From: a virus
Lineage: Duplodnaviria; Heunggongvirae; Uroviricota; Caudoviricetes
Reading direction: 5' to 3' (one strand)
DNA length: 64,000 nucleotides
Virus record (IMG/VR): IMGVR_UViG_3300045988_145627
Coordinates: 22,146 to 86,145 of that record
Translations under genes and position numbers: made by a program
Part shown: in pieces, positions 1-64,000 of the stretch
How the letters are laid out: each line of letters starts with the position of its first letter
Position numbering within the stretch: the stretch's first letter is position 1
Notes under the pieces: model-generated
Databases searched by the model: none
Seen by the model: the letters and a program-made list of their open reading frames with translations, nothing else
Told to the model about the DNA's origin: nothing

Positions 1-2501
1 CGCCAGATGCCCCAACGTCATTAACGGCCGTTGGAGACTATCGTAATGTGATACTGAATTGGGTTAATCCAGATTCGGTAGACCTTGATCACATTAATGT
101 TTACGCGTCCCAGACCAATAATCTGGATACGGCGAAACTGATCGCAGAGTCTGCAAGCACCACCTTTACACATGCTGGTCTTGGGGATAGCGAAACGTGG
201 TATTACTGGGTTCGAGCATCGAACAAGCGAGGTATGTTAAGTCCTCCGAACTCAAACTTGGGTACAGAGGCGACAACTCGCGATGTACTGTCGTTCCTGA
301 CTGGCAAAATTACATCTTCCGAGCTTGGTCAGGCTCTGCTTGAGGACATCAACAGCAAAGCCTCTCAAGAAGCCGTTGACGAGTTAAATGAGCATATCAA
401 CCAGAGCGTCGAATCTTTGGAGGGGGCGGTAAACGACGTTAAGGAAGATATAGCTGAATTAGATAAGCAGTTCAGCGATAACCTCGCGGATTTTGAAATA
501 AAATTCAACGAGCGTAGCGATGCTTTGGAGAACGCACAAACCGAGCTTAAAGGTGAGGTTTCGGCAACGATCGACAAGGTCAATGAAGCGTTTGAAAAAA
601 TTGATGCTACTGATGCTGCAATTGTTGAAATCGAAAATACCGTATCTGAACACGATAAAGCTCTCGCTAATACAGTCGAGGCAATAAAGGCTGCAAGAGA
701 TGAAGCGGCGGCTCTTATTGCTAAGGAAAGCGAGGCTCGTGTTGAAGGCGATGCTGCAAACGCTAAACAACTGGAAGTGTTGCAGTCAACGGTAGAGGAA
801 AGCTCCGCTGCCGTTGAAGAAATGAAAAAGACGGTTGCAGAGGTCGATCGTGCAAGTGCAGAACTGACTACGAACATTGAGGCGTTAGCCAAAACAAATA
901 TTGACCTGGCTCTTCGTCAAGATGAAGACCAGCACAAGCAGATGGTCAATAACGCGAAGATCGCAACAACACAGAAAACCTTTGCTGATGATATGTCTGC
1001 AATGGCTACGAAGGTTGAAGAAATTCGCGTAGAAATTGGCGAAGACATTAAGGCCAGTATTCTGGAAGAGTCCACCGCTCGTGCCGATGGCGATGAAGCG
1101 TTGGCAAAGCGTGTCACTCAGCTGCAATCTAAGTTTGAAGGAGATATCAGCGCGGCGATTAGTACAGAACAGGAGGCTCGTACATCTGCCGATGAAGCTT
1201 TGACGAAACAAATAACTCAGCTTGAGTCGAAAGTAAGCAACGATATTGTCGCAGCCATTAAGGAAGAGCAAGAAGCCCGAGCAACGGAAGATTCGGCTCT
1301 GGCAAGCCAGATCACCCAACTTCAGGCAAAAGTTGATGATGATATTTCTGCTGCAATACGCAGTGAGCAGGAGGCTCGTGCGAGCGGAGACTCTGCGTTA
1401 GCTAAACAAATAAACCAGCTTCAAGCAAAGGTTGACGGTGATATATCAGCCGCCATCACTCAGGAGCAGGAGGCCAGAGCAAGTGCTGACGAGGCGCTCT
1501 CACGAGAAATTAACAGCCTGCGGGCGCAGACCGGAACTGACATTGCCGCAGCCGTTGCTGTAGAGACAAAGGCAAGGACTGACGCCGATAGTGCATTGTC
1601 CAGCCAGATTACATCTCTTACAGCAAAAGCTAATGATCTCGAGGCGTCTCTTGCCAAAGAAACAACGGCTCGTGCAGATGGTGATACCGCTTTAACAAAA
1701 GAGGTTTCAAGTTTAAAAGCACAGACTGCGAAAGATATTAGTGCGGCCGTTGCAGTGGAAACGCAGGCTCGAACTGATGCTGACTCGGCGTTATCATCTC
1801 AGATCACCAAGCTGACCTCTCAATACAAAGAGGATATTAAAGCGGCTGTGGCAACCGAAACGAAAACGCGTACAGAGCAAGATGCGGCATTGGCGACCCA
1901 AATCACAAACTTAGAGTCTCAAACAGCAGCCAACATTTCTGCGGCGGTCACAACTGAAACGACAGCGAGAACGCAGGCAGATAATGCTCTAAGTGGGCGA
2001 ATCGATACTCTGAAAGCAGAGGTGGATGGAAATACCGCGACAATTCAACAGCAGGCAACAGCTATTGCTGATACCAACAAAAAAGTGTCAACCGCGTGGA
2101 CGTTGAAAATGGAGACTTCAACGAGCGGAGGGCAGAAGTATGTTGCCGGTATTGCGCTTGGTATTGACACCACTGGGCTATCTCAGTTTTTGGTTCAGGC
2201 GGACAGGTTTGGTTTGGTCAACTCTGTTAACGGGAAGATCACAACGCCATTTGTTATCGAAAACAGTATCGCCTATATGAATGGAGCGTATATCAAGGAT
2301 GGCACAATCACCAATGCAAAAGTAGGCGATCTGCAATCTACCAATTTTGTTAGCGGTAGATCTGGATGGCGGTTCGGCAAAAATGGAACGCTTGAGATCA
2401 ACGGTAATAGCGGCGGCAATGGGCGATTGGTTATAAATGGTCAGCGGATTGACGTTTATGACGATAACAACGTCCTACGAGTAAGAATTGGCCGTCTGTG
2501 A
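1..2501 (+). CDS. Tail fibre / host-specificity (J-like) protein, C-terminal portion; 5' end lies upstream of the window
   Basis: Reading frame is open from nt 3 with no upstream stop in the window; WYYWVRA fibronectin-III-like segment, long periodic Ala/Glu/Gln repeats (EQEARxSADEALxKQI..), Gly/Asn-rich C-terminal tip; directly precedes the side tail fibre gene. Confidence 0.6.
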   Translation, partial: PDAPTSLTAVGDYRNVILNWVNPDSVDLDHINVYASQTNNLDTAKLIAESASTTFTHAGLGDSETWYYWVRASNKRGMLSPPNSNLGTEATTRDVLSFLTGKITSSELGQALLEDINSKASQEAVDELNEHINQSVESLEGAVNDVKEDIAELDKQFSDNLADFEIKFNERSDALENAQTELKGEVSATIDKVNEAFEKIDATDAAIVEIENTVSEHDKALANTVEAIKAARDEAAALIAKESEARVEGDAANAKQLEVLQSTVEESSAAVEEMKKTVAEVDRASAELTTNIEALAKTNIDLALRQDEDQHKQMVNNAKIATTQKTFADDMSAMATKVEEIRVEIGEDIKASILEESTARADGDEALAKRVTQLQSKFEGDISAAISTEQEARTSADEALTKQITQLESKVSNDIVAAIKEEQEARATEDSALASQITQLQAKVDDDISAAIRSEQEARASGDSALAKQINQLQAKVDGDISAAITQEQEARASADEALSREINSLRAQTGTDIAAAVAVETKARTDADSALSSQITSLTAKANDLEASLAKETTARADGDTALTKEVSSLKAQTAKDISAAVAVETQARTDADSALSSQITKLTSQYKEDIKAAVATETKTRTEQDAALATQITNLESQTAANISAAVTTETTARTQADNALSGRIDTLKAEVDGNTATIQQQATAIADTNKKVSTAWTLKMETSTSGGQKYVAGIALGIDTTGLSQFLVQADRFGLVNSVNGKITTPFVIENSIAYMNGAYIKDGTITNAKVGDLQSTNFVSGRSGWRFGKNGTLEINGNSGGNGRLVINGQRIDVYDDNNVLRVRIGRL

Positions 2502-2594
2502 TGGTGGAAAAAAAATTTTATATCGGTAAAAATAGGTAAGTATTTACTTAATGGCGGGCAAGGATAACCCGCCAAATCAAGGAGCATATTCAAC

Positions 2595-5500
2595 ATGTGG
2601 TACAGGGAAGGTACTATCACATTTACACAGGGTAGCAATACTCTGGTTGGGGCAGGGACAGCCTGGAACGTAACAGCTAATGGTGTGTTGCCGGGGATGA
2701 TCGTCATTGGCCCCGACAATAAGCTGTATGAGATCAAGCGCGTAATAAGCGATACGAATATTGTTCTCTCAGAACCTTATACCGGCGAAACTCAGTCTGA
2801 GGTTCCGTGCCGAATCATTACGACCTATGAAGGCGACTTAACACAGTTTAGCGCGCGCTTTACAGCACTAATGTCGCGTATGTCGGCTGATTCCAAGTCT
2901 ATGCGCAGTTGGTTGACTGCTCTGGATGAGGTGACAATCGAGCGTGAAGACGGTACAGAAGTAACCGTTAAGCCGCTAATGCAGATCGTCAACGAGCACA
3001 ACGAAAACGTTGAGTGGTATAAAAATAACACTGACGCGATTGATGCTGCTGGCGACAAAGCTCGTGAGGCGGCGGCCAGTGCTGCCGCAGCAGCAGAAAG
3101 CGCCAATACCGCTGGAGAAAAAGCCTCTCAAGCGTCTCAAAGTGCATCCGCTGCGGCATCCTCACAAAGTGCCGCAAGTGCGAGTGCAACTGCTGCGAAA
3201 AAATCTGAAACGAATGCCGCAGCGTCACAACAATCAGCAGCCACTTCTGCATCCACCGCGACCACGAAAGCGTCAGAAGCTGCCACCTCAGCCCGGGATG
3301 CGGCGGCCTCAAAAGAGGCAGCGAAATCATCAGAAACGAGCGCAGCCTCGAGCGCCAGTAATGCCGCTTCCTCGGCAACGGCGGCAGGAAATTCCGCGAA
3401 GGCGGCAAAAACGTCCGAGACGAACGCTAAGTCTTCTGAAACAGCAGCGGGACAGAGCGCCTCAACTGCGGCAGGTTCAAAAACAGCGGCTGCATTATCT
3501 GCCAGTGCCGCGTCAACAAGTGCCGGGCAGGCCTCAGCCAGTGCCACCGCCGCCGGAAAATCGGCAGAAAGTGCCGCATCGTCTGCTTCAACAGCCACAA
3601 CGAAGGCTGGCGAAGCCACTGAACAGGCCAGCGCAGCAGCGAGGTCTGCTTCCGCAGCGAAGACATCCGAAACGAACGCGAAAGCGTCGGAAACCCGTGC
3701 AGAATCCTCAAAAACGGCAGCCGCATCGTCCGCCAGTTCGGCAGCGTCATCGGCATCATCGGCGTCTGCTTCAAAAGATGAGGCGACCAGACAAGCGTCC
3801 GCAGCGAAGGGCAGCGCCACGACAGCATCCACGAAAGCAACAGAGGCGGCAGGCAGTGCGACGGCAGCATCTCAGAGCAAAACTGCTGCTGAATCCGCTG
3901 CGACCCGTGCGGAAGCTGCTGCTGATCGTGCTGAAGAGATTGCCGGTGCAGTTGCGATGGAAGACGCAAGCCTTACAACTAAAGGTGTTGTGAAACTTAG
4001 CAGTGCTGTCGATAGCACCAGTGAATCGCTGGCCGCAACGCCAAAAGCAGTTAAGGCCGCATATGATAATGCTGAAAAAAGACTACAGAAGGATCAGAAT
4101 GGTGCTGATATCCCCGACAAGGGCCGCTTCCTGAATAACATTAATGTTTACAGCAAAGGTGAAGTGGATAAGAAAAAGGGGATGCGAAAATACACTTTCT
4201 CTGCTCCTGCAAATGCAGTAAGCGGTAAGTGGTATCCTGTAGTCTTTCGCCGAACTGGTGGTGGCACAGATGAATTAGCCTCACGAGTGGTTATCACCAC
4301 TTATTCCTCAGCTGGCGGATACGCTATGAATAATTGTGAGTTTAATGGTTTTGTTATGCCGGGCGGTTGGTCTGATCGCGGTTCATATGCTGTTGGTTTT
4401 TTCTCAATATATTCAACCGTTGAACGATCTATACACTCGATTATCGCAAGCGTGAAAGATGATGATTTGTGTAGTGTATTTTACGTTGAGACAAGAGCAT
4501 TCCCTATCCAGATTTTTGCTGAGGAAGGATTAAATGTGATTGTTCCAACGGCTGATTATGCAGTTGGTCAAACCACTTATAAGTGGGGGGCAACTGATCC
4601 TTTATCAGAAAGTACGAATGCACAGATAATTTTGGACTTTAAAAATGGACGAGGTTATTACTGTTCACATCCATTTATTTCAAGTCTTTCAGGAAATGCT
4701 GCTACAGCAACGAAATTACAGACGGCAAGATCTATCGGTGGAGTTGGTTTCGACGGTTCTGCCAATATTAATCTTCCAGGTGTAAACACTACGGGTAATC
4801 AGAACACCACTGGTAATGCCGCAACTGCTACAAAACTACAGACGGCAAGAACTATCGGCGGCGTGAGCTTTGATGGTACTGCAAATATTAATTTGCCAGG
4901 TGTTAATACGACTGGTAATCAGAATACAACAGGTAATGCGGCTACTGCTACGAAGTTGCAGACTGCGCGTACTATTAATGGGGTGTCGTTTGACGGTTCG
5001 GCAAATATTTCCTTGTCACCAGCAAATATAGGTTGCCCAGCATCTCCTACTGGTTGGTTAACTACAGGAAGTAATGGCGGAGCAATAACAACAGCCCAGT
5101 TAGTGACGTTATTGCAAAATAATGGAGCCTTTAACACAAAGGCATGGATTGCTCGATGTGCGTGGGCCTATGCCAATAGCGCAACCATACCAAATAGTGA
5201 AACTGGTTGTGGCGTTATTCCATTGGCAGGAGCTGTTATAGAAGTATTTAATAACGGTAGTAGTTCAAATAATTATACGATCCGCATAACAACGGCCACA
5301 ACGACAAGTGTTTCCGGTGCTCTCACTAATGCGGAGTTTATCTATGTATTTAATGGCACAGATTATTCTCCAGGATGGCGAAGAGTATATAACACGAAAA
5401 ACAAACCAACAGCCTCTGATGTCGGTGCATTACCTCTTACCGGTGGTACATTATCTGGAGGTTTGACATCTTCTGGCGAGATCATTTCAAAATATGCAAA

Positions 5501-6632
5501 TGGTTTCCGCATTGCTTACGGTAGCTTTGGGTTCTTTATCCGTAATGATGGATCGAACACATATTTCATGCTAACAGCATCAGGAGACACATTAGGTTCA
5601 TGGAACGGTTTGCGACCTATTACAATTAATAATACCAGCGGTGCTGTATCAATTGGTAATGGACTAAATGTGACTGGTGGCGTAAATGGTAGTTTGAACG
5701 GTAATGCTTCAACAGCTACGAAGTTGCAAACAGCGAGAAACATCAATGGTGTTAAGTTTGATGGTTCAGGCGATATCAATATTAATACATTGGTATCTCG
5801 TGGCCGAGTTACGGCGTTAAGCGGCTCTACTCAAGGCACTGCTGGCATTCAAATGTATGAGGCGTACAACAATAGCTACCCGACCATGTATGGCAACGTA
5901 TTGCACATGAAAGGTGCGAGTGCTGCTGGTGAGGGAGAGTTGCTTATTGGCTGGAGTGGTACGAGCGGTGCACATGCGCCAGTTTTCATTCGCTCACGAA
6001 GAGATAACACAGGTGCGGCATGGTCAGCGTGGGCGCAGGTATATACCGCTAAGGATTCAATCCCTGGTGTGAATACAACTGGTAATCAGAACACTACTGG
6101 TAATGCCGCAACCGCCACAAAATTGCAGACAGCAAGGAAAATTGCTGGTGTGGCGTTTGATGGCTCTGCCGATATAACTTTGACTGCGGCTAACCTTAAT
6201 GCTTACACGAAAACAGAGGTAACAAACCTTCTAAGTTCCTATGTGAAGAGCAGTGCTCTTCCAAGCATGACTGTGCGAACTTCCTCTGTTTCAGGTGGGG
6301 ATATGGGCATGAGCTTGTCCGCATTCATTAGCCACCTAAAATCAAATGGGGCGTTTAGCAAAAGTTATTGGATTGGCTTTGGCGATGCTATGGGATTCAA
6401 TGCTGGCAGTATCAACAATATAACGGGATTTGGTGCTGTAGAATTAGCAGAATCTATAATCGAAGTTTTTAATCTACCTAACGGTGATTATACAATTCGT
6501 TTAACAACGTCACATAAAGCTGACTACGGTGGAGTTACAAACGCAATCCTCGTTTATCACTACCGTAGTAATAGAAGTCCGTCAGGTCAATGGCTGAAAT
6601 TTGCAGGTACTGTTGGGGCAACAAGTAACTGA
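2595..6632 (+). CDS. stf: Side tail fibre protein (lambda Stf-like), 1345 aa
   Basis: N-terminal Ala/Ser/Thr-rich region closely resembles lambda Stf as I recall it (KSETNAAASQQSAATSASTA.., ..LAATPKAVK..); repeated NTTGNQNTTGNAATATKLQTAR-IGGVSFDGSANINLPGV phage-fibre repeats; SD GGAG upstream. Confidence 0.8.
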   Translation: MWYREGTITFTQGSNTLVGAGTAWNVTANGVLPGMIVIGPDNKLYEIKRVISDTNIVLSEPYTGETQSEVPCRIITTYEGDLTQFSARFTALMSRMSADSKSMRSWLTALDEVTIEREDGTEVTVKPLMQIVNEHNENVEWYKNNTDAIDAAGDKAREAAASAAAAAESANTAGEKASQASQSASAAASSQSAASASATAAKKSETNAAASQQSAATSASTATTKASEAATSARDAAASKEAAKSSETSAASSASNAASSATAAGNSAKAAKTSETNAKSSETAAGQSASTAAGSKTAAALSASAASTSAGQASASATAAGKSAESAASSASTATTKAGEATEQASAAARSASAAKTSETNAKASETRAESSKTAAASSASSAASSASSASASKDEATRQASAAKGSATTASTKATEAAGSATAASQSKTAAESAATRAEAAADRAEEIAGAVAMEDASLTTKGVVKLSSAVDSTSESLAATPKAVKAAYDNAEKRLQKDQNGADIPDKGRFLNNINVYSKGEVDKKKGMRKYTFSAPANAVSGKWYPVVFRRTGGGTDELASRVVITTYSSAGGYAMNNCEFNGFVMPGGWSDRGSYAVGFFSIYSTVERSIHSIIASVKDDDLCSVFYVETRAFPIQIFAEEGLNVIVPTADYAVGQTTYKWGATDPLSESTNAQIILDFKNGRGYYCSHPFISSLSGNAATATKLQTARSIGGVGFDGSANINLPGVNTTGNQNTTGNAATATKLQTARTIGGVSFDGTANINLPGVNTTGNQNTTGNAATATKLQTARTINGVSFDGSANISLSPANIGCPASPTGWLTTGSNGGAITTAQLVTLLQNNGAFNTKAWIARCAWAYANSATIPNSETGCGVIPLAGAVIEVFNNGSSSNNYTIRITTATTTSVSGALTNAEFIYVFNGTDYSPGWRRVYNTKNKPTASDVGALPLTGGTLSGGLTSSGEIISKYANGFRIAYGSFGFFIRNDGSNTYFMLTASGDTLGSWNGLRPITINNTSGAVSIGNGLNVTGGVNGSLNGNASTATKLQTARNINGVKFDGSGDININTLVSRGRVTALSGSTQGTAGIQMYEAYNNSYPTMYGNVLHMKGASAAGEGELLIGWSGTSGAHAPVFIRSRRDNTGAAWSAWAQVYTAKDSIPGVNTTGNQNTTGNAATATKLQTARKIAGVAFDGSADITLTAANLNAYTKTEVTNLLSSYVKSSALPSMTVRTSSVSGGDMGMSLSAFISHLKSNGAFSKSYWIGFGDAMGFNAGSINNITGFGAVELAESIIEVFNLPNGDYTIRLTTSHKADYGGVTNAILVYHYRSNRSPSGQWLKFAGTVGATSN
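4692..5030 (+). repeat. Tandem ~120-bp in-frame coding repeats inside the side tail fibre gene (about 2.8 units); further diverged copies near 5695-5790 and 6060-6190
   Basis: Three consecutive near-identical 40-aa units GNAATATKLQTARxIGGVxFDGxANINLPGVNTTGNQNTT visible in DNA and translation. Confidence 0.7.
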
Positions 6633-6650
6633 TTTAGACATTATTTATAT

Positions 6651-6682
6651 GGCTGTGAGGTTTAAAATGCGATCTCACAGCC
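6651..6682 (+). terminator. Hairpin downstream of the side tail fibre gene (ggctgtgag..ctcacagcc); no clear T-run
   Basis: 9-bp perfect inverted repeat with 14-nt loop, 19 nt after the stop codon. Confidence 0.3.
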
Positions 6683-6822
6683 GCAATCATAGGGATATAT
6701 TAGTGAGTTACTAGATACGAATTTGAACAGCCGTTAAACGGCATATGCATAGATAGGTAAGTATATACCTATAATTGAAAGGAGAAGTGTGATATAAATC
6801 CGCCATCCCGATTTGACTTTTC

Positions 6823-7158
6823 ATGGAGGAAAACATGTCGAACGAGATGGCGGGCGTTACAACAGAGCAAGTTGAGCGTATTGCCGCGATCGTTGCTCGG
6901 GAGGTTGTTGGCAAATTAGGTAAAGAGCTACGTGAAGAAATTGGCCAGGAGGTCAATGATCAGCTGAAAACCTACTTTGGTGATATGACCCCGGCGCAAC
7001 ATAGTATTCAACACTCCAATCTGGACAAACTCCTTAACCGGTTAGATTCCATCTCAAGTGGGTTCTTTGGCGGCATTGTTTCTAAAATAACGTCGTTCAT
7101 TATTACCGCACTGCTTTTGGGGTTAGCCGCGTATGGCGTAAAAAGTGGACTGCAATAA
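6823..7158 (+). CDS. Small membrane protein, holin candidate (single C-terminal TM helix)
   Basis: 111 aa with hydrophobic C-terminal segment ITSFIITALLLGLAAYGV; sits immediately upstream of the putative endolysin and spanin pair. Confidence 0.3.
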   Translation: MEENMSNEMAGVTTEQVERIAAIVAREVVGKLGKELREEIGQEVNDQLKTYFGDMTPAQHSIQHSNLDKLLNRLDSISSGFFGGIVSKITSFIITALLLGLAAYGVKSGLQ

Positions 7159-7171
7159 CAGGAGATCAAGG

Positions 7172-7864
7172 ATGAAGACTCCGAGAGGCATTCGTAATAA
7201 TAACCCCGGTAATCTTGATAAAGGATCACCGTGGCAAGGTCTGGTTGCGAATCCAGACGAACCGCGCTTTTGCACGTTTAAAGACCCTGTTTGGGGGATT
7301 CGTGCGCTGGCGGTGACTCTAATTACCTACCACGATAAACGTCGCGCAAAAGACGGCACAAGTATCGATACCATTCGTGAAGTTATTGAACGCTGGGCAC
7401 CGCCGAATGAAAACAATACTGACGCCTACATTAATGAGGTGTCTAAAGCCGTTGGTGTAACCGCAGACATGATCATCGATCTGCATGATTACGACATCCT
7501 TCGACCTTTGGTTGAGGCAATCATTCGCCACGAGAATGGCCGAGGCCCGCTAAAAACGCTGAACACCTGGTATGCGGCAGAAGTTATTGAGGAAGGTCTG
7601 CGTCGAGCTGGCGTTGTTAAGCCGGTGAAAACCGTGAAGGCTGTTCCTGTAACTAAAGAAACTGCAGGCGCAACTGTTACAGCAGGTATTGGTCTGGCGC
7701 AGCTGGCCGATGTTATGCCGCAGGTTTCCGCTGCTATGGATAAGGCACAAGGTCATATCTCTAGCGGGGATACAGTACGCATCATCTTCGGCATTGCCAC
7801 TATTGTTGTGGCTGGATTCATTGCCTGGTCGCAGGTAAGAAGACACCAGAAAGGGATGGTCTAA
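7172..7864 (+). CDS. Putative endolysin / cell-wall hydrolase with C-terminal hydrophobic segment
   Basis: ORF-track frame 7145-7864; ATG at 7172 has AGGAG-type SD about 7 nt upstream; GIRNNNPGNL motif; position between holin-like and Rz/Rz1-like genes. Enzymatic family not identified. Confidence 0.4.
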   Translation: MKTPRGIRNNNPGNLDKGSPWQGLVANPDEPRFCTFKDPVWGIRALAVTLITYHDKRRAKDGTSIDTIREVIERWAPPNENNTDAYINEVSKAVGVTADMIIDLHDYDILRPLVEAIIRHENGRGPLKTLNTWYAAEVIEEGLRRAGVVKPVKTVKAVPVTKETAGATVTAGIGLAQLADVMPQVSAAMDKAQGHISSGDTVRIIFGIATIVVAGFIAWSQVRRHQKGMV

Positions 7865-7865
7865 T

Positions 7866-8117
7866 ATGCTAGGCAGCCTGATGACAAAGCTAAAAGTTGC
7901 TTTGATTACGCTGGCTGCCGTTCTTTTCGTTCTGGTCGGCGCTTACACGATGGGCGGAAATGCGGCGCGACGAGCAATGGAAGAGAAGGCAAAACAGGAA
8001 GACAGGAAACGACTTCAAAGCACATTGGACGTCAAAAATGAAACACTTGATGAGTTACGGAGCAAGGATGCTTCTACTGTTCATCATGAGTTGCACAATA
8101 AATGGTTGCGTGATTAA
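7866..8117 (+). CDS. i-spanin (Rz-like): N-terminal TM helix plus charged coiled-coil
   Basis: 83 aa, TM LKVALITLAAVLFVLVGAY followed by EEKAKQEDRKRLQ..; start ATG 2 nt after the endolysin stop. Confidence 0.5.
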   Translation: MLGSLMTKLKVALITLAAVLFVLVGAYTMGGNAARRAMEEKAKQEDRKRLQSTLDVKNETLDELRSKDASTVHHELHNKWLRD

Positions 8118-8268
8118 GCCTCAACCCGCTGGTGTGCTTTTCTGCGATGCGGCTACACCGCTATACATCAGCCGTGATGATCTCATGACCGAAGAGACTG
8201 AAAGAGAGGTGCTTTTTCACAATATGATAGGGGAGCGATTGTGTGGATGGGGCAGAAAAGTACCATAA
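8038..8268 (+). CDS. o-spanin (Rz1-like outer-membrane lipoprotein) in the +1 frame, overlapping the 3' end of the Rz-like gene
   Basis: Within ORF 7960-8268; from Met at 8038 the product begins MKHLMSYGARMLLLFIMSCTINGC (signal peptide with lipobox-like IMSC / INGC) followed by a Pro-rich short mature part; this overlapped architecture is typical of Rz/Rz1 pairs. Confidence 0.45.
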   Translation: MKHLMSYGARMLLLFIMSCTINGCVIKPQPAGVLFCDAATPLYISRDDLMTEETEREVLFHNMIGERLCGWGRKVP

Positions 8269-8445
8269 CAGAAGAGGACTTTTCTAACATAAAATTTGCA
8301 TATTATTAGAGCACAAGGTAGATTTGGCACATGGATGTCAAGTAAATCATCCCTTGCATTAATGCTGCGACGCATACTCGTAGCCTCTAAACCCTGACAA
8401 GGGTCGCCGCTATGACATTAAGTTAATACCGGCTAAGGTGGACAC

Positions 8446-8829
8446 ATGCTGAACGAAAAACGTTCTATACAAACAATTCGCGATTGCACGAGTGTTATCG
8501 CAACTCATGTGCTGAATAAGCGCAAACTTGAGGTGCGTAAACTTAACAACGATGCGACTGCGCCAAAAGACACTCGCTTCATCGTAACTTTCAAAGACGA
8601 TGTTGAGAATGCTGGTGCCAGTGTAAAACCGTTGGCTGAAGCGATTTTCCTGAACGATCGTGTTCGTTTCATTGTGAAGCCAGCAAAACAATACCCTGAA
8701 TTAGCACGGTTTAGTGACCAATTCTCTGAAATTATTGAGAGTGCAATTCGCCGCTTTCTTAATACTCATGGTAGCATTGTCAGCAATACAACTGCTGATG
8801 GTACTGCTCTAAGATGGCACCTACACTAG
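8446..8829 (+). CDS. Hypothetical protein (127 aa)
   Basis: ORF with AAGGTGGA SD-like sequence upstream; no recognisable motif. Confidence 0.4.
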   Translation: MLNEKRSIQTIRDCTSVIATHVLNKRKLEVRKLNNDATAPKDTRFIVTFKDDVENAGASVKPLAEAIFLNDRVRFIVKPAKQYPELARFSDQFSEIIESAIRRFLNTHGSIVSNTTADGTALRWHLH

Positions 8830-9566
8830 AACGCACATACTCTAAAAATCTTTATGAGTTTCCTCACCGTGGGGAAACTCGCGTTTCACGTTTTGGCTAC
8901 CTCATCAACGAAGCATCGCTTTTCAAAATATCTGAAATAACCATTATCGAGCCTGATGATGATATCTGTCTGTATATCCTGATGGAGAAAGTTGGAGCAC
9001 GAGATCAGGGTGAACTGATGGACTTCATTCTGGACAGAGGCGAAGATGGAATGTCTGATTCGGACATTATTCAAGCAATTCTGCGTTCCGACATGCTCGA
9101 TCAGAGCAGAAACACGATAGCAGGCAGAATTGCCTTGCGTGAATACACATTCATCGAGGATGGGGTAGAGATTGACTGCTATCAGATTGCAGGTGTTGAA
9201 ACAGAAAGAGCAATAAGGCAAAGGGGACTGTGCAACCTCACGTATCGCTTCCTCCTTCATTGGTACGAACATCTTGTCTGTGATTACAATCAGACCATTC
9301 CTGGCGCAAAAATCTGGGCCGGTCCATTAATGCGAACAGGTGATGTAAGAATTTACAACGCAAAAACTGAGACGTTCGAGGATGTGTTAGGCGAATATGG
9401 GATGGGAAAAGAAACCGGCTTTTTGCCGTGGAACAGAGGATTGTTACTTGATCCAGAATTAAGCTCTTGGTTTCCAAATAAGGTGCAAGTTAACGTTGAG
9501 AAATTTATCGTACTTATCATCTCCCGCAAAACAAGAACCCCAGTTGGTTTATATCTAAAAGATTAA
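8814..9566 (+). CDS. Hypothetical protein (250 aa)
   Basis: ORF overlapping the previous gene by 16 nt, followed by a strong terminator. Confidence 0.4.
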   Translation: MAPTLERTYSKNLYEFPHRGETRVSRFGYLINEASLFKISEITIIEPDDDICLYILMEKVGARDQGELMDFILDRGEDGMSDSDIIQAILRSDMLDQSRNTIAGRIALREYTFIEDGVEIDCYQIAGVETERAIRQRGLCNLTYRFLLHWYEHLVCDYNQTIPGAKIWAGPLMRTGDVRIYNAKTETFEDVLGEYGMGKETGFLPWNRGLLLDPELSSWFPNKVQVNVEKFIVLIISRKTRTPVGLYLKD

Positions 9567-9571
9567 CAATT

Positions 9572-9596
9572 AGGCGACTTCGGTCGCCTTTTTTGT
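9572..9596 (+). terminator. Rho-independent terminator
   Basis: aggcgacttcggtcgcct hairpin followed by TTTTTT. Confidence 0.75.
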
Positions 9597-9742
9597 TAAC
9601 AGCCATTGATTCTCGCCTAAAAATTCTAAGGCAGCACCTACCATTTAACCTTTACACCGCAGCCGTAGGCATTTAGGCTATATCACATATAAGAAAACAA
9701 GTTGTTTCAGACAATAATAATAGACGCAAAGGGAACTCTCCA

Positions 9743-10411
9743 ATGACCAAGATCTTTGTGGTTGGCGGCACAAAGGGCGGGCCTGGCAAATCCACCGTTG
9801 CCCAGCAAATTGCCGTTTGCCTGAAAGTCAAAAAGAAGAAGAAGGTTTATATCACTGATATAGATATTCAGCGCACGACAACAAGCTGGTGTGAAGACCG
9901 TCGACAGAACGAAGACCTTGAGCTGATTCCTTTTGCATACGTTCAGGATGACATCATTAAGCACCTAAAATCGCTTCAGGGTAGAGCTGAGTTTGTAGTG
10001 GTAGATGCTGGTGGCTTTGACTCCGAAATTCAGCGACAAGCGATGCTGATGGCCGACGTTATCATTATCCCGCTTCGTCCTAAGCGTCGTGATTTGAAAT
10101 CTCTGCGTGACATCGATCCTATTATCGACAATGTTCGTAATGTAAACGATAAAGTGAAGGTCCGCGCGGTCATGAACCAGTGCCCGGCTTTGCCATCACA
10201 AGTGTCTCGCATTCTGGCGGCTAAAGAGATTGTCGAGACGTTTGGCATCGAGTCTGCGCCAGTCAATCTATATAACCGCAACGTCTACGATGATGCGGAA
10301 GAGTCTGGTCGTTCTATCTTTGAAATGACCGGTAGCGAGCGCGACAAAAAGGCGGAAGCCGAGTTTGAAGAATTTGTAGATTATCTGTTGAGTCTGGAGG
10401 AAGAAGAATAA
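9743..10411 (+). CDS. parA: ParA-family partition ATPase (small type)
   Basis: Deviant Walker A GGTKGGPGKST near the N-terminus, 222 aa; followed by a small overlapping partner gene. Confidence 0.8.
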   Translation: MTKIFVVGGTKGGPGKSTVAQQIAVCLKVKKKKKVYITDIDIQRTTTSWCEDRRQNEDLELIPFAYVQDDIIKHLKSLQGRAEFVVVDAGGFDSEIQRQAMLMADVIIIPLRPKRRDLKSLRDIDPIIDNVRNVNDKVKVRAVMNQCPALPSQVSRILAAKEIVETFGIESAPVNLYNRNVYDDAEESGRSIFEMTGSERDKKAEAEFEEFVDYLLSLEEEE

Positions 10412-10770
10412 TGTCCATGAAAATGGGTGACCTAGCAAAGCGCAAAGAGCCTGATGCACCGGCCAAGAACACAACTCCTTTGCGCCAACCAGTCAGACCA
10501 CAGGGACGCCCGACTCGTGGCAAAGAGAAAATTAAAAGCCGCACAATGTCACTGGAAGACGAATACTTCGAACTGCTGGAGATGATGAAGTTCATCCCTC
10601 GCTTCGAGAAATTCACCCGCTCTGATGTGATTCGTGCTGCTATTTTCCATCTTGCGGAGAAGACACCGCAGGAAATCGAGGACATCGTAAAGCTGAACGA
10701 GGCGATCACAGCTGCCGATGTCACGATGCGTACCGATGAAATTAAACGCGAGTTGATGAAGAAAGGTTAA
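10411..10770 (+). CDS. Partition centromere-binding protein, ribbon-helix-helix type (ParG-like)
   Basis: 119 aa, basic disordered N-terminus then SLEDEYFELLEMM..RSDVIRAAI segment typical of RHH folds; TAATG overlap with parA. Confidence 0.55.
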   Translation: MSMKMGDLAKRKEPDAPAKNTTPLRQPVRPQGRPTRGKEKIKSRTMSLEDEYFELLEMMKFIPRFEKFTRSDVIRAAIFHLAEKTPQEIEDIVKLNEAITAADVTMRTDEIKRELMKKG

Positions 10771-10771
10771 T

Positions 10772-10800
10772 AATGTGGGCTGTCTAGCCCACATTATTTT
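10772..10800 (+). terminator. Rho-independent terminator after the partition operon
   Basis: aatgtgggctgtctagcccacatt perfect hairpin followed by T-rich run. Confidence 0.75.
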
Positions 10801-10821
10801 AATTAAAGTGGAGTGATAATT

Positions 10822-11574
10822 ATGCATTCGTTAGTATTTGCATTTAAAAACATACTCAAGAATGTTATAAACATACTAGGGATGTTAAATATTTTTTTGT
10901 CTGTGAGGGTGAGGAGAAAAGATATAAAAGATAAAATAAAGGAACTTAACAAAGAAAAAGAACAATTAAAAAGCGAAGAAATTATTATTGATTTATACAA
11001 GAAAAAACTCGCATCTAGCAAGGGGAAAGCTAATGATAAAATCAAAGGAAAAATTATTCACTATATTATTGCTAGAGAGTTGGGGAATGATCCTGATAAT
11101 GAAGATTTTCGACATAATCTTTTTACAAAGATAAAAGAATCAGAAGAACAGGTTGAAGTTCTGGTTCATCAAAGAGAAGTAAGTGAGCAGGCGAACAAAA
11201 AAGAAACGGTTGTCAATTTGTTTTTATTGTATGAAAAAAATAAATTGTTTAAAGCTAAGGGGTTGGCTGTGTTTCTTATAGTTATAAACTTAATTATAGT
11301 TGCGACTCTCGATCTTCCAGCTTGGTCATTGATTATAAGTTTTTTTATTCTCTCTTTGATTATGTTGAAAGATCAGATACTTACTATTCGTGTCTCTAAA
11401 GGATATTTTGGCACAAGTGCGTATGAAGCGGTTCAATTGCTTAAATTCATCAGAGAAAATTCAGACAAATTTGACTCAGATGATAATGACGGTAGCCCAC
11501 GACGGATATTGAATCCGAAGGGAACAACAAAAAAATCAGACAACCTATTCGATAAAGGGTGGCAAAATGTTTGA
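10822..11574 (+). CDS. Hypothetical membrane protein, very low-GC gene (first of an overlapping pair)
   Basis: ORF-track frame 10813-11574; ATG at 10822 with GGAG 8 nt upstream; Lys/Glu-rich central region, hydrophobic segments LAVFLIVINLIIVATL and SLIISFFILSLIML. Confidence 0.45.
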   Translation: MHSLVFAFKNILKNVINILGMLNIFLSVRVRRKDIKDKIKELNKEKEQLKSEEIIIDLYKKKLASSKGKANDKIKGKIIHYIIARELGNDPDNEDFRHNLFTKIKESEEQVEVLVHQREVSEQANKKETVVNLFLLYEKNKLFKAKGLAVFLIVINLIIVATLDLPAWSLIISFFILSLIMLKDQILTIRVSKGYFGTSAYEAVQLLKFIRENSDKFDSDDNDGSPRRILNPKGTTKKSDNLFDKGWQNV

Positions 11575-11989
11575 CCTTGACGCCATCACTAAGTTCTTAA
11601 ATCAGTGTTTTGATCTACTTTTGCTCAAGCAGCCTTTAAGAACTGTTTTCGGAATACTGATTGGTTTCATTATTTTTGTTTTTGTTTACACGTTTAGGTT
11701 TGCGATAGCTCAAGATTTTTATGAAATAGATGGCGTGCATTACGCTGCATGTTTCGTCATCGGTGTTTTAGTTGTTCACACAAGAACATTTTTTGACGTT
11801 ATCAAGGGCACCGCAGTTGATGAAGAAATAGATAGTATGATCAGAGTTATTACGAAGCAGCCACACCTATCTAACCATCAAAAAAACATAATGATTGCTG
11901 AAATACTTCAAAAAGAAATTGCAGCCATAAGTCAAAAGAGATTGGATAAAGTTGCACAAGAAATGACGGAGAAAAAGACAACTGATTAA
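11567..11989 (+). CDS. Hypothetical membrane protein, low-GC (second of the pair)
   Basis: ATGTTTGA overlap with the upstream gene; two hydrophobic segments (VFGILIGFIIFVFVYTF, AACFVIGVLVV). Confidence 0.45.
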   Translation: MFDLDAITKFLNQCFDLLLLKQPLRTVFGILIGFIIFVFVYTFRFAIAQDFYEIDGVHYAACFVIGVLVVHTRTFFDVIKGTAVDEEIDSMIRVITKQPHLSNHQKNIMIAEILQKEIAAISQKRLDKVAQEMTEKKTTD

Positions 11990-12160
11990 TTTAATTACCT
12001 GTTTCTGTATATAAATAATAAGTAACTTATTAAATATATATACGGAAGCAGGTCTTTTAAAAGACACCCACCAGAACAACTCCCTTCCGTTTCCACTTCC
12101 AAAAACTGCCACCAGTCGCTATCATCCGCTCATTGTGATAAGTAAGTAACTACCTACTAG

Positions 12161-12910
12161 GTGAGCCACATGAGCCAAATCTTTTTCGATACCATCGACA
12201 ACAACCAGTACGACTTCATGACAGAGTGGAATACCGCTGTTATGGACAAGTGGGTTGCTGAAAACATTGGTTTGTCGCGCTGCAAAGACGAGGCTGAACT
12301 CTTCGAGACGAAGTGGTTTGATTACCGCGACATGCATCCTCTCATGGCCACCTGCCTTTTTACGGAGGCATACAAACGTCAGTACTCAAATATCATGCTG
12401 ACGCACGGTCGCGAACACTTTGAAACAGCTCCGTTCACCACCGGGTTAAAACGCCTGCCTTATCAGGAGTTGTCGACTGCCAATAAAACGTCTCTATGGA
12501 AAGCACGCCAGTTTGCTGACCGCTATTGCTGCTCATACGACTACTTTATCTCCACCGTTCTTTCCGCAGCTGCACGACGGCTGTGGGACAAGCTGCCGCG
12601 CCCACAGCATTTATGGCAGCCAGAACTGATTGAGATATTTGAAGAGAAATTAGCCAGACGCGCAACAACCCGTCTGGATGACTCTCTGGTTAGCTTTAAG
12701 TATATGGGAGACATGCAGTTCAACCCGATTCAGGAAAGCTATTTTGAGTGGATTCTGGAGCGTTTGCGCACCATCCCTCGCAGTAAGCGCATACGCGCAA
12801 TTTTCTCCGCTATCTGGCTAATGGAAATCGTTCCAGAGCGCCTTATTTCCGCCCACTTTCCAGAAGAACTGGAAGAAGCACGGCGGTTTATTGATCCCCT
12901 ATCTAATTAA
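12161..12910 (+). CDS. Hypothetical protein (249 aa)
   Basis: ORF begins with GTG at 12161, alternative ATG at 12170; no recognisable motif. Confidence 0.5.
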   Translation: MSHMSQIFFDTIDNNQYDFMTEWNTAVMDKWVAENIGLSRCKDEAELFETKWFDYRDMHPLMATCLFTEAYKRQYSNIMLTHGREHFETAPFTTGLKRLPYQELSTANKTSLWKARQFADRYCCSYDYFISTVLSAAARRLWDKLPRPQHLWQPELIEIFEEKLARRATTRLDDSLVSFKYMGDMQFNPIQESYFEWILERLRTIPRSKRIRAIFSAIWLMEIVPERLISAHFPEELEEARRFIDPLSN

Positions 12911-12953
12911 CTAATACTAGAAAACAATTTGTTTAAAAAACAAAGGAAAGCAC

Positions 12954-14294
12954 ATGACCGAACTTTGCCATACAGGACGCGGGCTGTCCGAAGAGTTTGA
13001 TGAAGATTTCCAGAACAGACTGACGGCATATTTTTGTCGTGATCACGAGTTTCTTACTCGTGCGGGAGATCTGGTTGTGCCTAGCCAATTTGCCAATGCG
13101 GCCAATGCCATATTGGTTAATATGGTTTCGGGCTATTACCGTATGTACAAGAGCGCGCCCTCTTCATCTGCAATTCTGGATATGCTTAAGCGTGCGAAAC
13201 GCGATAAGACTATCCGTGAGGAACTATTCGCCGATGTTGTTGCTGCGTTTAAGCGCATCCTTGCAGAAAAATTGTCCGATACCTCGTACATGGTTGACCA
13301 GGTATCAACCTTCGCAAAAAGCGTAGCGTTTGATGATGCTCTGATTAAGGCTGCTGAACTGAAAGAGAAGGGCGACTTTCAGGGGGCGATGGCAATCATG
13401 GCCAAGGTTCAGCAGATAGGCTCGAACGAAGCAACCGGAATCTATGACTACTACATCTCAGCAAGTGAGCGACTGAAAGCGCGTGAATATGAGGCCTCAG
13501 AGGAGTATGTGCCAAACAGCATTACAACTGGACTCCCTCTGCTCGATAGGTTGCTGTACCAAAAAGGCTGGGCGAAGCGTGAAATGGTGCTCTTCATGGG
13601 GTTCGCTAAATCCGGTAAATCGACCGCAATGGGTGAGTTTTCCATAAACGCAACGCTTGCTGGCTACAATGTTCTGTATCTCTCGCTGGAGGTTCACACC
13701 ACCATTTTATCCGACCGTTTTGATGCAAGATTGTCGGAGACAGAAATGTCCAAGCTGGTGGAACGGCGCGATGAGGTTCATCGTAAGTTGGCAGAGTTGG
13801 GAGCCACGAAGGGGATTGGTAGTTTGTGGGTGGTTGAGCGTCCGTCAGGAAGTATGTCACCGGCAGATCTGGACCGTATGCTTAACAGCATGAAAGCCAA
13901 CGGCATGGTGCCTGACATGGTTGTTGTCGACTACGCAGATTTGATGCGTGCCAGTTATGACCTTCGTGATGATCGCGCCAACATTCGTAGTATCTACACC
14001 GATTTACGTGCTCTTTATGACAAACATAACGTTGCTGGAATCACGGCATCGCAGACAAACCGTGAAGGTGGCGCGTCAGAAGTTGCCACAATGATGCACG
14101 CCGCCGACAACATCGAAAAAGTACGTATTGCTGACCTGGTAATAACGATCAACAAAACCGAAGAAGAAGAAGCGAAAGGAGAGGCTCGTCTCTACTTTGC
14201 TGGTTCACGTAACCAGCAGGGAGGGATCAGCATTCGTGTTAAACAAAACCTCGAACAAATGCGCTTCATTGAGCGAATCTTAGACGTTACCTAA
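12954..14294 (+). CDS. dnaB: Replicative DNA helicase, DnaB family
   Basis: Walker A GFAKSGKST, Walker B VVVDYADLM, ITASQTNREG motif typical of DnaB C-terminal domain; conserved AAAGGAAAGCACATG start context. Confidence 0.8.
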   Translation: MTELCHTGRGLSEEFDEDFQNRLTAYFCRDHEFLTRAGDLVVPSQFANAANAILVNMVSGYYRMYKSAPSSSAILDMLKRAKRDKTIREELFADVVAAFKRILAEKLSDTSYMVDQVSTFAKSVAFDDALIKAAELKEKGDFQGAMAIMAKVQQIGSNEATGIYDYYISASERLKAREYEASEEYVPNSITTGLPLLDRLLYQKGWAKREMVLFMGFAKSGKSTAMGEFSINATLAGYNVLYLSLEVHTTILSDRFDARLSETEMSKLVERRDEVHRKLAELGATKGIGSLWVVERPSGSMSPADLDRMLNSMKANGMVPDMVVVDYADLMRASYDLRDDRANIRSIYTDLRALYDKHNVAGITASQTNREGGASEVATMMHAADNIEKVRIADLVITINKTEEEEAKGEARLYFAGSRNQQGGISIRVKQNLEQMRFIERILDVT

Positions 14295-14309
14295 AAAATA
14301 AGCGTGGAG

Positions 14310-14335
14310 AACACCTCCACGCTTGATTCATTGGT
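14310..14335 (+). terminator. Hairpin between helicase and primase genes (agcgtggag..ctccacgct)
   Basis: 9-bp inverted repeat; weak T tract; may act as attenuator. Confidence 0.3.
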
Positions 14336-14375
14336 GAAACAACTTTTCTTTTGCCAAACCACAAAAGAAAAACAC

Positions 14376-15557
14376 ATGAGCCTTTATGTTATATCAACAT
14401 TTAGGTTGGTCACAATATTGCCTGTTAAAAGTGGAATTATCGTGAGCGAGCTGAAAGAGATAATTACCGAATTAGATTTTGAACAATGGTTGGACACTGA
14501 AGGTATCGTTTATCGACGTGGAGGCGTGAGTTCTCGCGGTCGTGAAGTGAATATCAAAGAGTGTCCGGTATGCGGCAGCTCCAACTGGAAGGTATATTTC
14601 AATCTGACCAGTGGCGTCGGCAAATGCTTTGCTGGTGATCATCCCGAAGAGATTCAGTTCAATAAGCTGGTCTTCCTCAAGCACTACAGCGGTAAATCAC
14701 GACGACAGTTCGAGGAATATGTGCAGAACGCTCTTCTTTCCCAGGGGTGGGCACCAAAGAAAGAAGAGATAGTGCTTACAAGCACAGTCGAGTTAGAGGG
14801 ACCACTTGCACTCCCTCGTCATTACGAACTTCCTATAGATGGCCGTCTTCCAGACTATCTGGTTGAACGAAACATATCGCCTGAAATGGCAAAGTATTTT
14901 GACCTACGATACTGCGTCGAAGGCAAGCACGCTTATGTAGATCCGTATACAGATCAGGTAAAAGGACAGATATTCGATATGCGAGTACTGATACCGGTTT
15001 ACGATCTGGATGGGGTAATGAAGACATTTCAGGGACGAGACATTACCGGTACAGCAGACCGCCGCTACCTCTTTCCTATGCAGCTTCCAGCTTCAGGTAA
15101 GTTTCTCTACAACGGCCATAATGCAGTTGGCAAACAGACTGTAGTTGTCTGTGAGGGGGCGTTCGATGTTATGGGAGTTAAACGAGCTATTTTTGATGAA
15201 GAAACATTACGTGATTACGTGGAACCGATAGGAACGTTCGGGATGCATCTATCTGGTAACACCACTCAGGATGCAGAAGATCAGTTAGGCGCGTTCCTGA
15301 CGCTCAAGGCGCGTGGGTTACGTAATGTGATCATGATGTGGGATAGTGAAAAGCAAGCTATACGCAACACGATGGCCGCAGCCAGGCGATTGACCAGTAT
15401 TGGTCTTAATGTCAAAGTTGCGTGTTTGGGCGAGGAAGGACTCGACCCCGGCGATGCGACACCGGGGCAGATTATCAAAGCCTACTATTGCGCAAAACCT
15501 TACTCACGACAGCTTGAACTTTTAAGCAAGGTAAAAGGTATAGCAGCATTAGTTTGA
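14376..15557 (+). CDS. DNA primase (zinc-binding N-terminus plus TOPRIM domain)
   Basis: CPVCGSSNW..GKCF zinc-ribbon-like motif, VVVCEGAFDVMG TOPRIM glutamate motif; start set at the ATG preceded by the conserved AGAAAAACACATG context (ORF-track frame begins at 14304). Confidence 0.65.
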   Translation: MSLYVISTFRLVTILPVKSGIIVSELKEIITELDFEQWLDTEGIVYRRGGVSSRGREVNIKECPVCGSSNWKVYFNLTSGVGKCFAGDHPEEIQFNKLVFLKHYSGKSRRQFEEYVQNALLSQGWAPKKEEIVLTSTVELEGPLALPRHYELPIDGRLPDYLVERNISPEMAKYFDLRYCVEGKHAYVDPYTDQVKGQIFDMRVLIPVYDLDGVMKTFQGRDITGTADRRYLFPMQLPASGKFLYNGHNAVGKQTVVVCEGAFDVMGVKRAIFDEETLRDYVEPIGTFGMHLSGNTTQDAEDQLGAFLTLKARGLRNVIMMWDSEKQAIRNTMAAARRLTSIGLNVKVACLGEEGLDPGDATPGQIIKAYYCAKPYSRQLELLSKVKGIAALV

Positions 15558-16586
15558 ACCAGTATTAGTCACGTAAACATTGACCGAAAATGATTTAACT
15601 TCTGTGTTGAAGTTGTCAGTCATTACCGCGAGGTAGGCATTCTTGGTATCTCTGAATTGCTTCAGGATGATTTGAACGTTATCGGTGCAAACAAACGAGG
15701 TAGCCAGATTGCCTCCTTTCTCTGAAAAATCCTTTAGGAAAGTGCAGTCAATTTTGCCATCATTAGCGGTGAAGGTGGCATCATCACCCTGCCAGGTAAA
15801 TGTTGCGTTAACGCCTTTATCAATGGATTTAGCAATAAGTCGTTGAGTGGAGGATTTTGCTTTAGATCTTGCAGCTGATGGTTGGTATTTACCGCTTTCT
15901 TTTAGTTCTGCAATGTAATCACAGCCATTTTTATCTTCTTTATCGCAAGCTGCCTGATAAAGCTCAGCTGCTTTTTTATAATCTTTTTTAACCCCTTCAC
16001 CATACTCATACATAATGCCAAGATTCGCCAATGCAGATGCACTGCCTAGTTCGATTCCTTTTTTATAATACTCTATTGCCTTTTTGTAGCTTTTTGGCAC
16101 GCCTGCGCCAACATAATATAACTGTCCTAAATATGACGCAGATTCAGGGTCGCCAGCCTCTACTGCAAGTTTGTGATATTTCAGGGAAAGTTTTTGGTCT
16201 TTCTTACCCGCAAGTCCTTTATGATAAATAACACCCAGATTGTGATAAGAGTTGCCTCCAGCTGCATCACCAGCTTTCTTAAAGAGTTCCTCTGCCTTTT
16301 TGAAATTTTTATCAACCCCATACCCAAGGGCATACATTATACCTAGAGCATTAAACGCTTCTTTGTTCCCCTTAGAAGTCGCCAGTTCAAGCCATTTTCT
16401 GGCTTCATCGTAGTTTTTTTCGACACCATGAATACCTTTCATATAGTCGATACCTAAAGCACTCTGTGACTCAACGTCGCCTGCTTTTGCCGCATCGATC
16501 AGCTTTTGTATTTCATAGGCATGTGCACTCCCCGAAACAAGTAATAGCGACAACATAAAGAAAGATATTGGTTTGAAATGTTTCAT
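15549..16586 (-). CDS. Secreted Sel1-like repeat protein with non-repeat C-terminal domain
   Basis: N-terminal signal peptide MKHFKPISFFMLSLLLVSGSAHA; about eight 36-aa Sel1-type repeats; opposite strand to neighbours. Confidence 0.65.
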   Translation of the reverse strand: MKHFKPISFFMLSLLLVSGSAHAYEIQKLIDAAKAGDVESQSALGIDYMKGIHGVEKNYDEARKWLELATSKGNKEAFNALGIMYALGYGVDKNFKKAEELFKKAGDAAGGNSYHNLGVIYHKGLAGKKDQKLSLKYHKLAVEAGDPESASYLGQLYYVGAGVPKSYKKAIEYYKKGIELGSASALANLGIMYEYGEGVKKDYKKAAELYQAACDKEDKNGCDYIAELKESGKYQPSAARSKAKSSTQRLIAKSIDKGVNATFTWQGDDATFTANDGKIDCTFLKDFSEKGGNLATSFVCTDNVQIILKQFRDTKNAYLAVMTDNFNTEVKSFSVNVYVTNTGSN

Positions 16587-16767
16587 TTTTGGATTTTCAC
16601 AAGATGGTTAGGTGGTTGTGGCTACTCGGTGTAAGGCTTTGTAATCACCGATTGGTAAGGTTACTTCAATTTAGCTTAACTGTCAGCATACCCAATCGCC
16701 GAAAAGATAAGTAGATGATTACTTATTAGTGTGTAAGAATACTGCCATCTGTTAGCTAGGAGTTGGT

Positions 16768-17550
16768 ATGAAAGACGAAATTCAGAAATTAGCCTGCGAC
16801 ATCATTGATAAAACTGGTTTAGAAATCAGCGAGAGCAATCGGCTAGACATCATTGAAAAAGCCGTCAATACGGCAATGGATCATATCGCCACTCGTTTAG
16901 TCGAGATCCCGCTACCGGGGCTACCTTATCTGAAGGTTAAGTTGCGCGTATGGGGCGAACCTGCACATGCACGACGTTCTGCATTAGTTGTTTTTGTACG
17001 CAAAGAAAACTTACGAACTCTAAAAGTGCAGGTTGGGGCGTGGTTTGATGGCAGAGTCATCTATACAGATACCATTATCTGTCCTCCAGGTGACGAACAT
17101 ATTGAAGCCGTCATTCGAGAATCAATTCGAGCTATGCGCAGTTTAGCTTTGCTGGAAGACAAGCAAAACTTTGAAGATTACTTGCTGTCGGTAAAAGCTG
17201 AACCAACATTGTCTCTGAAAGCCGATTTCGTCACCCCGACAAATCTGTTGGAGGTTTTGATTAATAAAGGGGCTAATGATGCTGTAAACCTAATCAGGGA
17301 GAGCGAATATTCGACTCTTTGCGACATGTGCAAAAGCCAGTTGGATCTTGTGCATATCATTGTTGATGCGGGGAAGGCGTGTGATGGCGTAATGGCGGAA
17401 TTTGCTGGGAAGATGGTCAGGATTGCTAACGAATTACCGATGATAGAGCAAGAGGCCAAATCATACGCCACCAATCATGTCACAGAGCTTCTTGCCCCCT
17501 ATCGCTTAGAAAGCGATCAGCGCAAGATGATTAGCTGGGGAAGTTGGTAA
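16768..17550 (+). CDS. Hypothetical protein (260 aa)
   Basis: ORF with GGAG SD; no recognisable motif. Confidence 0.5.
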   Translation: MKDEIQKLACDIIDKTGLEISESNRLDIIEKAVNTAMDHIATRLVEIPLPGLPYLKVKLRVWGEPAHARRSALVVFVRKENLRTLKVQVGAWFDGRVIYTDTIICPPGDEHIEAVIRESIRAMRSLALLEDKQNFEDYLLSVKAEPTLSLKADFVTPTNLLEVLINKGANDAVNLIRESEYSTLCDMCKSQLDLVHIIVDAGKACDGVMAEFAGKMVRIANELPMIEQEAKSYATNHVTELLAPYRLESDQRKMISWGSW

Positions 17551-17617
17551 GCTCTCTGTGTGTCGTTTTTTACGCAAATAATGATAGGTAAGCACAAGAT
17601 TATTTCTGGCGGTAATT

Positions 17618-18088
17618 GTGAAAGCTGATTTGTCAAAAATCCCTTCTATTTCAGGAAATAACGGTTATTCACTTCGTTGTGAGGAAGTAAAGATAAACGG
17701 TGAGTCGGCATATTGCAGCTATTCCGTTTGCCAGCACACCATTCTTGCCTTCAAAGAAAACCGTCTTCCTCGAACTTCTTTCCAGTCGTGCGCAACCGCT
17801 ATTAAAGCAGGCAAATGTAAGGCGTTAAAAATGATGGTTGAAGAGATTCGTAAAGGAGAATCTCTGTATTTCGCAGATATGACCGCACTCATTAAGGAGG
17901 TTGAAGAACGGAATAAACAAGCCAGATCTATAAAACGAAAACGTGACAGTGTAACGATTAATAGCATGGTTAAGAAGAGCGCCACATCACAAACAGCGAT
18001 CACTGACGTGTATGCGGCGTTGCTTGAAGAAACAACAAAAGAAACACATGAGCAAATCGATCAACATATGGAGGCAAAACAACAATGA
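17618..18088 (+). CDS. Hypothetical protein (156 aa)
   Basis: ORF; start uncertain. Confidence 0.4.
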   Translation: MKADLSKIPSISGNNGYSLRCEEVKINGESAYCSYSVCQHTILAFKENRLPRTSFQSCATAIKAGKCKALKMMVEEIRKGESLYFADMTALIKEVEERNKQARSIKRKRDSVTINSMVKKSATSQTAITDVYAALLEETTKETHEQIDQHMEAKQQ

Positions 18089-19407
18089 AAAAGTTGATCG
18101 CACTTAAGCATAAGCTGGACGAAATGAAAGCTATGGGAACCAATGCAAAAAAAGAGGCATTGGCCAACATGGATGACTTTGAACAAAGCATGGTTTCATT
18201 GATGCTCAACCCTTTCATCCGTTTTGGGGTAAAGAAATACAAAGTGGCAGAGCCGCTTAGTGAGTCCGTCCCAAGTGACGAAAAAGCCATTGATGTACTG
18301 AATAAGCTGGCCTCTCGCGAGCTGACGGGGAACGCAGCAATAGCTGCTGTTGAGTCTATCGTGGCGTCAATGTGCGCCGATGGGCAGGACGTGTTCCGTC
18401 GTTTCCTCTTAAAAGACCCGAAAGCGGGTGTTGGGATTAGCCTATGCAACAAGGTTTTTGAAAATCCCATTCCGAAATTCGAGGTGCAGCTGGCGTCACC
18501 GTATAAAGAAAAAGGCGACAAATACCCCTTCAAGCCAAACCCTAAAGCAAAATGGCCGATGATTGGCAGCCTTAAGCTCGATGGTTTGCGAGTAATTTGC
18601 GAGGTTATTGTTGACGAAGAAGAGGTTAACTTCCTTTCTCGTACTGGTAATCCAATCACGTCTCTCGATCACCTAAAGCCAGCCATGCTCGAATTAGGCA
18701 AACTTTCAGGCCACAAACACATCTTCTTCGATGGTGAAGGCACAGCCGGTTCATTTAACCAGTCCGTATCTGCATTGCGCAAAAAGAACGTGCAGGCAAT
18801 TGGCGCTATTTATCATGTTTTCGACTTCTTCCTACCGGAATGGCGAGCACAGGCTAAATCCAAAGAGTATGCAAAGACATGTATGAAGCTGAAAGAGCGC
18901 CTGGCTATGCTCGTGGCGTTGTTCAAAAACGATCGCAGTGAAGGCTACGCACAAGACATTCACCTGCATCCGTTCTACATCATCCATAGCCACGAAGACT
19001 TCATCGAACGCTTCATGAAACGCCTGGACGATAACGAAGAAGGGGAGATGGGCAAAGATCCGAACTCTGTTTACGAGTTTAAACGTACCCGCAGCTGGTG
19101 GAAGTTAAAAGACGAAGATTCAGAAGATGGTGAAATTATCGATTTTGAGCCGGGCGACCCGGACTCTGGTTTTGCCAACACGCTTGGAAAAATTGTTATT
19201 CGTCTTGAAAACGGCGTCATCGTTCGTGCGAGCGGCATTAAGCATAAATATCTGGACGAGATCTGGAACAACAAAGAGAAGTACCGTGGTCGCATTGTCG
19301 AGGTTCATTGTCACGAGAAAACACCTGATGGCAGCTTACGCCACCCACGACTGAAATGGCCGCGTTGCTTACGCGATACCGAAGATCGAATCGGAGATAA
19401 AGAATGA
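18085..19407 (+). CDS. ATP-dependent DNA ligase
   Basis: Motif I KxDG in SLKLDGLRVI; size (440 aa) and position within the replication block. Confidence 0.7.
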   Translation: MKKLIALKHKLDEMKAMGTNAKKEALANMDDFEQSMVSLMLNPFIRFGVKKYKVAEPLSESVPSDEKAIDVLNKLASRELTGNAAIAAVESIVASMCADGQDVFRRFLLKDPKAGVGISLCNKVFENPIPKFEVQLASPYKEKGDKYPFKPNPKAKWPMIGSLKLDGLRVICEVIVDEEEVNFLSRTGNPITSLDHLKPAMLELGKLSGHKHIFFDGEGTAGSFNQSVSALRKKNVQAIGAIYHVFDFFLPEWRAQAKSKEYAKTCMKLKERLAMLVALFKNDRSEGYAQDIHLHPFYIIHSHEDFIERFMKRLDDNEEGEMGKDPNSVYEFKRTRSWWKLKDEDSEDGEIIDFEPGDPDSGFANTLGKIVIRLENGVIVRASGIKHKYLDEIWNNKEKYRGRIVEVHCHEKTPDGSLRHPRLKWPRCLRDTEDRIGDKE

Positions 19408-19619
19408 TCGTATTAAGTAAACGGGAGAAAGAAACGCTTCATGAAATTAGTAAGTGGCCGGAGTTCCCTGAGTACTGGAAGCCTAAAACGCGAGCTAAGT
19501 TAGAGCGTTTAGGGTTGGTTGCAAACGTTTCTGAAACGTGGTGCTCGGCCAACTACCAGTTAACTGATAAAGGGAAATTATTGCTACAGCAATTAGTAGA
19601 ATCAAGAGCCTTTAAATGA
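19404..19619 (+). CDS. Hypothetical small protein (71 aa)
   Basis: ORF overlapping the ligase stop (ATGA). Confidence 0.3.
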   Translation: MIVLSKREKETLHEISKWPEFPEYWKPKTRAKLERLGLVANVSETWCSANYQLTDKGKLLLQQLVESRAFK

Positions 19620-19764
19620 TTCCATACATCTCATTGGCTTTTATGGCTGGCTTCCTTATCGGCTTCGGCATCTGTCGTGATTTGATTAAGCAGGAACTTA
19701 AAACCAAAACACTGTGCATCGGGAAGCGTGTGTATCGGGTAGTTCATGAAACAAAGGTGAGAAC

Positions 19765-20055
19765 ATGAGCAATTTAACTTCTTGGGACTGGTGGTTGGTA
19801 CACTATTTCTTAGCGGCCGGAGTCGCATTCGCCTTTTACGTAGGTCAGTTAGTCGTAAAACTGTTGCTGATTAAATTTGCTAGTCATAAACGTATCGATG
19901 ATGGTCTGTGGCGTCTTGGCACCCTGGTGGAAACTCGCTACGGGCAACTTAAGGAGAACGAAACCATTACTATCCAAGCGAAACGATTCACTGCCACCAT
20001 CACAAGAACACCTAGTCGTAGAGTGGCCTTGATCAAAAAAGTCACAACCGAATAA
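19765..20055 (+). CDS. Hypothetical small membrane protein (96 aa)
   Basis: Hydrophobic N-terminus WWLVHYFLAAGVAFAFYVGQLVV. Confidence 0.3.
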   Translation: MSNLTSWDWWLVHYFLAAGVAFAFYVGQLVVKLLLIKFASHKRIDDGLWRLGTLVETRYGQLKENETITIQAKRFTATITRTPSRRVALIKKVTTE

Positions 20056-20833
20056 AAACACAAAGATAAGTATTTACTTACTTATCTTTTATGTATAAGA
20101 TGACTTTGTTTTCGTTGAGACGCGACTGTTTGAACTTAAATACAAGTGCAAACGAAGAAGTCTATCTGGCAGTAGCCTAATAAGCCAAACACCAGCGAGG
20201 TCAGTTTCCAGCCTCGTTACCGAAATGGGACACACTGAGCGAGTGTGATTGCAGAACGCAGGAGGGAACATTCATGTTCCCTCCGATGAAGTAACAGAAT
20301 GGGCGGTTGGTATATTTTCAACTCCATATGACTCCCGGATTCTTAGCCACTGACCGCCCATCCTGTTACGTCATTTTGTTCAATTATGTCGTTTATACTG
20401 GGTTAAAAAGCGGCGACGTAGCCCGGCTGGTATGGTTAGCCAGCACACAACGTTGAGGCCATTACATTTTTATTAATTCTAAGGTTCTATTCACAGAGAT
20501 ACCGGCGAGCGTTGATATGTAACATGTTGGGCAAACATTCAATCGGAGTAGTGGCCTCAACGTTGTGAAGACAGGATTGTTGTGTAGGTTTAACCACTGT
20601 TGCCATTGGTGCCTGTTTTCACAACAAATGATTCCATACATCACATTGTATAAATTACAAAGTAGGTGCTGTCCTCAGAAACATCATCTACTTAAAGATT
20701 TTGCCTTCTACTATTGAGCGAAGTCGAAAGCGTCTGGCACTAACGAAAAGTGCAAGTAGCGGTGCGTTTCCTGGCAGAAACTAAACCGTCGCGATTGGCA
20801 CTGTTGAGTAATAAATACTGGCAGTGCCGAATT

Positions 20834-20908
20834 GATGGTGTAGCTCAGCGGTAGAGCAGTTGGCTGTTAACCAACTGGTCGGTGGTTCGAATCCGTTAAC
20901 CGGCACCA
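20834..20908 (+). tRNA. tRNA-like sequence, anticodon GTT (Asn); acceptor and T stems are imperfect, so possibly a pseudo-tRNA
   Basis: Canonical D-arm gctcagcggtagagc, perfect anticodon stem gttgg/ccaac with loop ctGTTaa, T-loop ttcgaat and 3' CCA; acceptor stem has 2 mismatches and T stem 3 G-U pairs. Confidence 0.4.
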
Positions 20909-21121
20909 ACACAACAGGAAAGAGCATTGAGAACCGCCGAGACTGCACTGTTTGAAGCGTAAGTCCGTGCAAACGTCATACAGTGCTCTTTTCGTTGTGG
21001 TGAATGCGGCTAAGCGCACGCGGGGAAATGGTTATATTGATCCTTTGTGATGTCTATTGGCTCCGTCCACGGTGGATAACCAGCCAAAGGACACCGGGAA
21101 GCACCCGGCACCATAACAATT

Positions 21122-21208
21122 GGAGAGTAGGGAGCATGGTGCTCAAGCGGTCTTGAAAACCGTCCCATTGCGCAAGCGATGATGGTTCGATTCCATTACT
21201 CTCCGCCA
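21122..21208 (+). tRNA. tRNA-Ser (anticodon TGA), long variable arm
   Basis: 7-bp acceptor stem ggagagt/actctcc, anticodon loop ctTGAaa, 17-nt variable arm, T-arm gatgg-ttcgatt-ccatt, discriminator G plus encoded CCA. Confidence 0.6.
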
Positions 21209-21364
21209 GACACAGCGTTGAGCGGTTTGGCCTTTTAATCAACTCGATTAAGACTCCGCTAACATAAACCAGACCGCTCAACGCTGTGATAGACAATTAC
21301 GGCAGACGTTCTTAACCATAGCTTGCTAACATCCTAGCAACACTTTTTTTCAGCGCAAAATTCA

Positions 21365-21388
21365 AAGGGGCTTCGGCCCCTTTTTTGA
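21365..21388. terminator. Bidirectional rho-independent terminator (A-run, ggggcttcggcccc, T-run)
   Basis: Perfect GC hairpin flanked by AAA and TTTTTT; lies between the tRNA cluster and the 3' end of the reverse-strand gene. Confidence 0.75.
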
Positions 21389-21403
21389 AAGCAATGGGCA
21401 AGT

Positions 21404-22738
21404 TCATGCCAAATTATCCAGATTTCTTTTCTTTTGTTCAATTATATTTCTCGCGCCAGAAAAAATTTTACTCAAAATAATTGATTTGCTTGCTCTATTA
21501 TTAAGATGTAACAACGCGCTATAAAATACATAGTTATCTATTTTACTATTTAAAGTATTCCCAAGCTTCCCGTCATATATGCTATTAATAGTATTAAAAT
21601 ATACATGTTCAGGACCTATATTACAAATACCCCTATCAACTCGCTTTAAATAATGTTTAACTAAAGAAATAGCATCTTCCTTATCATTAATAACATAAAG
21701 TCCTGAGCGTTTACCCAGTTTGCTGTTCGAGAGCAATTTACAACCTACAAGCTCACTTAACGTATCTTCAAAATTTTTCAACTCTTTGTCGGCGTTTTCC
21801 AGATAATGCTCAATCTCTTTCTCCATATTACTTATTAGAGAATTAAATTCTGCTCGTAACAAATCACCACCAGGTGATTTATAACTCCATAAAATTGAAT
21901 TGGTAATACGTACTACGTCAGATACTTCTGGTTTCTCTGAATAGTTTTTGTATCTAGTGCAAATAATGCTGTGCTTTATATATTCTCTAACTAATGATCG
22001 ATAATCCCTTTCGAAAAGGGTTTTGACATCTAGTCTTCCATTGCTTGTTGTTATTAGTGTGGTATTTAAAACTGGGTCGCCTTCAAAAAAATTATATTTA
22101 TTTAGTAATCGTTTTAGCTTGTGTGAATTATGTGATGTTTCGCCATAATAATTTAGCCCAAAAATAGCAATTATTAGCATAACATCAGGAGTGATGAAAT
22201 GTCGTAATTGCTCGGCATAAACTTTTTTCTCTTCGATTTTCGAAGATGGAGAGTAAAAACCTTTGTCTATATATTCTAATATTGAAACAATATTACTAAC
22301 ATAACGTATAAAAACTTGATTCATTACAACGGAACCATAAACCTGATGCAAATAATCTACTCTCAAGTTGTTTTTTATTTTTTCCCCTGTGCTAGATGAT
22401 AACTCTTCTTTTACCTGCCCAAGTAGCTTTTCGTGGTGCTCCAGCAATGTTTTAAACCATTGTTCAAATGATGATTTTCTTGCCTCAGTTAATGAATCTG
22501 ATGTTATCTGGACAGCTTTCATAGCTGCTTTCGCACTTTTCTTTGCTTCATAAGCGTTCCATGCTGTAGCACAAAAAGCTGCCGCCGTGATGCAACTGGT
22601 AAAAATAGAAATCCTATCTGCAACATTCAAGCTCCAGAACCAATCAGACGATGAAATCAAAACCACAGATATTACGGGAACAATGAAAATCAAAACAGGC
22701 ATGTATGTACTCGCTCTAATAGTTATTAGTCGAGGCAA
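21404..22738 (-). CDS. Hypothetical membrane-anchored protein, low-GC (444 aa)
   Basis: Two N-terminal hydrophobic helices followed by ~380 aa Lys/Asn/Tyr-rich soluble region; opposite strand to neighbours. Confidence 0.5.
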   Translation of the reverse strand: MPRLITIRASTYMPVLIFIVPVISVVLISSSDWFWSLNVADRISIFTSCITAAAFCATAWNAYEAKKSAKAAMKAVQITSDSLTEARKSSFEQWFKTLLEHHEKLLGQVKEELSSSTGEKIKNNLRVDYLHQVYGSVVMNQVFIRYVSNIVSILEYIDKGFYSPSSKIEEKKVYAEQLRHFITPDVMLIIAIFGLNYYGETSHNSHKLKRLLNKYNFFEGDPVLNTTLITTSNGRLDVKTLFERDYRSLVREYIKHSIICTRYKNYSEKPEVSDVVRITNSILWSYKSPGGDLLRAEFNSLISNMEKEIEHYLENADKELKNFEDTLSELVGCKLLSNSKLGKRSGLYVINDKEDAISLVKHYLKRVDRGICNIGPEHVYFNTINSIYDGKLGNTLNSKIDNYVFYSALLHLNNRASKSIILSKIFSGARNIIEQKKRNLDNLA

Positions 22739-22880
22739 ATATTATATAAATCTCGTTATGATTTACAGACATGTATACGTATTGCTAATTATCACCAACA
22801 AATGATAGGTGTGTACATATTTATCATTTGTTGTAAAATTAATGTATACGCTATGAATACACTAATAATATGAGGTAATC

Positions 22881-23126
22881 ATGACTATCGTTATCTACGG
22901 ACGAGATAACTGTTCATACTGCAAACGTGCGGTCGAGCTGGCGAAGCAACTAAAGGGACATGGCTACGGTGATTATGAGTACATCGACATCACCACTGCT
23001 GGTATCGACAAGGAAAAACTTAGTGAAATTGTTGGTAAACCGGTAGAGACTATCCCCCAGGTACTGATCGATGGCCAACCGATTGGCGGATACACAGAAC
23101 TGGCTGCATACGTCAGCACCCTCTGA
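22881..23126 (+). CDS. nrdH: Glutaredoxin-like protein (NrdH-type redoxin)
   Basis: 81 aa with CSYC redox motif near the N-terminus. Confidence 0.7.
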   Translation: MTIVIYGRDNCSYCKRAVELAKQLKGHGYGDYEYIDITTAGIDKEKLSEIVGKPVETIPQVLIDGQPIGGYTELAAYVSTL

Positions 23127-23131
23127 TTTTA

Positions 23132-23156
23132 ACGGCTCACAGGAGCCGTTTTTTAT
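23132..23156 (+). terminator. Rho-independent terminator
   Basis: aacggctcacaggagccgtt hairpin followed by TTTTT. Confidence 0.75.
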
Positions 23157-23206
23157 TCCCACCAAACTCACACCTGTTTCCCTTAAAATTCAAAAAACAA
23201 CATCTA

Positions 23207-23239
23207 AATGATTCCATACCTACTATGTATGGAATCATT
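23207..23239. other. Candidate recombinase core site: 13-bp inverted repeat aatgattccatac / gtatggaatcatt around a 7-bp spacer
   Basis: Perfect palindrome ~100 bp upstream of the tyrosine recombinase gene; the same 14-17-mer recurs as half-sites at 19614-19630 and 20626-20642. Confidence 0.45.
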
Positions 23240-23337
23240 ACTGAAAATGAGTTACTTTTACTCTTGATCCTATAAGAATCTATGCCTAATATACTGTTTA
23301 CTTATACAGTGCATCGGCGTAACTCGGTGATTGTCAT

Positions 23338-24441
23338 ATGAAAAATAGCTTTGACAGAGCACGCGCTGCGGAGAACACCTCAAAAGAGGCGATTGAGTAT
23401 CTCGAAAGAGCATCTCAAATGCAGGCCGTTATGATCTCCCAGGTCAGCAATGACATGAGATTCTCGGACGCATTCATGTTATTCACTCGCTTATCTCTGC
23501 TGATAACAAGACGTCGGCCAGAGATCGCTGTTCATTGTATTTTGATACATGTTTTGCCGCACATTGCCGATGTAAAAGTAAGTGATATTAATAGGTTCAT
23601 GGTGAACCAACTGGTCAACCCACTAATACTGGATGGCAAAATTGTTATGGGTCGCCGCGTTTTCTCTCTGATGAAGCAGTTCCTCAGCTGGTGCGCCTTC
23701 CAGGGGATGATCGACGTGTCACCGTTAAACGATATGTCACTTAACAAAGTTGCCGGTGGCGCAAAGCCCACACCTCGCGAGCGGAAGCTAACCGACGCAG
23801 AGGTATGGGTGTTCTGGAATATATGGGACTACTTCAATGTGTGTGCTGGTACAAAATGGGCGGCCAGGCTATGTCTTGTATCCGCAAGACGACCTGACGA
23901 AGTACTGCGGGCTAAAAAAAGTGAGTTCAACCTCCAGCGTGGGGTTTGGAATCAAGGCAAGAGAAACAAATCAGCCCGTGAGCATTCTCTGCCTTTAAGC
24001 ACATTAATGCGCACATGCATTGAAGAGTTATTCGAATATGGTAAAGGCAGCCAGTGGCTTGTGCCTTCGAATAAAAAAATCGGGAAAGATCTTCCGATGT
24101 CTAAAGTGGCAATAGCCCAGGCATTACGCCGTATCCTGGAACGACCAGAACTGATGGAGCTTGAGCCATTTACACCACGAGATTTGCGTCGTACTGCGCG
24201 TAGTTACTTCCCAGCATTAGGCATAAGCCAGGAGGTATCACGTAAAATCATGAACCACAGTCTTGAGGGGATAGATCGGGTCTACGACCGGCACGATTAT
24301 ATGGACGAGATGCGAGACGCCTTAGAAAGTTTCTCGACGTACATCGCATCAATCGTAGAGCAACCGGATTTAGACGAAATTGACCACAAATTCAAGGGAG
24401 ATCGTCTATCGACAGAGCTTATTCGTGTAAATTTTTCATAG
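23338..24441 (+). CDS. int: Tyrosine recombinase / integrase
   Basis: C-terminal catalytic boxes LVSARRPDEV, FTPRDLRRTARS, NHSLEGIDRVYDRHDYMDE (R..H-x-x-R..Y pattern). Confidence 0.75.
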   Translation: MKNSFDRARAAENTSKEAIEYLERASQMQAVMISQVSNDMRFSDAFMLFTRLSLLITRRRPEIAVHCILIHVLPHIADVKVSDINRFMVNQLVNPLILDGKIVMGRRVFSLMKQFLSWCAFQGMIDVSPLNDMSLNKVAGGAKPTPRERKLTDAEVWVFWNIWDYFNVCAGTKWAARLCLVSARRPDEVLRAKKSEFNLQRGVWNQGKRNKSAREHSLPLSTLMRTCIEELFEYGKGSQWLVPSNKKIGKDLPMSKVAIAQALRRILERPELMELEPFTPRDLRRTARSYFPALGISQEVSRKIMNHSLEGIDRVYDRHDYMDEMRDALESFSTYIASIVEQPDLDEIDHKFKGDRLSTELIRVNFS

Positions 24442-24822
24442 AGACTTTATGGCCTCAACAACCTTTTGTGATGCGCCTTTCTCTTTACCGAATCGCTCGT
24501 TATATGCAGCAAGAACCTGTTTTTCGTCCTCGTTAAGAGGAGCAGTGCCTTCTTTGTATAAAAATGCTGCGAGTTCGGGTTGGCGTTCTTCCAGCACCAT
24601 CATCATAAGACGACTTGGCTCAATACCCAGTGCCAGCGCCAGCGGACGAACCTTATCGATAGGCAAAGGAATTTTGCCGCTTTTAATTAAAGAAAGGTTG
24701 TTGGCGTTTTTATACCCAATTGTTTTGGCTATCTGGGCCTGGCTCATAGGTGAGGATTCAATCAACCCTGCGATAAAAGCAGCGTAGCGACTTTCTATAA
24801 ATTCAATCTTGTTGTCAGACAT
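24436..24822 (-). CDS. Helix-turn-helix transcriptional regulator (XRE/Cro-CI type)
   Basis: HTH segment SQAQIAKTIGYKNANNLSLIKSGK; 128 aa; convergent with int and divergent from a small + strand ORF. Confidence 0.65.
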   Translation of the reverse strand: MSDNKIEFIESRYAAFIAGLIESSPMSQAQIAKTIGYKNANNLSLIKSGKIPLPIDKVRPLALALGIEPSRLMMMVLEERQPELAAFLYKEGTAPLNEDEKQVLAAYNERFGKEKGASQKVVEAIKSL

Positions 24823-25073
24823 TGTTACAACCTTTGCGCGTTCAATTCTCTCTGGTAAGTGCTTACCGATATTACATCAAAGGTTAGGGTTGTAAAGCTA
24901 TTATCATTTTTTTCGGCAGGCACTTTAAAGACCGGACAAAGACCAATGCATGGTGAAAAACTAGCCCCAAATAGGTAAGAAAATTAACTTGCATCTAATA
25001 TGGATGTATTCAGTATTGATATAAATTTTAGTAGTATTCCTTACAATAGTATAAGTAAGAATGGATTGATTGA

Positions 25074-25286
25074 ATGAACACCACTATTTCCAGCCTAATA
25101 GCTCTTGAGATCGGACACGTACAAAAATTAGCTGATGAGTGTGTAGCTGACATCCTCACCGAGCTACCGAATGAGCAGATTGAGGTTGGTGTGAATGACA
25201 CAACTGGCTTTATATTCGAACTTAACAACAAACGCTTCACGCTTATCAATACCGGCTCCGGGTCTTTAGCCGTCAGAACCTGTTAA
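25074..25286 (+). CDS. Hypothetical small protein (70 aa), divergent from the HTH regulator
   Basis: ORF only; upstream intergenic region carries a GGTAAGTGCTTACC palindrome. Confidence 0.3.
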   Translation: MNTTISSLIALEIGHVQKLADECVADILTELPNEQIEVGVNDTTGFIFELNNKRFTLINTGSGSLAVRTC

Positions 25287-25384
25287 TCCCTCTTCTACCT
25301 GCGCGAATGGCTTAGTTCCCTGTTCGCGCAGTGCTACATTAAACACACTAGTAAATAATTTGTTTTCATAACAAAGGATTAGCC

Positions 25385-27493
25385 ATGTCCAAAAAACGTT
25401 CCATCAAAGAGGTTCAGGACTTCCGTGACAGTGTAAAACGAGTAGTCGCTCTCCTTTCAGGTAAAAACATCCCTGTTGCAGAACGAGGGGACGACGCTTA
25501 TGTACGCTATAACGATGATGGAGAGCCAATTCTCGTAAACATCCCATCAATCCCAGATAACGCAACACCGGCATTGATGAATGCAGTACGCGGATTTCTA
25601 GATCATGAAGTTGCTCACATTTTGTTTACCGATATTCATGTGTCCAACAAAATGAGAGAAAAAGGACACGTCCCTTCCTGGTCACTATGGAATGCCTTAG
25701 AAGACGTGTTCATCGAGCGAAAAATGGGGCAGGTCTTTAACGGAACAAGACGTAATCTGATGGCAACTCAGCGCCTGATAATCGAAAAAGTCTTTAAACC
25801 AAAGGCTTCAGAGGCTATTACTTATTGTGGCAAAGATCAGCGCGCGCTTTTTCTAAACTTCTTTCTCTGTCCGGTTGTAAGAGCCTGGGATGGCCAAGCA
25901 CCGTTCGTAGATTTCATGGATGAATACTGGCCTGTCATTGAGAAACCAATTTCATTATTAAAAGAACATGGTATCGATGTGGCCGTGCGTAACATGTCTT
26001 GCACGGAGGATTGTTTAAAGGTGGCTGCGACCATAGCTAAGATCCTCAAAGACACAGAAAGTGAAAGCAAAGGTAAGGAGTCAGCTCCGGGAAAAACTCC
26101 CGATCCTTCAGACGCTGACCAAGCGGATTCCTCTGGAGAAAGTAATGAAGACAATGAAGATCACAAGACACATGAGATGCTAGATAATCACATATCTATA
26201 GATGATGAGTCACACGGTAAGTACATACATGATGATAACGATAGTGATGATTCAGATAATTCTGAATCATCAGAAACAATATTCGATGATACAAAAAATG
26301 ATAAAGAGGTATTAGATTCTGATACTTCCAATAGCGCGACGACAGAAGCAACTACCTCGGATCACGAAAAAAGAAAAACGGCAGAAGACGGCTCTTCAGA
26401 CATTCCCACTCCGTCCAAAATGAGTCTGGAAGAGGCTTTAGAGGAGCTTGATAGCATGGAAGATGAAGTCGGAGGCATGACAGAAGATGCACTATCCGAA
26501 ACGATTAAAAGCGAGTTAACAGAAAGCTCGAAAAGCGAATACAGGCCATACAATCGCTCATACGACTTCATCGGTTCGATTGATCAGGCAGAAGCCCATA
26601 TCAAACGGCTTATTAAAACATTCTCCGATATTGATTTAGGTGGATATCCAATCAGCCGTTATCGCATCGTTCCTGAAGGCAACCAACTCTTCGACAAATA
26701 TATTGAAAAGCATCTTTCGTCAGGTGTTTCGTCGACGCTGGCAAAAGACCTGGAGCGTGCAATTGCAAGCAGAAACAGAGTTCAGTTTATACCGGGCCAG
26801 CGTCGGGGGCGCATTCATGGTTCTAGTATCTACAGATTAGCAATGAATGATGATCGCGTGTTTCGTAAAAAAGAAGAATCTAAGGCCGTTAACGCCTGTG
26901 TTCAACAAGTGATTGATTTATCAGGTTCAATGAGCGGCGAAACGATTAAACTGGCTCTTGCAAGTGCATATACCATCGCCGATGCGCTTGATCGAATAAA
27001 TGTTCCCAACATTATCACCGGCTTCACAACATTTGGTAGTCATATGGCAGCAGGAGAGCTTAAGGCAATCAAGTATGAGTTCTCTCGCTTTGAATCTTTA
27101 ATGCTACCTATCATCAAAAATTGGAATGAAAAGGCAAATTCTCGCGAAGTTCGCTCACGTATGGGGTGCGTAGGCTACACATTCCCACTTCTTAATAACG
27201 TGGATGGTGAAAGCATAGCCAGCCTTGCATCGTTATTTTCTGGTCGCATGGAGGACAAGAAGATCATGCTTGTTCTAAGCGATGGCGCGCCGTGGGCTGT
27301 TGGGAGAGGTTTTGACGCTCATTTGCGTTCGGTTGCGAAGCAAATTGAAACGCAGACTGACATTGATTTGATGGCAATTGGCATCATGACTGACGCACCG
27401 GAGAGATTTTACGCAAACCATGCCCTAGTAACGAGCGTTGATAGTCTTGGTTCATCTGTAGTTACTGAACTATCTCGTATCATTTTGAAGTGA
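25385..27493 (+). CDS. von Willebrand factor A (vWA) domain protein with N-terminal HExxH motif and acidic low-complexity linker (CobT-like)
   Basis: HEVAH at aa ~74; C-terminal MIDAS-like DLSGSMSG plus LVLSDGAPW; Asp/Ser/Glu-rich central region. Confidence 0.6.
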   Translation: MSKKRSIKEVQDFRDSVKRVVALLSGKNIPVAERGDDAYVRYNDDGEPILVNIPSIPDNATPALMNAVRGFLDHEVAHILFTDIHVSNKMREKGHVPSWSLWNALEDVFIERKMGQVFNGTRRNLMATQRLIIEKVFKPKASEAITYCGKDQRALFLNFFLCPVVRAWDGQAPFVDFMDEYWPVIEKPISLLKEHGIDVAVRNMSCTEDCLKVAATIAKILKDTESESKGKESAPGKTPDPSDADQADSSGESNEDNEDHKTHEMLDNHISIDDESHGKYIHDDNDSDDSDNSESSETIFDDTKNDKEVLDSDTSNSATTEATTSDHEKRKTAEDGSSDIPTPSKMSLEEALEELDSMEDEVGGMTEDALSETIKSELTESSKSEYRPYNRSYDFIGSIDQAEAHIKRLIKTFSDIDLGGYPISRYRIVPEGNQLFDKYIEKHLSSGVSSTLAKDLERAIASRNRVQFIPGQRRGRIHGSSIYRLAMNDDRVFRKKEESKAVNACVQQVIDLSGSMSGETIKLALASAYTIADALDRINVPNIITGFTTFGSHMAAGELKAIKYEFSRFESLMLPIIKNWNEKANSREVRSRMGCVGYTFPLLNNVDGESIASLASLFSGRMEDKKIMLVLSDGAPWAVGRGFDAHLRSVAKQIETQTDIDLMAIGIMTDAPERFYANHALVTSVDSLGSSVVTELSRIILK

Positions 27494-27588
27494 TTAGAAT
27501 AGCCTTAATGATAAGTAATCACTTACGATATTTGATGGTATATTTATATAAGAAGTTGAAAGCTCATTAGAAAACAAAGGAAAAACGC

Positions 27589-28824
27589 ATGACTACTACT
27601 GCACTGCAAAATGAAAAAAATCCTTCTGATTACCTTGTTTGCAAGTGGTGCGGAAAATCATTTCACTATTTTAAGTCCCATGTAGCCAATGGTAATTGCG
27701 AGGGCATTCCTGAGTCAGTAAAAGATGCCGATCCTGACACCGTACTGAAAATGTACACAACGCAGTTTCCAGATGAGCCAACGCTATCGAAAAAGGCACT
27801 TGATGCAATTCAAGCTAAACGTGCCGAGCAAAAAAGCGAAATGGCCAAATCATCTGGCGTGACCAATAGCCCAGGCTATACAGGCACAGTTGAGTACAAG
27901 ACAGATCTGGTCGCAGCTCACGAACTGCTAAATGTAACGGTGAAAGAACTCGGAACAAAACGTGGGACGCCGCTCATGGTTAGCGTCAACGTCAATACGC
28001 CGTTTCCAGAGTTCGTTCCAGAAGTGAAGAAGGGATACGTATATGGCGACTTCGAACTGATCAAAGACATTTTCATGATGCTTGAACTTGGCATACCAGG
28101 CTATTTGTGGGGTCATGCAGGAACAGGCAAATCTTCATTGCCTACACAACTATGTGCTTTGCTCAATCGTCCGTTAATCCGTGCCCAACATACAGCATCA
28201 ATGGAAGAGGCTCATGTTACGGGACAAATTCTGGCGCGTGATGGCTCTACGTATTTCGAGCCTGGCTTGCTTGCGCTCGCAATGAAGCATGGCTGGGTTT
28301 ACCTCGCGGATGAATACGACTTTGCGTTTCCACAGATTCTTGGCGTGTATCAGCCAGTGCTGGAAGGTGAAGCGTTGGTCATCAAAGAGGCGACTCCAGA
28401 ATGGCGTCGCATTACTCCGCATGAACGGTTTGCTTTCATTGGCACTGGCAACACGAACGGATCTGGTGATGAAACCGGCTTGTACCAGGGTACAAACATC
28501 CAGAACGCCGCTAACTTTTCGCGTTTTGGCATCGTTTCGAATGTGAAATACATGAGCAAAGAGGCAGAGATCAGCATGTTGATAAATGCTGGCATCGTGG
28601 ATGAATACGCTGAAAAGATGGTTAAGTTTGCCGGTATCGTTCGCGATGGATACGAAGAACACCTGATCAGTCAGCCGATTGGCCCTCGTGAACTTTTGTT
28701 GTCGGCCAAGATTGGAATGATGCGAGGCGACTTTGTGACAGGTATTGAGCGTTCTTTCATTAACAAACTCCCTTCAGCTTCTGCGCAAGCGGCACGTGAA
28801 GTTGTTCAAAAAATATTTGGTTAA
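27589..28824 (+). CDS. AAA+ ATPase, MoxR/CobS-like
   Basis: Walker A GHAGTGKSS, Walker B VYLADEYD, N-terminal Cys-rich segment CKWCGKSFHY; directly downstream of the vWA gene. Confidence 0.65.
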   Translation: MTTTALQNEKNPSDYLVCKWCGKSFHYFKSHVANGNCEGIPESVKDADPDTVLKMYTTQFPDEPTLSKKALDAIQAKRAEQKSEMAKSSGVTNSPGYTGTVEYKTDLVAAHELLNVTVKELGTKRGTPLMVSVNVNTPFPEFVPEVKKGYVYGDFELIKDIFMMLELGIPGYLWGHAGTGKSSLPTQLCALLNRPLIRAQHTASMEEAHVTGQILARDGSTYFEPGLLALAMKHGWVYLADEYDFAFPQILGVYQPVLEGEALVIKEATPEWRRITPHERFAFIGTGNTNGSGDETGLYQGTNIQNAANFSRFGIVSNVKYMSKEAEISMLINAGIVDEYAEKMVKFAGIVRDGYEEHLISQPIGPRELLLSAKIGMMRGDFVTGIERSFINKLPSASAQAAREVVQKIFG

Positions 28825-28826
28825 TC

Positions 28827-29030
28827 GTGCGTAAAGGATGTTTCGGCTCTCTTATCGCTGCTTCTGAAACTGGCAAGGCTTGCCTGGTGTGTCCAGACAA
28901 GCCCGATTGTCACCAATCAGCAAAAGAAGTTGCGATTTCGATGTATGGGAAGTTCGTAGGCTTCCCCAATGACAAAATCAAAAAAACCAGAAAGGTAAAA
29001 ACACATGAAGGCTCTGATGGTTCGAACTGA
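28827..29030 (+). CDS. Possible small Cys-rich protein (67 aa), overlaps the dnaE start
   Basis: ORF only (CLVCPDKPDC). Confidence 0.2.
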   Translation: MRKGCFGSLIAASETGKACLVCPDKPDCHQSAKEVAISMYGKFVGFPNDKIKKTRKVKTHEGSDGSN

Positions 29031-32000
29031 CTTCTCTCTTGGGGAGTCGGCTCTAAAAGCAGAAAACGCGGTGAAGATTGCCAGAGAAGCTGGCTACACC
29101 GCTGTAATTTCGGCAGATAGCATGAATATTGCGAGTGTTATTCCACTACAACGTGCCGCTGGTGACGACATGGCGGTTATTTGTGGTGTGAAACTAAACA
29201 TTGTTGATGATCCCACATACGAGCACCGGGCTAAACTTGCTAAAGAGTCTATGGGATGTATGGAATCATTAGAGCGTGGGCGGAACTACTCCTTTACCGC
29301 TCTAATTAAAAATGAGCAGGGATATCGAGACATCTGCGAACTAATGACGGCGGCCAACACACGAGAACAGTTCTACTTTGTACCGCGTCTCTCGCTCGAA
29401 CAGTTGGTTTCTACATATGCCAAAGGCAACATCATCCTGCTCACTGCCGACATCGGTAGCGTGTTCCAACGCAACGATTTTGCAAAAATCATAAGCTCAC
29501 TGATTACAGCGGGTGGAAAAGACAACTTCTATAGTGTGGTTTATCCGCACCCTACCCCATTCTACGACCAGATTAACGTCCGGGCGATGAAAGTCGCCAG
29601 CGCACTGAAAATAGAGCCAGTAGCGTTCTATCCCGCTTATTACGAATCGATCGACGATGCAGACATTAAAGACATTGCGCACATGGTTACGAACAACATC
29701 AAAATCGACCAGCCGCATCGTCTGCGTATCCCCCACCAGCGAGATAACGCCGTCAATGGTCGCCGCCATCTCCTTGAGGCGCTGAAAGCCTTCTCCGTTC
29801 GCATGGATGTGCCGGTAACAGCTGCAATGGCCTCAACAACGCAGGATACCATTATCGATGCCTGCACATGGCGCTGGCATGAATTGCCACCAGCACTGCC
29901 AAAGATGGCAGACGACGAGCCTGCAACGCTGATGAAACTGGCCGTTGCTGGGCTGCGTAAACGTCTTACCACAAAAGAGTTTGGCTACACACCACCGGCT
30001 TCTGAGAACAGGGTTTATGTTGAGCGACTTAAGTACGAAATGGACACGCTTACTCGCCTGGGATTTTGTGGTTACTTCCTGATGGTACGCGATCTGATGA
30101 ATCACAGCCGTGAAACTGGCATTCCTGTCGGGCCTGGTCGTGGTTCCTCCGCTGGCTCTTTGGTGGCATGGTGCATAGGCATAACCAACGTCGACCCTAT
30201 CCGTCACGGTCTTCTGTTTGAACGTTTCATCAACCCTGAGCGTCTCGACTTGCCAGATGCGGACTTGGACTTCAGCCAGGCACGTCGCCATGAGGTGATC
30301 GAGTATCTGAATGAACGCTACGGCGAAGATTACGTTGCAGGCATTCCGAACTTCACCTACCTGGGCGCGGCCTCTGCACTACGTGACACCGCTCGTATTT
30401 ATGGTGTGGAGTCCGCAGATATGGCGGTATCAAAAGAACTGAAGAACGTCGAGGATGATAGCCTTCCATTGGAAGAGCTGCGCGAACAACTGGCAAGCCT
30501 CGACAAATACGCGACAAAATATCCTGATGCATTCAATGCAGCCTGCAAGTTACAAAGCCTTATGCGTGGCTATGGTAGACATGCGGCAGGGATGATCGTA
30601 GCAGGTGTTCCTCTGACAGAACGAACACCGGTTGAACGACGTGGTGACGCGCGTTGTATCGCATTTGACAAGCGTTACTGCGAGGCTATGGGCCTAATTA
30701 AGCTGGACGTACTTGGCCTGGCGACTCTCGATTTGCTCGATAGTGCAAAACGCTACATTAAAGAGAACACAGGTGAGGATATCAATCTTGATGCCATTTC
30801 TCTTGAAGATCGCAAGGTGCTGGATGGTTTTGCTGCTGGGTACACTCAAGGTGTTTTCCAGCTTGAATCAGGCCCAATGCGCAAGCTGCTTAAAGATTTA
30901 GGTGGTGGAATTGAGCCAATGAGCTTTAAAACGGTCGTTGCTACGACTGCGCTCTTCCGGCCGGGGCCAATTCAGTCAGGCATGTTGGATGATTATGTTT
31001 CTGTCGCCAAAGGCTTTATGACGCCGGAATCATTACACCCCGTTCTTGATGAACTTACCGCAGAAACAAATGGCGTGATTCTTTATCAGGAACAGACGAT
31101 GAACGCGACTCGATTGCTTGCGGGCTTCACAATGGCTGAAGCTGACGGCGTTCGTAAAGCGATCGGCAAAAAAGACATGGAGAAAATGAAGAGCATGGGT
31201 GAGAAGTTCATCGTTCAGGCTCAAGCTGGCTGGATAGACGTTGAGCTGGAAGATTGCACTACACAGCGCATTCACCGTGCGGAACATTTTAAATGCGAAG
31301 ACGGAACACTGAAAACTGTCGAAGAGGCGCTTGAACACGGCGCAAAACTACCTATAAACGCAGTACGCGTGACAGCGTCACACCCAGGGCTATCAGAGAT
31401 GAAAGCGAAGGAGATCTGGACCGCATTCGAAAAAAATGGTGCCTACCAGTTCAACAAATCACACTCTGTTGCTTACTCCTTGATCAGTTATCAATCTATG
31501 TGGTTGAAAACTCATTATCCCGCAGAGTTTTTCGCTGCTGCTCTCACTATTCTTGGCGAAGATAAACACCAGGGGCTGGTTAAAGATGCGCTGACCTATG
31601 GTATTCGCGTATTGCCACCAGACGTTAACGTGTCATCCAACCGAATCGAGATCCGCACGCTTGAAGATGGCAGCCAGGTGCTGTATGCGCCCTTCTCTGC
31701 TGTGAAGGGGTGTTCTGAGAATGGCTGCCAAGCCATCATGAGAGCGCGAGAAAAAGTTGGCGGCAAATTCGAGTCACTGGCGCAATTCGAAGAAGCTGTC
31801 GAGAAACGTGCCTGTAATAGTCGAGTGCGCGAATCGCTGCAAAAAGTAGGGGCGTTTGCATCCATCGAGCCAGGTAGTCTGCCAGCAACTGATCCAGAGC
31901 GCCTACGCGACCAGGCTGAATTGATGGGAAACCTTGTCATAGACGCAGTTAAAGCCTCACGTCCGTTTGAGATGAACCCCAAACGTTCGGCTGAGATTAA

Positions 32001-32523
32001 CGTGCTCATGACACGGATGGCGGCTGAAATGGGCTTAGGTGATGAACTAATCCGCCCCAGCATTGGTATTAAGCCGAAAATCATGATCATTCTGGACAAT
32101 GCGAACGGCAATGATGCTCGAACCGGTTACTTTATGGAGAACGGATACGACGATTTTAAGGCCAAGCTATTGACGGCTGGAGATTTACGCATGGGCGATC
32201 TCTATGTCACAGGCGTTTGCAAGAAGGTTAAAGACAAAGAAAAAGACTACACCAAAGACGAGATCGGCCAGTTCACCGACTTTATGCGTGAAGAGATCAA
32301 TCTGGTGCGTCCAACCTATGTGCTGACGTGTGGCAGCCGGGCGACATCGCTCTTCAACAACAAGAGCAAACCATCCGACCTGGTTGGACGCAAAGAGTAT
32401 CTGCCGGAGCTGGATGTGACTGTTTTCTACGGATTTAACCCGAATATTTTGTACTTTCACCCAGAGGAAGGCGAAAAGCTGGAAGCAATTCTTGCAGAGG
32501 TAGCGGAGACTATTAGCAAATGA
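29005..32523 (+). CDS. dnaE: DNA polymerase III alpha subunit (DnaE-type replicative polymerase)
   Basis: 1172 aa; N-terminal PHP-like region, catalytic-core motifs GPGRGSSAGSLVAWCIGIT and ILYQEQTM; conserved GGTAAAAACACATG start context. Confidence 0.85.
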   Translation: MKALMVRTDFSLGESALKAENAVKIAREAGYTAVISADSMNIASVIPLQRAAGDDMAVICGVKLNIVDDPTYEHRAKLAKESMGCMESLERGRNYSFTALIKNEQGYRDICELMTAANTREQFYFVPRLSLEQLVSTYAKGNIILLTADIGSVFQRNDFAKIISSLITAGGKDNFYSVVYPHPTPFYDQINVRAMKVASALKIEPVAFYPAYYESIDDADIKDIAHMVTNNIKIDQPHRLRIPHQRDNAVNGRRHLLEALKAFSVRMDVPVTAAMASTTQDTIIDACTWRWHELPPALPKMADDEPATLMKLAVAGLRKRLTTKEFGYTPPASENRVYVERLKYEMDTLTRLGFCGYFLMVRDLMNHSRETGIPVGPGRGSSAGSLVAWCIGITNVDPIRHGLLFERFINPERLDLPDADLDFSQARRHEVIEYLNERYGEDYVAGIPNFTYLGAASALRDTARIYGVESADMAVSKELKNVEDDSLPLEELREQLASLDKYATKYPDAFNAACKLQSLMRGYGRHAAGMIVAGVPLTERTPVERRGDARCIAFDKRYCEAMGLIKLDVLGLATLDLLDSAKRYIKENTGEDINLDAISLEDRKVLDGFAAGYTQGVFQLESGPMRKLLKDLGGGIEPMSFKTVVATTALFRPGPIQSGMLDDYVSVAKGFMTPESLHPVLDELTAETNGVILYQEQTMNATRLLAGFTMAEADGVRKAIGKKDMEKMKSMGEKFIVQAQAGWIDVELEDCTTQRIHRAEHFKCEDGTLKTVEEALEHGAKLPINAVRVTASHPGLSEMKAKEIWTAFEKNGAYQFNKSHSVAYSLISYQSMWLKTHYPAEFFAAALTILGEDKHQGLVKDALTYGIRVLPPDVNVSSNRIEIRTLEDGSQVLYAPFSAVKGCSENGCQAIMRAREKVGGKFESLAQFEEAVEKRACNSRVRESLQKVGAFASIEPGSLPATDPERLRDQAELMGNLVIDAVKASRPFEMNPKRSAEINVLMTRMAAEMGLGDELIRPSIGIKPKIMIILDNANGNDARTGYFMENGYDDFKAKLLTAGDLRMGDLYVTGVCKKVKDKEKDYTKDEIGQFTDFMREEINLVRPTYVLTCGSRATSLFNNKSKPSDLVGRKEYLPELDVTVFYGFNPNILYFHPEEGEKLEAILAEVAETISK

Positions 32524-32662
32524 ACAAAGCGAACACCATGAAGGTGGCCAAAGAGCAAAGAGTTTATGGAAGTAAACAAGATTGGCGATGTGAGACAGTA
32601 CAGGCTGAAGCGCCAGACCAGAGTCACGCTATCCAATATTTTTGGTAAGAAAGTCGCCTAAT

Positions 32663-32695
32663 GAAAAGCTCGTCAATTGACGAGCTTTTCATTTG
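32663..32695. terminator. Bidirectional hairpin terminator (gaaaagctcgtcaattgacgagcttttc)
   Basis: 12-bp perfect stem with flanking A/T runs, between convergent dnaE and the reverse-strand gene. Confidence 0.7.
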
Positions 32696-32696
32696 A

Positions 32697-33695
32697 CTAT
32701 CTTGAATTAGGGGCTTTCTCTATAATTATTCGATTCAGAATATGATTACGATCACTGTATGGTTCGAAATGTTCTGCAATCGAGTATGAACCGACACTAC
32801 GTGCGACCACATCTTCAAAATATTCAAGGATTTTAGGTAGATACTTTTCATAATTTTGTGAACAAATCGACACTACAGGATCGAATTCTACTAATCGACG
32901 CTTTACACGTATATGGTTATTTATTTTTTCATATTCATTCATCATAGAGTTCAAGTCTGGTACTACCCGCTCAGGGCTACACAGGTAGGTGCTGCGGTCA
33001 TACTCGTCTCCGAATTTATCAAGAGGAACACCTATCTCTAGCAACGTCTTGTTTACTCGCTTTGCAAGCTCAATTATCTCTTTATCTTCTTCTGTAAGCC
33101 ACATGTCGACCCACTTTTGTTTGTCTGCCCATTCAGACAGATAATCATCCTTATTGAAAGTTACAGGAGCACATCCAGAGTCACTTCTTAATGCTTTATC
33201 CTTTATTTTAGAAATTGTTTTTTTATCTAAATGCTTCCAATAAATAGCAGGTTCGTCTAATTCATTATCATCGTGTAGGCATATCAAAACAATTACCACA
33301 GGAAAATCACAACTTCCCCAATAGGTTATATTTTTATAAGGTATTTGTACGCTTAACCTTCTCTTCATTTTGCGTGAGGTGGTTTTTATCTGAACGCCGA
33401 TAAAAAAACCTGTCGAAAGATTATTTTCATATATTTCAACCTGAGCATCCAATCCCATATCAATATCTAGCAATCGACAAGGCCATCTGAAATAACGAGA
33501 AATCCAATAGGCAAACAAGTACTCTCCAGCGTGTCCATCCGCACTGGTTTTCGGATATGTCATACCTTCAGTTTTATTCTTTTCTGCCGCTGGCTTTACA
33601 GACTTAGCTTTTGGGGGGAGGGCTGTTTTTTTAGTCGGCACTGACTTTGTTGCTTTGACTTGTTTGTTAGCCTTATCCATTGGTTTTATTCTCAA
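32697..33695 (-). CDS. Hypothetical protein with restriction-endonuclease-like (PD-(D/E)xK-type) core candidate, low-GC (332 aa)
   Basis: Lys/Pro-rich N-terminal tail then GHAGEYLFAYWISRYF..DIDMGLDAQVEIYE..FFIGVQIKTT (D..E..QxK spacing); only reverse-strand gene in the replication block; TTG start at 33695, alternative ATG 15 nt downstream. Confidence 0.5.
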   Translation of the reverse strand: MRIKPMDKANKQVKATKSVPTKKTALPPKAKSVKPAAEKNKTEGMTYPKTSADGHAGEYLFAYWISRYFRWPCRLLDIDMGLDAQVEIYENNLSTGFFIGVQIKTTSRKMKRRLSVQIPYKNITYWGSCDFPVVIVLICLHDDNELDEPAIYWKHLDKKTISKIKDKALRSDSGCAPVTFNKDDYLSEWADKQKWVDMWLTEEDKEIIELAKRVNKTLLEIGVPLDKFGDEYDRSTYLCSPERVVPDLNSMMNEYEKINNHIRVKRRLVEFDPVVSICSQNYEKYLPKILEYFEDVVARSVGSYSIAEHFEPYSDRNHILNRIIIEKAPNSR

Positions 33696-33823
33696 TTTGC
33701 TTTGCTCGGTGTGCCTCCTGATTCTGCACCTTAGCGCCGATACTGTCTACCGCCAATCATGACAGTAAAGCTCTATTTGTTTGATATAATCAGATACACG
33801 AAAGTAAGTTTGAGCATATCAAT

Positions 33824-34255
33824 ATGAACACCGATATTTACGAGAAAATAATGTCTGATCTCGAGTTTGACAGAGACAATCTGGAAGACGTCTGGCGTAA
33901 ACAACCTCGCCTGTTGATGGAGTATGGTTCAAAGCTCGCCCATGCAGAAAGAAGTGTCGCAGAGGCAAAACTTAACCTTGAAGCTGTTGAAGCAAAGCTA
34001 TACGACACAGAGCGTAAAAACTTGAGTATGAACGGCATTAAGTTTAACGAATCTGTACTAGACGCTAAGGTTAAAACAAACCCACAGTATCTGTCTAAAC
34101 GGCAAAAGTTGGATGAAGCACGGCACATCGCAGACATATACAAACATGCTGTCGCCGCCTTTTCGCATCGCCGAGACATGATCGTTCAGGCGTCGAAGAT
34201 GGCTATCGTTGAATTAGAGCGATTAGGCTCTGAACGCTTTATTACTCCCCGTTGA
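33824..34255 (+). CDS. Hypothetical protein (143 aa), predicted coiled-coil
   Basis: ORF; no recognisable motif. Confidence 0.4.
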   Translation: MNTDIYEKIMSDLEFDRDNLEDVWRKQPRLLMEYGSKLAHAERSVAEAKLNLEAVEAKLYDTERKNLSMNGIKFNESVLDAKVKTNPQYLSKRQKLDEARHIADIYKHAVAAFSHRRDMIVQASKMAIVELERLGSERFITPR

Positions 34256-34372
34256 TTTTTGATAGATAATAAGTAAGTACTGATCTATCATTTAACAGCT
34301 CGAAAGAGCCACGAATGAACGAAAGCCCAACGCGCATAGCGCCATCGGCCAAATCACAACAAGGAGAAACAC

Positions 34373-35401
34373 ATGTCTAAGACATTACTTGATTTGCTTA
34401 ACAAAACTCGTGAAGACATTGCCGCCAAACGTGGCAACAACGTTGATCTGACTCGTTTAAAAGACGGCGTCAACTATATCCGCATCTTCCCGAATAAAGA
34501 CGACCCAAACGGTAAGTTCTTCCAGACTTTCGGTATGCACTACGTTAAGTATCAGAACGAGGAAGGTAAAGAAGCAACCAACGCTTATATTTGTGAGCAA
34601 CATACTCACGGTCGCGCTTGTCAGCTATGCGAAATGGTGATGGAAGGTCGCGCTCGTCACAAGGGTAACAAAGCAATGGAAGAACGCATCGGTCAAATGC
34701 GTGCCACTCCTCGCTACCTGGTCAACGGCATTCTTTCTGCTCGTGAGGATTTCGCAGATGCTGAGAAATGCCAGTTAATCGAGCTGCCGTCTACTGTATT
34801 CGATGATATCTGCAAAGCAATCACCGAAGACATCGCTGATGATATCGGCAATCCACTGAGCAAAGAGGAAGGCTACGCATTCCTGATTAAACGTACTGGC
34901 TCTGGTCGCGATACCAAATATGACGTCTCGCCTAAGCGTAAAGTCTACAAAGGCGATATCGAAGATAAATTCTGGAACACCCAGCATGATCTGATCGCAT
35001 ACGCAAATCAGGCTGATGAAACTCGTCTTCTGTCGACAGTTCGCACTATGGGTCGTCTGATTGGCATCGCTGCACCAACTGCCGCAGCATCTGCACCAGC
35101 AATTTCCTCAACCGCGAAAACATCGGCTGCGGCACTACCTGGATTTGGCTCTGTCACTGGTCATACAGAAGGAGCGACGGCTGTAGCAACCGCGCACACA
35201 CCGGCTTCTGAACCAACCAGTCTGGTTGATGAAGAAATCCTCCGTGCCGTTGAAACTGAATTTAAACCAGAGGCAAGTTCCGCTGCCGTTGCCGTATCAG
35301 TCAAAGAGTCTGAAGCAGTCGCAGCGACATCTGTAGCAACCGCATCTGCGACGGAAGATGAAGGTCTGGATGACCTACTGAGAGAGCTGGACTCTCTGTA
35401 A
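34373..35401 (+). CDS. Single-stranded DNA-binding protein, T4 gp32-like
   Basis: N-terminal layout resembles gp32 (YIRIFPNKDDPNGKFF.., His/Cys cluster CEQHTHGRACQLC), acidic C-terminal tail DEGLDDLLRELDSL. Confidence 0.5.
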   Translation: MSKTLLDLLNKTREDIAAKRGNNVDLTRLKDGVNYIRIFPNKDDPNGKFFQTFGMHYVKYQNEEGKEATNAYICEQHTHGRACQLCEMVMEGRARHKGNKAMEERIGQMRATPRYLVNGILSAREDFADAEKCQLIELPSTVFDDICKAITEDIADDIGNPLSKEEGYAFLIKRTGSGRDTKYDVSPKRKVYKGDIEDKFWNTQHDLIAYANQADETRLLSTVRTMGRLIGIAAPTAAASAPAISSTAKTSAAALPGFGSVTGHTEGATAVATAHTPASEPTSLVDEEILRAVETEFKPEASSAAVAVSVKESEAVAATSVATASATEDEGLDDLLRELDSL

Positions 35402-35410
35402 TCCCATTAC

Positions 35411-36406
35411 GTGACCAGTAAGGCGTCTACGGACGCCTTACTTTTTGGAAGGAATGTACCGGTGAATTATCTCTTCGTAGATGGCAATAGCCTGGGTTAT
35501 TACCACCAACAATCTGACAAATTGCACAACGGCGAAATGGAAGTACAGGCTGCTTTCGGCTTTGTTAAGAACGTCCGTCGTTATGCCTCCATCCTCCATG
35601 CCCGACCTATGATTCTTTGGGATGGATTTAGTGACAAGCGTCGCGACTTTTACCCGGACTACAAAGCAAATCGCGACGACGATCCTGATATGAAAAAGAT
35701 GAAGGAAGGCTTTGCTATCCAGAAGCCATACATCCTCAAAATGATGACCGCGCTTGGTATTAACCAAATCATTGCAAAAGATGCAGAAGCGGATGATCTG
35801 GCCGGGCTGCTGGTATCCCGCATGGCACCGCAGCCAACCGTTGAACACATCTATCTGTTAACAGGCGATAGCGACTGGCTTCAGTTAGTTCGCGAAAACG
35901 TAAGCTGGGTAAGCCTGCGTGAAGACGCCAAAAACAAGCAGGTTAATTTTGAGCAATTTGCGGAGCTGACAGGATTCGCCACGCCTCGCGCATTTTTGGA
36001 AGCAAAAGCATTACAAGGCGATAACTCGGACAACATTAGCGGTGTTGGTGGCATTGGTGCTGGCGGTGCGAAAGAGCTGCTGCATGAATGGGGAAGTGTC
36101 GCAACGATGGTACGCGGCATCAACGACGGCTCAATCGTGGTTAATAAAGGGCGTCATAAGACCGCCTTCAACAAACTAGCGAAGAATGCCTTCAACGAGA
36201 AAACAGGCTGTCGAATGCTCGAAGCGTTCAAGAGAAACATCACGCTAATGAACCTGATTGAGACGAAGTTTCCGCCTACCGAAATCGAAACAATCAAAGG
36301 CAATCGTGACGTGAAAGCATTCGAGCAACTGTGCTACGAGCTGAATTTCCGTTCGTTCCTTGAAGACCTTGAAGTGTTTGTTCTTCCATTCGAAAGGTAT
36401 TGCTAA
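35411..36406 (+). CDS. 5'-3' exonuclease / flap endonuclease (RNase H-like FEN family)
   Basis: FVDGNSL N-terminal motif, acidic clusters, H3TH-type GDNSDNISGVGGIG motif. Confidence 0.75.
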   Translation: MTSKASTDALLFGRNVPVNYLFVDGNSLGYYHQQSDKLHNGEMEVQAAFGFVKNVRRYASILHARPMILWDGFSDKRRDFYPDYKANRDDDPDMKKMKEGFAIQKPYILKMMTALGINQIIAKDAEADDLAGLLVSRMAPQPTVEHIYLLTGDSDWLQLVRENVSWVSLREDAKNKQVNFEQFAELTGFATPRAFLEAKALQGDNSDNISGVGGIGAGGAKELLHEWGSVATMVRGINDGSIVVNKGRHKTAFNKLAKNAFNEKTGCRMLEAFKRNITLMNLIETKFPPTEIETIKGNRDVKAFEQLCYELNFRSFLEDLEVFVLPFERYC

Positions 36407-36672
36407 TGCTTAAATCGATTATCAATGGCGCTACAACCACCCCTGCCCAACTGGCAAAAGAGATTGTCTTTTATCACGGTGAGTACGCTGTCATCGCACT
36501 GCCGTCAATTCTAGGCGCTGCCGGAATGAAAGCGACAGATCGCGAGTTTGGATTAGTCAGCGAGCAGGTCGTAAAAATCCTCGCTCGTGTATCCAGACTC
36601 CTTAACCACGATGCGATTGTATTCGATGAATCCGCCGCTTTAAAACGAATCAACGAAACAAAAGGAGCCTGA
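36400..36672 (+). CDS. Hypothetical protein (90 aa)
   Basis: ORF overlapping the upstream gene end. Confidence 0.35.
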   Translation: MLMLKSIINGATTTPAQLAKEIVFYHGEYAVIALPSILGAAGMKATDREFGLVSEQVVKILARVSRLLNHDAIVFDESAALKRINETKGA

Positions 36673-36674
36673 TC

Positions 36675-37748
36675 ATGGCAAAAGGAAAATCCGCACTGGC
36701 ACTTGCTCTGAAAAAGAAAATCGGTAGCAACGACGAAATTCAGAAAGTAACTCATTGGATTGATACAGGCTTTCCACCGTTAAACAAAGCTATTTCTGGT
36801 CGTTACGATGGCGGCTTCCCATGTGGTCGTATCGTCGAAGTATTCGGTCCTCCAAGTGCAGGGAAAACGTTCCTTGCAACAGCAGCGATGATCTCCGCTC
36901 AAAAACAAGATGGTCTGGCGGTATTCCTCGATCATGAAAACAGTTTTGACGTTGGCCTGGCTGTAGCCAATGGCCTGAACGCAGATGAGGATGACGGTCA
37001 GTGGGTATACAAGCAGCCTGACACCTTCGAAGACTCTGTAGAGTTGATCGGCACAATACTTAAATTGGTACGTGATGAAGAGCTTATCCCTGAATCAGCA
37101 CCTATCTGTATCGTGGCTGACTCACTTGCGTCTATGGTTCCGAACTCCAAAGCCGAGAAGTTCGAAAAGATGGCTGAAGGCACTGCCAAAGACAAAGATC
37201 AGCTAAACATGAACGACAATACGGCACTGGCTCGTGCGACAAGTGCGAACTTCCCTACTCTGGCTTTGTGGGCACGCAAATACAACGCCTGCATCATCTT
37301 CTTGAATCAGGTTCGCACAAAAATCGGTGTAATGTTTGGCGACCCTACTACGTCGCCAGGTGGAGATTCACCGAAGTTCTACGCTTCTGTACGTATCCGT
37401 CTTGGTGCATCGGTGATGAAGGATGGTAAAGAGAAGATCGGCCAGGACGTAGGCGCAGAATGCATCAAAAACAAAGTTGCACCACCGTATGGCAAATGCA
37501 CCTGGAAATTCTACTTCGATCCTACTCGTGGCCTCGACGTTATCGAATCGCTCGTCGAGTACATGCTGGAAGAAGGATACCTGCCAAAGAACGCCAGCGG
37601 GCGAGTTGAAATTGGTGACAAGAAATACACCAAATCGCAGATCGTCGAGATGTATCGGGAGAAGCCACTGGCTGAAATCATTGCGGCTTTGCAGGCAATC
37701 GACGACCGAAGAGCAAAAGACAACCCCACCGAGTCAGTAGAAGAGTAA
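36675..37748 (+). CDS. recA: RecA-family recombinase
   Basis: Walker A GPPSAGKT; IFLNQVRTKIGVMFGDPTTSPGGDSPKFYASVRIRL closely matches the E. coli RecA L2 region as I recall it. Confidence 0.85.
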   Translation: MAKGKSALALALKKKIGSNDEIQKVTHWIDTGFPPLNKAISGRYDGGFPCGRIVEVFGPPSAGKTFLATAAMISAQKQDGLAVFLDHENSFDVGLAVANGLNADEDDGQWVYKQPDTFEDSVELIGTILKLVRDEELIPESAPICIVADSLASMVPNSKAEKFEKMAEGTAKDKDQLNMNDNTALARATSANFPTLALWARKYNACIIFLNQVRTKIGVMFGDPTTSPGGDSPKFYASVRIRLGASVMKDGKEKIGQDVGAECIKNKVAPPYGKCTWKFYFDPTRGLDVIESLVEYMLEEGYLPKNASGRVEIGDKKYTKSQIVEMYREKPLAEIIAALQAIDDRRAKDNPTESVEE

Positions 37749-37752
37749 ACAC

Positions 37753-37777
37753 AAGGCGTCCACAGGACGCCTTTTTT
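37753..37777 (+). terminator. Rho-independent terminator (aggcgtccacaggacgcct + T6)
   Basis: GC-rich hairpin plus TTTTTT; almost identical to the terminator at 38892. Confidence 0.8.
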
Positions 37778-37840
37778 ATCTCTTGAAAATATATAAGCAC
37801 TTACTTATTATTTTCGCATAACAACCACATAGGAAAACAC

Positions 37841-38041
37841 ATGATCAAAATCTATCTATTGGCAGTAGCCACAGGCCTTTCAGTGGCTCTCATCTACGGT
37901 TTACTGGTTCCGTCGCTGATTTCTACCAAGAGTGATTTAGCCGTCATGTTTGGAGTTATCGTTGGTTTTGGTGCTCCTGTAATCGGTCTTATTGCTGGTC
38001 GTAAGTTTATCAACTCATTAATCAAAGCAAAGGGGAAATAA
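37841..38041 (+). CDS. Small membrane protein (66 aa)
   Basis: Two hydrophobic helices; ends 4 nt before the SPFH lipoprotein gene. Confidence 0.35.
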   Translation: MIKIYLLAVATGLSVALIYGLLVPSLISTKSDLAVMFGVIVGFGAPVIGLIAGRKFINSLIKAKGK

Positions 38042-38044
38042 GTA

Positions 38045-38875
38045 ATGAAGAAAGGTTTACTTGCAGTTGCTCTGGCGGCTATTTGCACAATGGGTCTTAC
38101 TGGCTGTGATCGCGTGGAGCCTGGATACGTTGGCATCAAAGTAAACAAATTAGGTGAAGACAAAGGGATTGGTGAAGTGGTTGGCGTTGGTCGCCAATGG
38201 ACAGGTCTTAACACCGAACTTTACGTATTCCCGACCTTCAAACAAATGAAGACCTACGACGAGCCGTTCACATTCCAGATGAGTGACGGTACTGCTATTG
38301 GTCACAAAATTGGCGTTGCGTATCTGGTTAATCGTGACAAGGTAACGACGGTGTTCCAGACCTATCGCAAAGGCGTAGACGATATCACCGAATCAGATCT
38401 GCGTCAGAAAATTGCCGACTCTCTAAACCGTTTGGCCAGCCGTATGACCACTGACTCATTTATCGACGGTGGTAAGGCACAATTGCTGGACAACGCACTG
38501 AAAGATATTCAGAAAGAGATGTCTCCGGTTGGTATTGAGGTACTGAGCCTGTCATGGGTTGGAAAGCCTGATTACCCAAAAACTGTCATTGAATCTATTA
38601 ACGCCAAAGTAACGGCTAACCAGCGTACTCTGCAACGTCAGCAGGAAGTTGAACAACGTAAAGCTGAGGCGAATATGCTACGTGAACAGGCTAATGGTGA
38701 AGCTGATGCTATCCGTGCTCGTGCGCAAGCAGAAGCAGACGCCATTCGTCTGCGCGGTGAAGCTCTGCGTCAAAACCCGAACGTTATGGAACTGGAAGCC
38801 ATCAATAAATGGAATGGCCAGTTACCGCAGTACATGACTCAAGGGGCTAACACTCCTTTCATTACAGTGAAATAA
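38045..38875 (+). CDS. SPFH/band-7 (stomatin-prohibitin-HflK/C-like) domain lipoprotein
   Basis: Signal peptide with lipobox LTGC; core layout and Ala/Glu/Arg/Gln-rich coiled-coil C-terminus typical of SPFH proteins. Confidence 0.55.
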   Translation: MKKGLLAVALAAICTMGLTGCDRVEPGYVGIKVNKLGEDKGIGEVVGVGRQWTGLNTELYVFPTFKQMKTYDEPFTFQMSDGTAIGHKIGVAYLVNRDKVTTVFQTYRKGVDDITESDLRQKIADSLNRLASRMTTDSFIDGGKAQLLDNALKDIQKEMSPVGIEVLSLSWVGKPDYPKTVIESINAKVTANQRTLQRQQEVEQRKAEANMLREQANGEADAIRARAQAEADAIRLRGEALRQNPNVMELEAINKWNGQLPQYMTQGANTPFITVK

Positions 38876-38891
38876 CTCCCCTAAAAAGTTC

Positions 38892-38917
38892 AGGCGTCCA
38901 GTTGGACGCCTTTTTTA
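38892..38917 (+). terminator. Rho-independent terminator (aggcgtccagttggacgcct + T6)
   Basis: GC-rich hairpin plus TTTTTT. Confidence 0.8.
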
Positions 38918-38966
38918 TCGCAATTATCTTATTAAGAAAACAATTTGTTTAAAAGAATAAGAAAAC

Positions 38967-39392
38967 ATGACAGCTATTAAGAAACTCTACGATGCCGCAA
39001 ACGTGGCTCTGGATGTTATTGATGATGAAGCAGCAAAAGGCTTTCCTGAACCTGATTGGGCGCATCAGCTACGAAACGCTATCGCCGAAATGAATCCACC
39101 AGATCCGAGCACCGACGAGACAGACTGGCAGCGATTTATCCGTATGTACGCTCAGGAAATAGGTCCAACGCCAACGGCAGAGCAAGCAATGCTGCTGAAA
39201 TACTTCAAAGAGGCGGGAGAGGATTTACCAATTGATGACTCAGCATATTGGTTCCACTGCGCATGGCGTAAGTATGACGTGATATTCACACAAGGCATGG
39301 GGAGCAAAGATATGGTTGTGTGGCATCTACTCCATATAGACACAGCCGTTGACAGAGTTATTGAACAGTTTTTCCCTAAACAAGAAGATTGA
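38967..39392 (+). CDS. Hypothetical protein (141 aa)
   Basis: ORF preceded by the AAACAATTTGTTT box and an SD. Confidence 0.4.
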   Translation: MTAIKKLYDAANVALDVIDDEAAKGFPEPDWAHQLRNAIAEMNPPDPSTDETDWQRFIRMYAQEIGPTPTAEQAMLLKYFKEAGEDLPIDDSAYWFHCAWRKYDVIFTQGMGSKDMVVWHLLHIDTAVDRVIEQFFPKQED

Positions 39393-39447
39393 TCGCCTAT
39401 TCATAACTAACAAAATAAGTAAACACTAACCACAAAAGGAAAAACAC

Positions 39448-39723
39448 ATGAGAGTTTTAGTTCGAATCGTTACCAGCACTGTCTATGACGTGTTTCCGCT
39501 TTTTATGGTCAAAGCCGATGGCCTTAACGACGAAGAAACTGACGCGCTGATCCAGCGTATTCTCGTTGAATATACAGGTCATGACGCTGATTCAGTGATG
39601 GTTGATGATGATGGTGTTTGTTGGCATAACGGCAACTGTTGGTACGTAGAAGAGACTCAACAAATCAGTGATGAAGATGCCGCACATCTTGAGCGTATTT
39701 TAAGCATCAGCACTTTTGAGTGA
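39448..39723 (+). CDS. Hypothetical protein (91 aa)
   Basis: ORF with conserved AAAGGAAAAACACATG start context. Confidence 0.4.
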   Translation: MRVLVRIVTSTVYDVFPLFMVKADGLNDEETDALIQRILVEYTGHDADSVMVDDDGVCWHNGNCWYVEETQQISDEDAAHLERILSISTFE

Positions 39724-39765
39724 GTTTACAGTAAATTTATATAAATAAGTTAGTATCTACCTATC

Positions 39766-39945
39766 ATGAAGATTTTTATTGAATACTTGTTACTCATCGT
39801 TTCAATAGCTTTTGTCATCGACTGCATTTTCACCGGTGTCATTCGTAAAGTCTTTTCCCCGGTGAACGACGTAGTCATAAACGCTTTGGCTATCGTGCTC
39901 GTATTTAATTCAGCATTTGATGTAATCAAAGAGGTGGCAGCATGA
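39766..39945 (+). CDS. Possible small membrane protein (~59 aa), not in the ORF track (below size cut-off)
   Basis: ATG after the palindromic motif; translation MKIFIEYLLLIVSIAFVIDCIF.. is strongly hydrophobic; stop overlaps the next start. Confidence 0.25.
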   Translation: MKIFIEYLLLIVSIAFVIDCIFTGVIRKVFSPVNDVVINALAIVLVFNSAFDVIKEVAA

Positions 39946-40277
39946 AGGCCATCCCATTCGCGCTGTTGTTCCTTTCTTCGATCGTTGTGGCCGACACCAC
40001 TGTTTATCAGTGTGAAATGTCTGTAGCCGACGTTAAGAATGGCGCTCTTACCGACGTCATAAAAGCACCATATGGAGCGATGGTCGTAGACAGCGGCGAC
40101 CAGTTCTATGTTGTGCGTGACGATCGAGTGTTGTCATCCCCATATCTCACAAATCGTAATGGCAAATTAACCGGCGTCGGAGAAGACCACTTCGTATACA
40201 ACAAATACAAGGGCTTCTATGGTGTTCACGCTTCTCAGCAAAGCTACCTTTTCGATGACTGCAAGGAGGTTGGATAA
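39942..40277 (+). CDS. Hypothetical secreted protein (111 aa)
   Basis: N-terminal signal-peptide-like MKAIPFALLFLSSIVVA. Confidence 0.4.
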   Translation: MKAIPFALLFLSSIVVADTTVYQCEMSVADVKNGALTDVIKAPYGAMVVDSGDQFYVVRDDRVLSSPYLTNRNGKLTGVGEDHFVYNKYKGFYGVHASQQSYLFDDCKEVG

Positions 40278-40489
40278 TGGCATTAACACTGGCAGGTCTG
40301 GAAATCGAGAAAACAAGCGGCTACTGGCGTGCTAAGGGTTTCAAGCAGCCTGGCATTCTTGAGCGTCTGGAACGTGAAGATGGGTATATCGTCCACCAGC
40401 GGCGTGAATGGCGTATGTACGATCCAGAAACAGGAAAACTGACTACAAAAGCCGGAACACTTTGGGGTCTGTTAAAGAAAATACACTAA
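40277..40489 (+). CDS. Hypothetical small protein (70 aa)
   Basis: ORF overlapping the upstream stop; followed by a hairpin. Confidence 0.35.
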   Translation: MALTLAGLEIEKTSGYWRAKGFKQPGILERLEREDGYIVHQRREWRMYDPETGKLTTKAGTLWGLLKKIH

Positions 40490-40498
40490 ATGCAAACT

Positions 40499-40520
40499 GA
40501 CTGCGGCACGTTCCGCAGTC
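40499..40520 (+). terminator. Hairpin terminator (gactgcgg..ccgcagtc)
   Basis: 8-bp GC-rich stem, 6-nt loop, followed by an A/T-rich tract. Confidence 0.5.
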
Positions 40521-40536
40521 ATATTTCATAGTCGTC

Positions 40537-41069
40537 ACCGCTGACAGCATACACAATCAACTACCGCTGATAGCATATCGAGAGTCTATCTCACCGCTCA
40601 CAGCATACTTTACTCGATTTTTTACCGCTGACAGCATACTTAAGACATTGCATGAATAATGTGTACCGGTATGGGTATAACCAGAACAAAATTACCGCTG
40701 GCAGCATACGAAGGTCTGACATATACCATTAATTACCGCTGATAGCATATCCAAACAAAAATTCCTCAATAAAACACCGCTGACAGCATACGTTCTATCA
40801 GGGAGCAGCAGGCAATAAATGCCTTTCACTACAAGCAATCAGCGCAATAGCAATAGAATGTTAGTGAGCGCAAACCTATATGGAATGCACTCTTCGAGGT
40901 TAGTAACCACTGGGGAGGTATGACAGAGCATTGAGTGGTGATAGATGATTTACCGCCCACAGCATACGTTCATCTCACTATACCGCTGGTAGCATATCTT
41001 TAACCGTTCACAGCATACTTTTCAGAAAAATAGCCGCTGATAGCATACATTTCACCGCTGACAGCATAT
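40537..41069. repeat. Iteron array: about 12 copies of a 16-bp repeat (consensus ACCGCTGACAGCATAC) on the 3' side of repA
   Basis: Copies at approximately 40537, 40563, 40593, 40624, 40694, 40735, 40776, 40952, 40982, 41003, 41033, 41054 with 1-3 variant positions each; spacings mostly 21-41 bp. Confidence 0.85.
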
Positions 41070-42163
41070 CAAAGCAGTTTGAGACTATTGGAAAGGATCT
41101 CAATCATCTTGATATTTTCAGGCGTCAAATTCTGCGAAAGTTCGGTTATCTTGTTGATAATGTTCTGTTTGGCATCAATTTCCCCAGCTTTCTCATCTAG
41201 TTTTTTGGGTTCGATGTCTTCAGGTTTTGGCGGTGCGACTTTGAGTTTTGGATTGCGGCTGTGAATCTGGATATAGATCGACCGCCCTCGTTTAATCTCG
41301 CTGTATTCGAGATAACCCAAATCTTGGAGAGCTTTTAAGCCGTTGCGTATAGTCTGATTCTGCGAGCTGACATTCCTGCTACTCAAATTGAGTCGCGCAC
41401 GCAATCGAGCAAGCGACACCGGCGCAGGCTTGGTTGGAAGACTTTCGATGAAGGTGTACAGAGCCTGTGCTGTTTCTTTGCGTGGTAGCTTATTGATAAC
41501 CTTTAACTGCAAAAGAACCTTATGGTCAAAGCGATATAGTTCGGCCAGCTTCGGTTCTGCATAGAACACCACCGTATCTTTCTGCTCGTTGTAGTCCACG
41601 CTATTGATGAGGTGCACCATCAGAAGCGAGATCTTGTTAGAGCCGTCGACGTTCTTTTCTTCATACGTTCTCTGGAAAGACAGAGTTGTACGCATGATCT
41701 TCAAAAGACTGTTTGTAAGCCGGTCGCGGAGTGTTTTGCGGATCTGTGACGATGGATAGCCACAAAACTTCGCAAATTTCGTGATGCTTAACTCGACACG
41801 ACCGTTAGGTTCGCCGTATTCTGCCAGCGAACGCACAACGCCCACCCACGTTTTGAAATCATGATCCATGTCGAGACGAGGACCGGTTATCTTGATATCG
41901 GAATAGCCTTCAGAACGGGCTACTTCGAGCTGAACAAGCTCCTTTGAAGCATCGATCTCATTTGGCTTGTTACGCTTGCTGTATTTTGTCCCCTTGAGCG
42001 TGGGCACGAACAATCCCAGCCGCATCAACGCAATTGGTTGGACTGTATTGTTGCTATTAGGGACAAGTTCCCCTGTGTACAATTCAAGGGAACCTTCTTC
42101 AAAGTTGTCGAGATTATCTTCTACTTCTTTGTTATTTTTACCTTTTTTATTTTTTGTGGACAT
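41069..42163 (-). CDS. repA: Plasmid-type replication initiator (RepA-like, iteron-binding)
   Basis: Gene bracketed on both sides by iterons; basic protein; start placed at the ATG giving MSTKNKKGKNN.. (the ORF-track frame extends to 42283 into the upstream iterons). Confidence 0.65.
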   Translation of the reverse strand: MSTKNKKGKNNKEVEDNLDNFEEGSLELYTGELVPNSNNTVQPIALMRLGLFVPTLKGTKYSKRNKPNEIDASKELVQLEVARSEGYSDIKITGPRLDMDHDFKTWVGVVRSLAEYGEPNGRVELSITKFAKFCGYPSSQIRKTLRDRLTNSLLKIMRTTLSFQRTYEEKNVDGSNKISLLMVHLINSVDYNEQKDTVVFYAEPKLAELYRFDHKVLLQLKVINKLPRKETAQALYTFIESLPTKPAPVSLARLRARLNLSSRNVSSQNQTIRNGLKALQDLGYLEYSEIKRGRSIYIQIHSRNPKLKVAPPKPEDIEPKKLDEKAGEIDAKQNIINKITELSQNLTPENIKMIEILSNSLKLL

Positions 42164-42183
42164 GTGGACACCTTTGTCATTCA

Positions 42184-42284
42184 ACCGCTGACAGCATACT
42201 TGATTTGCCGCTGACAGAATACCAAAAACAGTTGGCAGCATACGGTGAACCGCTGACAGACTATCAATTACCGCTGACAGCATA
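42184..42284. repeat. Second iteron cluster (4-5 copies) upstream of repA; likely origin / autoregulatory operator
   Basis: accgctgacagcatac at ~42184 and ~42269, variants gccgctgacagaatac, accgctgacagactat and a partial copy in between. Confidence 0.8.
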
Positions 42285-42484
42285 CATGAACATGGCTTCA
42301 GACCAGTCGTGGCGCGGCTTACAGCGATCGGGGATCTTATTTGATCTATACAAGGATCTATCTATGGATCTCTTTATTAGGATCTATCCTGTGGATATGT
42401 GAATAATTAAAACAGGCATTTACTACCTTCGGCGCACCTGGTGGGTTATCGTTGCCTCGGCTAACAATCACAGAAAAATGACAT

Positions 42485-43129
42485 ATGGATCTAAAACGCA
42501 CGCGCTGGGTTCGTCGTCTTGAAGACGGATCCTACACTATCGAATCAAATTCCAACCTGAATAAGCAGAAGTTGCTTTGTGACATCTGCGGTATAGCGGC
42601 GAAGTGCCCGATCTACGAAACCAGAATTAAACTTGATAAGGCTGGTGTGAATTTTCATTTAAACAGTTGCATCAGGTACGTTCCATTACTCGCATTTCGT
42701 AAACCGATCATCGGATTGGATGCCCCCTACTTCAACACACTCCGTTCAGGTGTGACGTGGCGAGATCGTTTATCACCAGACAAGCTGATTTGCCTCGTAT
42801 CCGCAGACACAGGAAAAATCATCCGTTTTGGGAAAGTAGACAAGGTTTACTCAGGCCCAGTAGACGAAATGTTGCGGAAACACAGCCGGTTTAATCATCT
42901 CTGTATGGGTGGTGAGAAAATCGAGAAGGTAGAAGAAGTGATCCGCAAATCCTACGGACACTTTCTGACCAAAGATAGCCTGCTCACCGCAATCTACATC
43001 AGACATGTAAAACGTGAGTTCGACCTCGAATACCACAGCGAAGAAGAGCTTAACCTTGTTGACCCACGTCCAAAAGCTGGCGTCATAAGCATAAACGCAG
43101 CGCGTAAAAAGCCCACTGACGCGCTGTAA
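42485..43129 (+). CDS. Hypothetical protein (214 aa)
   Basis: ORF; Cys cluster CDICGIAAKCP; function unknown. Confidence 0.45.
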   Translation: MDLKRTRWVRRLEDGSYTIESNSNLNKQKLLCDICGIAAKCPIYETRIKLDKAGVNFHLNSCIRYVPLLAFRKPIIGLDAPYFNTLRSGVTWRDRLSPDKLICLVSADTGKIIRFGKVDKVYSGPVDEMLRKHSRFNHLCMGGEKIEKVEEVIRKSYGHFLTKDSLLTAIYIRHVKREFDLEYHSEEELNLVDPRPKAGVISINAARKKPTDAL

Positions 43130-43383
43130 CCCTCCAGATCGTATATTGGCGTAGATAGAATCTACGCCTCCTCAAAATAGCTCTCATAGCGTTCTACAGT
43201 GATCCTGTCTTATTTTTAGTCATACAGACAAGCAAAGTTGCGCCACAATAAATAGGTATATACTTACTTATAAATTTTGTATATTAAGACGCTCGTTTCA
43301 TTCCTAACATACCGTTATGCATAGTTGTTTACCTTCTCATTGCTCTTAAAATTTGTATCAAAATAACCACAACGGAAAAACAC

Positions 43384-44469
43384 ATGACTTTGCCATACGG
43401 CGTCATTTCTGACTGCCACTACCACAAATGGGATGCGTTCTCCACGACGAACGCAGAGGGGCTTAACTCCAGACTTGAAATACAGTTGGAAGCAACGAAA
43501 GAAGCAGCCATCGCCATGAAGAAGGCCGGTTGTAAGTACATGTTGGTTGCCGGTGATACATTTCACGTCCGAGGAACTGTGTCCCCTTCTGTTTTGCATT
43601 ACGTAACTGAAACGTACAAGTGGATTATCAACGAGCTTGATCTGATAGTAGTAATGCTGGCCGGTAATCACGATCTTGAAACCAACGATTCAGTATATAG
43701 CGCCAACGCAGCAGCATCGCTGAGTTCTATCGGCGTGGTAATCGTATGTGGCAAGCGCCCACACTCAATAAAAATTGGTGATGTGACTGTCCACCTGATT
43801 AGCTGGCGTAACAATCATGCGGAGCTTATCAGCGATCTGAAAGCATTACGTAAGAGCGTAGAAGGTGATAACCATGACGTTGTTATCCATACATCCATTA
43901 ACAAAGCCATTCCAACAATGCCTGACGTCGGTATCGATGCGCAGGAGTTAAAGGATATCGGCTTTCGTCTCGTGCTTAGTGGGCATTACCACAACCACAA
44001 AGAGGTCATTCCTGGAGTTATCAGTGTCGGTGCGCTGACCCATCAAAATTGGGGAGATGTTGGATCTCTGGCTGGTTACATGATCGTAAACCCGGACGGC
44101 AGTTTCAGTCACTACGAAACCAGTGCGCCTAAATTCATTAACCTGGAAGATTATGTTGCCGATGACCAAATTCGCGGCAACTACGTGCGTTTCCGCGCCG
44201 TAATCGAGAACGATGAAGAAGGCATTAAGTACCAGAACATCCTTAAAACAATGGGTGCAAAAGGTGTTGTGTGCAACTTCATCCGTAAGTCATCAATGAT
44301 GGAAGGGACAGCAAGCACAACGGAAACCAGCAAAATCGATAGCCTGGGAGAGTCGGTATCTGCTTATTGCAAGATTGTCCACGATACTGACGGCGGATTT
44401 GATCTGAGCAAGTTGGATATTTTGTGTCAGGAAATCCTCACCGAAGCGGAGAGTTCGGAGGCTGTGTGA
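43384..44469 (+). CDS. sbcD: SbcD/Mre11-family nuclease (calcineurin-like phosphoesterase)
   Basis: Phosphoesterase motifs SDCHYH, GDTFH, GNHD; upstream of the SbcC-like ATPase. Confidence 0.75.
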   Translation: MTLPYGVISDCHYHKWDAFSTTNAEGLNSRLEIQLEATKEAAIAMKKAGCKYMLVAGDTFHVRGTVSPSVLHYVTETYKWIINELDLIVVMLAGNHDLETNDSVYSANAAASLSSIGVVIVCGKRPHSIKIGDVTVHLISWRNNHAELISDLKALRKSVEGDNHDVVIHTSINKAIPTMPDVGIDAQELKDIGFRLVLSGHYHNHKEVIPGVISVGALTHQNWGDVGSLAGYMIVNPDGSFSHYETSAPKFINLEDYVADDQIRGNYVRFRAVIENDEEGIKYQNILKTMGAKGVVCNFIRKSSMMEGTASTTETSKIDSLGESVSAYCKIVHDTDGGFDLSKLDILCQEILTEAESSEAV

Positions 44470-44510
44470 GGCAAAGTCGTTATGGGAGCTTTCGAGACTT
44501 TGCCATCACG

Positions 44511-44702
44511 ATGAAAAGACTTGAACGAGGCCAGACGGTGATGTTTCACAAGCCCTACCCGCCACAAGGAAATCCCGTAGCGTTTTATCTTGGAAGGTTA
44601 ACAAGAAAAGGCGTATTGAGGCGCAGATCCTTCCCGGCGCATACGGAGTTCAGATTGAAAGAAGGCCAAAAGCTAACACACGGTATCAGAGGTGTTATAT
44701 GA
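44511..44702 (+). CDS. Possible small basic protein (63 aa) between sbcD and sbcC
   Basis: In-frame ATG within ORF 44424-44702; stop overlaps the sbcC start; no motif. Confidence 0.2.
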   Translation: MKRLERGQTVMFHKPYPPQGNPVAFYLGRLTRKGVLRRRSFPAHTEFRLKEGQKLTHGIRGVI

Positions 44703-46615
44703 AGTTTTTAAAGCTCCAGGTTGAGAATTTTATGGCTATCGCCAGCGCGGAGGTCGAGTTAGATCAGCGTGGTTTAGTGCTCATTCAGGGTGTTAATAGT
44801 GATGATAGTTCCGCATCAAGTAATGGCTCTGGAAAGTCAACGCTAATGAATAGCCTGATGTGGTGTCTTTATGGCGAAACAGCTCATGGTGTGAAGGGTG
44901 ACGATGTGTTGTCTACCGACCATGAAAAGAACTGTCGTGTTGCAGTAACCATCGAGGATGAAGGCAAGAGATATGCGATCATTCGTCACCGTAAACACAA
45001 AGAGTTCAAAAATCGGCTTATCGTTCGTGGTGAAGACGGCGATATGACGAAAGGCAAAGATGCGCTGACGCAAGAGTTCGTCGAGCGTCTGATCGGTGCA
45101 TCTAAAGAGGTTTTCATGGCTTCCATCTATGCGAGCCAAGAAGCTATGCCAGATTTACCTGGAATGTCCGACAAAAACCTCAAAACCATCGTAGAAGAAG
45201 CCGCTGGCGTTGACAGACTGACACGCGCCTACGCTATTGCTCGTGAGCGAGCTAATGCAGCTGCCGCACGTATGGATGTGGTTAAAACCAAATTGGAGTC
45301 GACAATCTCGACCATTGAGGCAACACAGTCAGAAATTGAGTCAGCGAAAGCCTCCTCTGAATCATGGGAGCAAGAGCGTTCTAAACGTTATGACGATGCC
45401 CTGGCTGGGCTGGCCAGTGCCGAAGTTGAGTTAACGGAAGTTGAACTTGAGATCCGCACTCTTCCCGAACAGATCCGTGATACCGAGAAGGCAATCGAAA
45501 GTGAGCGCAAAAAGTTAGCCTCAAAAGAAGAACATGACGCCAAGTTGCTCAAAGTTCGTGGTGCGATAACTGATATTCGGGCAAGCATCAAAGCTACAGA
45601 AAATAGTCAGGCTGATGCAATGAACCGCGCGCGTAATTTTAAGACCAAAGCAGAAGAGGTTGGTACTAAAGTGGGATCACCATGCCCTACTTGTGGCAAA
45701 GCCTACTGCGAAGAAGATCTATCAACGGTGAAGGAGAATTTCATTGAACAAGCACGTCAGGAAATTGGTCAGGCGAAGACACTTGCAGAGGCAATGGCTA
45801 AACACAAAACGAATCTTGAGAAAGCGTTAAGCATTGAGTCTGCCCTTGTTAAAACGACACCTGATGTAACGGCTATCATTGCCCGGATTGAAGAGCTTAC
45901 GAAACAACTCTCATCTTTGCGTCATCGTGAGAAGGAGGTTGTTGCTATTGAGTCTCTTGTGACTCGTGCTCGTACTGAGGTCGATCGTATATCAAAAGAG
46001 ATTAATCCGTTTATTGCTCTTATCGCCAGACACGAAGATAACCTGGTATCCAGTAAGTCTACCTTCAAGTCCTTAAAAGATGAGTTGAAGGCTATTCAGG
46101 AACAAACGTTGCTATTGGAAAAAGCTCGTCAGGTCTACTCTCCTGCCGGGGTGCGTTCTCATATTTTGACGTCTGTTACGCCTTTCCTGAATACACGCAC
46201 TGCCGAGTATCTCAATACGTTGTCTGACGGGAATATTACTGCTGAGTGGTCGACGATGGATGTCACTAAAAAAGGTGAGTATCGCGACAAATTCAACATT
46301 AGTGTGCAGAAGAAAGGTTCAAGTAAGTCGTTCCAGACCCTCTCTGGTGGTGAGAAGCGGAAGGTTCGCATTGCGTGTTCTTTGGCATTGCAGGATCTGG
46401 TTAGTAACCGGGCGAGTAAAAACATCGATTTGTTTATCGGCGACGAAATTGACGATGCACTCGATACAGCCGGTCTTGAACGCCTCATGGGTATTCTGGA
46501 GTCCAAAGCTCGCGAGCGAGGTACTGTGCTGATTATCTCCCATAAAGAGATGAAGTCATGGTTCCGGGAAACTATTACGCTGGAAGTTAAAGAGGGGCGC
46601 AGCTATGTCGTTTAA
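44699..46615 (+). CDS. sbcC: SbcC/Rad50-family ATPase
   Basis: N-terminal Walker A GSGKST, central coiled coil with CxxC zinc hook CPTCGKAYC, C-terminal signature LSGGEKRK and Walker B LFIGDEID. Confidence 0.75.
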   Translation: MKFLKLQVENFMAIASAEVELDQRGLVLIQGVNSDDSSASSNGSGKSTLMNSLMWCLYGETAHGVKGDDVLSTDHEKNCRVAVTIEDEGKRYAIIRHRKHKEFKNRLIVRGEDGDMTKGKDALTQEFVERLIGASKEVFMASIYASQEAMPDLPGMSDKNLKTIVEEAAGVDRLTRAYAIARERANAAAARMDVVKTKLESTISTIEATQSEIESAKASSESWEQERSKRYDDALAGLASAEVELTEVELEIRTLPEQIRDTEKAIESERKKLASKEEHDAKLLKVRGAITDIRASIKATENSQADAMNRARNFKTKAEEVGTKVGSPCPTCGKAYCEEDLSTVKENFIEQARQEIGQAKTLAEAMAKHKTNLEKALSIESALVKTTPDVTAIIARIEELTKQLSSLRHREKEVVAIESLVTRARTEVDRISKEINPFIALIARHEDNLVSSKSTFKSLKDELKAIQEQTLLLEKARQVYSPAGVRSHILTSVTPFLNTRTAEYLNTLSDGNITAEWSTMDVTKKGEYRDKFNISVQKKGSSKSFQTLSGGEKRKVRIACSLALQDLVSNRASKNIDLFIGDEIDDALDTAGLERLMGILESKARERGTVLIISHKEMKSWFRETITLEVKEGRSYVV

Positions 46616-47363
46616 ATTAAGCCGCTCGCAGTTTTTGCAGGTATTTGCAGTGATGCAGTCGATAAAACTGATCAATGGGCATACTTCCAATGGTGCGGCT
46701 CCACGTATTCTATGGGGCAGCAACAATATTGACGGAGTACAATTCGCCGCGTTGCTTGGTCTAATATCCGAGACGCCATTGATGCAAAGTTTGAAATCAC
46801 TACCACCTGGATGTATTGCGCCGATCCTGATTAATCCTTTTGTTGAGGGGGGATATCTTCCCAACGTCGGGCCTGGGTTTATTGCATCCCATGAAACTGA
46901 AGATCTTAACATTAATAGCGAAGGGTTCTTTGGGGGAATGGGTGCGCATCACTGTATGGCTTTCACGAACCTTATTCGACTTGCCAATAAGCGGGTGGAT
47001 AGTTTGGCATCGCCAGGTGATGCTTTTACTGGTTTCCTTATCCAAAGGAGGGATAAAAAGTACAGTGCGGACAAACTACAGTTTGTTGGTAAGTATGGAG
47101 AAATGGTAGAAATCGAACTTCAGCTCCCTCATGTTTTAGCAAACGATAGTGCAGACAGTCGGAGGCTGTTGGGCATCATGCGTCATTTCATAGCAAGTGG
47201 TGTAAAACATGCCGCAGATAAACATGCCGCAGATAAACGTGTCACGCAGGAAAATGAGTATTCAGACTTTGCAAACTATCCCCAACCAACGTTGCAAACG
47301 GCAATAGTAGCCAATTCGTTGGAGGCGAGATTATTGGAAAACCCTATATGGGGAACATGGTAA
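46605..47363 (+). CDS. Hypothetical protein (252 aa)
   Basis: ORF overlapping the sbcC end; no recognisable motif. Confidence 0.45.
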   Translation: MSFKLSRSQFLQVFAVMQSIKLINGHTSNGAAPRILWGSNNIDGVQFAALLGLISETPLMQSLKSLPPGCIAPILINPFVEGGYLPNVGPGFIASHETEDLNINSEGFFGGMGAHHCMAFTNLIRLANKRVDSLASPGDAFTGFLIQRRDKKYSADKLQFVGKYGEMVEIELQLPHVLANDSADSRRLLGIMRHFIASGVKHAADKHAADKRVTQENEYSDFANYPQPTLQTAIVANSLEARLLENPIWGTW

Positions 47364-47372
47364 GGAGACTAT

Positions 47373-47942
47373 ATGAGTAAAAAAATCAGCGTAGTTGGTG
47401 TTGATCCCTCAATGAGCAACTTTGGGCTTGCTGTGGGCACTTTAGACCTTGAGACGGACGAACTTGAGATTCACGGCCTTACTCTTGTTGAGACTAAAGC
47501 GGGGAGTAACAAAAAGACCGTTCGTGTGAACAGTGACGATCTGCGCCGAGCCAGTGAAATATGGCGTGTTGCGAAGCCAATCATTGATAAGGCAAATATG
47601 GTTTTTTGTGAGCTACCGGTTGGGAGCCAAAACTCTCGTTCGCAGACGTCTTACGGTATTTGTATCGGTGTACTTGCGTGTGTGGATAAGCCATTGATCC
47701 AGGTTACTCCAAACGAAATCAAGCATTTTGTCGGCAATAAACTTACTACATCGAAAGAAGAGATTATCCAGTGGGCTACGAAAAAACACCCTAAAGCACC
47801 GTGGCTGCGTCGTAAGCAATCTGGACAGGATGTTCTCGTGAACAAAAACGAACATTTGGCTGATGCGGTGGCTGCCATCCATACCGGTATGCAAACAGAT
47901 CAGTTCCGCCAGGTGCGCGATGTTCTTAAGTCTCTCATTTGA
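47373..47942 (+). CDS. ruvC: RuvC-like Holliday junction resolvase
   Basis: N-terminal VVGVDPS..NFGLAV and C-terminal EHLADAVAAIH segments resemble RuvC catalytic regions. Confidence 0.55.
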   Translation: MSKKISVVGVDPSMSNFGLAVGTLDLETDELEIHGLTLVETKAGSNKKTVRVNSDDLRRASEIWRVAKPIIDKANMVFCELPVGSQNSRSQTSYGICIGVLACVDKPLIQVTPNEIKHFVGNKLTTSKEEIIQWATKKHPKAPWLRRKQSGQDVLVNKNEHLADAVAAIHTGMQTDQFRQVRDVLKSLI

Positions 47943-47975
47943 TTTCATTGATAGGTAAGTGCTTATCTATTAACA

Positions 47976-48005
47976 TGGGCCACTATATTTAGTGGCCCTC
48001 TTTAT
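47976..48005 (+). terminator. Rho-independent terminator (gggccactatatttagtggccc + T-rich)
   Basis: Hairpin followed by tctttatttg. Confidence 0.6.
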
Positions 48006-48015
48006 TTGGTGATAC

Positions 48016-50331
48016 ATGATAAGCATCGTAAAACGTAACGGCCAAACAGAGCCGTTATCCGAAGAAAAATACAACCGCGTCGTAATGTATGGCGTAGAAG
48101 GCATTCGTGGTGTAAGCGCATCCGCTGTAGCAATGGGAGCTGCGGCCAGCATTTTTGATGGGATGACCACCAGCCAGTTGCATGAGGCTTTGGTTAAATC
48201 TGCCGCTGATTTGATCTCACCAGAAGCACCAAATTACTCACAGGTGGCTGCCCGCCTGAACATTTTTAAAATCCGCAAAGATGCCTTCGGTCGTTACGAC
48301 TATCCGAACTTCTACCAACACATTGTCAAGAACGTTAACAAGGGCGTTTATGACAAGGATTTGCTGACACATTATTCGTTTGAAGAGATCGAAGAACTCG
48401 GCAATTACATTAAGCCGAAACGTGACGATCTTTTTGGCTATGCAGCTACGGTGCAGTTGCAAAGCAAATACCTCGTTCAAAACCGTGTTACTGGTGAGAT
48501 TCATGAGGGGCCGCAACATATCTATATGCTGGTAGGCATGTGTCTGTTCCAGAATTGGGAAGACGACTGCGCTGGCAAAACACGTATGGAGATGGTCAAA
48601 GGTTTCTATGACGTTACAAGTACGTTCAAACTGTCTCTGCCCACACCAATCATGGCCGGCGTCCGTACTCCAACCCGTCAGTTCTCCAGTTGTGTGCTGA
48701 TTGAGTCTGGCGATAGTCTGAAAGGGATTAGTGCAGCTTCAGCCGCAATTATCGACTACGTTTCACGTCGTGCTGGAATTGGTATTGGTTTTGGCCGTAT
48801 CCGTGCGCTGGGCAGCGAGATCCGCAATGGTGAAGCCACCCATACCGGAGTTATTCCATTCCTGAAGCATTTCCAGACGGCTGTTAAATCTTGTTCGCAA
48901 GGTGGTGTTCGTGGTGGCGCAGCAACAGCGTTTTACCCGATCTGGCATCTTGAAGTTGAAAGTCTGCTGGTGGTGAAAAATAACCGTGGTATTGATGAAA
49001 ACCGCGTTCGCCATCTTGATTACGGCGTCATGAGTAACCGTCTGATGTACCGTCGACTCGTCAGAAGCGAGAACATCACTCTGTTCAGCCCGCATGATGT
49101 GCCTGATATGTACGAAGCCTTCTTCACAGACCAGGATCTGTTTGAAAAGCTGTACCATAAATACGAAGCCGATGATTCAATTCGCAAGAAGTCAGTACCT
49201 GCCATTGAGCTGTTCTCATCTCTGATGCAGGAACGAGCGTCCACAGGCCGAATTTATATTGCGAACGTCGATCATATTAATGAGCATGGCGCTTTCATTC
49301 CTGCTCTTGCACCTGTCCGCCAGTCAAACCTGTGCATGGAGATCACTCTACCCACTCGTCCACTGGCATTTACCGACGACCCGAACGGTGAGATCGCGCT
49401 ATGCACTTTATCCGCTTTTAACCTCGGAGCCATCCGTTCACTGGAGTCTCTTAAAGAGGTGGCGTTCTATGCCGTTGCTGCACTGGATTCGTTACTGGAT
49501 TATCAAGACTATCCGATGGAGGCAGCCGAAGTGCCTGCCAAAGCTCGTCGTAGCTTGGGAATTGGTGTAACCAACTTTGCTTATTACCTGGCAAAGAATG
49601 GCGTTCGTTATTCTGATACCGCTGGCAATAAACTGGTGCATGAAACGTTCGAAGCTATCCAGTATTACCTTCTTGATGCCAGCTGCCGACTTGCTGAAGC
49701 AAAAGGTGAGTGTGACTGGTTTGAGCAGACCAAGTACGCAATTGGTCAGTTGCCGATCGACCATTACCGTTCTTCATTAGACGAAAGTGGCGAAACCAAC
49801 TTTGAGTTAAAGATGCCGTGGGAAGAACTGCGTGAACGTATTGCAAAATACGGCCTTCGCAACTCCACACTGACGGCACAAATGCCATGCGAGACTTCCA
49901 GCCAGATCACTAATTCCACCAACGGCATCGAACCGCCTCGTGGCCCGGTGTCGGTGAAATCTTCTAAGGACGGCATCGTTAAGATGGTCGTGCCTGAGTT
50001 TGAAAAACTGAAGGAACAGTATGAATACCTGTGGGATATGCCGGACAACCGCGGCTATCTGACAAAGGTGGCGATCATCCAGAAGTTCTTTGACCAGGCT
50101 ATTTCAGCCAATACCAACTATGACCCTTCTCGCTTTGAAGGCGATAAAGTCCCAATGATGACGCTACTGTCAGATTTGCTTCTCGCCTACAAGATGGGAG
50201 TTAAAACGCTTTACTACCACAACACCAGAGATGGGGCAGGAAAGCGTGATGACGACGAACCGCAGAATCCACTGACGCAAGCTGTAGCCGTCGAGCCAGA
50301 AGATGAGTGCGACGGAGCCTGCAAAATCTGA
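48016..50331 (+). CDS. nrdA: Ribonucleoside-diphosphate reductase large subunit (class Ia NrdA)
   Basis: 771 aa; N-terminal ATP-cone-like start, catalytic-region motifs (..FSSCVLIESGDSL.., ..NLCMEITLP..), C-terminal Cys pair. Confidence 0.9.
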   Translation: MISIVKRNGQTEPLSEEKYNRVVMYGVEGIRGVSASAVAMGAAASIFDGMTTSQLHEALVKSAADLISPEAPNYSQVAARLNIFKIRKDAFGRYDYPNFYQHIVKNVNKGVYDKDLLTHYSFEEIEELGNYIKPKRDDLFGYAATVQLQSKYLVQNRVTGEIHEGPQHIYMLVGMCLFQNWEDDCAGKTRMEMVKGFYDVTSTFKLSLPTPIMAGVRTPTRQFSSCVLIESGDSLKGISAASAAIIDYVSRRAGIGIGFGRIRALGSEIRNGEATHTGVIPFLKHFQTAVKSCSQGGVRGGAATAFYPIWHLEVESLLVVKNNRGIDENRVRHLDYGVMSNRLMYRRLVRSENITLFSPHDVPDMYEAFFTDQDLFEKLYHKYEADDSIRKKSVPAIELFSSLMQERASTGRIYIANVDHINEHGAFIPALAPVRQSNLCMEITLPTRPLAFTDDPNGEIALCTLSAFNLGAIRSLESLKEVAFYAVAALDSLLDYQDYPMEAAEVPAKARRSLGIGVTNFAYYLAKNGVRYSDTAGNKLVHETFEAIQYYLLDASCRLAEAKGECDWFEQTKYAIGQLPIDHYRSSLDESGETNFELKMPWEELRERIAKYGLRNSTLTAQMPCETSSQITNSTNGIEPPRGPVSVKSSKDGIVKMVVPEFEKLKEQYEYLWDMPDNRGYLTKVAIIQKFFDQAISANTNYDPSRFEGDKVPMMTLLSDLLLAYKMGVKTLYYHNTRDGAGKRDDDEPQNPLTQAVAVEPEDECDGACKI

Positions 50332-50336
50332 CATAT

Positions 50337-50368
50337 GGTGGGGGATATCCCCACCTTCTCTTTGATTT
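50337..50368 (+). terminator. Hairpin (ggtgggggatatccccacc) with T-rich tail after nrdA
   Basis: Palindromic GC-rich hairpin followed by ttctctttgatttg. Confidence 0.55.
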
Positions 50369-50437
50369 GTAAGCCTTGTTTAAACACATAAGATAACAAC
50401 TTGTTTAAACGCACCAAAAAAGAAAAAGGAAAAACAC

Positions 50438-51580
50438 ATGTCATATTCAACGTTCCGTTTGGGTGCTAATGATGCAACCAAAGAGCCTATGTTCCTCGGA
50501 CAATCTGTCAACGTGGCACGTTACGATCAGCAAAAATACCGTGATTTTGAAAAGTTGATTGAACGTCAATTGTCTTTCTTCTGGCGGCCGGAAGAAGTTG
50601 ATATTTCGAGCGATCGTATCGACTTCAACACGAAGCTGCGGGACCACGAACGTCACATTTTTCTGAGCAATCTCCGTTATCAAACGTTACTCGATTCAGT
50701 TCAGGGACGTAGCCCAAATGCAACGCTGCTGCCGCTTATCTCTATTCCTGAACTGGAAACGTGGGTTGAAACATGGTCTTTCTCTGAGACTATCCATAGC
50801 CGCAGCTACACCCACATTATTCGTGGCATGGTGGACGATCCGAGTATTGTTTTTGACGGTATTGTTACGGATGAAGAAATCATCAACCGAGCGATCAGTA
50901 TCTCTGCTGAATATGACAGGCTTTATAGGATGACCTGCGAGCGCCAGTCGTTAGGTGAGAAAGAGTTTGAACGTCTGTACGTAAATGAATATGGCTGGGA
51001 GCCATACCCTTTGCACCGTCAGCTTTTCCGCACGTTGGTGTCCATTAATGCGCTTGAGGCGATCCGTTTCTATGTAAGTTTTGCATGTACGTTTGCCTTT
51101 GGCGAACGGAAGTTGCTTGAGGGTAACACCAAAATTATGCGCTTTATTGCCCGTGATGAAGCTCTGCATTGCGAAGGAACTGAACGCATGATCCGCTTCA
51201 TGCGTACCGGTCGCGAAGGTTTATTGTGGAAAGAGATTGCTGCTGATGAAGAAAACGTCATTTACGACACCATGAAATCAGTCGCCGAACAAGAAATGAA
51301 CTGGGCAGACTATCTCTTCAAAGACGGTTCGATGATTGGTTTAAACGCGGATATTCTGAAGACCTATGTAAAATACCGCACCAATCTGGCTATGAATCGT
51401 CTTGGCCTGAAGGCTTTATTTCCAGAAGTTACCACAGATCCGCTGGTCTGGATGAACAAGTGGTTGTTAACCGACACACTGCAAATTGCACCACAAGAGG
51501 CAGAGCAAAGCACATATCTGGTAGGTCAGATCGATTCTACCGTGGACAAGGCTTCTCTAAGCCAGTTTGCAGACCTGTAA
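50438..51580 (+). CDS. nrdB: Ribonucleoside-diphosphate reductase small subunit (NrdB)
   Basis: 380 aa; iron-ligand and radical-site region (..[12 protein letters not shown].., ..[24 protein letters not shown]..). Confidence 0.85.
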
Positions 51581-51657
51581 ACCGATACAAAGCATTATGT
51601 GGCCTGGCAACGCTGGGCCACAATGGATCACAAGAATTAAGAAGGAACAAAACTAGC

Positions 51658-52527
51658 ATGAACTTTACCAAACTGACTGACCACCTGAAACTTGCCACCG
51701 ATCGACTCATTGGATTTAAGCCAGAACCATATGAGTTGCATGAAGGTCATGGTGTAGCTACTGAAAGTATTTACAAGATGGTCGATCAGTTTCATGAACT
51801 CTTCCAGCATCCGAGACGCGTTATGCCGACACCAGAGCTGCTTCGTCTCCGTGCAAGCCTGATTCATGAAGAAGCTGTAGTGGAAGGTATTCCAGCCGCA
51901 ATGAATGGGGATATTGAGCAACTGCTGGATGCAATGGCCGACTTTTTATACGTTGGTGTTGGTACGATGGTCGCCATCAAAGGTGGTATTTCTACCGGCA
52001 TGACCTATTACACGCAGGAACAGAGCATTGATCGCTTTATGCAGACAATTTTTGTGCCCGGTAACACTGTTTTCGATGATATGGCAATGCCATTTCAGGA
52101 AGCTCGTGAGGCGTCATGTATGCTCGAAGAGCTGGCAGATAAACTTGAGAACAAGACTGTTAAGGATTCTGAACTGATTCAGGAACTGCGCCGTGTCATG
52201 AACAAAATCTATGTGGCGTGCATGATGACCTATCGACTGGCTGATTTCCTCGGTATCAATGTAGTCGAGCTGGTTGGCGAAATTCATCGGTCTAACATGA
52301 CAAAATTATGGCCTGCTGATGTAGAGGAACGTCGCCAGGCTGTGGCCAACTGCAAATACGACTCTTCAGACCTAGGATTTCGCCATGCTGATGGTACCGA
52401 TAAGATGATCGGTTTTCGAATTTCCGATGGAAAGATTCTGAAGTCTCCAACCTATAGTGATGTCGATTTATCCTCCTTTGTTGAGCAAGCTAAAGCCTCA
52501 GCAATGTACGGAATGATCAAAAAATAA
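51658..52527 (+). CDS. Hypothetical protein, possible MazG-like nucleotide pyrophosphohydrolase
   Basis: Start placed at the ATG with AGGAACAAAACTAGCATG context (ORF-track frame starts at 51460 inside nrdB); two acidic helical segments (IHEEAVVEG..DIEQLLDAMADFLY; EAREASCMLEELADKLE); product call is weak. Confidence 0.35.
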   Translation: MNFTKLTDHLKLATDRLIGFKPEPYELHEGHGVATESIYKMVDQFHELFQHPRRVMPTPELLRLRASLIHEEAVVEGIPAAMNGDIEQLLDAMADFLYVGVGTMVAIKGGISTGMTYYTQEQSIDRFMQTIFVPGNTVFDDMAMPFQEAREASCMLEELADKLENKTVKDSELIQELRRVMNKIYVACMMTYRLADFLGINVVELVGEIHRSNMTKLWPADVEERRQAVANCKYDSSDLGFRHADGTDKMIGFRISDGKILKSPTYSDVDLSSFVEQAKASAMYGMIKK

Positions 52528-52595
52528 TTGTAGGTAGTTATCTATCTGTGTATATTTAACATGCGTAATAAAACTCTGGAATGACTATTCGTTTT

Positions 52596-52620
52596 GGTGG
52601 CCTATGGCCACCATTTTTTT
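52596..52620 (+). terminator. Rho-independent terminator (ggtggcctatggccacc + T8)
   Basis: Hairpin followed by ATTTTTTTT. Confidence 0.75.
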
Positions 52621-52697
52621 ATCTGTCTGGTCTTGTTCTCTCAATGAATGTAAACTCACACGATGAATAAGTAATTACTTATCTTTGTGAGGTTTTT

Positions 52698-53801
52698 GTG
52701 TCACTCCTTTTGAATCGAGAGCATACGAACGGTCAGGTAACAAACGCATCGTATGCAAAAGTTATTGAGACGGTGCTTAAAAGCGGCGTGCAGGCTGATG
52801 ATCGCACAGGCACTGGTACTTTAAGCACCTGCTACGTTCCCTCTTACTACATGCTTACTGGTGGGACTGTGCCGCTTATTTCTGGAAAGGCGGTAAATCT
52901 TAAGCCACTACTTGTCGAACTTGAGTGGTATCTGAAAGGCACGGGCAACATCCAATTTCTCAAGGATAACGGCGTTAAGATTTGGGATGCATGGGCCGAT
53001 GAGAATGGCGATTTGGGGCCGGTTTACGGTAAGCAGTGGCGTCGATGGGAAGATACCCGCATCGTGAGCCATAGTGAATATCTGAGCAAGATCGCTACTT
53101 TCCGTGAACGCGGGTACAAAGTCGAGGGATACCTGGGTATCAGTGAAGATCGCGTAGTGCTGTCCCGTGAAATCGATCAGCTACAGCGTATTGTCGATAC
53201 ACTGCGCACGAACCCTACCGATCGTCGCATCATGCTTAACGCATGGAACGTAGGCGAGCTTGAGGATATGAAACTGCCACCTTGCCACTTTGTCTTCTCT
53301 TTGTGGAGTCGTGAGCTGGATTTTGAAACCCGTTTAACGATGGCAACTGACATTGGTCTTCAACACAGTCGCCTCGGTTACGAGTCTATCTACACCAAGA
53401 TGCTATACGATCTGGATATGGACGGCAGTGTTACTGAAGCTGAACTGGATGAACTTGGAATCCCCAAACGCATCCTCAACTCCTGCCTCGTACAGCGTAG
53501 CGTAGACACTTTTGTTGGTATGCCATTCAATATTGCTGGCTATGGCATTCTCACTCATTTTCTCGCGAAGATTACGGGTCACATGGCCGGTGCATTTGTG
53601 CATTTTGGCTTTGACGTGCATTTGTACAACAACCACATGGAAGGTGTGTGTGAGCTAATGAAACGACAGGCTCCAGAGCATTCAGATCCGGTCGTTATTT
53701 TCCCTCATGAATGGTCAGAGTTGGATGATTTCAAATGGGACGAGGTTTTAATTCTTGGCTATGACCCTCTACCGTGGATCAAGGTTCCAGTGGCGGTGTG
53801 A
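52698..53801 (+). CDS. thyA: Thymidylate synthase (ThyA) with insertions
   Basis: DRTGTGTLS, IWDAWADENGDLGPVYGKQWR, RRIMLNAWNVGELEDMKLPPCHFVF (active-site Cys context) and C-terminal GYDPLPWIKVPVAV match E. coli ThyA as I recall it; 367 aa versus ~264 for E. coli. Confidence 0.8.
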   Translation: MSLLLNREHTNGQVTNASYAKVIETVLKSGVQADDRTGTGTLSTCYVPSYYMLTGGTVPLISGKAVNLKPLLVELEWYLKGTGNIQFLKDNGVKIWDAWADENGDLGPVYGKQWRRWEDTRIVSHSEYLSKIATFRERGYKVEGYLGISEDRVVLSREIDQLQRIVDTLRTNPTDRRIMLNAWNVGELEDMKLPPCHFVFSLWSRELDFETRLTMATDIGLQHSRLGYESIYTKMLYDLDMDGSVTEAELDELGIPKRILNSCLVQRSVDTFVGMPFNIAGYGILTHFLAKITGHMAGAFVHFGFDVHLYNNHMEGVCELMKRQAPEHSDPVVIFPHEWSELDDFKWDEVLILGYDPLPWIKVPVAV

Positions 53802-53802
53802 T

Positions 53803-54216
53803 ATGGCAAGAGGTATGTATGTCTTATGCGAAATTGAAGGTGTGCTGGCAAATGCCAGCCATCGTAAATCAGTATCTGACGCGGATGCAGGCCAGCTCAT
53901 TGCCGGTGATGAACTCATTTTCCCCACCAGCCGTATGTTGCGTGGTTTTGCTCGCTCAGGGGCTGAAGTGGTGCTTATCAGTAGCCGCTCTGAAACTCTT
54001 GAAGCGCCAACTAAACGATGGCTGAAAGATTTTGGCGTTGATTATGACTGGCTTCATCTTGTACCGAATGGCACCAGTTATGAGAAGCATATTAAGCGCA
54101 CATTAGCGGAGCATAAAGGCGATCTGCTTATCGCTGCGCTGGTGCACGATCCTCGACTCCGTGCCGCTTTAGCCGACTCTCACCATCGACCGGTCATCTA
54201 TGAGGTGAGCAAATGA
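53803..54216 (+). CDS. Hypothetical protein (~137 aa)
   Basis: Start placed at the ATG overlapping the thyA stop (ORF-track frame starts at 53755); no clear motif. Confidence 0.35.
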   Translation: MARGMYVLCEIEGVLANASHRKSVSDADAGQLIAGDELIFPTSRMLRGFARSGAEVVLISSRSETLEAPTKRWLKDFGVDYDWLHLVPNGTSYEKHIKRTLAEHKGDLLIAALVHDPRLRAALADSHHRPVIYEVSK

Positions 54217-54689
54217 AGATGATCGCTGCTGTTGGCCGTAACTATGAGATCGGCATAGCGAATGAACTCCCCTGGCGTTGTTCTACCGATCTGAAGCTAT
54301 TTAAGAGACTCACCAAAAACGCCACTGTCGTTATGGGGCGTAAAACGATGGAAAGTCTCAAACGCCCTCTTCCAGAGCGTCATAACCTCGTTTTGACGCG
54401 CTCTCATGGCTTTGTACCAAATGGATTCTACCCTGCTGGTGTGGATGATGTGTTGCGATTACCAGAGCCTGTGTGGGTGATTGGCGGGGAACAAATTTAC
54501 TCGCTATTCATGCCGCATGTTGAAGAGATTTGGCTCTCCCACATCGGCGTTGATGTGCCAAACGCCGATGCATTCTTCCCGGCAAGCATGATGCGTAATT
54601 TAGGCTTTGTGCCTGTTGAAACAGTTTTTACCCAACGAGCCAGCGAGGAAGAGCCTGGCTTTTCGCAGATCGTATACAGAAGGTCGTAA
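54213..54689 (+). CDS. folA: Dihydrofolate reductase
   Basis: MIAAVGRNYEIGIANELPW, VVMGRKTMESL, VIGGEQIY motifs. Confidence 0.8.
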   Translation: MKMIAAVGRNYEIGIANELPWRCSTDLKLFKRLTKNATVVMGRKTMESLKRPLPERHNLVLTRSHGFVPNGFYPAGVDDVLRLPEPVWVIGGEQIYSLFMPHVEEIWLSHIGVDVPNADAFFPASMMRNLGFVPVETVFTQRASEEEPGFSQIVYRRS

Positions 54690-55333
54690 TGGATTACCGG
54701 ATTGGGATCACTGGTGCTCAGGGCAGTGGGAAAACAACCCTGGCAAAATATATCGACAAACATTACGGAATCCCTTACGTGGATGCTGGTGTCGGAAGTT
54801 TGATGAGCCGACTCGGTGTTCGAGTAGGTGAGTCTATGCCTCTATATGAGCGGCTTCAGATTCAAATGGAAATAGCAAAGCATATAGAGCTACTTACGCG
54901 TGGTGTTGAAGGCTTTGTTATCGATCGCACACCTGCTGATGTTATGGCCTACACGTTGGATTTGGTCGGCCATACCAATGAAGATCGATGTATTGAGTTA
55001 GCCCTCGATATCGAAAAGTTTTGCCACAAAACTGCTATTTCAAACTTTAACGCCATTGCTGGCCTACGCCCGGGAGTCGCTCTCTCAGAGCGAGATTACT
55101 TGCGATCACAACGAGCATCATTAGACCGTCTGTATGTCGCTCGTATTGATGCGTTGATGTGCGGGGAACTGACAAAAATTCACCTGCATCCGCAAAGGGG
55201 GGATCTGCAAACCTTCGTCGTTTCCAACCGATATCGCACGGTTGAAGCAAGAGCCAGATCAGTGATGAGAATGCTAGATAACGCTGTAGAAAAGATAGAA
55301 AACCGGTTCTGTGGCCGAGTGACCGTTCATTAG
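54689..55333 (+). CDS. P-loop nucleotide kinase (probable deoxynucleotide / nucleoside kinase)
   Basis: Walker A GITGAQGSGKTT at the N-terminus; context next to thyA/folA. Confidence 0.5.
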   Translation: MDYRIGITGAQGSGKTTLAKYIDKHYGIPYVDAGVGSLMSRLGVRVGESMPLYERLQIQMEIAKHIELLTRGVEGFVIDRTPADVMAYTLDLVGHTNEDRCIELALDIEKFCHKTAISNFNAIAGLRPGVALSERDYLRSQRASLDRLYVARIDALMCGELTKIHLHPQRGDLQTFVVSNRYRTVEARARSVMRMLDNAVEKIENRFCGRVTVH

Positions 55334-55394
55334 AAATTGTTCGCCTCTTCGACATTGCGACAATAAAACTCTCAAAATGGGTTAAGGATAAAAA

Positions 55395-55814
55395 ATGTTT
55401 AGTGAAATGTTGCTTGAAGATGAACTGGATCGGAAAACAACAGAGGCTTTGATTCGTGTAGCGGACGAACATTCCCGGTCTCTTATGAGCGATCGAGAGG
55501 CTCGTCTGGCTATTCGTGCCATATTCGAAACTGCGCAGGGGCTTGTTGGCGCACAAGTAGGTGAAGCCATTAACATCGCCATGTCTCAGTTCAGTGAAGG
55601 CAGTAAAAAGCCTCTGTTTCCTATGCATTTGATGCTGGCTGGTGGCACGGTGCTTTATATCTCTGTTTGTCTGGATAGCAACCAAATCAATATTCTCAAC
55701 ACTGCGTCAGGTAAGTGGAAAGATCCGATTGTCTGTGAAACCAGTGAAGAAACTTTGAAAAAAGCGGCTCAATTTGTACGTAGCGCACTACTTAAGGGCG
55801 CTAAGAAGTTGTAA
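55395..55814 (+). CDS. Hypothetical protein (139 aa)
   Basis: ORF; no motif. Confidence 0.4.
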   Translation: MFSEMLLEDELDRKTTEALIRVADEHSRSLMSDREARLAIRAIFETAQGLVGAQVGEAINIAMSQFSEGSKKPLFPMHLMLAGGTVLYISVCLDSNQINILNTASGKWKDPIVCETSEETLKKAAQFVRSALLKGAKKL

Positions 55815-55823
55815 GGAGTTCTG

Positions 55824-56381
55824 ATGACAACGATTGTTGCAGGCATCGATATCGAGTCTACGGGACTGGATTTCCTTGCTGGTCATAAAATTATTGAAAT
55901 CGCAATTACCCGCTATGAACTGGAGACACAGAGACATAGTGATAGTCTGGAGATGCGTTTTAACCCTCGCAGAAACATAGATCCGAAAGCTCAAGCCGTT
56001 CATGGCATTTCATTAGAACAGCTCGCAGCTGAACCTTTGTTGTCAAATCATGCCAGCGAAATTGGCGCTTATATGGAGGCATGTAGTGCGTGGGTTGCTC
56101 ATAACGGCGAAGCGTTTGATATACCATTTATTAGACACGAGTTTTCAGGGTATGGAGTAAGACTGCCAGACGTTCCCGTTATAGATACTATGTTATCGGG
56201 ATTGTGGGCCACAGAAGACGGTAAACGTCCTCGTCTTGAAGAATTGGCCTTCTCTCTTGGCTTTATATACGATCATGCCAAAGCACATAGTGCCTTATAT
56301 GACACAAACTTAATGATGCAATGCTTCTTTAAGGCACGTAATAAATACGGATTTTTTAAATTACCCTCTGAAATTGTGTAA
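55824..56381 (+). CDS. dnaQ: DnaQ-like 3'-5' exonuclease (DEDDh family)
   Basis: Exo I GIDIESTG, Exo II HNGEAFDIPFI, Exo III HSALYD motifs. Confidence 0.75.
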   Translation: MTTIVAGIDIESTGLDFLAGHKIIEIAITRYELETQRHSDSLEMRFNPRRNIDPKAQAVHGISLEQLAAEPLLSNHASEIGAYMEACSAWVAHNGEAFDIPFIRHEFSGYGVRLPDVPVIDTMLSGLWATEDGKRPRLEELAFSLGFIYDHAKAHSALYDTNLMMQCFFKARNKYGFFKLPSEIV

Positions 56382-56385
56382 AACA

Positions 56386-56427
56386 AAAGCCTGCTTTAAA
56401 GAGAGTTTGAAGCAGGCTTTCTTTTAA
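56386..56427 (+). terminator. Rho-independent terminator (aaagcctgctt..aagcaggcttt + T-rich)
   Basis: 11-bp inverted repeat followed by cttttaaag. Confidence 0.6.
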
Positions 56428-56541
56428 AGAACAGTCGCCTTTCAATCATTTCCTGCCTGTATTTAATACTTTTCCGCCTGATAGGTTTAGTCAAAATGTA
56501 GCCATCGAAACGCAAATGCAACTAAACAGAAGGAGACTTAC

Positions 56542-57351
56542 ATGAGTTCGGTTGAAAATGTAATGACAAATGATGATCTGGATGAGCTGACAGCCATGTT
56601 GCAATCACTTGATGAACCAGTAAAAAAAGCTGCACAGGTTGAAAATACTGATGATATTGACGATCTGCTTCTCGGCCTCGATGCTGGCGTAGCCATGAGT
56701 TCTGATGATGTTGCCGAAGAACTGTTCAATGAAGAAAAAGCAGGTGATTTCAGCTCCGCTTTAAATGAGTTGGAGTTAGCTCATGAGCCTATAAACGTAA
56801 TTAATGCTGAAAGTGTTGAAGCTGCCGTAAACGAGCCAGAACAATTGGGATTTATTGAGGTTGAAGGGTGTGTTGAGGTTAATGAAGAATTAAAAGTTCA
56901 ACAGTCAAATGATAGCAATACAAATAAAAAAGCTCGTACTGCAAGAGGTCCTCGCTTCACTTTAAGTGATAAAGATGATTCGTTTTTCAATAAAGCGGGC
57001 TTAGAAAAAGATATTTTCTTAGACGCTTACGATAACGCGCCTGTCAAAGCAAAGGATAAGATATTAAACCTTCTTAATTGGTTTAGCGGAGGTCCAGATA
57101 TTAGTGTTTACACGGTAATTTCCATGAGACACCTTCTCACAGAAAAGAAGGCTACAAGTAATAGTATTAAGATTGCTTTAATGAGCAATCCAGAAAAACC
57201 GTATCCGCTTAACACTGCGTCAACTCAGGCTGGGCAAATGATGGCTGTATTTCCAGCTACAGGAATTGCCGTTAGAGACGGTGGAAATCTAACATTGAAC
57301 GAAGAATCACCGATCGTTAAGAAGTTTGTCGCGGAGTACACTATTGGATGA
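56542..57351 (+). CDS. Hypothetical protein with strongly acidic N-terminal half (269 aa)
   Basis: First ~120 aa rich in Asp/Glu (DDLDELTAMLQSLDEP..DDIDDLLLGLD..); followed by two hairpins. Confidence 0.45.
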   Translation: MSSVENVMTNDDLDELTAMLQSLDEPVKKAAQVENTDDIDDLLLGLDAGVAMSSDDVAEELFNEEKAGDFSSALNELELAHEPINVINAESVEAAVNEPEQLGFIEVEGCVEVNEELKVQQSNDSNTNKKARTARGPRFTLSDKDDSFFNKAGLEKDIFLDAYDNAPVKAKDKILNLLNWFSGGPDISVYTVISMRHLLTEKKATSNSIKIALMSNPEKPYPLNTASTQAGQMMAVFPATGIAVRDGGNLTLNEESPIVKKFVAEYTIG

Positions 57352-57428
57352 CGTTCCCCTACTGAAAATAAAGCCCATAGAGAGCTTTATAGTGCTGGGT
57401 AAGCTAACCCATACCCAGCACCACAAAA

Positions 57429-57475
57429 ACGCGCCAGAGAGCTTCTTGTTCGCATTTCTGGCGCGTTTTATTTGA
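57429..57475 (+). terminator. Rho-independent terminator (acgcgccaga..tctggcgcgt + TTTTATTT), preceded by a second hairpin at ~57392-57421
   Basis: 10-bp inverted repeat plus T-run. Confidence 0.7.
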
Positions 57476-57533
57476 TTGCTATACATAAAACCAAATGCAA
57501 AAATAGGTAATCACTTACCTATCGAGAAAGAAG

Positions 57534-58127
57534 ATGATTGCAGCCGAAAAAATCAAACAGCGAAAGCGCGACAACTCTCTTCGTGACCTCTGGAGAACAC
57601 CTGATTGGCTGTTTTCTGCCATTCAACGTTATCTTGGAGTGACATTTGATGTTGACGTTGCCTGCAACAAGGACAATGCAAAGCTGCCTAATTTCATAGG
57701 CGTTGAGCGCGATGCTTTGAAATCTGAATGGGGGCAGCCAGGTACAATTGCCTTCCTCAATCCACCCTACTCCAAAATCTCCCCCTGGATTGATGCGGCT
57801 ATACGTGAGCAGGCTCGCGGAGTTACAACAGTGATGCTAATTCCTCAATCCCTCGATACAAAGTGGTATGAGCGTGCAACAGAGTGTGCGAATGAGACGA
57901 TTATTCTGTCTGGTGGCCGCGTAGCGTTTGTCGAGCCTGACGTCAATTTGGGTCAGGTAGAAGTAAACATCAACCCCGGTGGCAGTATGCTCGTTGTTTT
58001 TCGAGGATTCTGTCAGGACGCTGGGCACTCTATAAGCAAGATCCCTTTGGACGTCATGAAAAGTCTGGGAGGGTATGATCCTGCGAATGTGATCAGGAAA
58101 AAAAGACCATCAAAGAAGGCTGCTTAG
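57534..58127 (+). CDS. dam: Orphan DNA N6-adenine methyltransferase (phage Dam-type)
   Basis: N-terminal WRTPDWLF and catalytic NPPYS motif in a ~200-aa protein; no adjacent restriction gene. Confidence 0.65.
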   Translation: MIAAEKIKQRKRDNSLRDLWRTPDWLFSAIQRYLGVTFDVDVACNKDNAKLPNFIGVERDALKSEWGQPGTIAFLNPPYSKISPWIDAAIREQARGVTTVMLIPQSLDTKWYERATECANETIILSGGRVAFVEPDVNLGQVEVNINPGGSMLVVFRGFCQDAGHSISKIPLDVMKSLGGYDPANVIRKKRPSKKAA

Positions 58128-58312
58128 TTTGTTCTGGCGTCTGTAATTAGCCTGCTTCTGTATATATAAATAACTACATATTAATTATTAATATACGGAA
58201 GCAGGCTGTTTTGTATCAGAGACTCCAGACCTGAACATCACTACAGAATCCACTAGAACCCCTTCCCAGACGCTTTAAAATCGATTTTATGAACCACTTT
58301 AAGGAAACCAAC

Positions 58313-58543
58313 ATGTCATACCCGACTAATGTCGTTGCGCTCGTAGAGAGCGATTTTCTGGCCCAGGCTCGTGAAATGATGAAAGATCGTGAGCAGGCTT
58401 TCAACTTGTACGAGTGGGCAATTAAGTGCTTGCATCTTGGCGAGCATCGCGAACTTGTTGAACAGCTTTTAGGTGAGTTGATCAATGAGGTGTTTGCCTT
58501 GAATGTTCAACTACATGGTCGAGAAAATAATCAATCACAATGA
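58313..58543 (+). CDS. Hypothetical small protein (~76 aa)
   Basis: ATG with AAGGA SD (ORF-track frame starts at 58289). Confidence 0.35.
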   Translation: MSYPTNVVALVESDFLAQAREMMKDREQAFNLYEWAIKCLHLGEHRELVEQLLGELINEVFALNVQLHGRENNQSQ

Positions 58544-59125
58544 TAGATAAGTACAAACTATTCATAAAGTGAATTGTAAGTGCTAAGATATGATAGTTTC
58601 CAGTCGTAGACTGGAGGCTCGACCTGATGGGTGGGGGTAAGCGTCACTGGCGTCAGGTTTAAAAAAGCTCACTACCAGCGTAGAACCGGTGCCGTATAGG
58701 TGTCGGGGAAGGGGGAACCAAAGTGAGCAGAGACAAGGGTCACTTTATGATTGTCGAGTCTGGGGTGTTTCGAGAGGTTGAATCCAGTACTCCCCTTCAT
58801 AAAGTGTGGGAAGATCTCGGTTCTGGGGTGCTGTCATCCATAACTTCCCAAGTCTAAGCTGGCAGTAGACTTAGACCATAGCTTTTCAGGTTATGAAACG
58901 ACCAGGTTGGTGAGGAATTTTATACTCACCTCCCTGGGAGAGTATTACCTGAAAAGACAACCTCTCACTTCGTTCGAGGTGAACTTCACTCACTTCGTTC
59001 GTTCAGTTCAGGTTTATAAAAACCTGTTCTGGGAAGTAATTTGTTTATTTTAATAATTATTAACACGCACGCGTGTGCGCACGCGCGAGGAAAAAATCGG
59101 CGCGGCGCTTGATTCAGGAGTTTAT

Positions 59126-59719
59126 ATGACGACGAAGACACCAGCCCGATCGCAAGCAAAAACTCGCAAAAAAGCCAAAAACAAAAATTCTCCCCGCACC
59201 AATCCCACAACGCCTGTCGTAGAGTTCAATCCCCAGCTCAAAACCGTGAAAATCTTTAGTGATGGCTCTTGCCTTAAAAATCCGGGTGGCCCGGGCGGTT
59301 ACGGTATCGTTCTCCAGTATCGTGGTGAGGAACGCGAGTTCTCAGATGGTTTTCATAGCACCACCAATAACCGCATGGAGATGATGGGCGCACTTATCGG
59401 GCTGGAGCGTTTGAAATATCCATGCAACGTTATTTTGTACTCTGATAGCCAGTATCTGAAAAACGGCATGACACAGTGGATGAAATGGTGGAAACGTAAT
59501 GGATGGATGACTTCTGATAAAAAACCGGTAAAGAATGTTGATCTGTGGAAACGTCTGGATGAGGCCGCAAGTCGACATAATGTTCGCTGGAAGTGGGTTA
59601 AAGGTCACGCCGGGCATCGTGAAAATGAAATATGTGATCGACTCGCGAAGATCGCAGCTTTTTCAGCAGCAGATATGCCTCACAAGAAAGATATTGGTTT
59701 TGTTTATAACAAGTGGTAA
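59126..59719 (+). CDS. rnhA: Ribonuclease HI
   Basis: [74 protein letters not shown] closely match E. coli RNase HI as I recall it; start placed at the ATG with AGGAG SD (ORF-track frame begins at GTG 59075). Confidence 0.85.
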
Positions 59720-59864
59720 GTAAGTGTTTACCTATCATTTTAAATCATGTATCTTATCAGCGTCAGGATGACAATGTGTCGGTAAGACACAGTTCCAGGA
59801 TGGAACGAGAAAGGCGGCTGGCAATCGCCAGCCGCAACTCTTTCTGACATTGGATGGAGTCCAC

Positions 59865-60359
59865 ATGGCACGTCAAACCTATTTCACTTCTGCAACTAAA
59901 CGTCCTCGTTCTTTACGTCAAATTTTGGCCGAATTGTTTAGCGGTCGTGTTATGTCACGTCTTGATGAACTAGAGACTACCGTTCGGTTGCTGAATGAAC
60001 GTTTAGATAATCAAGCGTCAGTTGTTGCGAACGTGGGGGCGATTGTTGCCTCTGGTTCTTCACGCGAAGCGAAAAGTACACGGCCTTTAGTGAAGGAGAA
60101 AAACAACAAGGACAGTTCGAATGGAAAATTTTCAAAGAAAGAGGCTGAAACCAATGGCCTACGTTCTCATTATAGTTTTACTGGCGACGGTAGCCGTTCC
60201 AGCCGGCCAGAGCCTTTTGATGCCGGGTTCATCCATCACCACACCTCCGTCGACGACAATTACCACCACTACAGTAGAGCGTCCTGTCACTCTGGATGGG
60301 ATGACGGTGGATGCGATACCTCAAGTTCATCCGGTTACTCAGGATCATGCTGTGACTAA
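59865..60359 (+). CDS. Hypothetical protein; C-terminal third looks non-protein-like and overlaps an alternative frame
   Basis: N-terminal ~90 aa plausible (coiled-coil LDELETTVRLLNERLDNQ); overlapping +1-frame ORF 60121-60372 encodes signal-peptide-like MAYVLIIVLLATVAVPAGQS plus Thr/Pro-rich segment. Confidence 0.3.
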   Translation: MARQTYFTSATKRPRSLRQILAELFSGRVMSRLDELETTVRLLNERLDNQASVVANVGAIVASGSSREAKSTRPLVKEKNNKDSSNGKFSKKEAETNGLRSHYSFTGDGSRSSRPEPFDAGFIHHHTSVDDNYHHYSRASCHSGWDDGGCDTSSSSGYSGSCCD

Positions 60360-60368
60360 GGCGGTTGT

Positions 60369-60557
60369 ATGAACTGGTTTTCAAATCACTTTGGAAAAAT
60401 TTGGCTGGCAATTCTTGCCCTCATGGCCGCCGGTTGGGTATCGAACATTATAAAACTTGTTTGCTCTGGCGATCTCCAGTTTCAGGCTGGCATGACCTTG
60501 GCTCGTGTAGTTGGGATTTTTGTTTTTCCAGTCGGTTCGGTACTTGGTTATTTCTGA
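60369..60557 (+). CDS. Hypothetical small membrane protein (62 aa)
   Basis: Two hydrophobic segments (IWLAILALMAAGWV; VVGIFVFPVGSVLGYF). Confidence 0.3.
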   Translation: MNWFSNHFGKIWLAILALMAAGWVSNIIKLVCSGDLQFQAGMTLARVVGIFVFPVGSVLGYF

Positions 60558-60650
60558 CGGTTGTTAGTGCATATGCATTGACCGTCTTTTCGTAAGCAAT
60601 TCATGTAACTAGAAAACAACTTGTTTTAACAAATAACAAAAGGAAAGCAC

Positions 60651-61076
60651 ATGTTAGGTTTATTCAAAAAGAAAACTCGTAAAGCTGTTATCGAGGTCAA
60701 AAAAATGGAGAACCGAGATGCGGTTGAAGCCACCGTGTGGGGCGCGTACATGATCTCCTATGCCGATGGCACATGCGACGCAAAGGAAATTTCCATTCTT
60801 GAGAAAACAATTGCAGCTCTGCCTGCGTTTTCTCCGTTTGCTGGTGAGATTGCCCAAATGAGCGCCAATATCCGTGCTCAATACGAAGCCTCACCGCGCC
60901 GCGCTAATGCCCAGGCTTTACGTGAGCTGGCTGATGTGGCCGGGACTAATGATGCAGTAGATGTACTGTGTCTGTGCCTTGATATTGCCGACCAAGACGG
61001 TATTGGCGAACAAGAAGAGCTGGCACTGAAAAAGATCGCACAGGCGCTTCAGTTGTCACTGGATGCTTATCTCTAA
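60651..61076 (+). CDS. TerB-like (tellurite-resistance TerB fold) protein candidate
   Basis: 141 aa with two halves each carrying an ADG/DQDG..EE..L..I pattern (MISYADGTCDAKEISILEKTI; LDIADQDGIGEQEELALKKIA); AACAACTTGTTTT box upstream. Confidence 0.45.
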   Translation: MLGLFKKKTRKAVIEVKKMENRDAVEATVWGAYMISYADGTCDAKEISILEKTIAALPAFSPFAGEIAQMSANIRAQYEASPRRANAQALRELADVAGTNDAVDVLCLCLDIADQDGIGEQEELALKKIAQALQLSLDAYL

Positions 61077-61234
61077 TGCTTGAGAGATTCCGGCTTGTGA
61101 CCGTCATTGCTCTTCTGGTGATGGCGGTGTTGGTGGATTTTACGGGAAAGATGATGTCTGTCATTTCTGATGGCGTCCTCATTGGTCTGGCGATCTACTT
61201 CGCTTATCCGCTAGTCCGTAAAGCAACGTGTTAA
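61076..61234 (+). CDS. Possible small membrane protein (~52 aa) overlapping the TerB-like stop (TAATG)
   Basis: Translation MLERFRLVTVIALLVMAVLVDF..VLIGLAIYFAYPLV; below ORF-track cut-off; followed by a terminator. Confidence 0.3.
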   Translation: MLERFRLVTVIALLVMAVLVDFTGKMMSVISDGVLIGLAIYFAYPLVRKATC

Positions 61235-61236
61235 TG

Positions 61237-61265
61237 ACAAGGGCCAAATGGCCCTTGTGTTTCGT
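61237..61265 (+). terminator. Rho-independent terminator (acaagggccaaatggcccttgt + T-rich)
   Basis: Hairpin followed by gtttcgttg. Confidence 0.6.
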
Positions 61266-61373
61266 TGACCGAAATAGAGAGTTTGCACCTTTACGTTTAG
61301 CTTGCTCCCCTTTTATGCCACATCACAATAAAGCCAATAAGAAAACAACTTGTTTAAGCATTAGGAAAAACAC

Positions 61374-61943
61374 ATGTGCAAGAAATGCAAAGCGATAGCT
61401 GATGAACAAAACGCCTTATTCGAAGAAATGGATGCTAATGAACTGGTCAAAATGTTAGCCATTCTTCGAGGAATAGAAGACGTTTCCATATTTGAGAGAG
61501 TGGTTACAGCACTTAATTTTGAGTCCACCTTTGAAGAGCCAACTCAGGTTGTAGCTTTAGCACATCATTTCGGTGTTCATTATCTTGCTGAAAAAGAGCG
61601 CGCTGATAAGTTGCAGGCGACTTTGGATATGGTGAGCGAGACTCAACGAACTGATGACACTAACAAGAGTGAGGCGATTATTGCCAGCAAAGATCGTGAA
61701 ATTGCTGGGCTTAAATCCTCTCTAACGATGTTGATGTCTGCGTTCAATCTTATGTCTTCTCAGGCGGGTTATAAAATGCCATCACTAAACAGCGATGATC
61801 CGATGGCCGTTCGTCAGCTTTTGGGAGCAATGGCCGACCAACTCGACGACACAAAGAGTCGGCTTGAAGACATGATGCGTGAGTTAAGCCATCGACATAA
61901 CCTCGCAACACAGCCACACAAAGCCTTTCAAAGCTCTAATTGA
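61374..61943 (+). CDS. Hypothetical protein (189 aa)
   Basis: ORF with AACAACTTGTTTAA box and conserved AGGAAAAACACATG start context. Confidence 0.45.
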   Translation: MCKKCKAIADEQNALFEEMDANELVKMLAILRGIEDVSIFERVVTALNFESTFEEPTQVVALAHHFGVHYLAEKERADKLQATLDMVSETQRTDDTNKSEAIIASKDREIAGLKSSLTMLMSAFNLMSSQAGYKMPSLNSDDPMAVRQLLGAMADQLDDTKSRLEDMMRELSHRHNLATQPHKAFQSSN

Positions 61944-61947
61944 TCTG

Positions 61948-61977
61948 ATATGGCCGCATGATCGGCCATATTGTGTT
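61948..61977 (+). terminator. Hairpin terminator (atatggccgcatgatcggccatat)
   Basis: 9-bp inverted repeat followed by a T/G-rich tract. Confidence 0.5.
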
Positions 61978-61998
61978 GATAAAAAACAAGGATGAAAA

Positions 61999-62280
61999 AT
62001 GGCATACGGTACAGGGATTTACAACAATAAAGGAATTAACGTTACTGGCTTCCTTACACCTATTTTTTTTCTTGATCGATTTACGGCGTCATCAGGCTCT
62101 AAGACGTACTCTAATCCGCCATCGGGTAAATCACTTCATGCCGTGTGGTCATTGATGCCTCTTAACAACGACAACTACATCAATTTACCTGTTCCAAAAG
62201 TTACTATTAATGGAAATACGGTTAGTTGGTCAAATTTATATACGGGGCTTGGTTCTTACATATACACATATTGGGGATAA
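61999..62280 (+). CDS. Hypothetical protein (93 aa), Gly/Asn/Tyr/Thr-rich
   Basis: ORF immediately upstream of a second gene of similar composition. Confidence 0.35.
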   Translation: MAYGTGIYNNKGINVTGFLTPIFFLDRFTASSGSKTYSNPPSGKSLHAVWSLMPLNNDNYINLPVPKVTINGNTVSWSNLYTGLGSYIYTYWG

Positions 62281-62282
62281 TT

Positions 62283-62897
62283 ATGTTCGGGATGTCAATT
62301 ACTCAATCAGATGGAAGTTTGTGGATGAGTCCAGAATTTACTCCGCAAAATCTGATTAATAAAGGGACAATGTCTGCATCTAAAGGTTCTGTTTTTAAAA
62401 CATCAATCCCATCAAACAAATCATGCTTTTTCTTCATAAAAAGCAGTAATAAGGCGAACATGATGTTTATTCATGAACATAGTAACGGATACAATGCTCT
62501 CAGATTGCATCAGGTAAATGGTAGCCCCGGAACAATAACAGTTTATGCTTTTTCTGATATGGTGTTACCACATTCTGGCTATGGCATTGCCATGTATAAC
62601 AGCGCAGGCGCAATGGTGTATCACGGTGAGATGATGCCCCTTGATGCGAAACTTATCACTATTTCGGACCCTCAATTTACCATAGATGTGGGGTATCCGT
62701 GTGCGGTAATGCCTGCTATGGTTGGGGTTTATAACTATAGACGAACCGATTACGACAGACCTGTCTATGTAACTATGACCGGTGCAACTGGAAACCAAGT
62801 ATATAACGGTCAATGGTATTCCGGTAATGTCACATGGGATATTAAGAAGATTTATACAAACAAAATCCTGGTTATAAATACCTCAAAGTATGATTAG
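62283..62897 (+). CDS. Hypothetical protein (~204 aa), Gly/Asn/Tyr-rich
   Basis: Start placed at the ATG 2 nt after the upstream stop (ORF-track frame starts at 62226); composition suggests a beta-rich structural or receptor-binding type protein. Confidence 0.4.
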   Translation: MFGMSITQSDGSLWMSPEFTPQNLINKGTMSASKGSVFKTSIPSNKSCFFFIKSSNKANMMFIHEHSNGYNALRLHQVNGSPGTITVYAFSDMVLPHSGYGIAMYNSAGAMVYHGEMMPLDAKLITISDPQFTIDVGYPCAVMPAMVGVYNYRRTDYDRPVYVTMTGATGNQVYNGQWYSGNVTWDIKKIYTNKILVINTSKYD

Positions 62898-63000
62898 CAA
62901 ATACCTTTATTTAAAGGATTGCCTGTTAATTTCTATTTAGCACCTTTTCATTTTTGAAATAATTGCACTATTAAACAAATCTTTTCTTAATGGTGCAATT

Positions 63001-63477
63001 ATGAATACAGCTCTTTCCATCATCGACGATACCAACTCAAACACTGCTATCGATTATCGTCAGGAAATGAACGTCATCCACGAAATCGTAGCCGAGTGCG
63101 AGAAAGAGATCGCCTTCATGTATCAGGTTCACGACTTCGTTTATGGCGACGAACGCCACAACATGATTAATCGCCTGCTGCAACTGAACCATCGACCAGA
63201 TGAAGAACGCTCACGTTTGAATCGAGCTTGGCTGGATAAAGTCGATCTGGAATGGGTGAAACAGAATATTTGGGCCGAGTACTGGAGGAAGGTCACGGAT
63301 ATGACTAACGTTTTGCTGATCATGCCAGCTTCCCGTCGCGACGAGTGGCGTGAGCAATTTATCGAGGGCAAGCAGGAAGTCATCAAAACTGACAGAACCG
63401 GCTATCAGATGAAGGTTAAAGAGTTCGTTGGTGTACCGGAGTTCAAAGTGGATACAGACATCCCTACGATGGCTTGA
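63001..63477 (+). CDS. Hypothetical protein (158 aa)
   Basis: ORF; no motif. Confidence 0.4.
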   Translation: MNTALSIIDDTNSNTAIDYRQEMNVIHEIVAECEKEIAFMYQVHDFVYGDERHNMINRLLQLNHRPDEERSRLNRAWLDKVDLEWVKQNIWAEYWRKVTDMTNVLLIMPASRRDEWREQFIEGKQEVIKTDRTGYQMKVKEFVGVPEFKVDTDIPTMA

Positions 63478-63535
63478 TCTGACAGCTATCTGCAATTTGC
63501 ACAGATATCTGCCAGATCTGGTTCAGATTAATACA

Positions 63536-64000
63536 CTATATCTGCCCACCTACTCCTTTGAACTTTTCAATAAACGTGACGATTTTCTGGAAAACCGTCT
63601 GTTTTTTCGTTTTATATTGCGGGTTTAACGGACTAAGTTTTGGTAATGTCTCGTTTAATTCTGTGCCATTTTCGGTGGCGTATTCGCGTTTTAAAGACGT
63701 GCGAATATAGCGTTTCGCCGCCTCTTCATTGAGATTTTCTTCTTTAATCAACGCTTCTGCTTCACGTAGCTGTTCGTGTTGAGCAAAGGTAAAGAACGCG
63801 TCAATGATGCTGGCTTTGTCTGGTAAATCATCCAGGTTCGTTTGCTGAATAAAATCGACCACCAGGCCCTCTTTCGCCCGGTTCCCCAGGCTTGAACGAA
63901 TTAAGCGTTTGACCTCTTCGATCATTTCGCCCTTACCTTTGTTTTGTCTGTTGTGTTCGAAAATCAGTCCAAGGATATAATCCAGGTTTATTTCCTGAGA
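63536..64000 (-). CDS. Hypothetical protein, C-terminal part; reverse-strand gene whose 5' end lies beyond the window end
   Basis: Reverse frame stays open from 63925 up to nt 64000 with no stop; helical Glu/Lys-rich C-terminus; function not assignable from this fragment. Confidence 0.4.

Follow-up and report, generated by a model that had tools for sequence, protein, structure and literature searches.

The locus upstream of the tyrosine recombinase gene int of this phage-plasmid raises the question of what is done there by a 13-bp sequence that occurs once as an inverted repeat and several times as a dispersed single copy. We analyzed a window of 64,000 nucleotides (the whole stretch of DNA considered here), which belongs to a phage-plasmid of the SSU5/pHCM2/pMT1 type with a genome of ~108 kb. 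The 13-mer AATGATTCCATAC occurs exactly five times in the window (19615+, 20627+, 23207+/23227-, 29258-), and a search with the 14-mer at up to two mismatches returned 5 matches against 0.70 expected, a number reached by 0 of 100 shuffles. Every copy of the 13-mer falls inside one 10-kb stretch, and none with up to two mismatches was found in the remaining 44.7 kb of the complete close relative CP053388. A first-pass annotation had placed three copies at 19614-19630, 20626-20642 and 23206-23220, and all three were recovered; the first two are identical over the 17 nt it had given and also at 22 of 23 nt, and the third is, as it had described, a perfect 13-bp inverted repeat around the 7-bp spacer CTACTAT. 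To these we add a fifth exact 13-mer in pol (29258-29270, minus strand) and a decayed copy within int. The best explanation as a whole, with a probability of roughly 0.65, is that the palindrome is a crossover site serving multimer resolution and that the single arms are extra binding sites for Int.

Table 1. Coordinates of int, its predicted site and the associated features in the window.
Feature	Position	Strand	Remark
Half-site 1, AATGATTCCATAC then ATC	19615..19630	+	overlaps 71-aa gene stop and 50-aa ORF start
Half-site 2, AATGATTCCATAC then ATC	20627..20642	+	conserved non-coding DNA
Variable cargo region	20894..23206		bounded by tRNA-Asn 3' end and palindrome left edge
Full recombination site (predicted)	23207..23239		perfect 13-bp inverted repeat, 7-bp spacer
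Left arm AATGATTCCATAC	23207-23219		palindrome
Spacer CTACTAT, 7 bp	23220-23226		palindrome
Right arm GTATGGAATCATT	23227-23239		palindrome
Possible int promoter, TTGATC-17 nt-TAATAT	23264..23292	+	25 bp downstream of palindrome; read from sequence
int, 367-aa tyrosine recombinase	23338..24441	+	core-binding and catalytic domains
Decayed half-site 3, CTTGATTCCAAAC	23944..23956	-	inside int, codons VWNQ
Half-site 4, AATGATTCCATAC then ATC	29255..29270	-	DNA polymerase III alpha gene (29005-32523), codons 84-89 (GCMESL)

The palindrome and the adjacent recombinase

In ~170 non-redundant relatives and contexts, the palindrome precedes int by 39-107 bp, is present once per replicon, and is intact with both arms in every case. 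In the window 98 bp separate its end from the ATG of int (23338), in agreement with the earlier estimate of ~100 bp. The spacer measures 7 bp without exception and takes ~27 different sequences, and the conserved core of the arm is its inner 11 bp, TGATTCCATAC. Arm class separates fully by Int identity, with one intermediate: arms of the TGATTCCATAC class are found wherever Int is at least 56% identical, and arms of the TGACTCCAGAC class, in which two positions are changed in both arms, wherever Int is 40-50% identical, including the int genes that stand alone on plasmids of Pantoea, Rahnella and Erwinia. The TTGATC/TAATAT pair between palindrome and int is a possible promoter, which scored under the threshold of the promoter scan.

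Int matched Phage_integrase (PF00589; 6e-10) and Phage_int_M in Pfam, and residues R185, K211, R284/R285, H307 and Y316 are invariant or nearly so in an alignment of 36 sequences. The AlphaFold2 model (pLDDT 85.9) has an all-helical N-terminal part and no beta-sheet domain, and the arm-binding domain (PF13356/DUF4102) is absent by both Pfam search and model. The best fold matches of Int are lambda Int (4e-8), Tn1549 Int, XerH and IntI, and its distant homologues, at 26-34% identity, belong to the P4-type integrases and bear the PF13356 domain. We rejected membership of the Cre-type family, given that a sequence search of the PDB with Int returned no match, that Cre ranked 41st and lower among the fold matches (E 0.02 or worse), and that the spacer has 7 bp rather than 8 bp. 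A lambda/P4-type integrase with arm-type sites was likewise rejected on the missing arm-binding domain, the core-arm sequence of the dispersed copies, and the lack of a chromosomal attB in the E. coli and GTDB genomes searched. No description of the target site of Int was found in the literature, and no binding or recombination experiment for this Int family in its searchable part.

The palindrome is very probably the target of the adjacent Int. The first-pass reading of a tyrosine-recombinase core site is strongly supported by the geometry and the place conserved beside int, by arms that co-vary with Int, and by a spacer that is free to vary. Two Int monomers would occupy the two 11-13-bp arms, two such sites would synapse, and the strands would be exchanged over the 7 bp of the spacer, in the manner of other simple tyrosine recombinases.

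Carriers of int and the proposed role of its site

The recombinase and site were found in at least 836 sequenced plasmids of PLSDB, and 801 of 836 such plasmids are non-mobilizable. The carriers include pMT1 of Yersinia pestis, 106.7-kb plasmids of Salmonella enterica, and many phage-plasmids of Klebsiella, Enterobacter and E. coli; phage-plasmids of this kind in the latter three are able to carry resistance genes (PMC9600943). In Pantoea (507-kb replicon), Rahnella (722-kb replicon) and Erwinia (106-kb contig), a solitary int with its palindrome stands amid metabolic genes, with neither the HTH repressor nor the 71-aa gene alongside the palindrome on these solitary-int plasmids. As judged from these comparisons, it is int that the palindrome tracks, rather than the HTH repressor next door or the phage genes; since it stays with int and its arms co-vary with Int identity, the site travels with int.

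The palindrome also marks one edge of the variable cargo, which in the window comprises a tRNA-Ser, an AbiC-like ORF (21404-22738, minus strand) and a glutaredoxin gene (22881-23126). Homology blocks to ~80 relatives stop at 20894-20913 and restart at 23202-23207, and for many E. coli plasmids the match begins at query positions 56-58, equivalent to 23205-23207 of the window. On the int side, the break in homology among relatives falls at the outer edge of the left arm.

Multimer resolution is the probable role of the palindrome and Int, with lifestyle and analogy as its two grounds: the prophage lives only as a plasmid and has exactly one site, which makes this role the most likely one. Int would convert plasmid multimers to monomers and would possibly circularise infecting DNA as well, like Cre-loxP for P1. 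Of the two functions first proposed, integration or dimer resolution, the latter is favored and the former is unsupported. A role as attP core, used by Int to insert the element into the chromosome of a host, would suit the position of Int in the lambda/P4 branch of tyrosine recombinases, where a 7-bp overlap is typical, and GATTCCAT is indeed common to the arm and to the T-arm of the tRNA-Ser that the element encodes. Yet none of the 255 places found in 5,426 complete E. coli genomes is chromosomal. Among 185,579 representative genomes (GTDB), the window-type palindrome occurs in only 7 stretches, all intact and two-armed, and neither attB nor attL/attR-like single-arm junctions were seen in these genomes. 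Int itself lacks the domain for arm binding, and the vicinity of the palindrome holds no arm-type repeats. With all this, chromosomal integration is very improbable. (Six of the 7 stretches lie on 12-113 kb contigs and the seventh on a Chimaeribacter contig of 169 kb; only 3 of 7 had Int-like sequence noted next to the site, and 0 of 7 were typed as phage-plasmid.) Hardly credible is a palindrome that acts through its structure only, as a terminator hairpin or as a cruciform. Its 13-bp stem would be stable and it comes after the glutaredoxin gene, but that gene already has a GC-rich terminator of its own, complete with T-run (23131-23150), and there is no T-run behind the palindrome; the genes upstream of it, and their orientation, differ among relatives. 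The arms are moreover invariant, not freely compensated, across lineages whose flanks are ~70% identical, and in Photorhabdus hybrid arms are mismatched to each other yet kept.

Single arms away from the palindrome

The single copies, which we call half-sites, keep their order and orientation in ~150 loci, and every one points toward the palindrome. ATC follows directly after 332 of 366 half-site occurrences (counts that include overlapping stretches of the same contigs), and none of the ~27 full-site spacer sequences starts with ATC; beyond it the half-site flanks are not conserved. Half-site 1, which lies where the 71-aa gene (19404-19619) ends and a conserved 50-aa ORF (19616-19768, MIPYI...) begins, occupies this position in lineages of E. 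coli, Klebsiella, Salmonella and Nissabacter alike. Half-site 2 is separated from half-site 1 by ~1012 bp and precedes tRNA-Asn by ~190 bp, a position and spacing kept in ~70 loci, and the motif and its ATC are retained while the flanks diverge. There is no conserved ORF at this position, and the SSU5 frame ends after 6 codons. Half-site 3 is decayed in the window, whereas lineages of Salmonella, Yersinia and Klebsiella have at its place the exact 11-mer core cTTGATTCCATAC with ATC or ATT behind it; it overlaps the invariant Trp W204 of Int, and protein constraint therefore explains part of its conservation. Across 75 unique pol sequences, with 79-100% identity to that of the window, the pol 13-mer never changes while 93% of third codon positions vary, and the 5-codon segment on it ranks second lowest of 696 in third-position variation. 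It sits in a hypervariable loop of Pol, where Xenorhabdus, Providencia and L082 lineages have unrelated residues. Relative to promoters, two copies are antisense within genes and site 1 is at a start codon inside an operon; site 2 is upstream of tRNAs, where no promoter is conserved across lineages.

These patterns indicate selection on the half-sites at the DNA level. They are restricted to lineages with the matching palindrome arm and are absent altogether from the TGACTCCAGAC-arm clade; the recombinase system therefore does not in itself need them. The half-sites are retained by SSU5 and by one metagenomic relative, both of which lack int and the palindrome, a persistence that says little because the deletion is recent. 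On balance we expect the half-sites to be bound by Int. The three to four single arms, at 19615(+), 20627(+), 29258(-) and, in decayed form, 23944(-), would then be extra binding sites and have, most likely, an accessory, architectural or regulatory function, one whose origin would lie in a single clade of these phage-plasmids. The constant ATC beside them, absent from full sites, could reflect a different or additional binding protein. The first-pass annotation had considered arm-type or accessory sites, secondary recombination targets, or a promoter common to three MIPY genes. Accessory sites they may be, but the other three find no support: the half-sites carry the core-arm sequence rather than a lambda-type arm sequence, their predicted recombination junctions were found in 0 of ~219 plasmids, and only the site 1 ORF is conserved, that at site 2 being cut short in SSU5 and a fourth half-site being antisense in pol.

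Three other explanations of the dispersed copies were weighed. All of them, the palindrome included, might be operators of a factor other than Int, namely the HTH repressor (24436-24822) or the 71-aa protein. The P1 C1 repressor has asymmetric operators dispersed singly over the genome and, in addition, one palindromic operator that is bivalent, a layout that the copies here resemble. The ATC constant after half-sites and missing from full sites, the half-sites of SSU5 without int, and the 71-aa gene, which touches half-site 1 and co-occurs with half-sites, point the same way. The palindrome, however, accompanies solitary int on plasmids that have neither gene, no motif copy lies in the repressor's own promoter region (24823-25073), and the repressor diverges to 56% identity with the motif unchanged, the arm class following Int. 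In SSU5, moreover, a single deletion removed both int and the repressor, and the 13-7-13 geometry is that of a recombinase site, all of which leaves this explanation unlikely. We give a similarly low weight to half-sites without function, as ancestry relics or by-products of coding (MIPYI, VWNQ, CMESL). Half-site 1 and the int-internal copy do coincide with conserved peptides (MIPYI, VWNQ), so that conservation is partly at the protein level; Klebsiella michiganensis keeps MIPYI though the DNA motif drifted, the int-internal copy is decayed in the window, and whole clades lack half-sites. Against this, all synonymous positions of the pol copy are fixed although the protein loop is hypervariable, site 2 is non-coding and retained, and chance is excluded for five exact 13-mers.

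Less probable still is that half-sites are themselves recombination substrates, either single-arm sites like sfx of the Rci shufflon or integron-like cassette boundaries. Rci uses asymmetric sites (PMC11852207), the left and right half-sites are mutually inverted, site 1 and the pol site of Cyrano have 20 identical bases in common including a 7-bp 'spacer', and variable cargo lies between half-sites and int. The junctions expected from inversion between site 1 and pol or site 2 and pol, and from deletion between site 2 and the palindrome, are nevertheless absent from all ~219 E. coli plasmids; inversion between copies would destroy pol or int, and the order of copies is fixed throughout the ~150 loci. 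We accordingly rejected an Rci/sfx-type multiple inversion system, and also an integron-like capture platform: there are no sites between cargo genes, and it is the 3' end of tRNA-Asn and the palindrome that bound the cargo, rather than the half-sites, whose flanks past ATC are unconserved.

Related systems and significance

Cre-loxP of P1 acts in multimer resolution or cyclisation. It is alike in its plasmid prophage, its single palindromic site with 13-bp arms beside the recombinase gene, and the lack of an accessory domain; the spacer is 8 bp in P1 lox, Int is not Cre-type, and P1 is not known to have conserved dispersed half-lox sites. For P1 Cre-loxP, Austin et al. 1981 is cited in PMC10879196. 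Lambda Int and P4-type integrases, closest in fold and distant in sequence, share the 7-bp overlap between inverted core-type arms, but they have the N-terminal arm-binding domain, a second class of arm-type sites and a chromosomal attB, and the arms here are perfect and long (11-13 bp) by comparison with their core sites. Accessory copies of the recombinase-binding motif occur in TnpI/IRS of Tn4430, as the third repeat of FRT, and as DR1/DR2 of integron attI. Those extra single copies of the crossover-site motif lie within tens of bp of the core, whereas the half-sites here lie 0.7-6 kb off on both sides, two of them in coding sequence, and each has the added ATC. XerCD at dif/cer/psi likewise resolves multimers at one site per replicon; Xer systems are host enzymes on asymmetric 11-6(8)-11 sites, assisted by accessory proteins or FtsK, whereas the enzyme here is self-encoded and the site symmetric. 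Rci/sfx is also a tyrosine recombinase with a 7-bp spacer and one sequence-specific arm (PMC11852207); the present system differs in its symmetric full site, in that no inversions were detected, and in half-site spacers unconserved beyond ATC.

MrpR (YopR) of SPbeta and SroF of phi3T, both among the fold matches of Int, are recombinase-fold phage repressors that act on repeated elements (PMC10516654), and in both a tyrosine-recombinase fold goes with several dispersed copies of one element per phage genome. MrpR lost recombinase function (PMC10516654), whereas Int keeps all catalytic residues and a crossover-type site, and a separate HTH repressor is encoded beside it. An active recombinase that doubles as a sequence-specific architectural or regulatory protein on distant core-type arms is a tentative and rather doubtful extension. 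Int would sit on arms kilobases away on both sides, including those in the pol gene and its own gene, and the region of the plasmid prophage devoted to replication and cargo would be organised or regulated in this way, for example through looping, roadblocking or autoregulation. The many private 7-bp spacers would form a code for avoiding incompatibility between co-resident phage-plasmids.

A defined site offers a testable maintenance function for a major group of phage-plasmids, and the palindrome marks a boundary for the exchange of moron and defence cargo. With two natural specificity classes and many spacer variants, the compact 13-7-13 sites are candidates for orthogonal genome-engineering tools. 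The half-sites represent DNA selection that overrides codon choice within an essential gene, and they provide a cheap way into whether recombinases moonlight as DNA-binding regulators.

The probable core site upstream of int

The window region has its relatives among the Escherichia phage-plasmids of the SSU5/pHCM2/pMT1 group, namely CMS-2020a (97%), Cyrano (E. coli LF82) and PhiR41_1, with Klebsiella phage-plasmids and Salmonella phage SSU5 further off, and about 150 related loci were gathered for comparison from GenBank phages, IMG/VR, GTDB genomes and protein-indexed assemblies. Genes at the locus come in the order helicase, primase, ligase, small ORFs, tRNA-Asn, tRNA-Ser, AT-rich ORF (AbiC-like), glutaredoxin, int, HTH repressor (convergent), CobT/CobS-like genes, DNA polymerase III alpha (pol).

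The three copies of the motif reported in the first-pass annotation were found where it had placed them: two single arms (half-sites 1 and 2) and a perfect 13-bp inverted repeat around the 7-bp spacer CTACTAT, which ends 98 bp before the start of int, the gene of a 367-aa tyrosine recombinase (Int). Two copies had been overlooked, an exact 13-mer within pol and a decayed copy within int that has the exact core in other lineages. Allowing up to two mismatches, the 14-mer had five matches versus 0.7 expected, a number reached in 0 of 100 shuffles. The copies are confined to ~10 kb around int, since a complete close relative has none in the other 44.7 kb of its sequence.

Coordinates of the motif copies and of features discussed in the text
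Feature	Sequence	Position	Strand	Remark
Half-site 1	window	19614-19630 (core from 19615)	+	start of 50-aa ORF
Half-site 2	window	20626-20642 (core from 20627)	+	upstream of tRNA-Asn
Full site (palindrome)	window	23207-23239		
Restart of homology	window	23202-23207		outer edge of left arm
int	window	23338-24441	+	
int-internal copy	window	23944-23956	-	
pol half-site	window	29258-29270	-	
Conserved non-coding DNA	window	20060-20830, 21210-21295		around the tRNAs
Long inverted repeats	window	20447-20462/20553-20568, 21211-21231/21270-21290		
STnc100-like match	window	20976-21144		
tRNA-Ser	window	21122-21208		
AT-rich ORF	window	21404-22738	-	444 aa
Divergent promoter region	window	24823-25073		HTH repressor/70-aa ORF
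Imperfect inverted repeat	window	~25029-25066		
Full site, PhiR41_1	L003	8001-8033		
Half-site with ATC, PhiR41_1	L003	2112-2127		novel sequence context
Region of the deletion, SSU5	L085 (NC_018843)	15498-15663		
Deletion, IMG/VR relative	L091	5603/5604		
Segment missing from L091	L089	3411-5610		
Duplication at pol half-site	L142	~6935-6975		
Two-ORF polymerase	L164	15864-19463		
Two-ORF polymerase	L171	15421-19024		
Two-ORF polymerase	L082	15636-19259		

In ~170 non-redundant contexts, the int start is preceded at 39-107 bp by a palindrome with a 7-bp spacer, one per contig. Throughout the clade with Int at least 56% identical to that of the window, the inner 11 bp (TGATTCCATAC) are invariant in both arms, with many spacer sequences and the intergenic DNA around the site down to ~70-75% identity. 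Where Int is 40-50% identical (Xenorhabdus, Providencia, Erwinia, Pantoea, Rahnella), the place and geometry of the palindrome are kept and both arms contain TGACTCCAGAC, with two positions changed on each side. The hybrid arms of a Photorhabdus element, TGACTCCAGAT and TGATTCCAGAC, are mismatched to each other, which favors recognition by a protein over pairing in a hairpin. Three of the int homologues with 40-50% Int identity stand alone amid genes of metabolism: one on an Erwinia contig of 106 kb, one on a Pantoea replicon of 507 kb and one on a Rahnella replicon of 722 kb. Neither phage genes nor the HTH repressor occur near them, yet the palindrome is present, and so the site travels with int. 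Conservation, co-variation and context support the proposal that the palindrome is the core site of the adjacent recombinase.

Very often the homology of relatives restarts right at the left arm's outer edge; leftward from there, as far as the tRNA-Asn 3' end, the DNA is variable cargo. Among close relatives, two spacers occur in both orientations relative to int (CTACTAT, n=49, and ATAGTAG, n=1; CTATTAA, n=37, and TTAATAG, n=2). When the IMG/VR contigs were searched for replicons with two full sites, sought to see whether spacer identity is required, none was found. If identity is needed, as in other tyrosine recombinases, the many spacers would render the sites of different lineages mutually inert. 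In PhiR41_1, ATAGTAG replaces CTACTAT, the palindrome is extended to 17 bp, and other cargo takes the place of the entire ligase-to-glutaredoxin region.

T-arms of tRNAs are common targets of P4-type integrases. The T-arm of tRNA-Ser, GGTTCGATTCCATTAC, has GATTCCAT in common with the recombinase arm; the arm might descend from a T-arm target, and chance (roughly p = 0.02) may also account for the match.

The recombinase and the probable role of its full site

By Pfam, Int consists of a catalytic domain and a central core-binding domain only, and its catalytic residues are conserved. An AlphaFold2 model (pLDDT 85.9) predicts a helical N-terminal half without a beta-sheet arm-binding domain. In fold comparison lambda Int (E 4e-8), Tn1549 Int, XerH and IntI rank best, with Cre far weaker, and Int has no sequence match in the PDB. 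Its homologues include P4-type integrases at 26-34% identity, which carry the PF13356 arm-binding domain that the Int family of the window lacks. Judged by its domains, fold matches and P4-type homologues, Int is an enzyme of the lambda/P4 branch pared down to a simple recombinase of two domains; a spacer of 7 bp is consistent with this ancestry, since a 7-bp overlap is typical of lambda-type core sites.

Integration and dimer resolution had both been proposed for the site. The int-plus-site segment was present in 252 of 5,426 complete E. coli genomes, at 255 places (three records carry it in two), all of them plasmid and none chromosomal, and we found no half-site junction pointing to an integrated form. 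PLSDB holds the segment in 836 plasmids, 801 of them non-mobilizable, including 63 Yersinia pestis plasmids as well as Salmonella plasmids of 106.7 kb. Just seven GTDB representative genomes contain the exact palindrome, intact each time. These results speak against integration. Multimer resolution of the plasmid is the best-supported role for the site and Int, as one intact site per replicon, the missing arm-binding domain and the strictly plasmid lifestyle all favor it; like cyclisation after infection, which is perhaps a further role, it would be ascribed to Int by analogy with Cre-loxP, which does this for P1. For pFra, which may integrate into a chromosome, our literature search found no open paper on such integration.

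SSU5 lacks the palindrome, int and the HTH repressor and keeps the half-sites; the same three elements are absent from an IMG/VR relative (L091), where, by comparison with L089, they fall in one 2.2-kb deletion without flanking repeats. The SSU5 end-points differ from these, and the region upstream of the palindrome is gone too. The deletion may account for the lytic behavior of SSU5, whose close relatives live as plasmid prophages. SSU5 was ruled out as a natural knockout of int, because the loss is recent and its pol N-terminus is 100% identical to those of int-bearing relatives.

Half-sites dispersed around int

Over all loci, with overlapping fetches of the same contigs counted, there are 366 non-palindromic occurrences of the exact core, which fall at half-site 1, half-site 2, the int-internal copy and the pol half-site, plus one oddity in PhiR41_1. 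ATC follows the core in 332 of the 366, and no full-site spacer begins with ATC. Both left-hand copies are on the plus strand and both right-hand copies on the minus strand, so that all point to the palindrome; with four sites this is only a ~1-in-8 pattern, to which we give no weight.

The pol 13-mer is invariant in 75 unique pol sequences (79-100% identical) though 93% of third codon positions vary, and the 5-codon window over it is the second lowest of 696 in third-position variation. The residues flanking it vary freely, and where a lineage lacks the half-site, the homologous loop of the protein has an unrelated sequence. The pol copy is the clearest case of selection on DNA. Half-site 2 is non-coding, and the SSU5 reading frame there stops after six codons. 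Half-site 1 overlaps the conserved peptide MIPYI, and the int-internal copy overlaps VWNQ with its invariant Trp, so that only a part of the conservation of these two is at the level of DNA; in Klebsiella michiganensis the DNA has drifted under a retained peptide. Only lineages with the matching arm in their palindrome have half-sites. Within 10 kb, the TGACTCCAGAC clade has no half-site of either type, which marks the half-sites as a clade-specific addition and not a requirement of the recombinase system. No second, degenerate arm conserved across lineages was found beside them.

The first-pass annotation had considered the half-sites as arm-type sites, accessory sites or secondary targets. 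The arm-type reading was dropped because Int has no arm-binding domain. As to secondary targets, the junction sequences expected if site 1 or site 2 had inverted with pol, or if a deletion had joined site 2 to the palindrome, were built and run against all complete E. coli genomes, and none occurred in the ~219 plasmids carrying both halves. All fetched loci have one order and orientation, and inversion between half-sites would break pol or int, so the half-sites are better regarded as putative binding sites than as crossover sites.

Int is the most economical candidate binder, since the 13 nt are identical to its arms; given the constant ATC, a second protein or a distinct mode of monomer binding is also conceivable. 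Binding by the neighboring HTH repressor is unlikely: the motif is missing from the repressor's own promoter region, the repressor falls to 56% identity with the motif unchanged, and it is absent beside the solitary int genes. Tus/Ter or another host motif was rejected, the core being unlike the Ter consensus when compared by eye. Extra copies of a recombinase's own motif are known from TnpI (DR1/DR2), the third FRT repeat and attI (DR1/DR2), where they lie within tens of bp of the core, whereas the half-sites of the window are kilobases away. Recombinase-fold regulators that bind dispersed elements, MrpR/YopR (PMC10516654) and SroF, are among the fold matches of Int; catalysis is lost in MrpR, whereas Int, judging by its residues, has probably kept it. 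We infer the mechanism of Int at the full site and the half-sites from these comparisons; the half-sites may have an accessory or a regulatory role. Literature searches on the motif, on SSU5/pMT1/pHCM2 integrase sites and on the discovery of Cre-type systems gave no description of the site; the recombinase-site pair appears to be new and of a known kind, and its unusual feature is the presence of dispersed core-type half-sites under DNA-level selection, one of them in an essential gene.

Exactly at the inner edge of the pol half-site in one relative (L142), three codons have been gained through a tandem duplication of 9 bp, ATACATCTC, which could reflect replication slippage on a pre-existing ATA...ATA repeat or the footprint of recombinase action. 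The polymerase is a single 1172-aa ORF in the window and is split into two adjacent ORFs (~785 and ~389 aa) in the Nissabacter, K. michiganensis and L082 lineages.

Other features of the locus

An Rfam scan of 19000-25500 returned the two tRNAs and a sub-threshold STnc100-like match (43.4 bits versus a gathering score of 47), and nothing else. Long inverted repeats with the common motif ACACARCGTTGAG lie in the conserved non-coding DNA around the tRNAs; together with the STnc100-like match they may represent RNA structures or signals for processing. Between the HTH repressor and a 70-aa ORF, the divergent promoter region contains an imperfect inverted repeat, GTATTCCTTAC ... GTAAGAATGGA, that is kept in relatives, is distinct from the recombinase motif and is a candidate repressor operator. 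In the variable cargo slot, the AT-rich ORF is matched weakly by an AbiC-like Pfam family (putative abortive infection). Cyrano has a different ORF, CYRAN_43, directly upstream of the palindrome, which is listed in a table of prophage morons with a value of 723, the highest for Cyrano (PMC9928086).

Follow-up and report, generated by a model that had tools for sequence, protein, structure and literature searches.

The window, by which we mean the whole stretch of 64,000 nucleotides that was analysed, is part of an SSU5/pHCM2-like phage-plasmid of E. coli. On its minus strand, between the tRNA genes and the genes for a glutaredoxin and a tyrosine integrase, lies an ORF of 444 codons that starts at a TTG (Table 1). 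The first-pass annotation had reported this ORF, its position and its divergence from a neighbour called nrdH, and all of these were found as described, apart from the name of the neighbour. The product of that gene matches the Pfam Glutaredoxin family (6.5e-11), and it is not strictly an NrdH because RefSeq calls it 'GrxA family'. An ATG 12 codons downstream of the TTG is the start in close homologues and in the RefSeq annotation; it gives a protein beginning with MPVL and is probably the start of the coding sequence, hereafter the AbiC-like gene. The gene is strongly AT-rich, as had been noticed, with a GC content of 0.329 (32.9%) vs 0.452 (45.2%) for the window. Its protein matched phrog_18168 at 1.4e-185.

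Table 1. Positions of genes, signals and protein segments in and around the cargo slot
Feature	Position	Strand	Remarks
tRNA-Asn	20834-20908	+	
tRNA-Ser (UGA)	21122-21208	+	final backbone gene ahead of the cargo slot
GC-rich hairpin terminator	21365-21388		flanked by an A-run and a T-run; left edge of the slot
Replaceable cargo cassette	21389-22880		AbiC-like gene and 178-bp upstream region
Maximal ORF of the AbiC-like gene	21404-22738	-	444 aa from TTG 22738
AbiC-like CDS (probable start)	21404-22702	-	432 aa from ATG 22702; stop 21404-21406
Hypervariable C-terminal half, codons 216-432	21407-22057	-	allele identity, column entropy
Mosaic patch, codons 299-329	21716-21808	-	nucleotide differences from the 94% allele
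putAbiC (PF16872) core match, codons 132-207	22082-22309	-	Pfam
TM2, moderately hydrophobic helix, codons 27-49	22556-22624	-	predicted; Kyte-Doolittle 1.38; AF2 helix 27-102
TM1, first hydrophobic helix, codons 1-19	22646-22702	-	predicted; Kyte-Doolittle 2.36; AF2 helix 2-18
TATAAT, candidate -10 of the AbiC-like gene	22741-22746	-	outside the palindrome, upstream of the ATG; read from the sequence
Alternative predicted promoter of the AbiC-like gene	-35 22812-22817; -10 22788-22793		inside the palindrome
38-bp palindrome	22796-22833		centred on TGTACA
Glutaredoxin gene	22881-23126	+	81 aa; backbone; divergent from the AbiC-like gene; right edge of the slot
Tyrosine integrase gene	23338-24441		

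Within the cassette the AbiC-like ORF is the sole long ORF, and no ORF for a partner antitoxin was found there. There was no sign of an RNA antitoxin of the ToxIN/AbiQ type either, as Rfam and tandem-repeat scans of positions 20000-23500 found neither an RNA partner nor a repeat array.

An exchangeable cassette and its edges

The hairpin at the left edge has the form AAAGGGGC-TTCG-GCCCCTTT. It escaped a simple terminator scan and was confirmed by folding; either strand can form it (-15.0 and -17.1 kcal/mol), with the better T-run on the plus strand. A bidirectional terminator had been proposed here as the closing signal of the gene, and the assignment to the gene has to be given up. The hairpin is kept in a relative with different cargo (L004), in which the sequences diverge directly after it, and the terminator thus belongs to the conserved tRNA backbone.

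When the interval between the tRNA genes and the integrase was compared among relatives, a replaceable cassette with sharp edges appeared. Homology of the backbone to relatives with other cargo ends at 21384-21388 and restarts at 22869-22891; in five of them (L004 and L020-L023) the flanks are 96-99% identical and the interior is unrelated. On the same strand and with similarly low GC, the slot of relatives holds divergent alleles of 30-50% identity, an unrelated gene of 296-302 aa, or a pair of genes containing AbiGi. This pair, in NZ_OZ501614, consists of an AbiGi homologue (PADLOC, 5e-47) and an uncharacterised protein of 403 aa that matched no PADLOC model. All occupants have a GC content of 0.29-0.36 vs 0.44-0.51 in the flanks. 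The gene of the window points opposite to its flanking genes, and its transcription signals, promoter-like sites and the terminator hairpin, are predicted ones. The phage-plasmid, an SSU5-like element of E. coli, exchanges cassettes at this locus, and the idea of a cargo hot-spot between tRNA genes and integrase was well founded.

Possession of the gene is patchy. A family member was found in 132 plasmid records, compared to about 933 with the neighbouring integrase, and the allele of the window in 6 of the 5426 complete E. coli genomes. Phage Cyrano, CMS-2020a and most related plasmids lack the gene; the 302-aa occupant of the CMS-2020a slot was considered as a shortened relative of the AbiC-like protein and is unrelated to it. 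In the adjacent interval between the glutaredoxin and integrase genes, relatives carry YafO toxin modules. A role of the gene in structure, replication or lysis was rejected because it is absent or replaced in elements that are otherwise 96-99% identical. Neither universal presence nor uniform GC was observed, and no homology to a structural or replication protein was found.

The palindrome upstream of the gene is real and larger than had been described. It has perfect arms of 12 bp (CAACAAATGATA at 22796-22807 and TATCATTTGTTG at 22822-22833) and a spacer of 14 nt, or, in another description, arms of 19 nt with 84% complementarity. Among 2000 shuffled versions of the 178-bp intergenic region, just one reached arms of 12 bp, and the palindrome is therefore non-random. 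Its core (22805-22824) is a copy of ATAGGT-N8-ACCTAT, of which there are 12 dispersed, operator-like sites of 20 bp over the whole element. It is not specific to the gene, as had been thought, because it is one of these 12 sites and is present whatever the slot carries; a private operator of the AbiC-like gene was rejected for this reason. We regard ATAGGTAAGTACTTACCTAT as a candidate site for regulators of the element, such as a 128-aa HTH protein (24436-24822). The palindrome overlaps the predicted -35 elements of both divergent promoters, and the -10 area of the gene is conserved among AbiC-like cassettes. If the palindrome is the operator of a lysogeny repressor and the overlapping promoter is used, the AbiC-like gene might not be expressed while the element persists as a plasmid.

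A predicted membrane-anchored protein with similarity to AbiC

The first-pass annotation had foreseen two N-terminal transmembrane helices and a soluble domain rich in Lys, Asn and Tyr, and our predictions agree with it. From residue 61 on, the protein is rich in L, S, K, I, N, E and Y. The pattern of two hydrophobic segments is conserved across alleles in hydropathy, and the second segment runs on, to about aa 85, into a juxtamembrane helix rich in Ala, Ser and Lys, the best-conserved part of the family. The acidic loop between the helices and the basic stretch (+3) behind the second segment speak for a hairpin of N-in/C-in topology whose following domain is in the cytoplasm. By the positive-inside rule, a periplasmic loop of just 7-14 residues is predicted and the bulk of the protein would be cytoplasmic. 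A cleavable signal peptide was rejected, as the sequence lacks both a basic n-region and an AxA-type site. The AlphaFold model, a confident one by its scores (pLDDT 83, pTM 0.72), predicts helices at 2-18, 20-23 and 27-102. No solved or viral fold matched the protein, and the fold comparison suggested no enzymatic or nucleic-acid-binding activity.

The statement that the soluble domain holds no recognisable motif did not survive, for there is a weak match to Pfam putAbiC (PF16872). It scores 22.0-22.1 bits (E 2.3e-4), exactly at the gathering cut-off of 22 bits. The same family is matched at E<=1e-3 by 6 of the 24 close family members and by 51 of the 68 wider ones, the best at 1.2e-13. In a remote-homology search with hhalign, the phage-plasmid clade and 28 Enterobacterales proteins annotated with PF16872 aligned as full-length profiles (E 2e-38, probability about 100%, 372 columns). 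Neither the window protein nor any of its 23 closest relatives was matched in PADLOC at E<=1; among the 68 wider members, its AbiC model matched 9 (best 1.3e-6) and its AbiP model 6. The bridging member P0054 is matched by the PADLOC AbiC model at 8.6e-6 and in tblastn, where its matches were in Enterobacterales plasmids only, it finds the window allele at 2e-8. As the PADLOC models match distant members only, the link of the window protein to lactococcal AbiC and AbiP is transitive. Judged from these profiles, we take it to be a very divergent member of the putAbiC group of abortive-infection proteins, which includes AbiC and AbiP.

Other searches returned little. NCBIfam gave noise only, tblastn against 50,697 phage records gave no match, and no similarity to a known Sie family was seen in the Pfam, PHROGs, NCBIfam and PADLOC results. 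Chromosomal homologues are isolated genes adjoining IS110, GIY-YIG or AAA_15/AAA_21 ATPase genes, and a distant branch of the family has a conserved, co-directional gene of 542 aa upstream.

Conservation falls from the N-terminus to the C-terminus. Identity across alleles is 49-75% at aa 31-85 vs 18-27% between most of them in the C-terminal half, and column entropy has its minimum at aa 41-80 and its maximum in the C-terminal half. The alignment has 31 invariant columns, the N-terminal module is strongly conserved, and even alleles with as little as 30% identity, from four genera, keep intact full-length ORFs of 394-438 aa. Residues H90 and Y134 hardly vary in the wide family. In one pair of elements, dN/dS was 0.47 for the AbiC-like gene vs 0.02-0.07 for the glutaredoxin, integrase and HTH genes. 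Constraint on the gene is thus some ten times weaker than on the neighbouring backbone genes, and its evolution is relaxed or diversifying. In the same pair its dS was below that of the backbone, which indicates exchange of the cassette. Codons 299-329 differ from the 94% allele at 19 of 90 nt, compared to about 1 per 90 nt elsewhere, and this density points to a recombination tract. We propose that codons 216-432 form a specificity or sensor part.

A probable role in defence and its alternatives

The homology to AbiC and AbiP, the architecture and the context of the slot support the first-pass suggestion of an abortive-infection or exclusion determinant gained by horizontal transfer, and a function in phage defence is plausible on sequence grounds. 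We consider it rather probable that this is a gene for an anti-phage determinant of the AbiC/AbiP group, made up of one membrane-anchored protein. The gene travels in a low-GC cassette that can be exchanged and that lies, in the SSU5-like phage-plasmid, between the tRNA cluster and the genes for glutaredoxin and integrase. The anti-phage activity of the protein, its topology, its trigger and its effector step are what we infer by analogy. The two-helix N-terminal hairpin would anchor the protein in the inner membrane, with a helical domain of about 380 aa in the cytoplasm. The fast-evolving C-terminal half may sense a product of a superinfecting phage, perhaps a major tail protein, by analogy with the related AbiP. 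Once the phage DNA has entered, the conserved membrane-proximal module and the AbiC core would stop the infection in that late proteins are no longer made and/or the host is no longer viable, effects that have been reported for AbiC and AbiP. The outcome would be protection of the clonal population that carries the phage-plasmid.

An accessory membrane protein outside phage defence, for which the name AbiC would be misleading, is in our opinion unlikely. It could be a toxin for plasmid maintenance or addiction, a factor for the envelope or fitness of the lysogen, or one that the element uses in its own lytic cycle. The family name is itself 'putative' and rests on a single lactococcal protein, and family membership is no guarantee of activity because in one study an AbiC-like lactococcal protein with 38% identity to AbiC did not protect against the phages used (PMC11381338). 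About 11 operons of the element share the operator-like palindrome at their starts, a possible sign that the gene is regulated together with phage functions, and there are toxin-antitoxin modules in the neighbourhood too. However, the gene is dispensable, as its distribution shows, an AbiG-type module takes its place in the slot, and the cassette has no partner antitoxin ORF. The high dN/dS and the hypervariable C-terminal half are typical of genes in conflict with phages.

In superinfection exclusion, the resident phage-plasmid would use an inner-membrane protein to block DNA injection or entry at the envelope instead of acting after entry. Membrane anchoring, a location of the prophage or moron type, the conservation of the membrane-proximal module and the lack of a detected catalytic or nucleic-acid-binding fold would all fit such a role. 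We nevertheless find it quite unlikely. The homologous AbiC and AbiP leave DNA entry unblocked and affect later steps of infection (PMC13064643), and the analogue PdpSau likewise acts after entry. By prediction, most of the protein lies in the cytoplasm with little of it exposed in the periplasm, and it resembles no known Sie family in Pfam, PHROGs or PADLOC. The choice of abortive infection over exclusion is one of homology only. That the AT-rich ORF is just a hitch-hiker, in decay or non-functional and not maintained by selection, as the low GC, the dN/dS far above that of the neighbouring genes and the rarity of the allele might suggest, is very improbable given the intact ORFs in four genera, the invariant columns and conserved N-terminal module, a dN/dS that remains <1 and the confident AlphaFold model.

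Returning to the defence reading, several observations can be joined into a wider one, which we hold to be rather improbable as a whole: a dedicated exchange site for defence cassettes, cassettes that bear operators, and a membrane-acting effector of Gram-negative bacteria under the master regulator of the element. The site may be bounded by the tRNA terminator and the start codon of the glutaredoxin gene. The 20-bp palindromic operator that stands ahead of about a dozen operons of the element would come with each cassette as a diverged copy of its own, and the effector would combine a conserved module of transmembrane hairpin and Ala-rich stalk with a swappable C-terminal sensor. If this were true, defence would be switched along with the lysis-lysogeny state.

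SSU5/pHCM2-like phage-plasmids occur widely among clinical E. coli, Klebsiella, Salmonella, Enterobacter and Shigella. AbiC was not among the systems listed in a DefenseFinder survey of these elements and PADLOC missed the gene, and so about 1 in 7 related plasmids may hold an unrecognised candidate defence gene. This is of relevance to phage therapy against strains bearing SSU5-like elements. The sharply bounded slot is a handy place to mine further systems, for instance its 296/302-aa occupant. The mechanism of AbiC and AbiP could also be approached in E. coli, where a member that occurs as natural chimeras and joins a conserved N-terminal module to a hypervariable C-terminal half would be a tractable model.

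Comparison with known systems

The AbiC/AbiP group is already known; on the homology described above, what is added here is an E. coli phage-plasmid member missed by standard defence models. AbiC (Prf) of Lactococcus lactis is about 344 aa long and the PADLOC AbiC model has 306 positions, compared to 432 aa in our protein. As with AbiC, the gene is carried on a mobile element and the PF16872 core is matched; the content of the cassette would fit a single-gene system. In contrast to AbiC, the protein described here has a clade-specific hypervariable C-terminal region of about 200 aa, its similarity to AbiC is at the limit of detection, and it belongs to a phage-plasmid in a Gram-negative host and not to a dairy plasmid. 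AbiC has an N-terminal two-helix membrane anchor and an extramembrane domain (PMC13064643), a layout that is predicted here as a pair of N-terminal hydrophobic helices with positive-inside charge.

AbiP of Lactococcus, grouped with AbiC as AbiC/P, is also a membrane-anchored single protein with a cytoplasmic domain, as predicted here. It has one transmembrane helix and a nucleic-acid-binding domain, and the mechanisms of AbiC and AbiP appear to be different (PMC13064643). Nucleic-acid binding or an OB-like fold was not seen in the window protein. In AbiP a major tail protein acts as the trigger, upon which AbiP becomes toxic (PMC12184496), and it is this step from a phage structural protein to toxicity that makes AbiP our mechanistic template. 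The AbiG cassette (AbiGi/AbiGii) of NZ_OZ501614 shares slot, strand, flanks and low GC (0.33-0.34) with the AbiC-like gene, but consists of two genes, neither of which is related to it in sequence. PdpSau, encoded by Sa2 prophages of S. aureus, differs in its single membrane helix and its positively charged OB-like C-terminus, and its resemblance to AbiP is structural only. It is likewise an accessory gene in a variable cargo position, whose membrane-anchored, AbiP-like product with a cytoplasmic domain causes abortive infection of unrelated lytic phages in S. aureus (PMC10127798).

Family membership of the AbiC-like protein

The region around the AbiC-like gene matched Escherichia phages CMS-2020a, Cyrano and PhiR41_1 (95-98%), Salmonella phage SSU5 (81%) and ~110-kb non-mobilizable IncFIB-type E. 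coli plasmids, and its neighbours, according to Pfam, encode a DNA ligase, a CobT-like protein, a tyrosine integrase (int), an HTH regulator and a glutaredoxin (grx). These matches and neighbours show that the window is part of an SSU5/pHCM2-like phage-plasmid. The first-pass annotation, made without database searches, was right about the minus-strand ORF, which is present in the ORF calls, about the tRNA genes upstream (tRNA-Asn and tRNA-Ser, both on the plus strand) and about the AT-richness: GC is 32.9% in the gene against 45.2% in the window, and the composition profile falls to 0.31 exactly there. Homologues and RefSeq place the start such that the protein has 432 aa and opens with MPVL. 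The proposed nrdH/int flank holds in that a glutaredoxin gene and then the integrase follow, but the former is GrxA-type in RefSeq naming and not clearly NrdH.

No motif had been recognised in the soluble domain, yet one is there. The sole Pfam match of the protein is putAbiC (PF16872; aa 144-219 of the 444-aa ORF, E 2.3e-4), whose score of 22.0 bits lies exactly at the curated threshold and is marginal on its own. Pfam describes this family as 'putative phage abortive infection protein'. PADLOC and NCBIfam gave nothing useful for the window protein, which PADLOC missed; its PHROGs match is a family of unknown function, and its near relatives are all enterobacterial and all 'hypothetical proteins'. 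Only 90 proteins came back when 1.84 billion representatives were searched with a profile, so the branch is small. Among 68 members, most of them full-length, 51 matched putAbiC at E<=1e-3 (best 1.2e-13), and the PADLOC models for AbiC and AbiP matched nine and six of the 68, respectively. A bridging member, P0054, matched PADLOC AbiC at 8.6e-6 and reached the window allele directly by tblastn (2e-8); it is one of many Enterobacterales proteins of 430-470 aa labelled 'putative phage abortive infection protein'. The remote-homology search that had been suggested revealed the relationship through profile-profile comparison: the phage-plasmid clade aligned with 28 annotated Enterobacterales putAbiC proteins at ~100% probability (E 2e-38), and the 372 aligned columns begin at the membrane hairpin and end just short of the C-terminus. 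This makes the window protein a full-length, very divergent putAbiC member and more than the carrier of an 80-residue motif.

The two N-terminal hydrophobic helices were recovered, the first strong (hydropathy 2.36) and the second moderate (1.38). The loop between them is acidic and the residues past helix 2 are basic, a pattern kept across the family, which favours an N-in/C-in hairpin with a cytoplasmic domain. In the AlphaFold model (pLDDT 83, pTM 0.72) the protein is nearly all-helical and helix 2 runs on as a 75-residue stalk; fold searches returned nothing meaningful.

The cargo slot and its occupants

As the annotation had supposed, the tRNA-int interval is a cargo hot-spot: its contents swap between otherwise 96-99% identical E. 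coli elements, in which every occupant lies on the minus strand at 29-36% GC. By blastn, backbone homology stops at 21384-21388 and restarts at 22869-22891, the grx start, and these edges delimit a replaceable cassette that coincides almost exactly with the region first flagged (21323-22880). Such a sharply bounded slot was one less expected by-product. Alleles of ~30% identity also lie at the equivalent position, opposite a phoH-grx operon, in Salmonella, Klebsiella and Enterobacter elements. The 296/302-aa genes, 59% identical to each other, had no Pfam or PADLOC match and are candidate defence genes going by position; the 403-aa partner of the AbiGi homologue, on a plasmid, had no PADLOC match. 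In PLSDB, about 132 plasmids have a member of the family, compared with ~933 that have the neighbouring integrase. Of the 5426 complete E. coli genomes, 6 contain the window allele (>=97% nt), each time on a plasmid. Homologues on chromosomes stand alone at variable sites, adjoining IS110, GIY-YIG or AAA_15/21 ATPase genes.

In some relatives a YafO-family toxin gene and an upstream ~200-aa ORF are inserted between grx and int, so that this interval is a second variable spot. On small plasmid-like contigs that carry a distant branch of putAbiC, the AbiC-like gene lies 25 nt behind a conserved 542-aa ORF of the same orientation, which has no Pfam match. The two may form a two-gene version of the system, and genes for a HEPN/Toprim protein and an Rpn-family protein are found close by.

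Features of the slot and its surroundings (window coordinates unless a locus of a related element or homologue, L, is named)
Feature	Position	Strand	Remarks
Chimeric 'tRNA-Asn'	20834-20908	+	20909-21121 follows
STnc100 sRNA match (Rfam)	20976-21144	+	43.4 bits, gathering score 47; E 2.4e-7
Stretch shared with P1-like phages	20985-21113		86-89% identity
Terminator hairpin	21365-21388	either	-15 to -17 kcal/mol
Replaceable cassette	~21389-22880		
AbiC-like ORF	21404-22738	-	ATG 22702
Candidate -10, TATAAT	22741-22746		
Palindrome, 12-bp arms	22796-22807 / 22822-22833		perfect
Palindrome core	22805-22824		
Glutaredoxin gene	from 22881	+	81 aa
13-bp inverted repeat	23207-23239		AATGATTCCATAC-N7-GTATGGAATCATT
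ATAGGT-N8-ACCTAT copies	2532, 6753, 12138, 16707, 20066, 22805, 34269, 39745, 43252, 47951, 57503, 59716		20 bp each
Occupant: window allele	L001	-	29-36% GC
Occupant: 50% allele	L005	-	29-36% GC
Occupants: ~30% alleles	L002, L020, L022	-	hmmsearch 1e-176 to 1e-180
Occupant: unrelated 296/302-aa family	L004 2571-3479, L021 1044-1934	-	GC 0.29-0.33
Occupant: AbiGi homologue and 403-aa partner	L023 4740-6799 (NZ_OZ501614.1)	-	AbiGi PADLOC 5e-47
YafO module	L004 3994-5022, L007 372-1409, L008 1-912	+ (L004)	
542-aa ORF and AbiC-like gene	L016 3140-6241, L017, L018		

Flanking regulatory and tRNA sequences

The claimed bidirectional terminator does fold on either strand, but it belongs to the tRNA backbone. 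The tRNA-Ser region and hairpin are kept even in a relative with a different cargo gene, where the alignment diverges directly past the hairpin, and the terminator is common to whichever cargo sits in the slot. The palindrome upstream of the gene is likewise real (among 2000 shuffles of the intergenic sequence, a single one attained 12-bp arms), but it is no private feature of this gene. Its core is a degenerate copy of ATAGGT-N8-ACCTAT, which with <=2 mismatches occurs 12 times in the window against 1.44 expected (shuffle maximum 4), with the perfect 20-bp palindrome ATAGGTAAGTACTTACCTAT as consensus. All 12 copies are intergenic; 11 sit 4-178 nt upstream of plus-strand ORF starts, and the twelfth follows an ORF and precedes the tRNA cluster. 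A copy lies between cargo and grx/phoH in every examined relative with a divergent intergenic region, whatever the cargo, even where blastn no longer detects similarity in the remainder of that region. Phage Cyrano, with no minus-strand gene in the slot, has neither such a region nor a copy there. The dispersed copies and their indifference to cargo point to an element-wide regulatory site, most simply a putative operator of a dimeric regulator, and the set looks like candidate operators of a phage-plasmid master regulator, the other less expected by-product. A literature search on SSU5, operator and repressor gave nothing relevant. The central TGTACA is predicted to be able to serve as -35 of promoter-like sites both ways; for the AbiC-like gene, the candidate -10 with the better conservation is the TATAAT that lies outside the palindrome. 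The 13-bp inverted repeat between grx and int, kept in all relatives compared, could be a regulatory site or one related to the integrase.

Comparison with sister elements identified the tRNA-Asn as a chimera. A deletion between the GGTTCGAATCC T-arms of tRNA-Asn and tRNA-Thr (and tRNA-Tyr where present) took the 3' end of the former and most of tRNA-Thr; mismatches in the remaining acceptor stem suggest that the chimera may be defective. The sRNA match between the tRNA genes is sub-threshold, and the stretch shared with P1-like phages is unannotated there and adjoins tRNA genes.

Evolution and probable function

Between the window and a 94% allele (L019), dN/dS is 0.47 for the AbiC-like gene, compared with 0.02-0.07 for the grx, int and HTH genes. 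Its dS is 0.05, below their 0.11-0.15, so the sharing of the cassette is more recent than that of the backbone. Codons 299-329 hold half of the differences (19/90 nt), synonymous and non-synonymous alike, and this clustering suggests a recombination tract. Nucleotide homology with one 30% allele reaches ~257 nt into the 5' end, so exchange breakpoints fall within the gene too. Across alleles, identity is 49-75% at aa 31-85 (TM2 and an Ala/Ser/Lys-rich juxtamembrane helix, ATAWxAYEAxxSAKAA), 32-45% at aa 86-215 (the AbiC core) and 18-27% at aa 216-432. This gradient suggests that a conserved membrane/stalk module would be joined to a variable C-terminal recognition part.

We consider that the gene is probably a single-gene abortive-infection-type defence, for which the biology of the family is a model and not proof. 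AbiC lowers production of the major capsid protein and leaves DNA replication unaffected. AbiP requires its membrane anchor and binds RNA or ssDNA. It is activated by a phage major tail protein, after which toxicity follows (PMC12184496). The AbiP-like PdpSau of S. aureus prophages, likewise membrane-anchored, brings about abortive infection in that species (PMC10127798). A lactococcal AbiC-like homologue showed no activity against the phages with which it was challenged (PMC11381338). No phenotype is on record for enterobacterial members, and a literature search on PF16872 found nothing. An accessory, non-defence role seems unlikely to us. Superinfection exclusion, also raised at first for this protein, is rather improbable, and we give hardly any credence to a non-functional ORF.

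Beside abortive infection systems already described, the protein adds a new and divergent member to a group that is known yet mechanistically unsolved. A DefenseFinder survey of 1,227 SSU5-type contigs listed AbiH, PrrC, PD-T4-3 and others and did not list AbiC, which is consistent with a branch that is invisible to current defence models.

Follow-up and report, generated by a model that had tools for sequence, protein, structure and literature searches.

In this study, we report that the interval at positions 58544-59125 of a 64,000-nucleotide stretch of phage DNA (hereafter the window), which represents an SSU5/pHCM2-type phage-plasmid, is very probably a stand-alone gene encoding a large structured non-coding RNA, independent of its neighbours. 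The conserved core of the RNA occupies 58596..59040 on the + strand and was recognised from sequence identity, fold, covariation, strand asymmetry and RNA-seq; the 5' end was inferred at G58596, and the 3' end would fall somewhere between ~59040 and 59112. A structured non-coding RNA was one of two functions suggested when the interval was first singled out, and it is now strongly supported. As expected of non-coding RNA genes in general, the interval carries compensatory changes in excess of controls, strand-specific G·U pairs, a predicted promoter of its own (recognised by comparison and conserved) and a transcript (published RNA-seq), and it is conserved above its flanks.

Sequence features of the interval

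The interval had attracted attention through its lack of ORFs of 60 codons or more; this was confirmed, and no conserved ORF is present either. The largest ORFs contained in it encode 48 aa (58907-59053, + strand) and 44 aa (58723-58857, + strand), and two others enter it from the rnhA side, namely a 74-aa minus-strand ORF (58986-59210) and the GTG-extended rnhA frame (59075). The hairpins described in the original prediction are all in place and were read on the sequence as CCAGTC-GTA-GACTGG (58600-58614), GTCTAAG/CTTAGAC (58852-58858 / 58870-58876) and CAGGTTT-ATAA-AAACCTG (59009-59026). Both of the repeat pairs that it listed were also found, ttcataaagtg at 58561 and 58796, and tcacttcgttcg at 58965-58976 and 58990-59001. 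The former repeat is a coincidence restricted to the E. coli lineage, with one copy overlapping the -35 hexamer and the other forming the 3' strand of a helix; the latter is conserved and located in two hairpin loops. The G-runs noticed earlier amount to five runs of at least four G in the interval, a density of 8.6 per kb as compared with 1.45 per kb over the whole window.

An alternating purine/pyrimidine tract is indeed present at 59063-59087 (ACACGCACGCGTGTGCGCACGCGCG), with a length of 25 nt and not the 23 nt first given. No run of this kind in the window is longer, the runner-up measuring 15 nt, and none of 200 shuffles reached 25 (maximum 22). The tract does not abut the rnhA start, as had been supposed, because the rnhA ATG at 59126 is 38 nt past it. 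Nor is the suggested Z-DNA character needed: the tract folds into small hairpins and supplies the left arm of a GC-rich hairpin, the structure of which is retained in other lineages.

Conservation, fold and strand of the RNA

The core is 95.2% identical in SSU5, 91.1% in Klebsiella and 94.5% in Cronobacter relatives, whereas the flanking genes (dam, a small ORF and rnhA) are 75-81% identical in the same comparison; the RNA evolves more slowly than the protein genes on both sides. The single-sequence fold z-score of the core was -4.7, and RNAalifold returned 97 pairs, 32 of them with compensatory changes. A structure model of 141 pairs was then scored on 64 distinct sequences. In this model 97.9% of cells were paired, and 33 pairs showed double changes as compared with 5-8 in slid controls, the compensatory cells coming mostly from few lineages (five L157-type sequences and the Klebsiella clade), so that independent events are fewer than cells. 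The covariation score of the model was 0.142, against 0.02-0.04 for the slid controls, and was reached by none of 500 shuffles. Comparative covariation in relatives had been named beforehand as a check, and its outcome was thus compensatory change well above controls, with at least ten helices kept through compensatory substitutions.

Among the 64 distinct sequences, 959 cells were G·U and 42 were A·C, and pairing amounted to 97.9% when read on the + strand and 87.7% on the - strand; this G·U asymmetry indicates an RNA on the + strand. A permissive scan of positions 57500-60500 against Rfam 15 (4227 models) gave best E values of 0.08-0.97, all far below gathering scores, and no match inside the core at 58596-59040, while a scan of the window and 44.5 kb more of the genome at gathering scores returned a tRNA only.

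Helices of the RNA

The helices described here all lie on the + strand. The 5'-terminal hairpin (58596..58618; helix 1) has a lineage-specific sequence with pairing kept, its arms being CCAGUC/GACUGG, CCGGA/UCCGG, GAUUUCGA/UCGAAAUC, GCUGGCAGAU/AUCUGCCAGC or GCUUCCAGC/GCUGGAAGC across lineages, and three of its six pairs have changed on both sides; the RNA would begin with this hairpin, which is presumed to be protective. Helix P1 (58621..58659, with 58621-36 paired to 58642-59; helix 2) contains the invariant strand GAUGGGUGGRGG and also invariant G·U pairs, and was altered from AU to GC in 18 sequences, CG to UA in 15, UA to AU in 5 and AU to GC in 12. The long-range helix P2 (58667..58728, with 58667-73 paired to 58722-28; helix 3) was recognised from covariation and encloses a variable hairpin at 58686-58706 and the G-rich strand GGGGAAGGGGGAACCAAA. 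In this helix UA has gone to CG in 23 sequences, with U·G intermediates (n=8), and in L168 a matched 1-bp deletion affects both strands (GCUAC/GUAGC).

Downstream of P2, a long helix at 58741..58806 (58741-64 with 58783-806; helices 9 and 10) is capped by an apical stem at 58769-82 and has eight pairs changed on both sides. It is followed by two stem-loops at 58807..58876 (58807-13/58844-50 enclosing 58826-30/58835-39, and 58852-61/58866-76), in which the cells of helices 11, 13 and 14 are 100% paired and eight pairs have changed on both sides. A further long helix at 58882..58956 (58882-95/58943-56; helices 15 and 17) encloses the hairpin 58902-14/58925-37, whose loop is variable and AU-rich; CAGG/CCUG is replaced in this region by CUGG/CCAG in the L157 group. 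The twin hairpins at 58961..59010 are formed by CCUC/GAGG (58961-64/58976-79) and UGAACU/AGUUCA (58980-85/59005-10), and both loops show the identical sequence CACUUCGUUCG. The second twin stem has three compensatory pairs in the L157 group (GAAACC/GGUUUC), and both L157 and L168 retain C-R-C-U-U-C-G-Y-U-C as the loop motif. For the 3' domain, including the twin hairpins, two competing folds were predicted.

Predicted promoter, putative operator and 3' end

A putative sigma-70-type promoter with an extended -10 element was located at 58561..58589 on the + strand, consisting of TTCATA (58561-66), a 17-nt spacer, TGc (58581-83) and TAAGAT (58584-89). A -10 of the form TAnnAT is found at constant distance from the 5' hairpin in lineages where the surrounding sequence has diverged (TAAAAT, TAGAAT, TAACAT), and TGn stands ahead of it in six of eight lineages; TATGAT/TATCAT occupies the corresponding place in the class 2 loci described below. 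Judged from these alignments, the predicted promoter of the RNA is conserved across lineages, and transcription from it would start near G58596. A stricter consensus promoter scan did not list the 58561-58589 promoter. The -35 hexamer is abutted by a putative, unstranded operator (58543..58562), centred near -43, which is a degenerate copy (GATAGATAAGTACAAACTAT) of a dispersed 20-bp palindrome (ATAGGTAAGTAnTTACCTAT). The core motif of the palindrome has 14 sites in the window against 1.39 expected, a number reached by 0 of 100 shuffles, and the copy at the RNA promoter is perfect in the SSU5/pHCM2 lineage (GGTAAGTACTTACC). The RNA promoter would therefore adjoin an operator that appears to recur genome-wide.

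At the other end, the 3'-terminal hairpin (59003..59062, + strand) comprises UCAG-UU-CAGGUUU...AAACCUG-UU-CUGG at 59003-59032, the conserved CUGGGAAGUAA and a variable U/A-rich tract. Three pairs of this hairpin (helix 20) have changed on both sides, and a U-rich tract follows it in most lineages. No canonical terminator was found directly 3' of the core; the hairpin and its U/A-rich tract form a possible, non-canonical one. The adjoining GC-rich segment (59063..59109, + strand) holds the 25-nt alternating tract, with a small hairpin at 59063-75 and a strong hairpin with an A-rich loop at 59077-59108. SSU5 and Klebsiella retain the GC-rich hairpin with altered sequence, and its left arm persists in L007 and L010, which lack rnhA here; the hairpin may be either the terminator of the RNA or a 5' UTR hairpin of rnhA. 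The transcript could thus consist of the ~445 nt core or, with termination at the GC-rich hairpin near 59109, reach ~515 nt, and transcription would mostly end ahead of rnhA.

Expression in the lysogenic state

A search for a transcript had also been recommended, and published RNA-seq of phage Cyrano (~98% identical) shows signal above both neighbours, with the segment 12-14 times higher than either in LB; these counts were taken on the 135-nt annotated ORF CYRAN_81 and do not directly give transcript ends and strand (PMC9928086). The value given for CYRAN_81 is 12 times the prophage median, with fpkm of 113/121 as compared with 10/9 for the small ORF and 6/11 for rnhA (PMC9928086). In macrophages at 6 h, CYRAN_81 reached log2 10.3 against ~5 for both neighbours, i.e. 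~35 times, and the rise of the segment in macrophages was ~11-fold (PMC9928086). Its expression in lysogeny is in step with that of the putative repressor CYRAN_45 (PMC9928086). Transcription of the RNA segment takes place in lysogeny, while the phage is a plasmid, and is stronger within macrophages.

Distribution and neighbouring genes

The RNA element was found in 687 PLSDB plasmids from Klebsiella, Escherichia, Enterobacter, Salmonella, Citrobacter and Cronobacter. Among 5426 complete E. coli genomes, 232 (~4%) carry it, and it is unannotated in the records listed. The records examined carry no annotation of it, save a mislabel as a 44-aa protein or overlap by an over-long RNase H gene. Its carriers include pHCM2 of S. 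Typhi and plasmids with KPC or OXA-48 resistance genes, and are typed by a RepA-type replicon (IncFIB or rep_cluster_763). Searches for wider relatives gave two Kluyvera loci in a genome-collection scan and 120 loci in a metagenome pattern scan, of which only five were true, all of them close relatives. The helices are kept in the distant homologues L157-L161 and L170 (68-72% identity) and in L168; L169, a seemingly distant homologue, was discarded as a bisulfite-converted copy. Three of the aligned sequences (L096, L110 and L111) are mosaic, pointing to recombination inside the element, which may inflate apparent conservation.

Sister lineages (pCAV1099-111-type plasmids) carry in the same slot a second RNA of ~470 nt that is unrelated in sequence (class 2). 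Neither BLAST nor a covariance model of the 5' domain detected homology between it and the RNA described here (class 1), and the two were therefore treated as separate families; an Rfam scan of the class-2 loci gave no match. A full-text literature search found no paper describing an RNA at this locus, and the 49-kb phage-plasmid of one preprint is unrelated.

The locus lies within a cluster of DNA-metabolism genes (DHFR, DnaQ-like exonuclease, Dam). Directly upstream of the RNA gene in all relatives found is a small conserved ORF (58313..58543, + strand; 76 aa from ATG 58313), the product of which has only 29 clusters among 5.8 billion, all from enterobacterial phage-plasmids. The protein corresponds to phrog_5343, for which PHROG assigns no function, and gave no Pfam or PADLOC match; its AlphaFold model has three helices (pLDDT 80). 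Downstream lies rnhA (59126..59719, + strand), encoding an RNase HI of 197 aa (PF00075, E = 1.2e-45) with a basic N-terminal extension of ~40 aa. This gene has been replaced in L007, L010, L011, L157-L161, L170 and L171 while the RNA was retained, and rnhA is thus not an obligate neighbour; in other lineages the RNA is followed by betT, unknown ORFs or Gabija-like genes on the opposite strand. A defence-system reading of the locus was dropped, PADLOC reporting only an orphan methyltransferase among the neighbours.

Possible functions of the RNA

We propose that the RNA may act in trans, perhaps as a protein-binding scaffold or decoy, and that its role would lie in maintaining or regulating the plasmid-prophage state and not in priming DNA synthesis. 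The scaffold or decoy idea, which is of low certainty, stems from the two apical loops that share an 11-nt sequence, resembling a bivalent site for a dimeric partner, and from the near-invariant G-rich junction strands, which suggest an interaction with some conserved component of the phage or the host. Taken as a whole, the proposal of a non-coding RNA gene whose product binds protein and acts in trans during lysogeny is given slightly better than an even chance, while the trans-acting, protein-binding mechanism taken alone is tentative and somewhat short of even.

It is extremely improbable that the interval is not an RNA gene at all, and is instead a decayed or very small protein gene or a DNA element (packaging site, single-strand initiation site or protein-binding array). 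A 44-aa ORF is annotated here in Cyrano, and hairpins can also form in single-stranded DNA; however, the element is conserved above real genes, its indels are not multiples of three, the 959 G·U cells favour one strand only and a discrete transcript is seen in the published RNA-seq. CYRAN_81 was rejected as a real micro-protein, being frameshifted, stopped or startless in 21 of 64 distinct sequences, with variable columns spread 24/24/21 over codon positions and hence no periodicity; signs of a decayed protein gene, the possibility raised against the RNA at the outset, were looked for and not found. The second function first suggested was a lytic origin primed through RNase H as in ColE1, where the ~550 nt RNA II is highly folded. 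Here, the pre-primer would form a persistent R-loop near the AT-rich 59040-59062 and be cut by the phage RNase HI to prime lytic or plasmid synthesis. The arrangement invites this comparison: a structured, G-run-rich transcript of ~450-500 nt, akin to RNA II in length and folding, runs toward an AT-rich stretch followed by an RNase HI gene amid genes of DNA metabolism, and Cyrano is present at 5.5 copies per chromosome (PMC9928086). Yet the RNA is intact in those relatives named above that lack rnhA at this place, the AT-rich stretch varies in sequence and length, typing assigns the carrier plasmids a RepA-type replicon, quiescent lysogens produce the RNA alongside the repressor gene, and cumulative GC skew climbs without a turn from 50 to 64 kb. 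An antisense RNA I was sought as well; neither a conserved antisense promoter nor a match to the RNAI model of Rfam is present, and the sole promoter-like site on the minus strand (58602 to 58573) is directed away from the RNA. The origin is thus not supported, and we hold it distinctly improbable.

A cis-acting role, with the RNA as a long 5' UTR of rnhA and downstream early genes working as attenuator, antiterminator or sensor, appears very improbable. It would agree with the shared orientation, with the GC-rich hairpin just ahead of the rnhA Shine-Dalgarno sequence and with the more than 10-fold fall in abundance from RNA to rnhA, which would fit attenuation, but the downstream gene varies between lineages, Rfam gave no riboswitch or leader family match, and a near-invariant 445 nt is far beyond the size of known leaders. 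We also consider improbable a base-pairing RNA of the immunity type, similar to P1 c4 and P4 CI, whose loops would pair with repeated mRNA targets to keep lytic or anti-repressor genes off. Its attractions are lysogenic expression in step with CYRAN_45, the putative operator at the promoter, two loops of the same sequence recalling the paired complementary segments of P1 c4, and the occupation of the slot in a sister lineage by an RNA of unrelated sequence, as would be expected of specificity determinants. The single 11-nt match of the twin loop, at the ribosome-binding region of a small ORF (L167:13103), would also fit base-pairing, but is of a kind expected roughly 0.2 times and is thus close to chance. 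Searches for exact loop complements and for those with two mismatches, together with an all-against-all complementarity scan, returned only chance-level matches, complementarity never exceeding 12 nt in the ~108 kb searched (window and L167), and this lack of long complementarity elsewhere in the genome speaks against a simple antisense mode. Moreover, the RNA exceeds known immunity RNAs fivefold in length, antisense action does not call for near-invariance throughout the molecule, and there is no Rfam C4 match.

Relation to known RNAs and significance

The RNA resembles ROOL, GOLLD, OLE and raiA in its length of hundreds of nucleotides, covarying helices, near-invariant junctions, carriage by phages or mobile elements, abundance and lack of an obvious target. 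It has no sequence or structure match to any of these in Rfam, occurs in phage-plasmids of Enterobacterales whereas they are found in Firmicutes and related groups, and is distinguished by a putative operator-flanked promoter of its own and lysogenic-state expression. ROOL and GOLLD are also known to multimerise. With ColE1 RNA II it shares length, heavy folding, G-runs, transcription toward an AT-rich stretch and an adjacent gene for a small helical protein, and here an RNase HI gene adjoins; it differs in the absence of an antisense RNA I, the dispensability of rnhA at the locus, the RepA-type replicon and the lack of an origin signal in the skew, and the model of the small protein matched no PDB fold (none with E below 6).

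The RNAs c4 of P1/P7, CI of P4 and CA of N15 are likewise plasmid-prophage RNAs of lysogeny with paired recognition loops and lineage-specific replacement at a fixed locus, and the predicted promoter stands beside a genome-dispersed operator as with the P1 C1 operators. Those RNAs are ~70-100 nt long, are processed from a longer transcript and have clear complementary targets nearby, whereas the present RNA has ~445 nt, no target found and no C4 match in Rfam. The proposed mode of action, that of a stable, abundant, trans-acting RNA with repeated loop motifs, is also that of CsrB/RsmZ and 6S RNA. However, the loop motif CACUUCGUUCG occurs only twice, the loops of the predicted structure hold few GGA motifs, short of the at least seven looked for in a CsrA sponge, the weak CsrB match (E = 0.08) at 59761-59806 is outside the element, and the rod with a central bubble of 6S is absent.

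Few large non-coding RNAs have so much conserved structure, and those with a solved function are usually ribozymes or cores of ribonucleoprotein machines. It is conceivable, if on balance unlikely, that the RNA is the first of a new class of large ornate RNA with a core, lysogeny-expressed function in SSU5/pHCM2 phage-plasmids, with an activity that resides in its three-dimensional fold (that of a ribozyme, of a self-assembling particle or of the RNA subunit in a new RNP) and not in base-pairing or priming. If this is true, it would be the first such large ornate RNA in the genetically tractable E. coli, Salmonella and Klebsiella, switched on inside macrophages. Knock-outs, pull-downs and structure probing are routine in these hosts, making the function of the RNA directly testable, and the RNA could bear on how phage-plasmids stay in or exit the plasmid state.

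Genomic context and absence of a protein gene

The interval immediately upstream of RNase HI, with its flanks, was 98-99% identical to Escherichia phages CMS-2020a, Cyrano and PhiR41_1, and ~80% identical to Salmonella phage SSU5 and several Klebsiella phage-plasmids, which places the window, on sequence identity, in an SSU5/pHCM2-type phage-plasmid of ~108 kb. All these relatives share the gene order DHFR, AAA ATPase, unknown, DnaQ-like exonuclease, unknown, Dam-type methylase, a 76-aa ORF (58313-58543, + strand), a ~580-bp gap and RNase HI (rnhA, + strand, start ATG at 59126; PF00075, E = 1e-45). The small ORF is restricted to these elements (29 clusters among 5.8 billion proteins); its product was modelled as a three-helix protein for which no fold match was found, and defence models matched none of the nearby genes. 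The phage-plasmid also carries tRNA-Asn and tRNA-Ser genes (20834-21208), and PhiR41_1 a full-length gene annotated as methionyl-tRNA synthetase (L167:9060-11093).

As described in the original prediction, 58544-59125 contains no ORF of at least 60 codons, the longest ones within it being 48 and 44 aa; a 74-aa minus-strand ORF and a GTG-extended rnhA frame enter from the right. The three hairpins (58600-14, 58852-76 and 59009-26) and both repeats (58561/58796 and 58965/58990) were present, and G-runs of at least four were six-fold enriched. Cyrano is annotated with a 44-aa hypothetical protein, CYRAN_81, inside the gap (L166:2158-2292; window 58723-58857). In 21 of the 64 distinct versions compared, its frame was shifted, stopped or had no start codon, and variable columns were spread evenly over codon positions (24/24/21), which argues against both a protein gene and the decayed one considered originally. 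The SSU5 RNase H annotation (SSU5_090, L002:4844-5608) reaches ~180 nt back into the element, its start being placed too far upstream; this over-extension and CYRAN_81 both appear to be mis-annotations. None of the E. coli records listed had an annotated feature over the element.

Conservation and distribution

The gap is the best-conserved stretch of its neighbourhood. Pairwise identity of the core (58620-59040) versus the flanking dam, small ORF and rnhA was 95.2% versus 75.7-81.5% in SSU5, 91.1% versus 74.9-76.4% in Klebsiella pJN2-26 and 94.5% versus 75.3-78.4% in Cronobacter, and a ~200-nt block (58787-58985) was almost invariant. In relatives beyond the E. coli lineage the match begins at 58617 with 88-92% identity, the longer flank being only ~80% identical. 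A distant-homology search with the interval found the element in 687 PLSDB plasmids (Klebsiella 310, Escherichia 195, Enterobacter 88, Salmonella 49, Citrobacter 24, Cronobacter 10). It was present in 232 of 5426 complete E. coli genomes, plasmid-borne except in two places. One apparent distant homologue (L169, 35 bits; Logan assembly of SRR8137545) was the E. coli-type locus with T in place of essentially all C, which marks it as a bisulfite-converted library assembled as native DNA; protein cluster P0026 (72% identity) was a false product of the same locus.

Covariation and strand of the RNA

The + strand folded with z = -4.7. The comparative set of 64 different versions was drawn from viral contigs, plasmids and genomes and included L157-L161, at only 68-72% identity. 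RNAalifold gave 97 pairs, 32 with compensatory double substitutions. In a 141-pair model, 97.9% paired across the 64 sequences, 33 pairs had changed on both sides versus 5-8 when partners were slid by 1-3 columns, and the covariation score was 0.142 versus 0.02-0.04 (0/500 shuffles reached 0.142). Compensatory changes occurred in at least 10 helices, though many such cells stem from two clades, so that independent events are fewer than cells; in L168, helix P2 had a matched one-base-pair deletion on both strands. G·U cells outnumbered A·C cells (959 versus 42), which makes the fold 97.9% paired when read on the + strand, compared with only 87.7% on the - strand. By this comparison the element is an RNA encoded on the + strand. 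Mosaic sequences showed recombination inside the element.

Promoter, ends and a dispersed palindrome

The sequence 3' of the small ORF is laid out alike in every lineage. Directly beyond the stop codon comes a palindrome, then a weak -35 hexamer (TTCATA, TTTAAA or TTTACN) and a 17-nt spacer, which ends in TGn for six of the eight lineages; a TAnnAT -10 hexamer follows and, seven nt on, a purine with a hairpin immediately after it. This 5' hairpin differs in sequence in each lineage with its pairing kept. Comparison of lineages puts the -35 at 58561-66 and the -10 at 58584-89 (both + strand), and transcription would start near G58596; a stricter consensus scan did not list this promoter.

Conservation stops at CUGGGAAGUAA (59040) and is followed by a variable U/A-rich stretch and a GC-rich tract, which folds as two hairpins, one small and the other strong and closed by an A-rich loop (59077-59108); SSU5 and Klebsiella retain the strong one although its sequence differs there. 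The RNA could end at 59040 or at the GC-rich hairpin. The alternating purine/pyrimidine tract noted originally lies here, at 25 nt (59063-59087) rather than 23, and is the longest in the window (runner-up 15 nt; 0/200 shuffles reached 25, maximum 22); since it is accounted for as hairpin arms, the proposed Z-DNA is not needed.

The 20-bp palindrome ATAGGTAAGTAnTTACCTAT had 14 sites in the window versus 1.4 expected (0/100 shuffles), among them 2535, 6756, 12141, 20065, 24854, 26216, 34272, 43255, 47954, 52670, 57506 and 59719, with a degenerate copy at 58546. Most good matches lie shortly before + strand genes. The palindrome resembles an operator, spread over the genome like the C1 operators of P1, at which a dimeric regulator would bind. 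At the RNA promoter, sister lineages have other palindromes.

Expression in a lysogen

E. coli LF82 carries Cyrano, and LF82 RNA-seq was re-analysed by Misson et al. (PLoS Pathog 2023, PMC9928086). In overnight LB they list CYRAN_81 with the genes that exceed the prophage median 12-fold. Its fpkm there was 113/121 (log2 6.8-10.35 over five conditions), compared with 10.3/8.8 (3.1-5.8) for CYRAN_80, the small ORF, and 6.0/10.9 (2.6-5.0) for CYRAN_82, rnhA (PMC9928086 S1); the fpkm values are those of two replicates per annotated gene, and strand and ends of the RNA are taken from sequence comparison. The values of CYRAN_81 are far above those of its neighbours, so a discrete transcript is made from the element in the plasmid state, with little continuing into rnhA. 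Expression was maximal in macrophages at 6 h and paralleled the putative repressor CYRAN_45 (PMC9928086). Conservation, fold, covariation, G·U bias and RNA-seq thus all agree with the structured non-coding RNA originally proposed.

The top-expressed Cyrano feature by far in the published RNA-seq was CYRAN_43 (~7000 fpkm, 723x background), a 'hypothetical protein' adjoining the integrase and putative repressor (OV696614.1 40268-40822, - strand), which may be another RNA gene or a moron. Separately, the intergenic region 3' of rnhA (59737-59835) contains two CAGGAUG(A/G) motifs and, beyond them, a strong terminator hairpin (59814-59835), with a weak CsrB-like Rfam hit (E = 0.08), and could encode a small CsrA-binding RNA.

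A different RNA between small ORF and RNase H in sister lineages

In pCAV1099-111-type relatives, whose small ORF is 46-51% identical, another structured, ORF-free element of ~470 nt takes the place of this RNA between small ORF and RNase H (L082:3226-3760, L083:3226-3762, L162-L165). This class-2 element shares the promoter layout and shows compensatory changes of its own. It had no Rfam hit, and neither BLAST nor a covariance model of the class-1 5' domain detected homology between the classes. A distant relative, a Moellerella wisconsensis plasmid (L084:3678-4649), has an additional ORF of 113 aa next to the small ORF, on its 3' side, and beyond that a ~970-bp unannotated gap before a type I restriction gene.

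Function and relation to known RNAs

The RNA always lies 3' of the small ORF, and rnhA does not always follow it. It is replaced by an unrelated minus-strand gene, unknown, of 414 aa in L007 (2239-3483), by betT in L010 (2266-3436), by Gabija-like genes for a helicase and an OLD-type ATPase, encoded on the other strand, in L171 (3395-5231), and by other ORFs in L011, L157-161 and L170. L007 and L010 share an identical left junction within the A-rich loop of the GC hairpin; the plasmids thus differ in cargo at a point directly 3' of the RNA gene. The replacement of rnhA with the RNA kept argues against the ColE1-like primer, processed by RNase H at an origin, that was originally suggested, as do an antisense partner that was not found, the RepA-type replicon typing, expression in quiescent lysogens and a GC skew without a turn. 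We rank this model second among the alternatives, behind a base-pairing immunity RNA and ahead of a cis leader.

Two apical loops show the identical sequence CACUUCGUUCG, whose motif is kept in 70%-identity relatives in which the stem below the second loop changes by compensation. No complement of the loop beyond chance occurred in the ~108 kb of genome searched. The longest match was an 11-mer (~0.2 expected by chance), which covers the ribosome-binding region of another small ORF, not the one next to the RNA. The junction strands are G-rich and nearly invariant. Twin loops, lack of a target beyond chance, these junctions and uninformative neighbours together led us to a protein-binding reading.

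No Rfam family matched the element, and our literature search found nothing on this RNA. The tested defining features of ColE1 RNA II, c4-type RNAs, CsrB-type sponges and protein genes were absent. Closest in kind are ROOL, GOLLD and OLE, large ornate RNAs of mobile elements, and the element is a member of none; we regard it as a new family within an already described kind of RNA. With low confidence, we propose that it may act in trans as a fold-dependent, protein-binding RNA of the lysogenic state.
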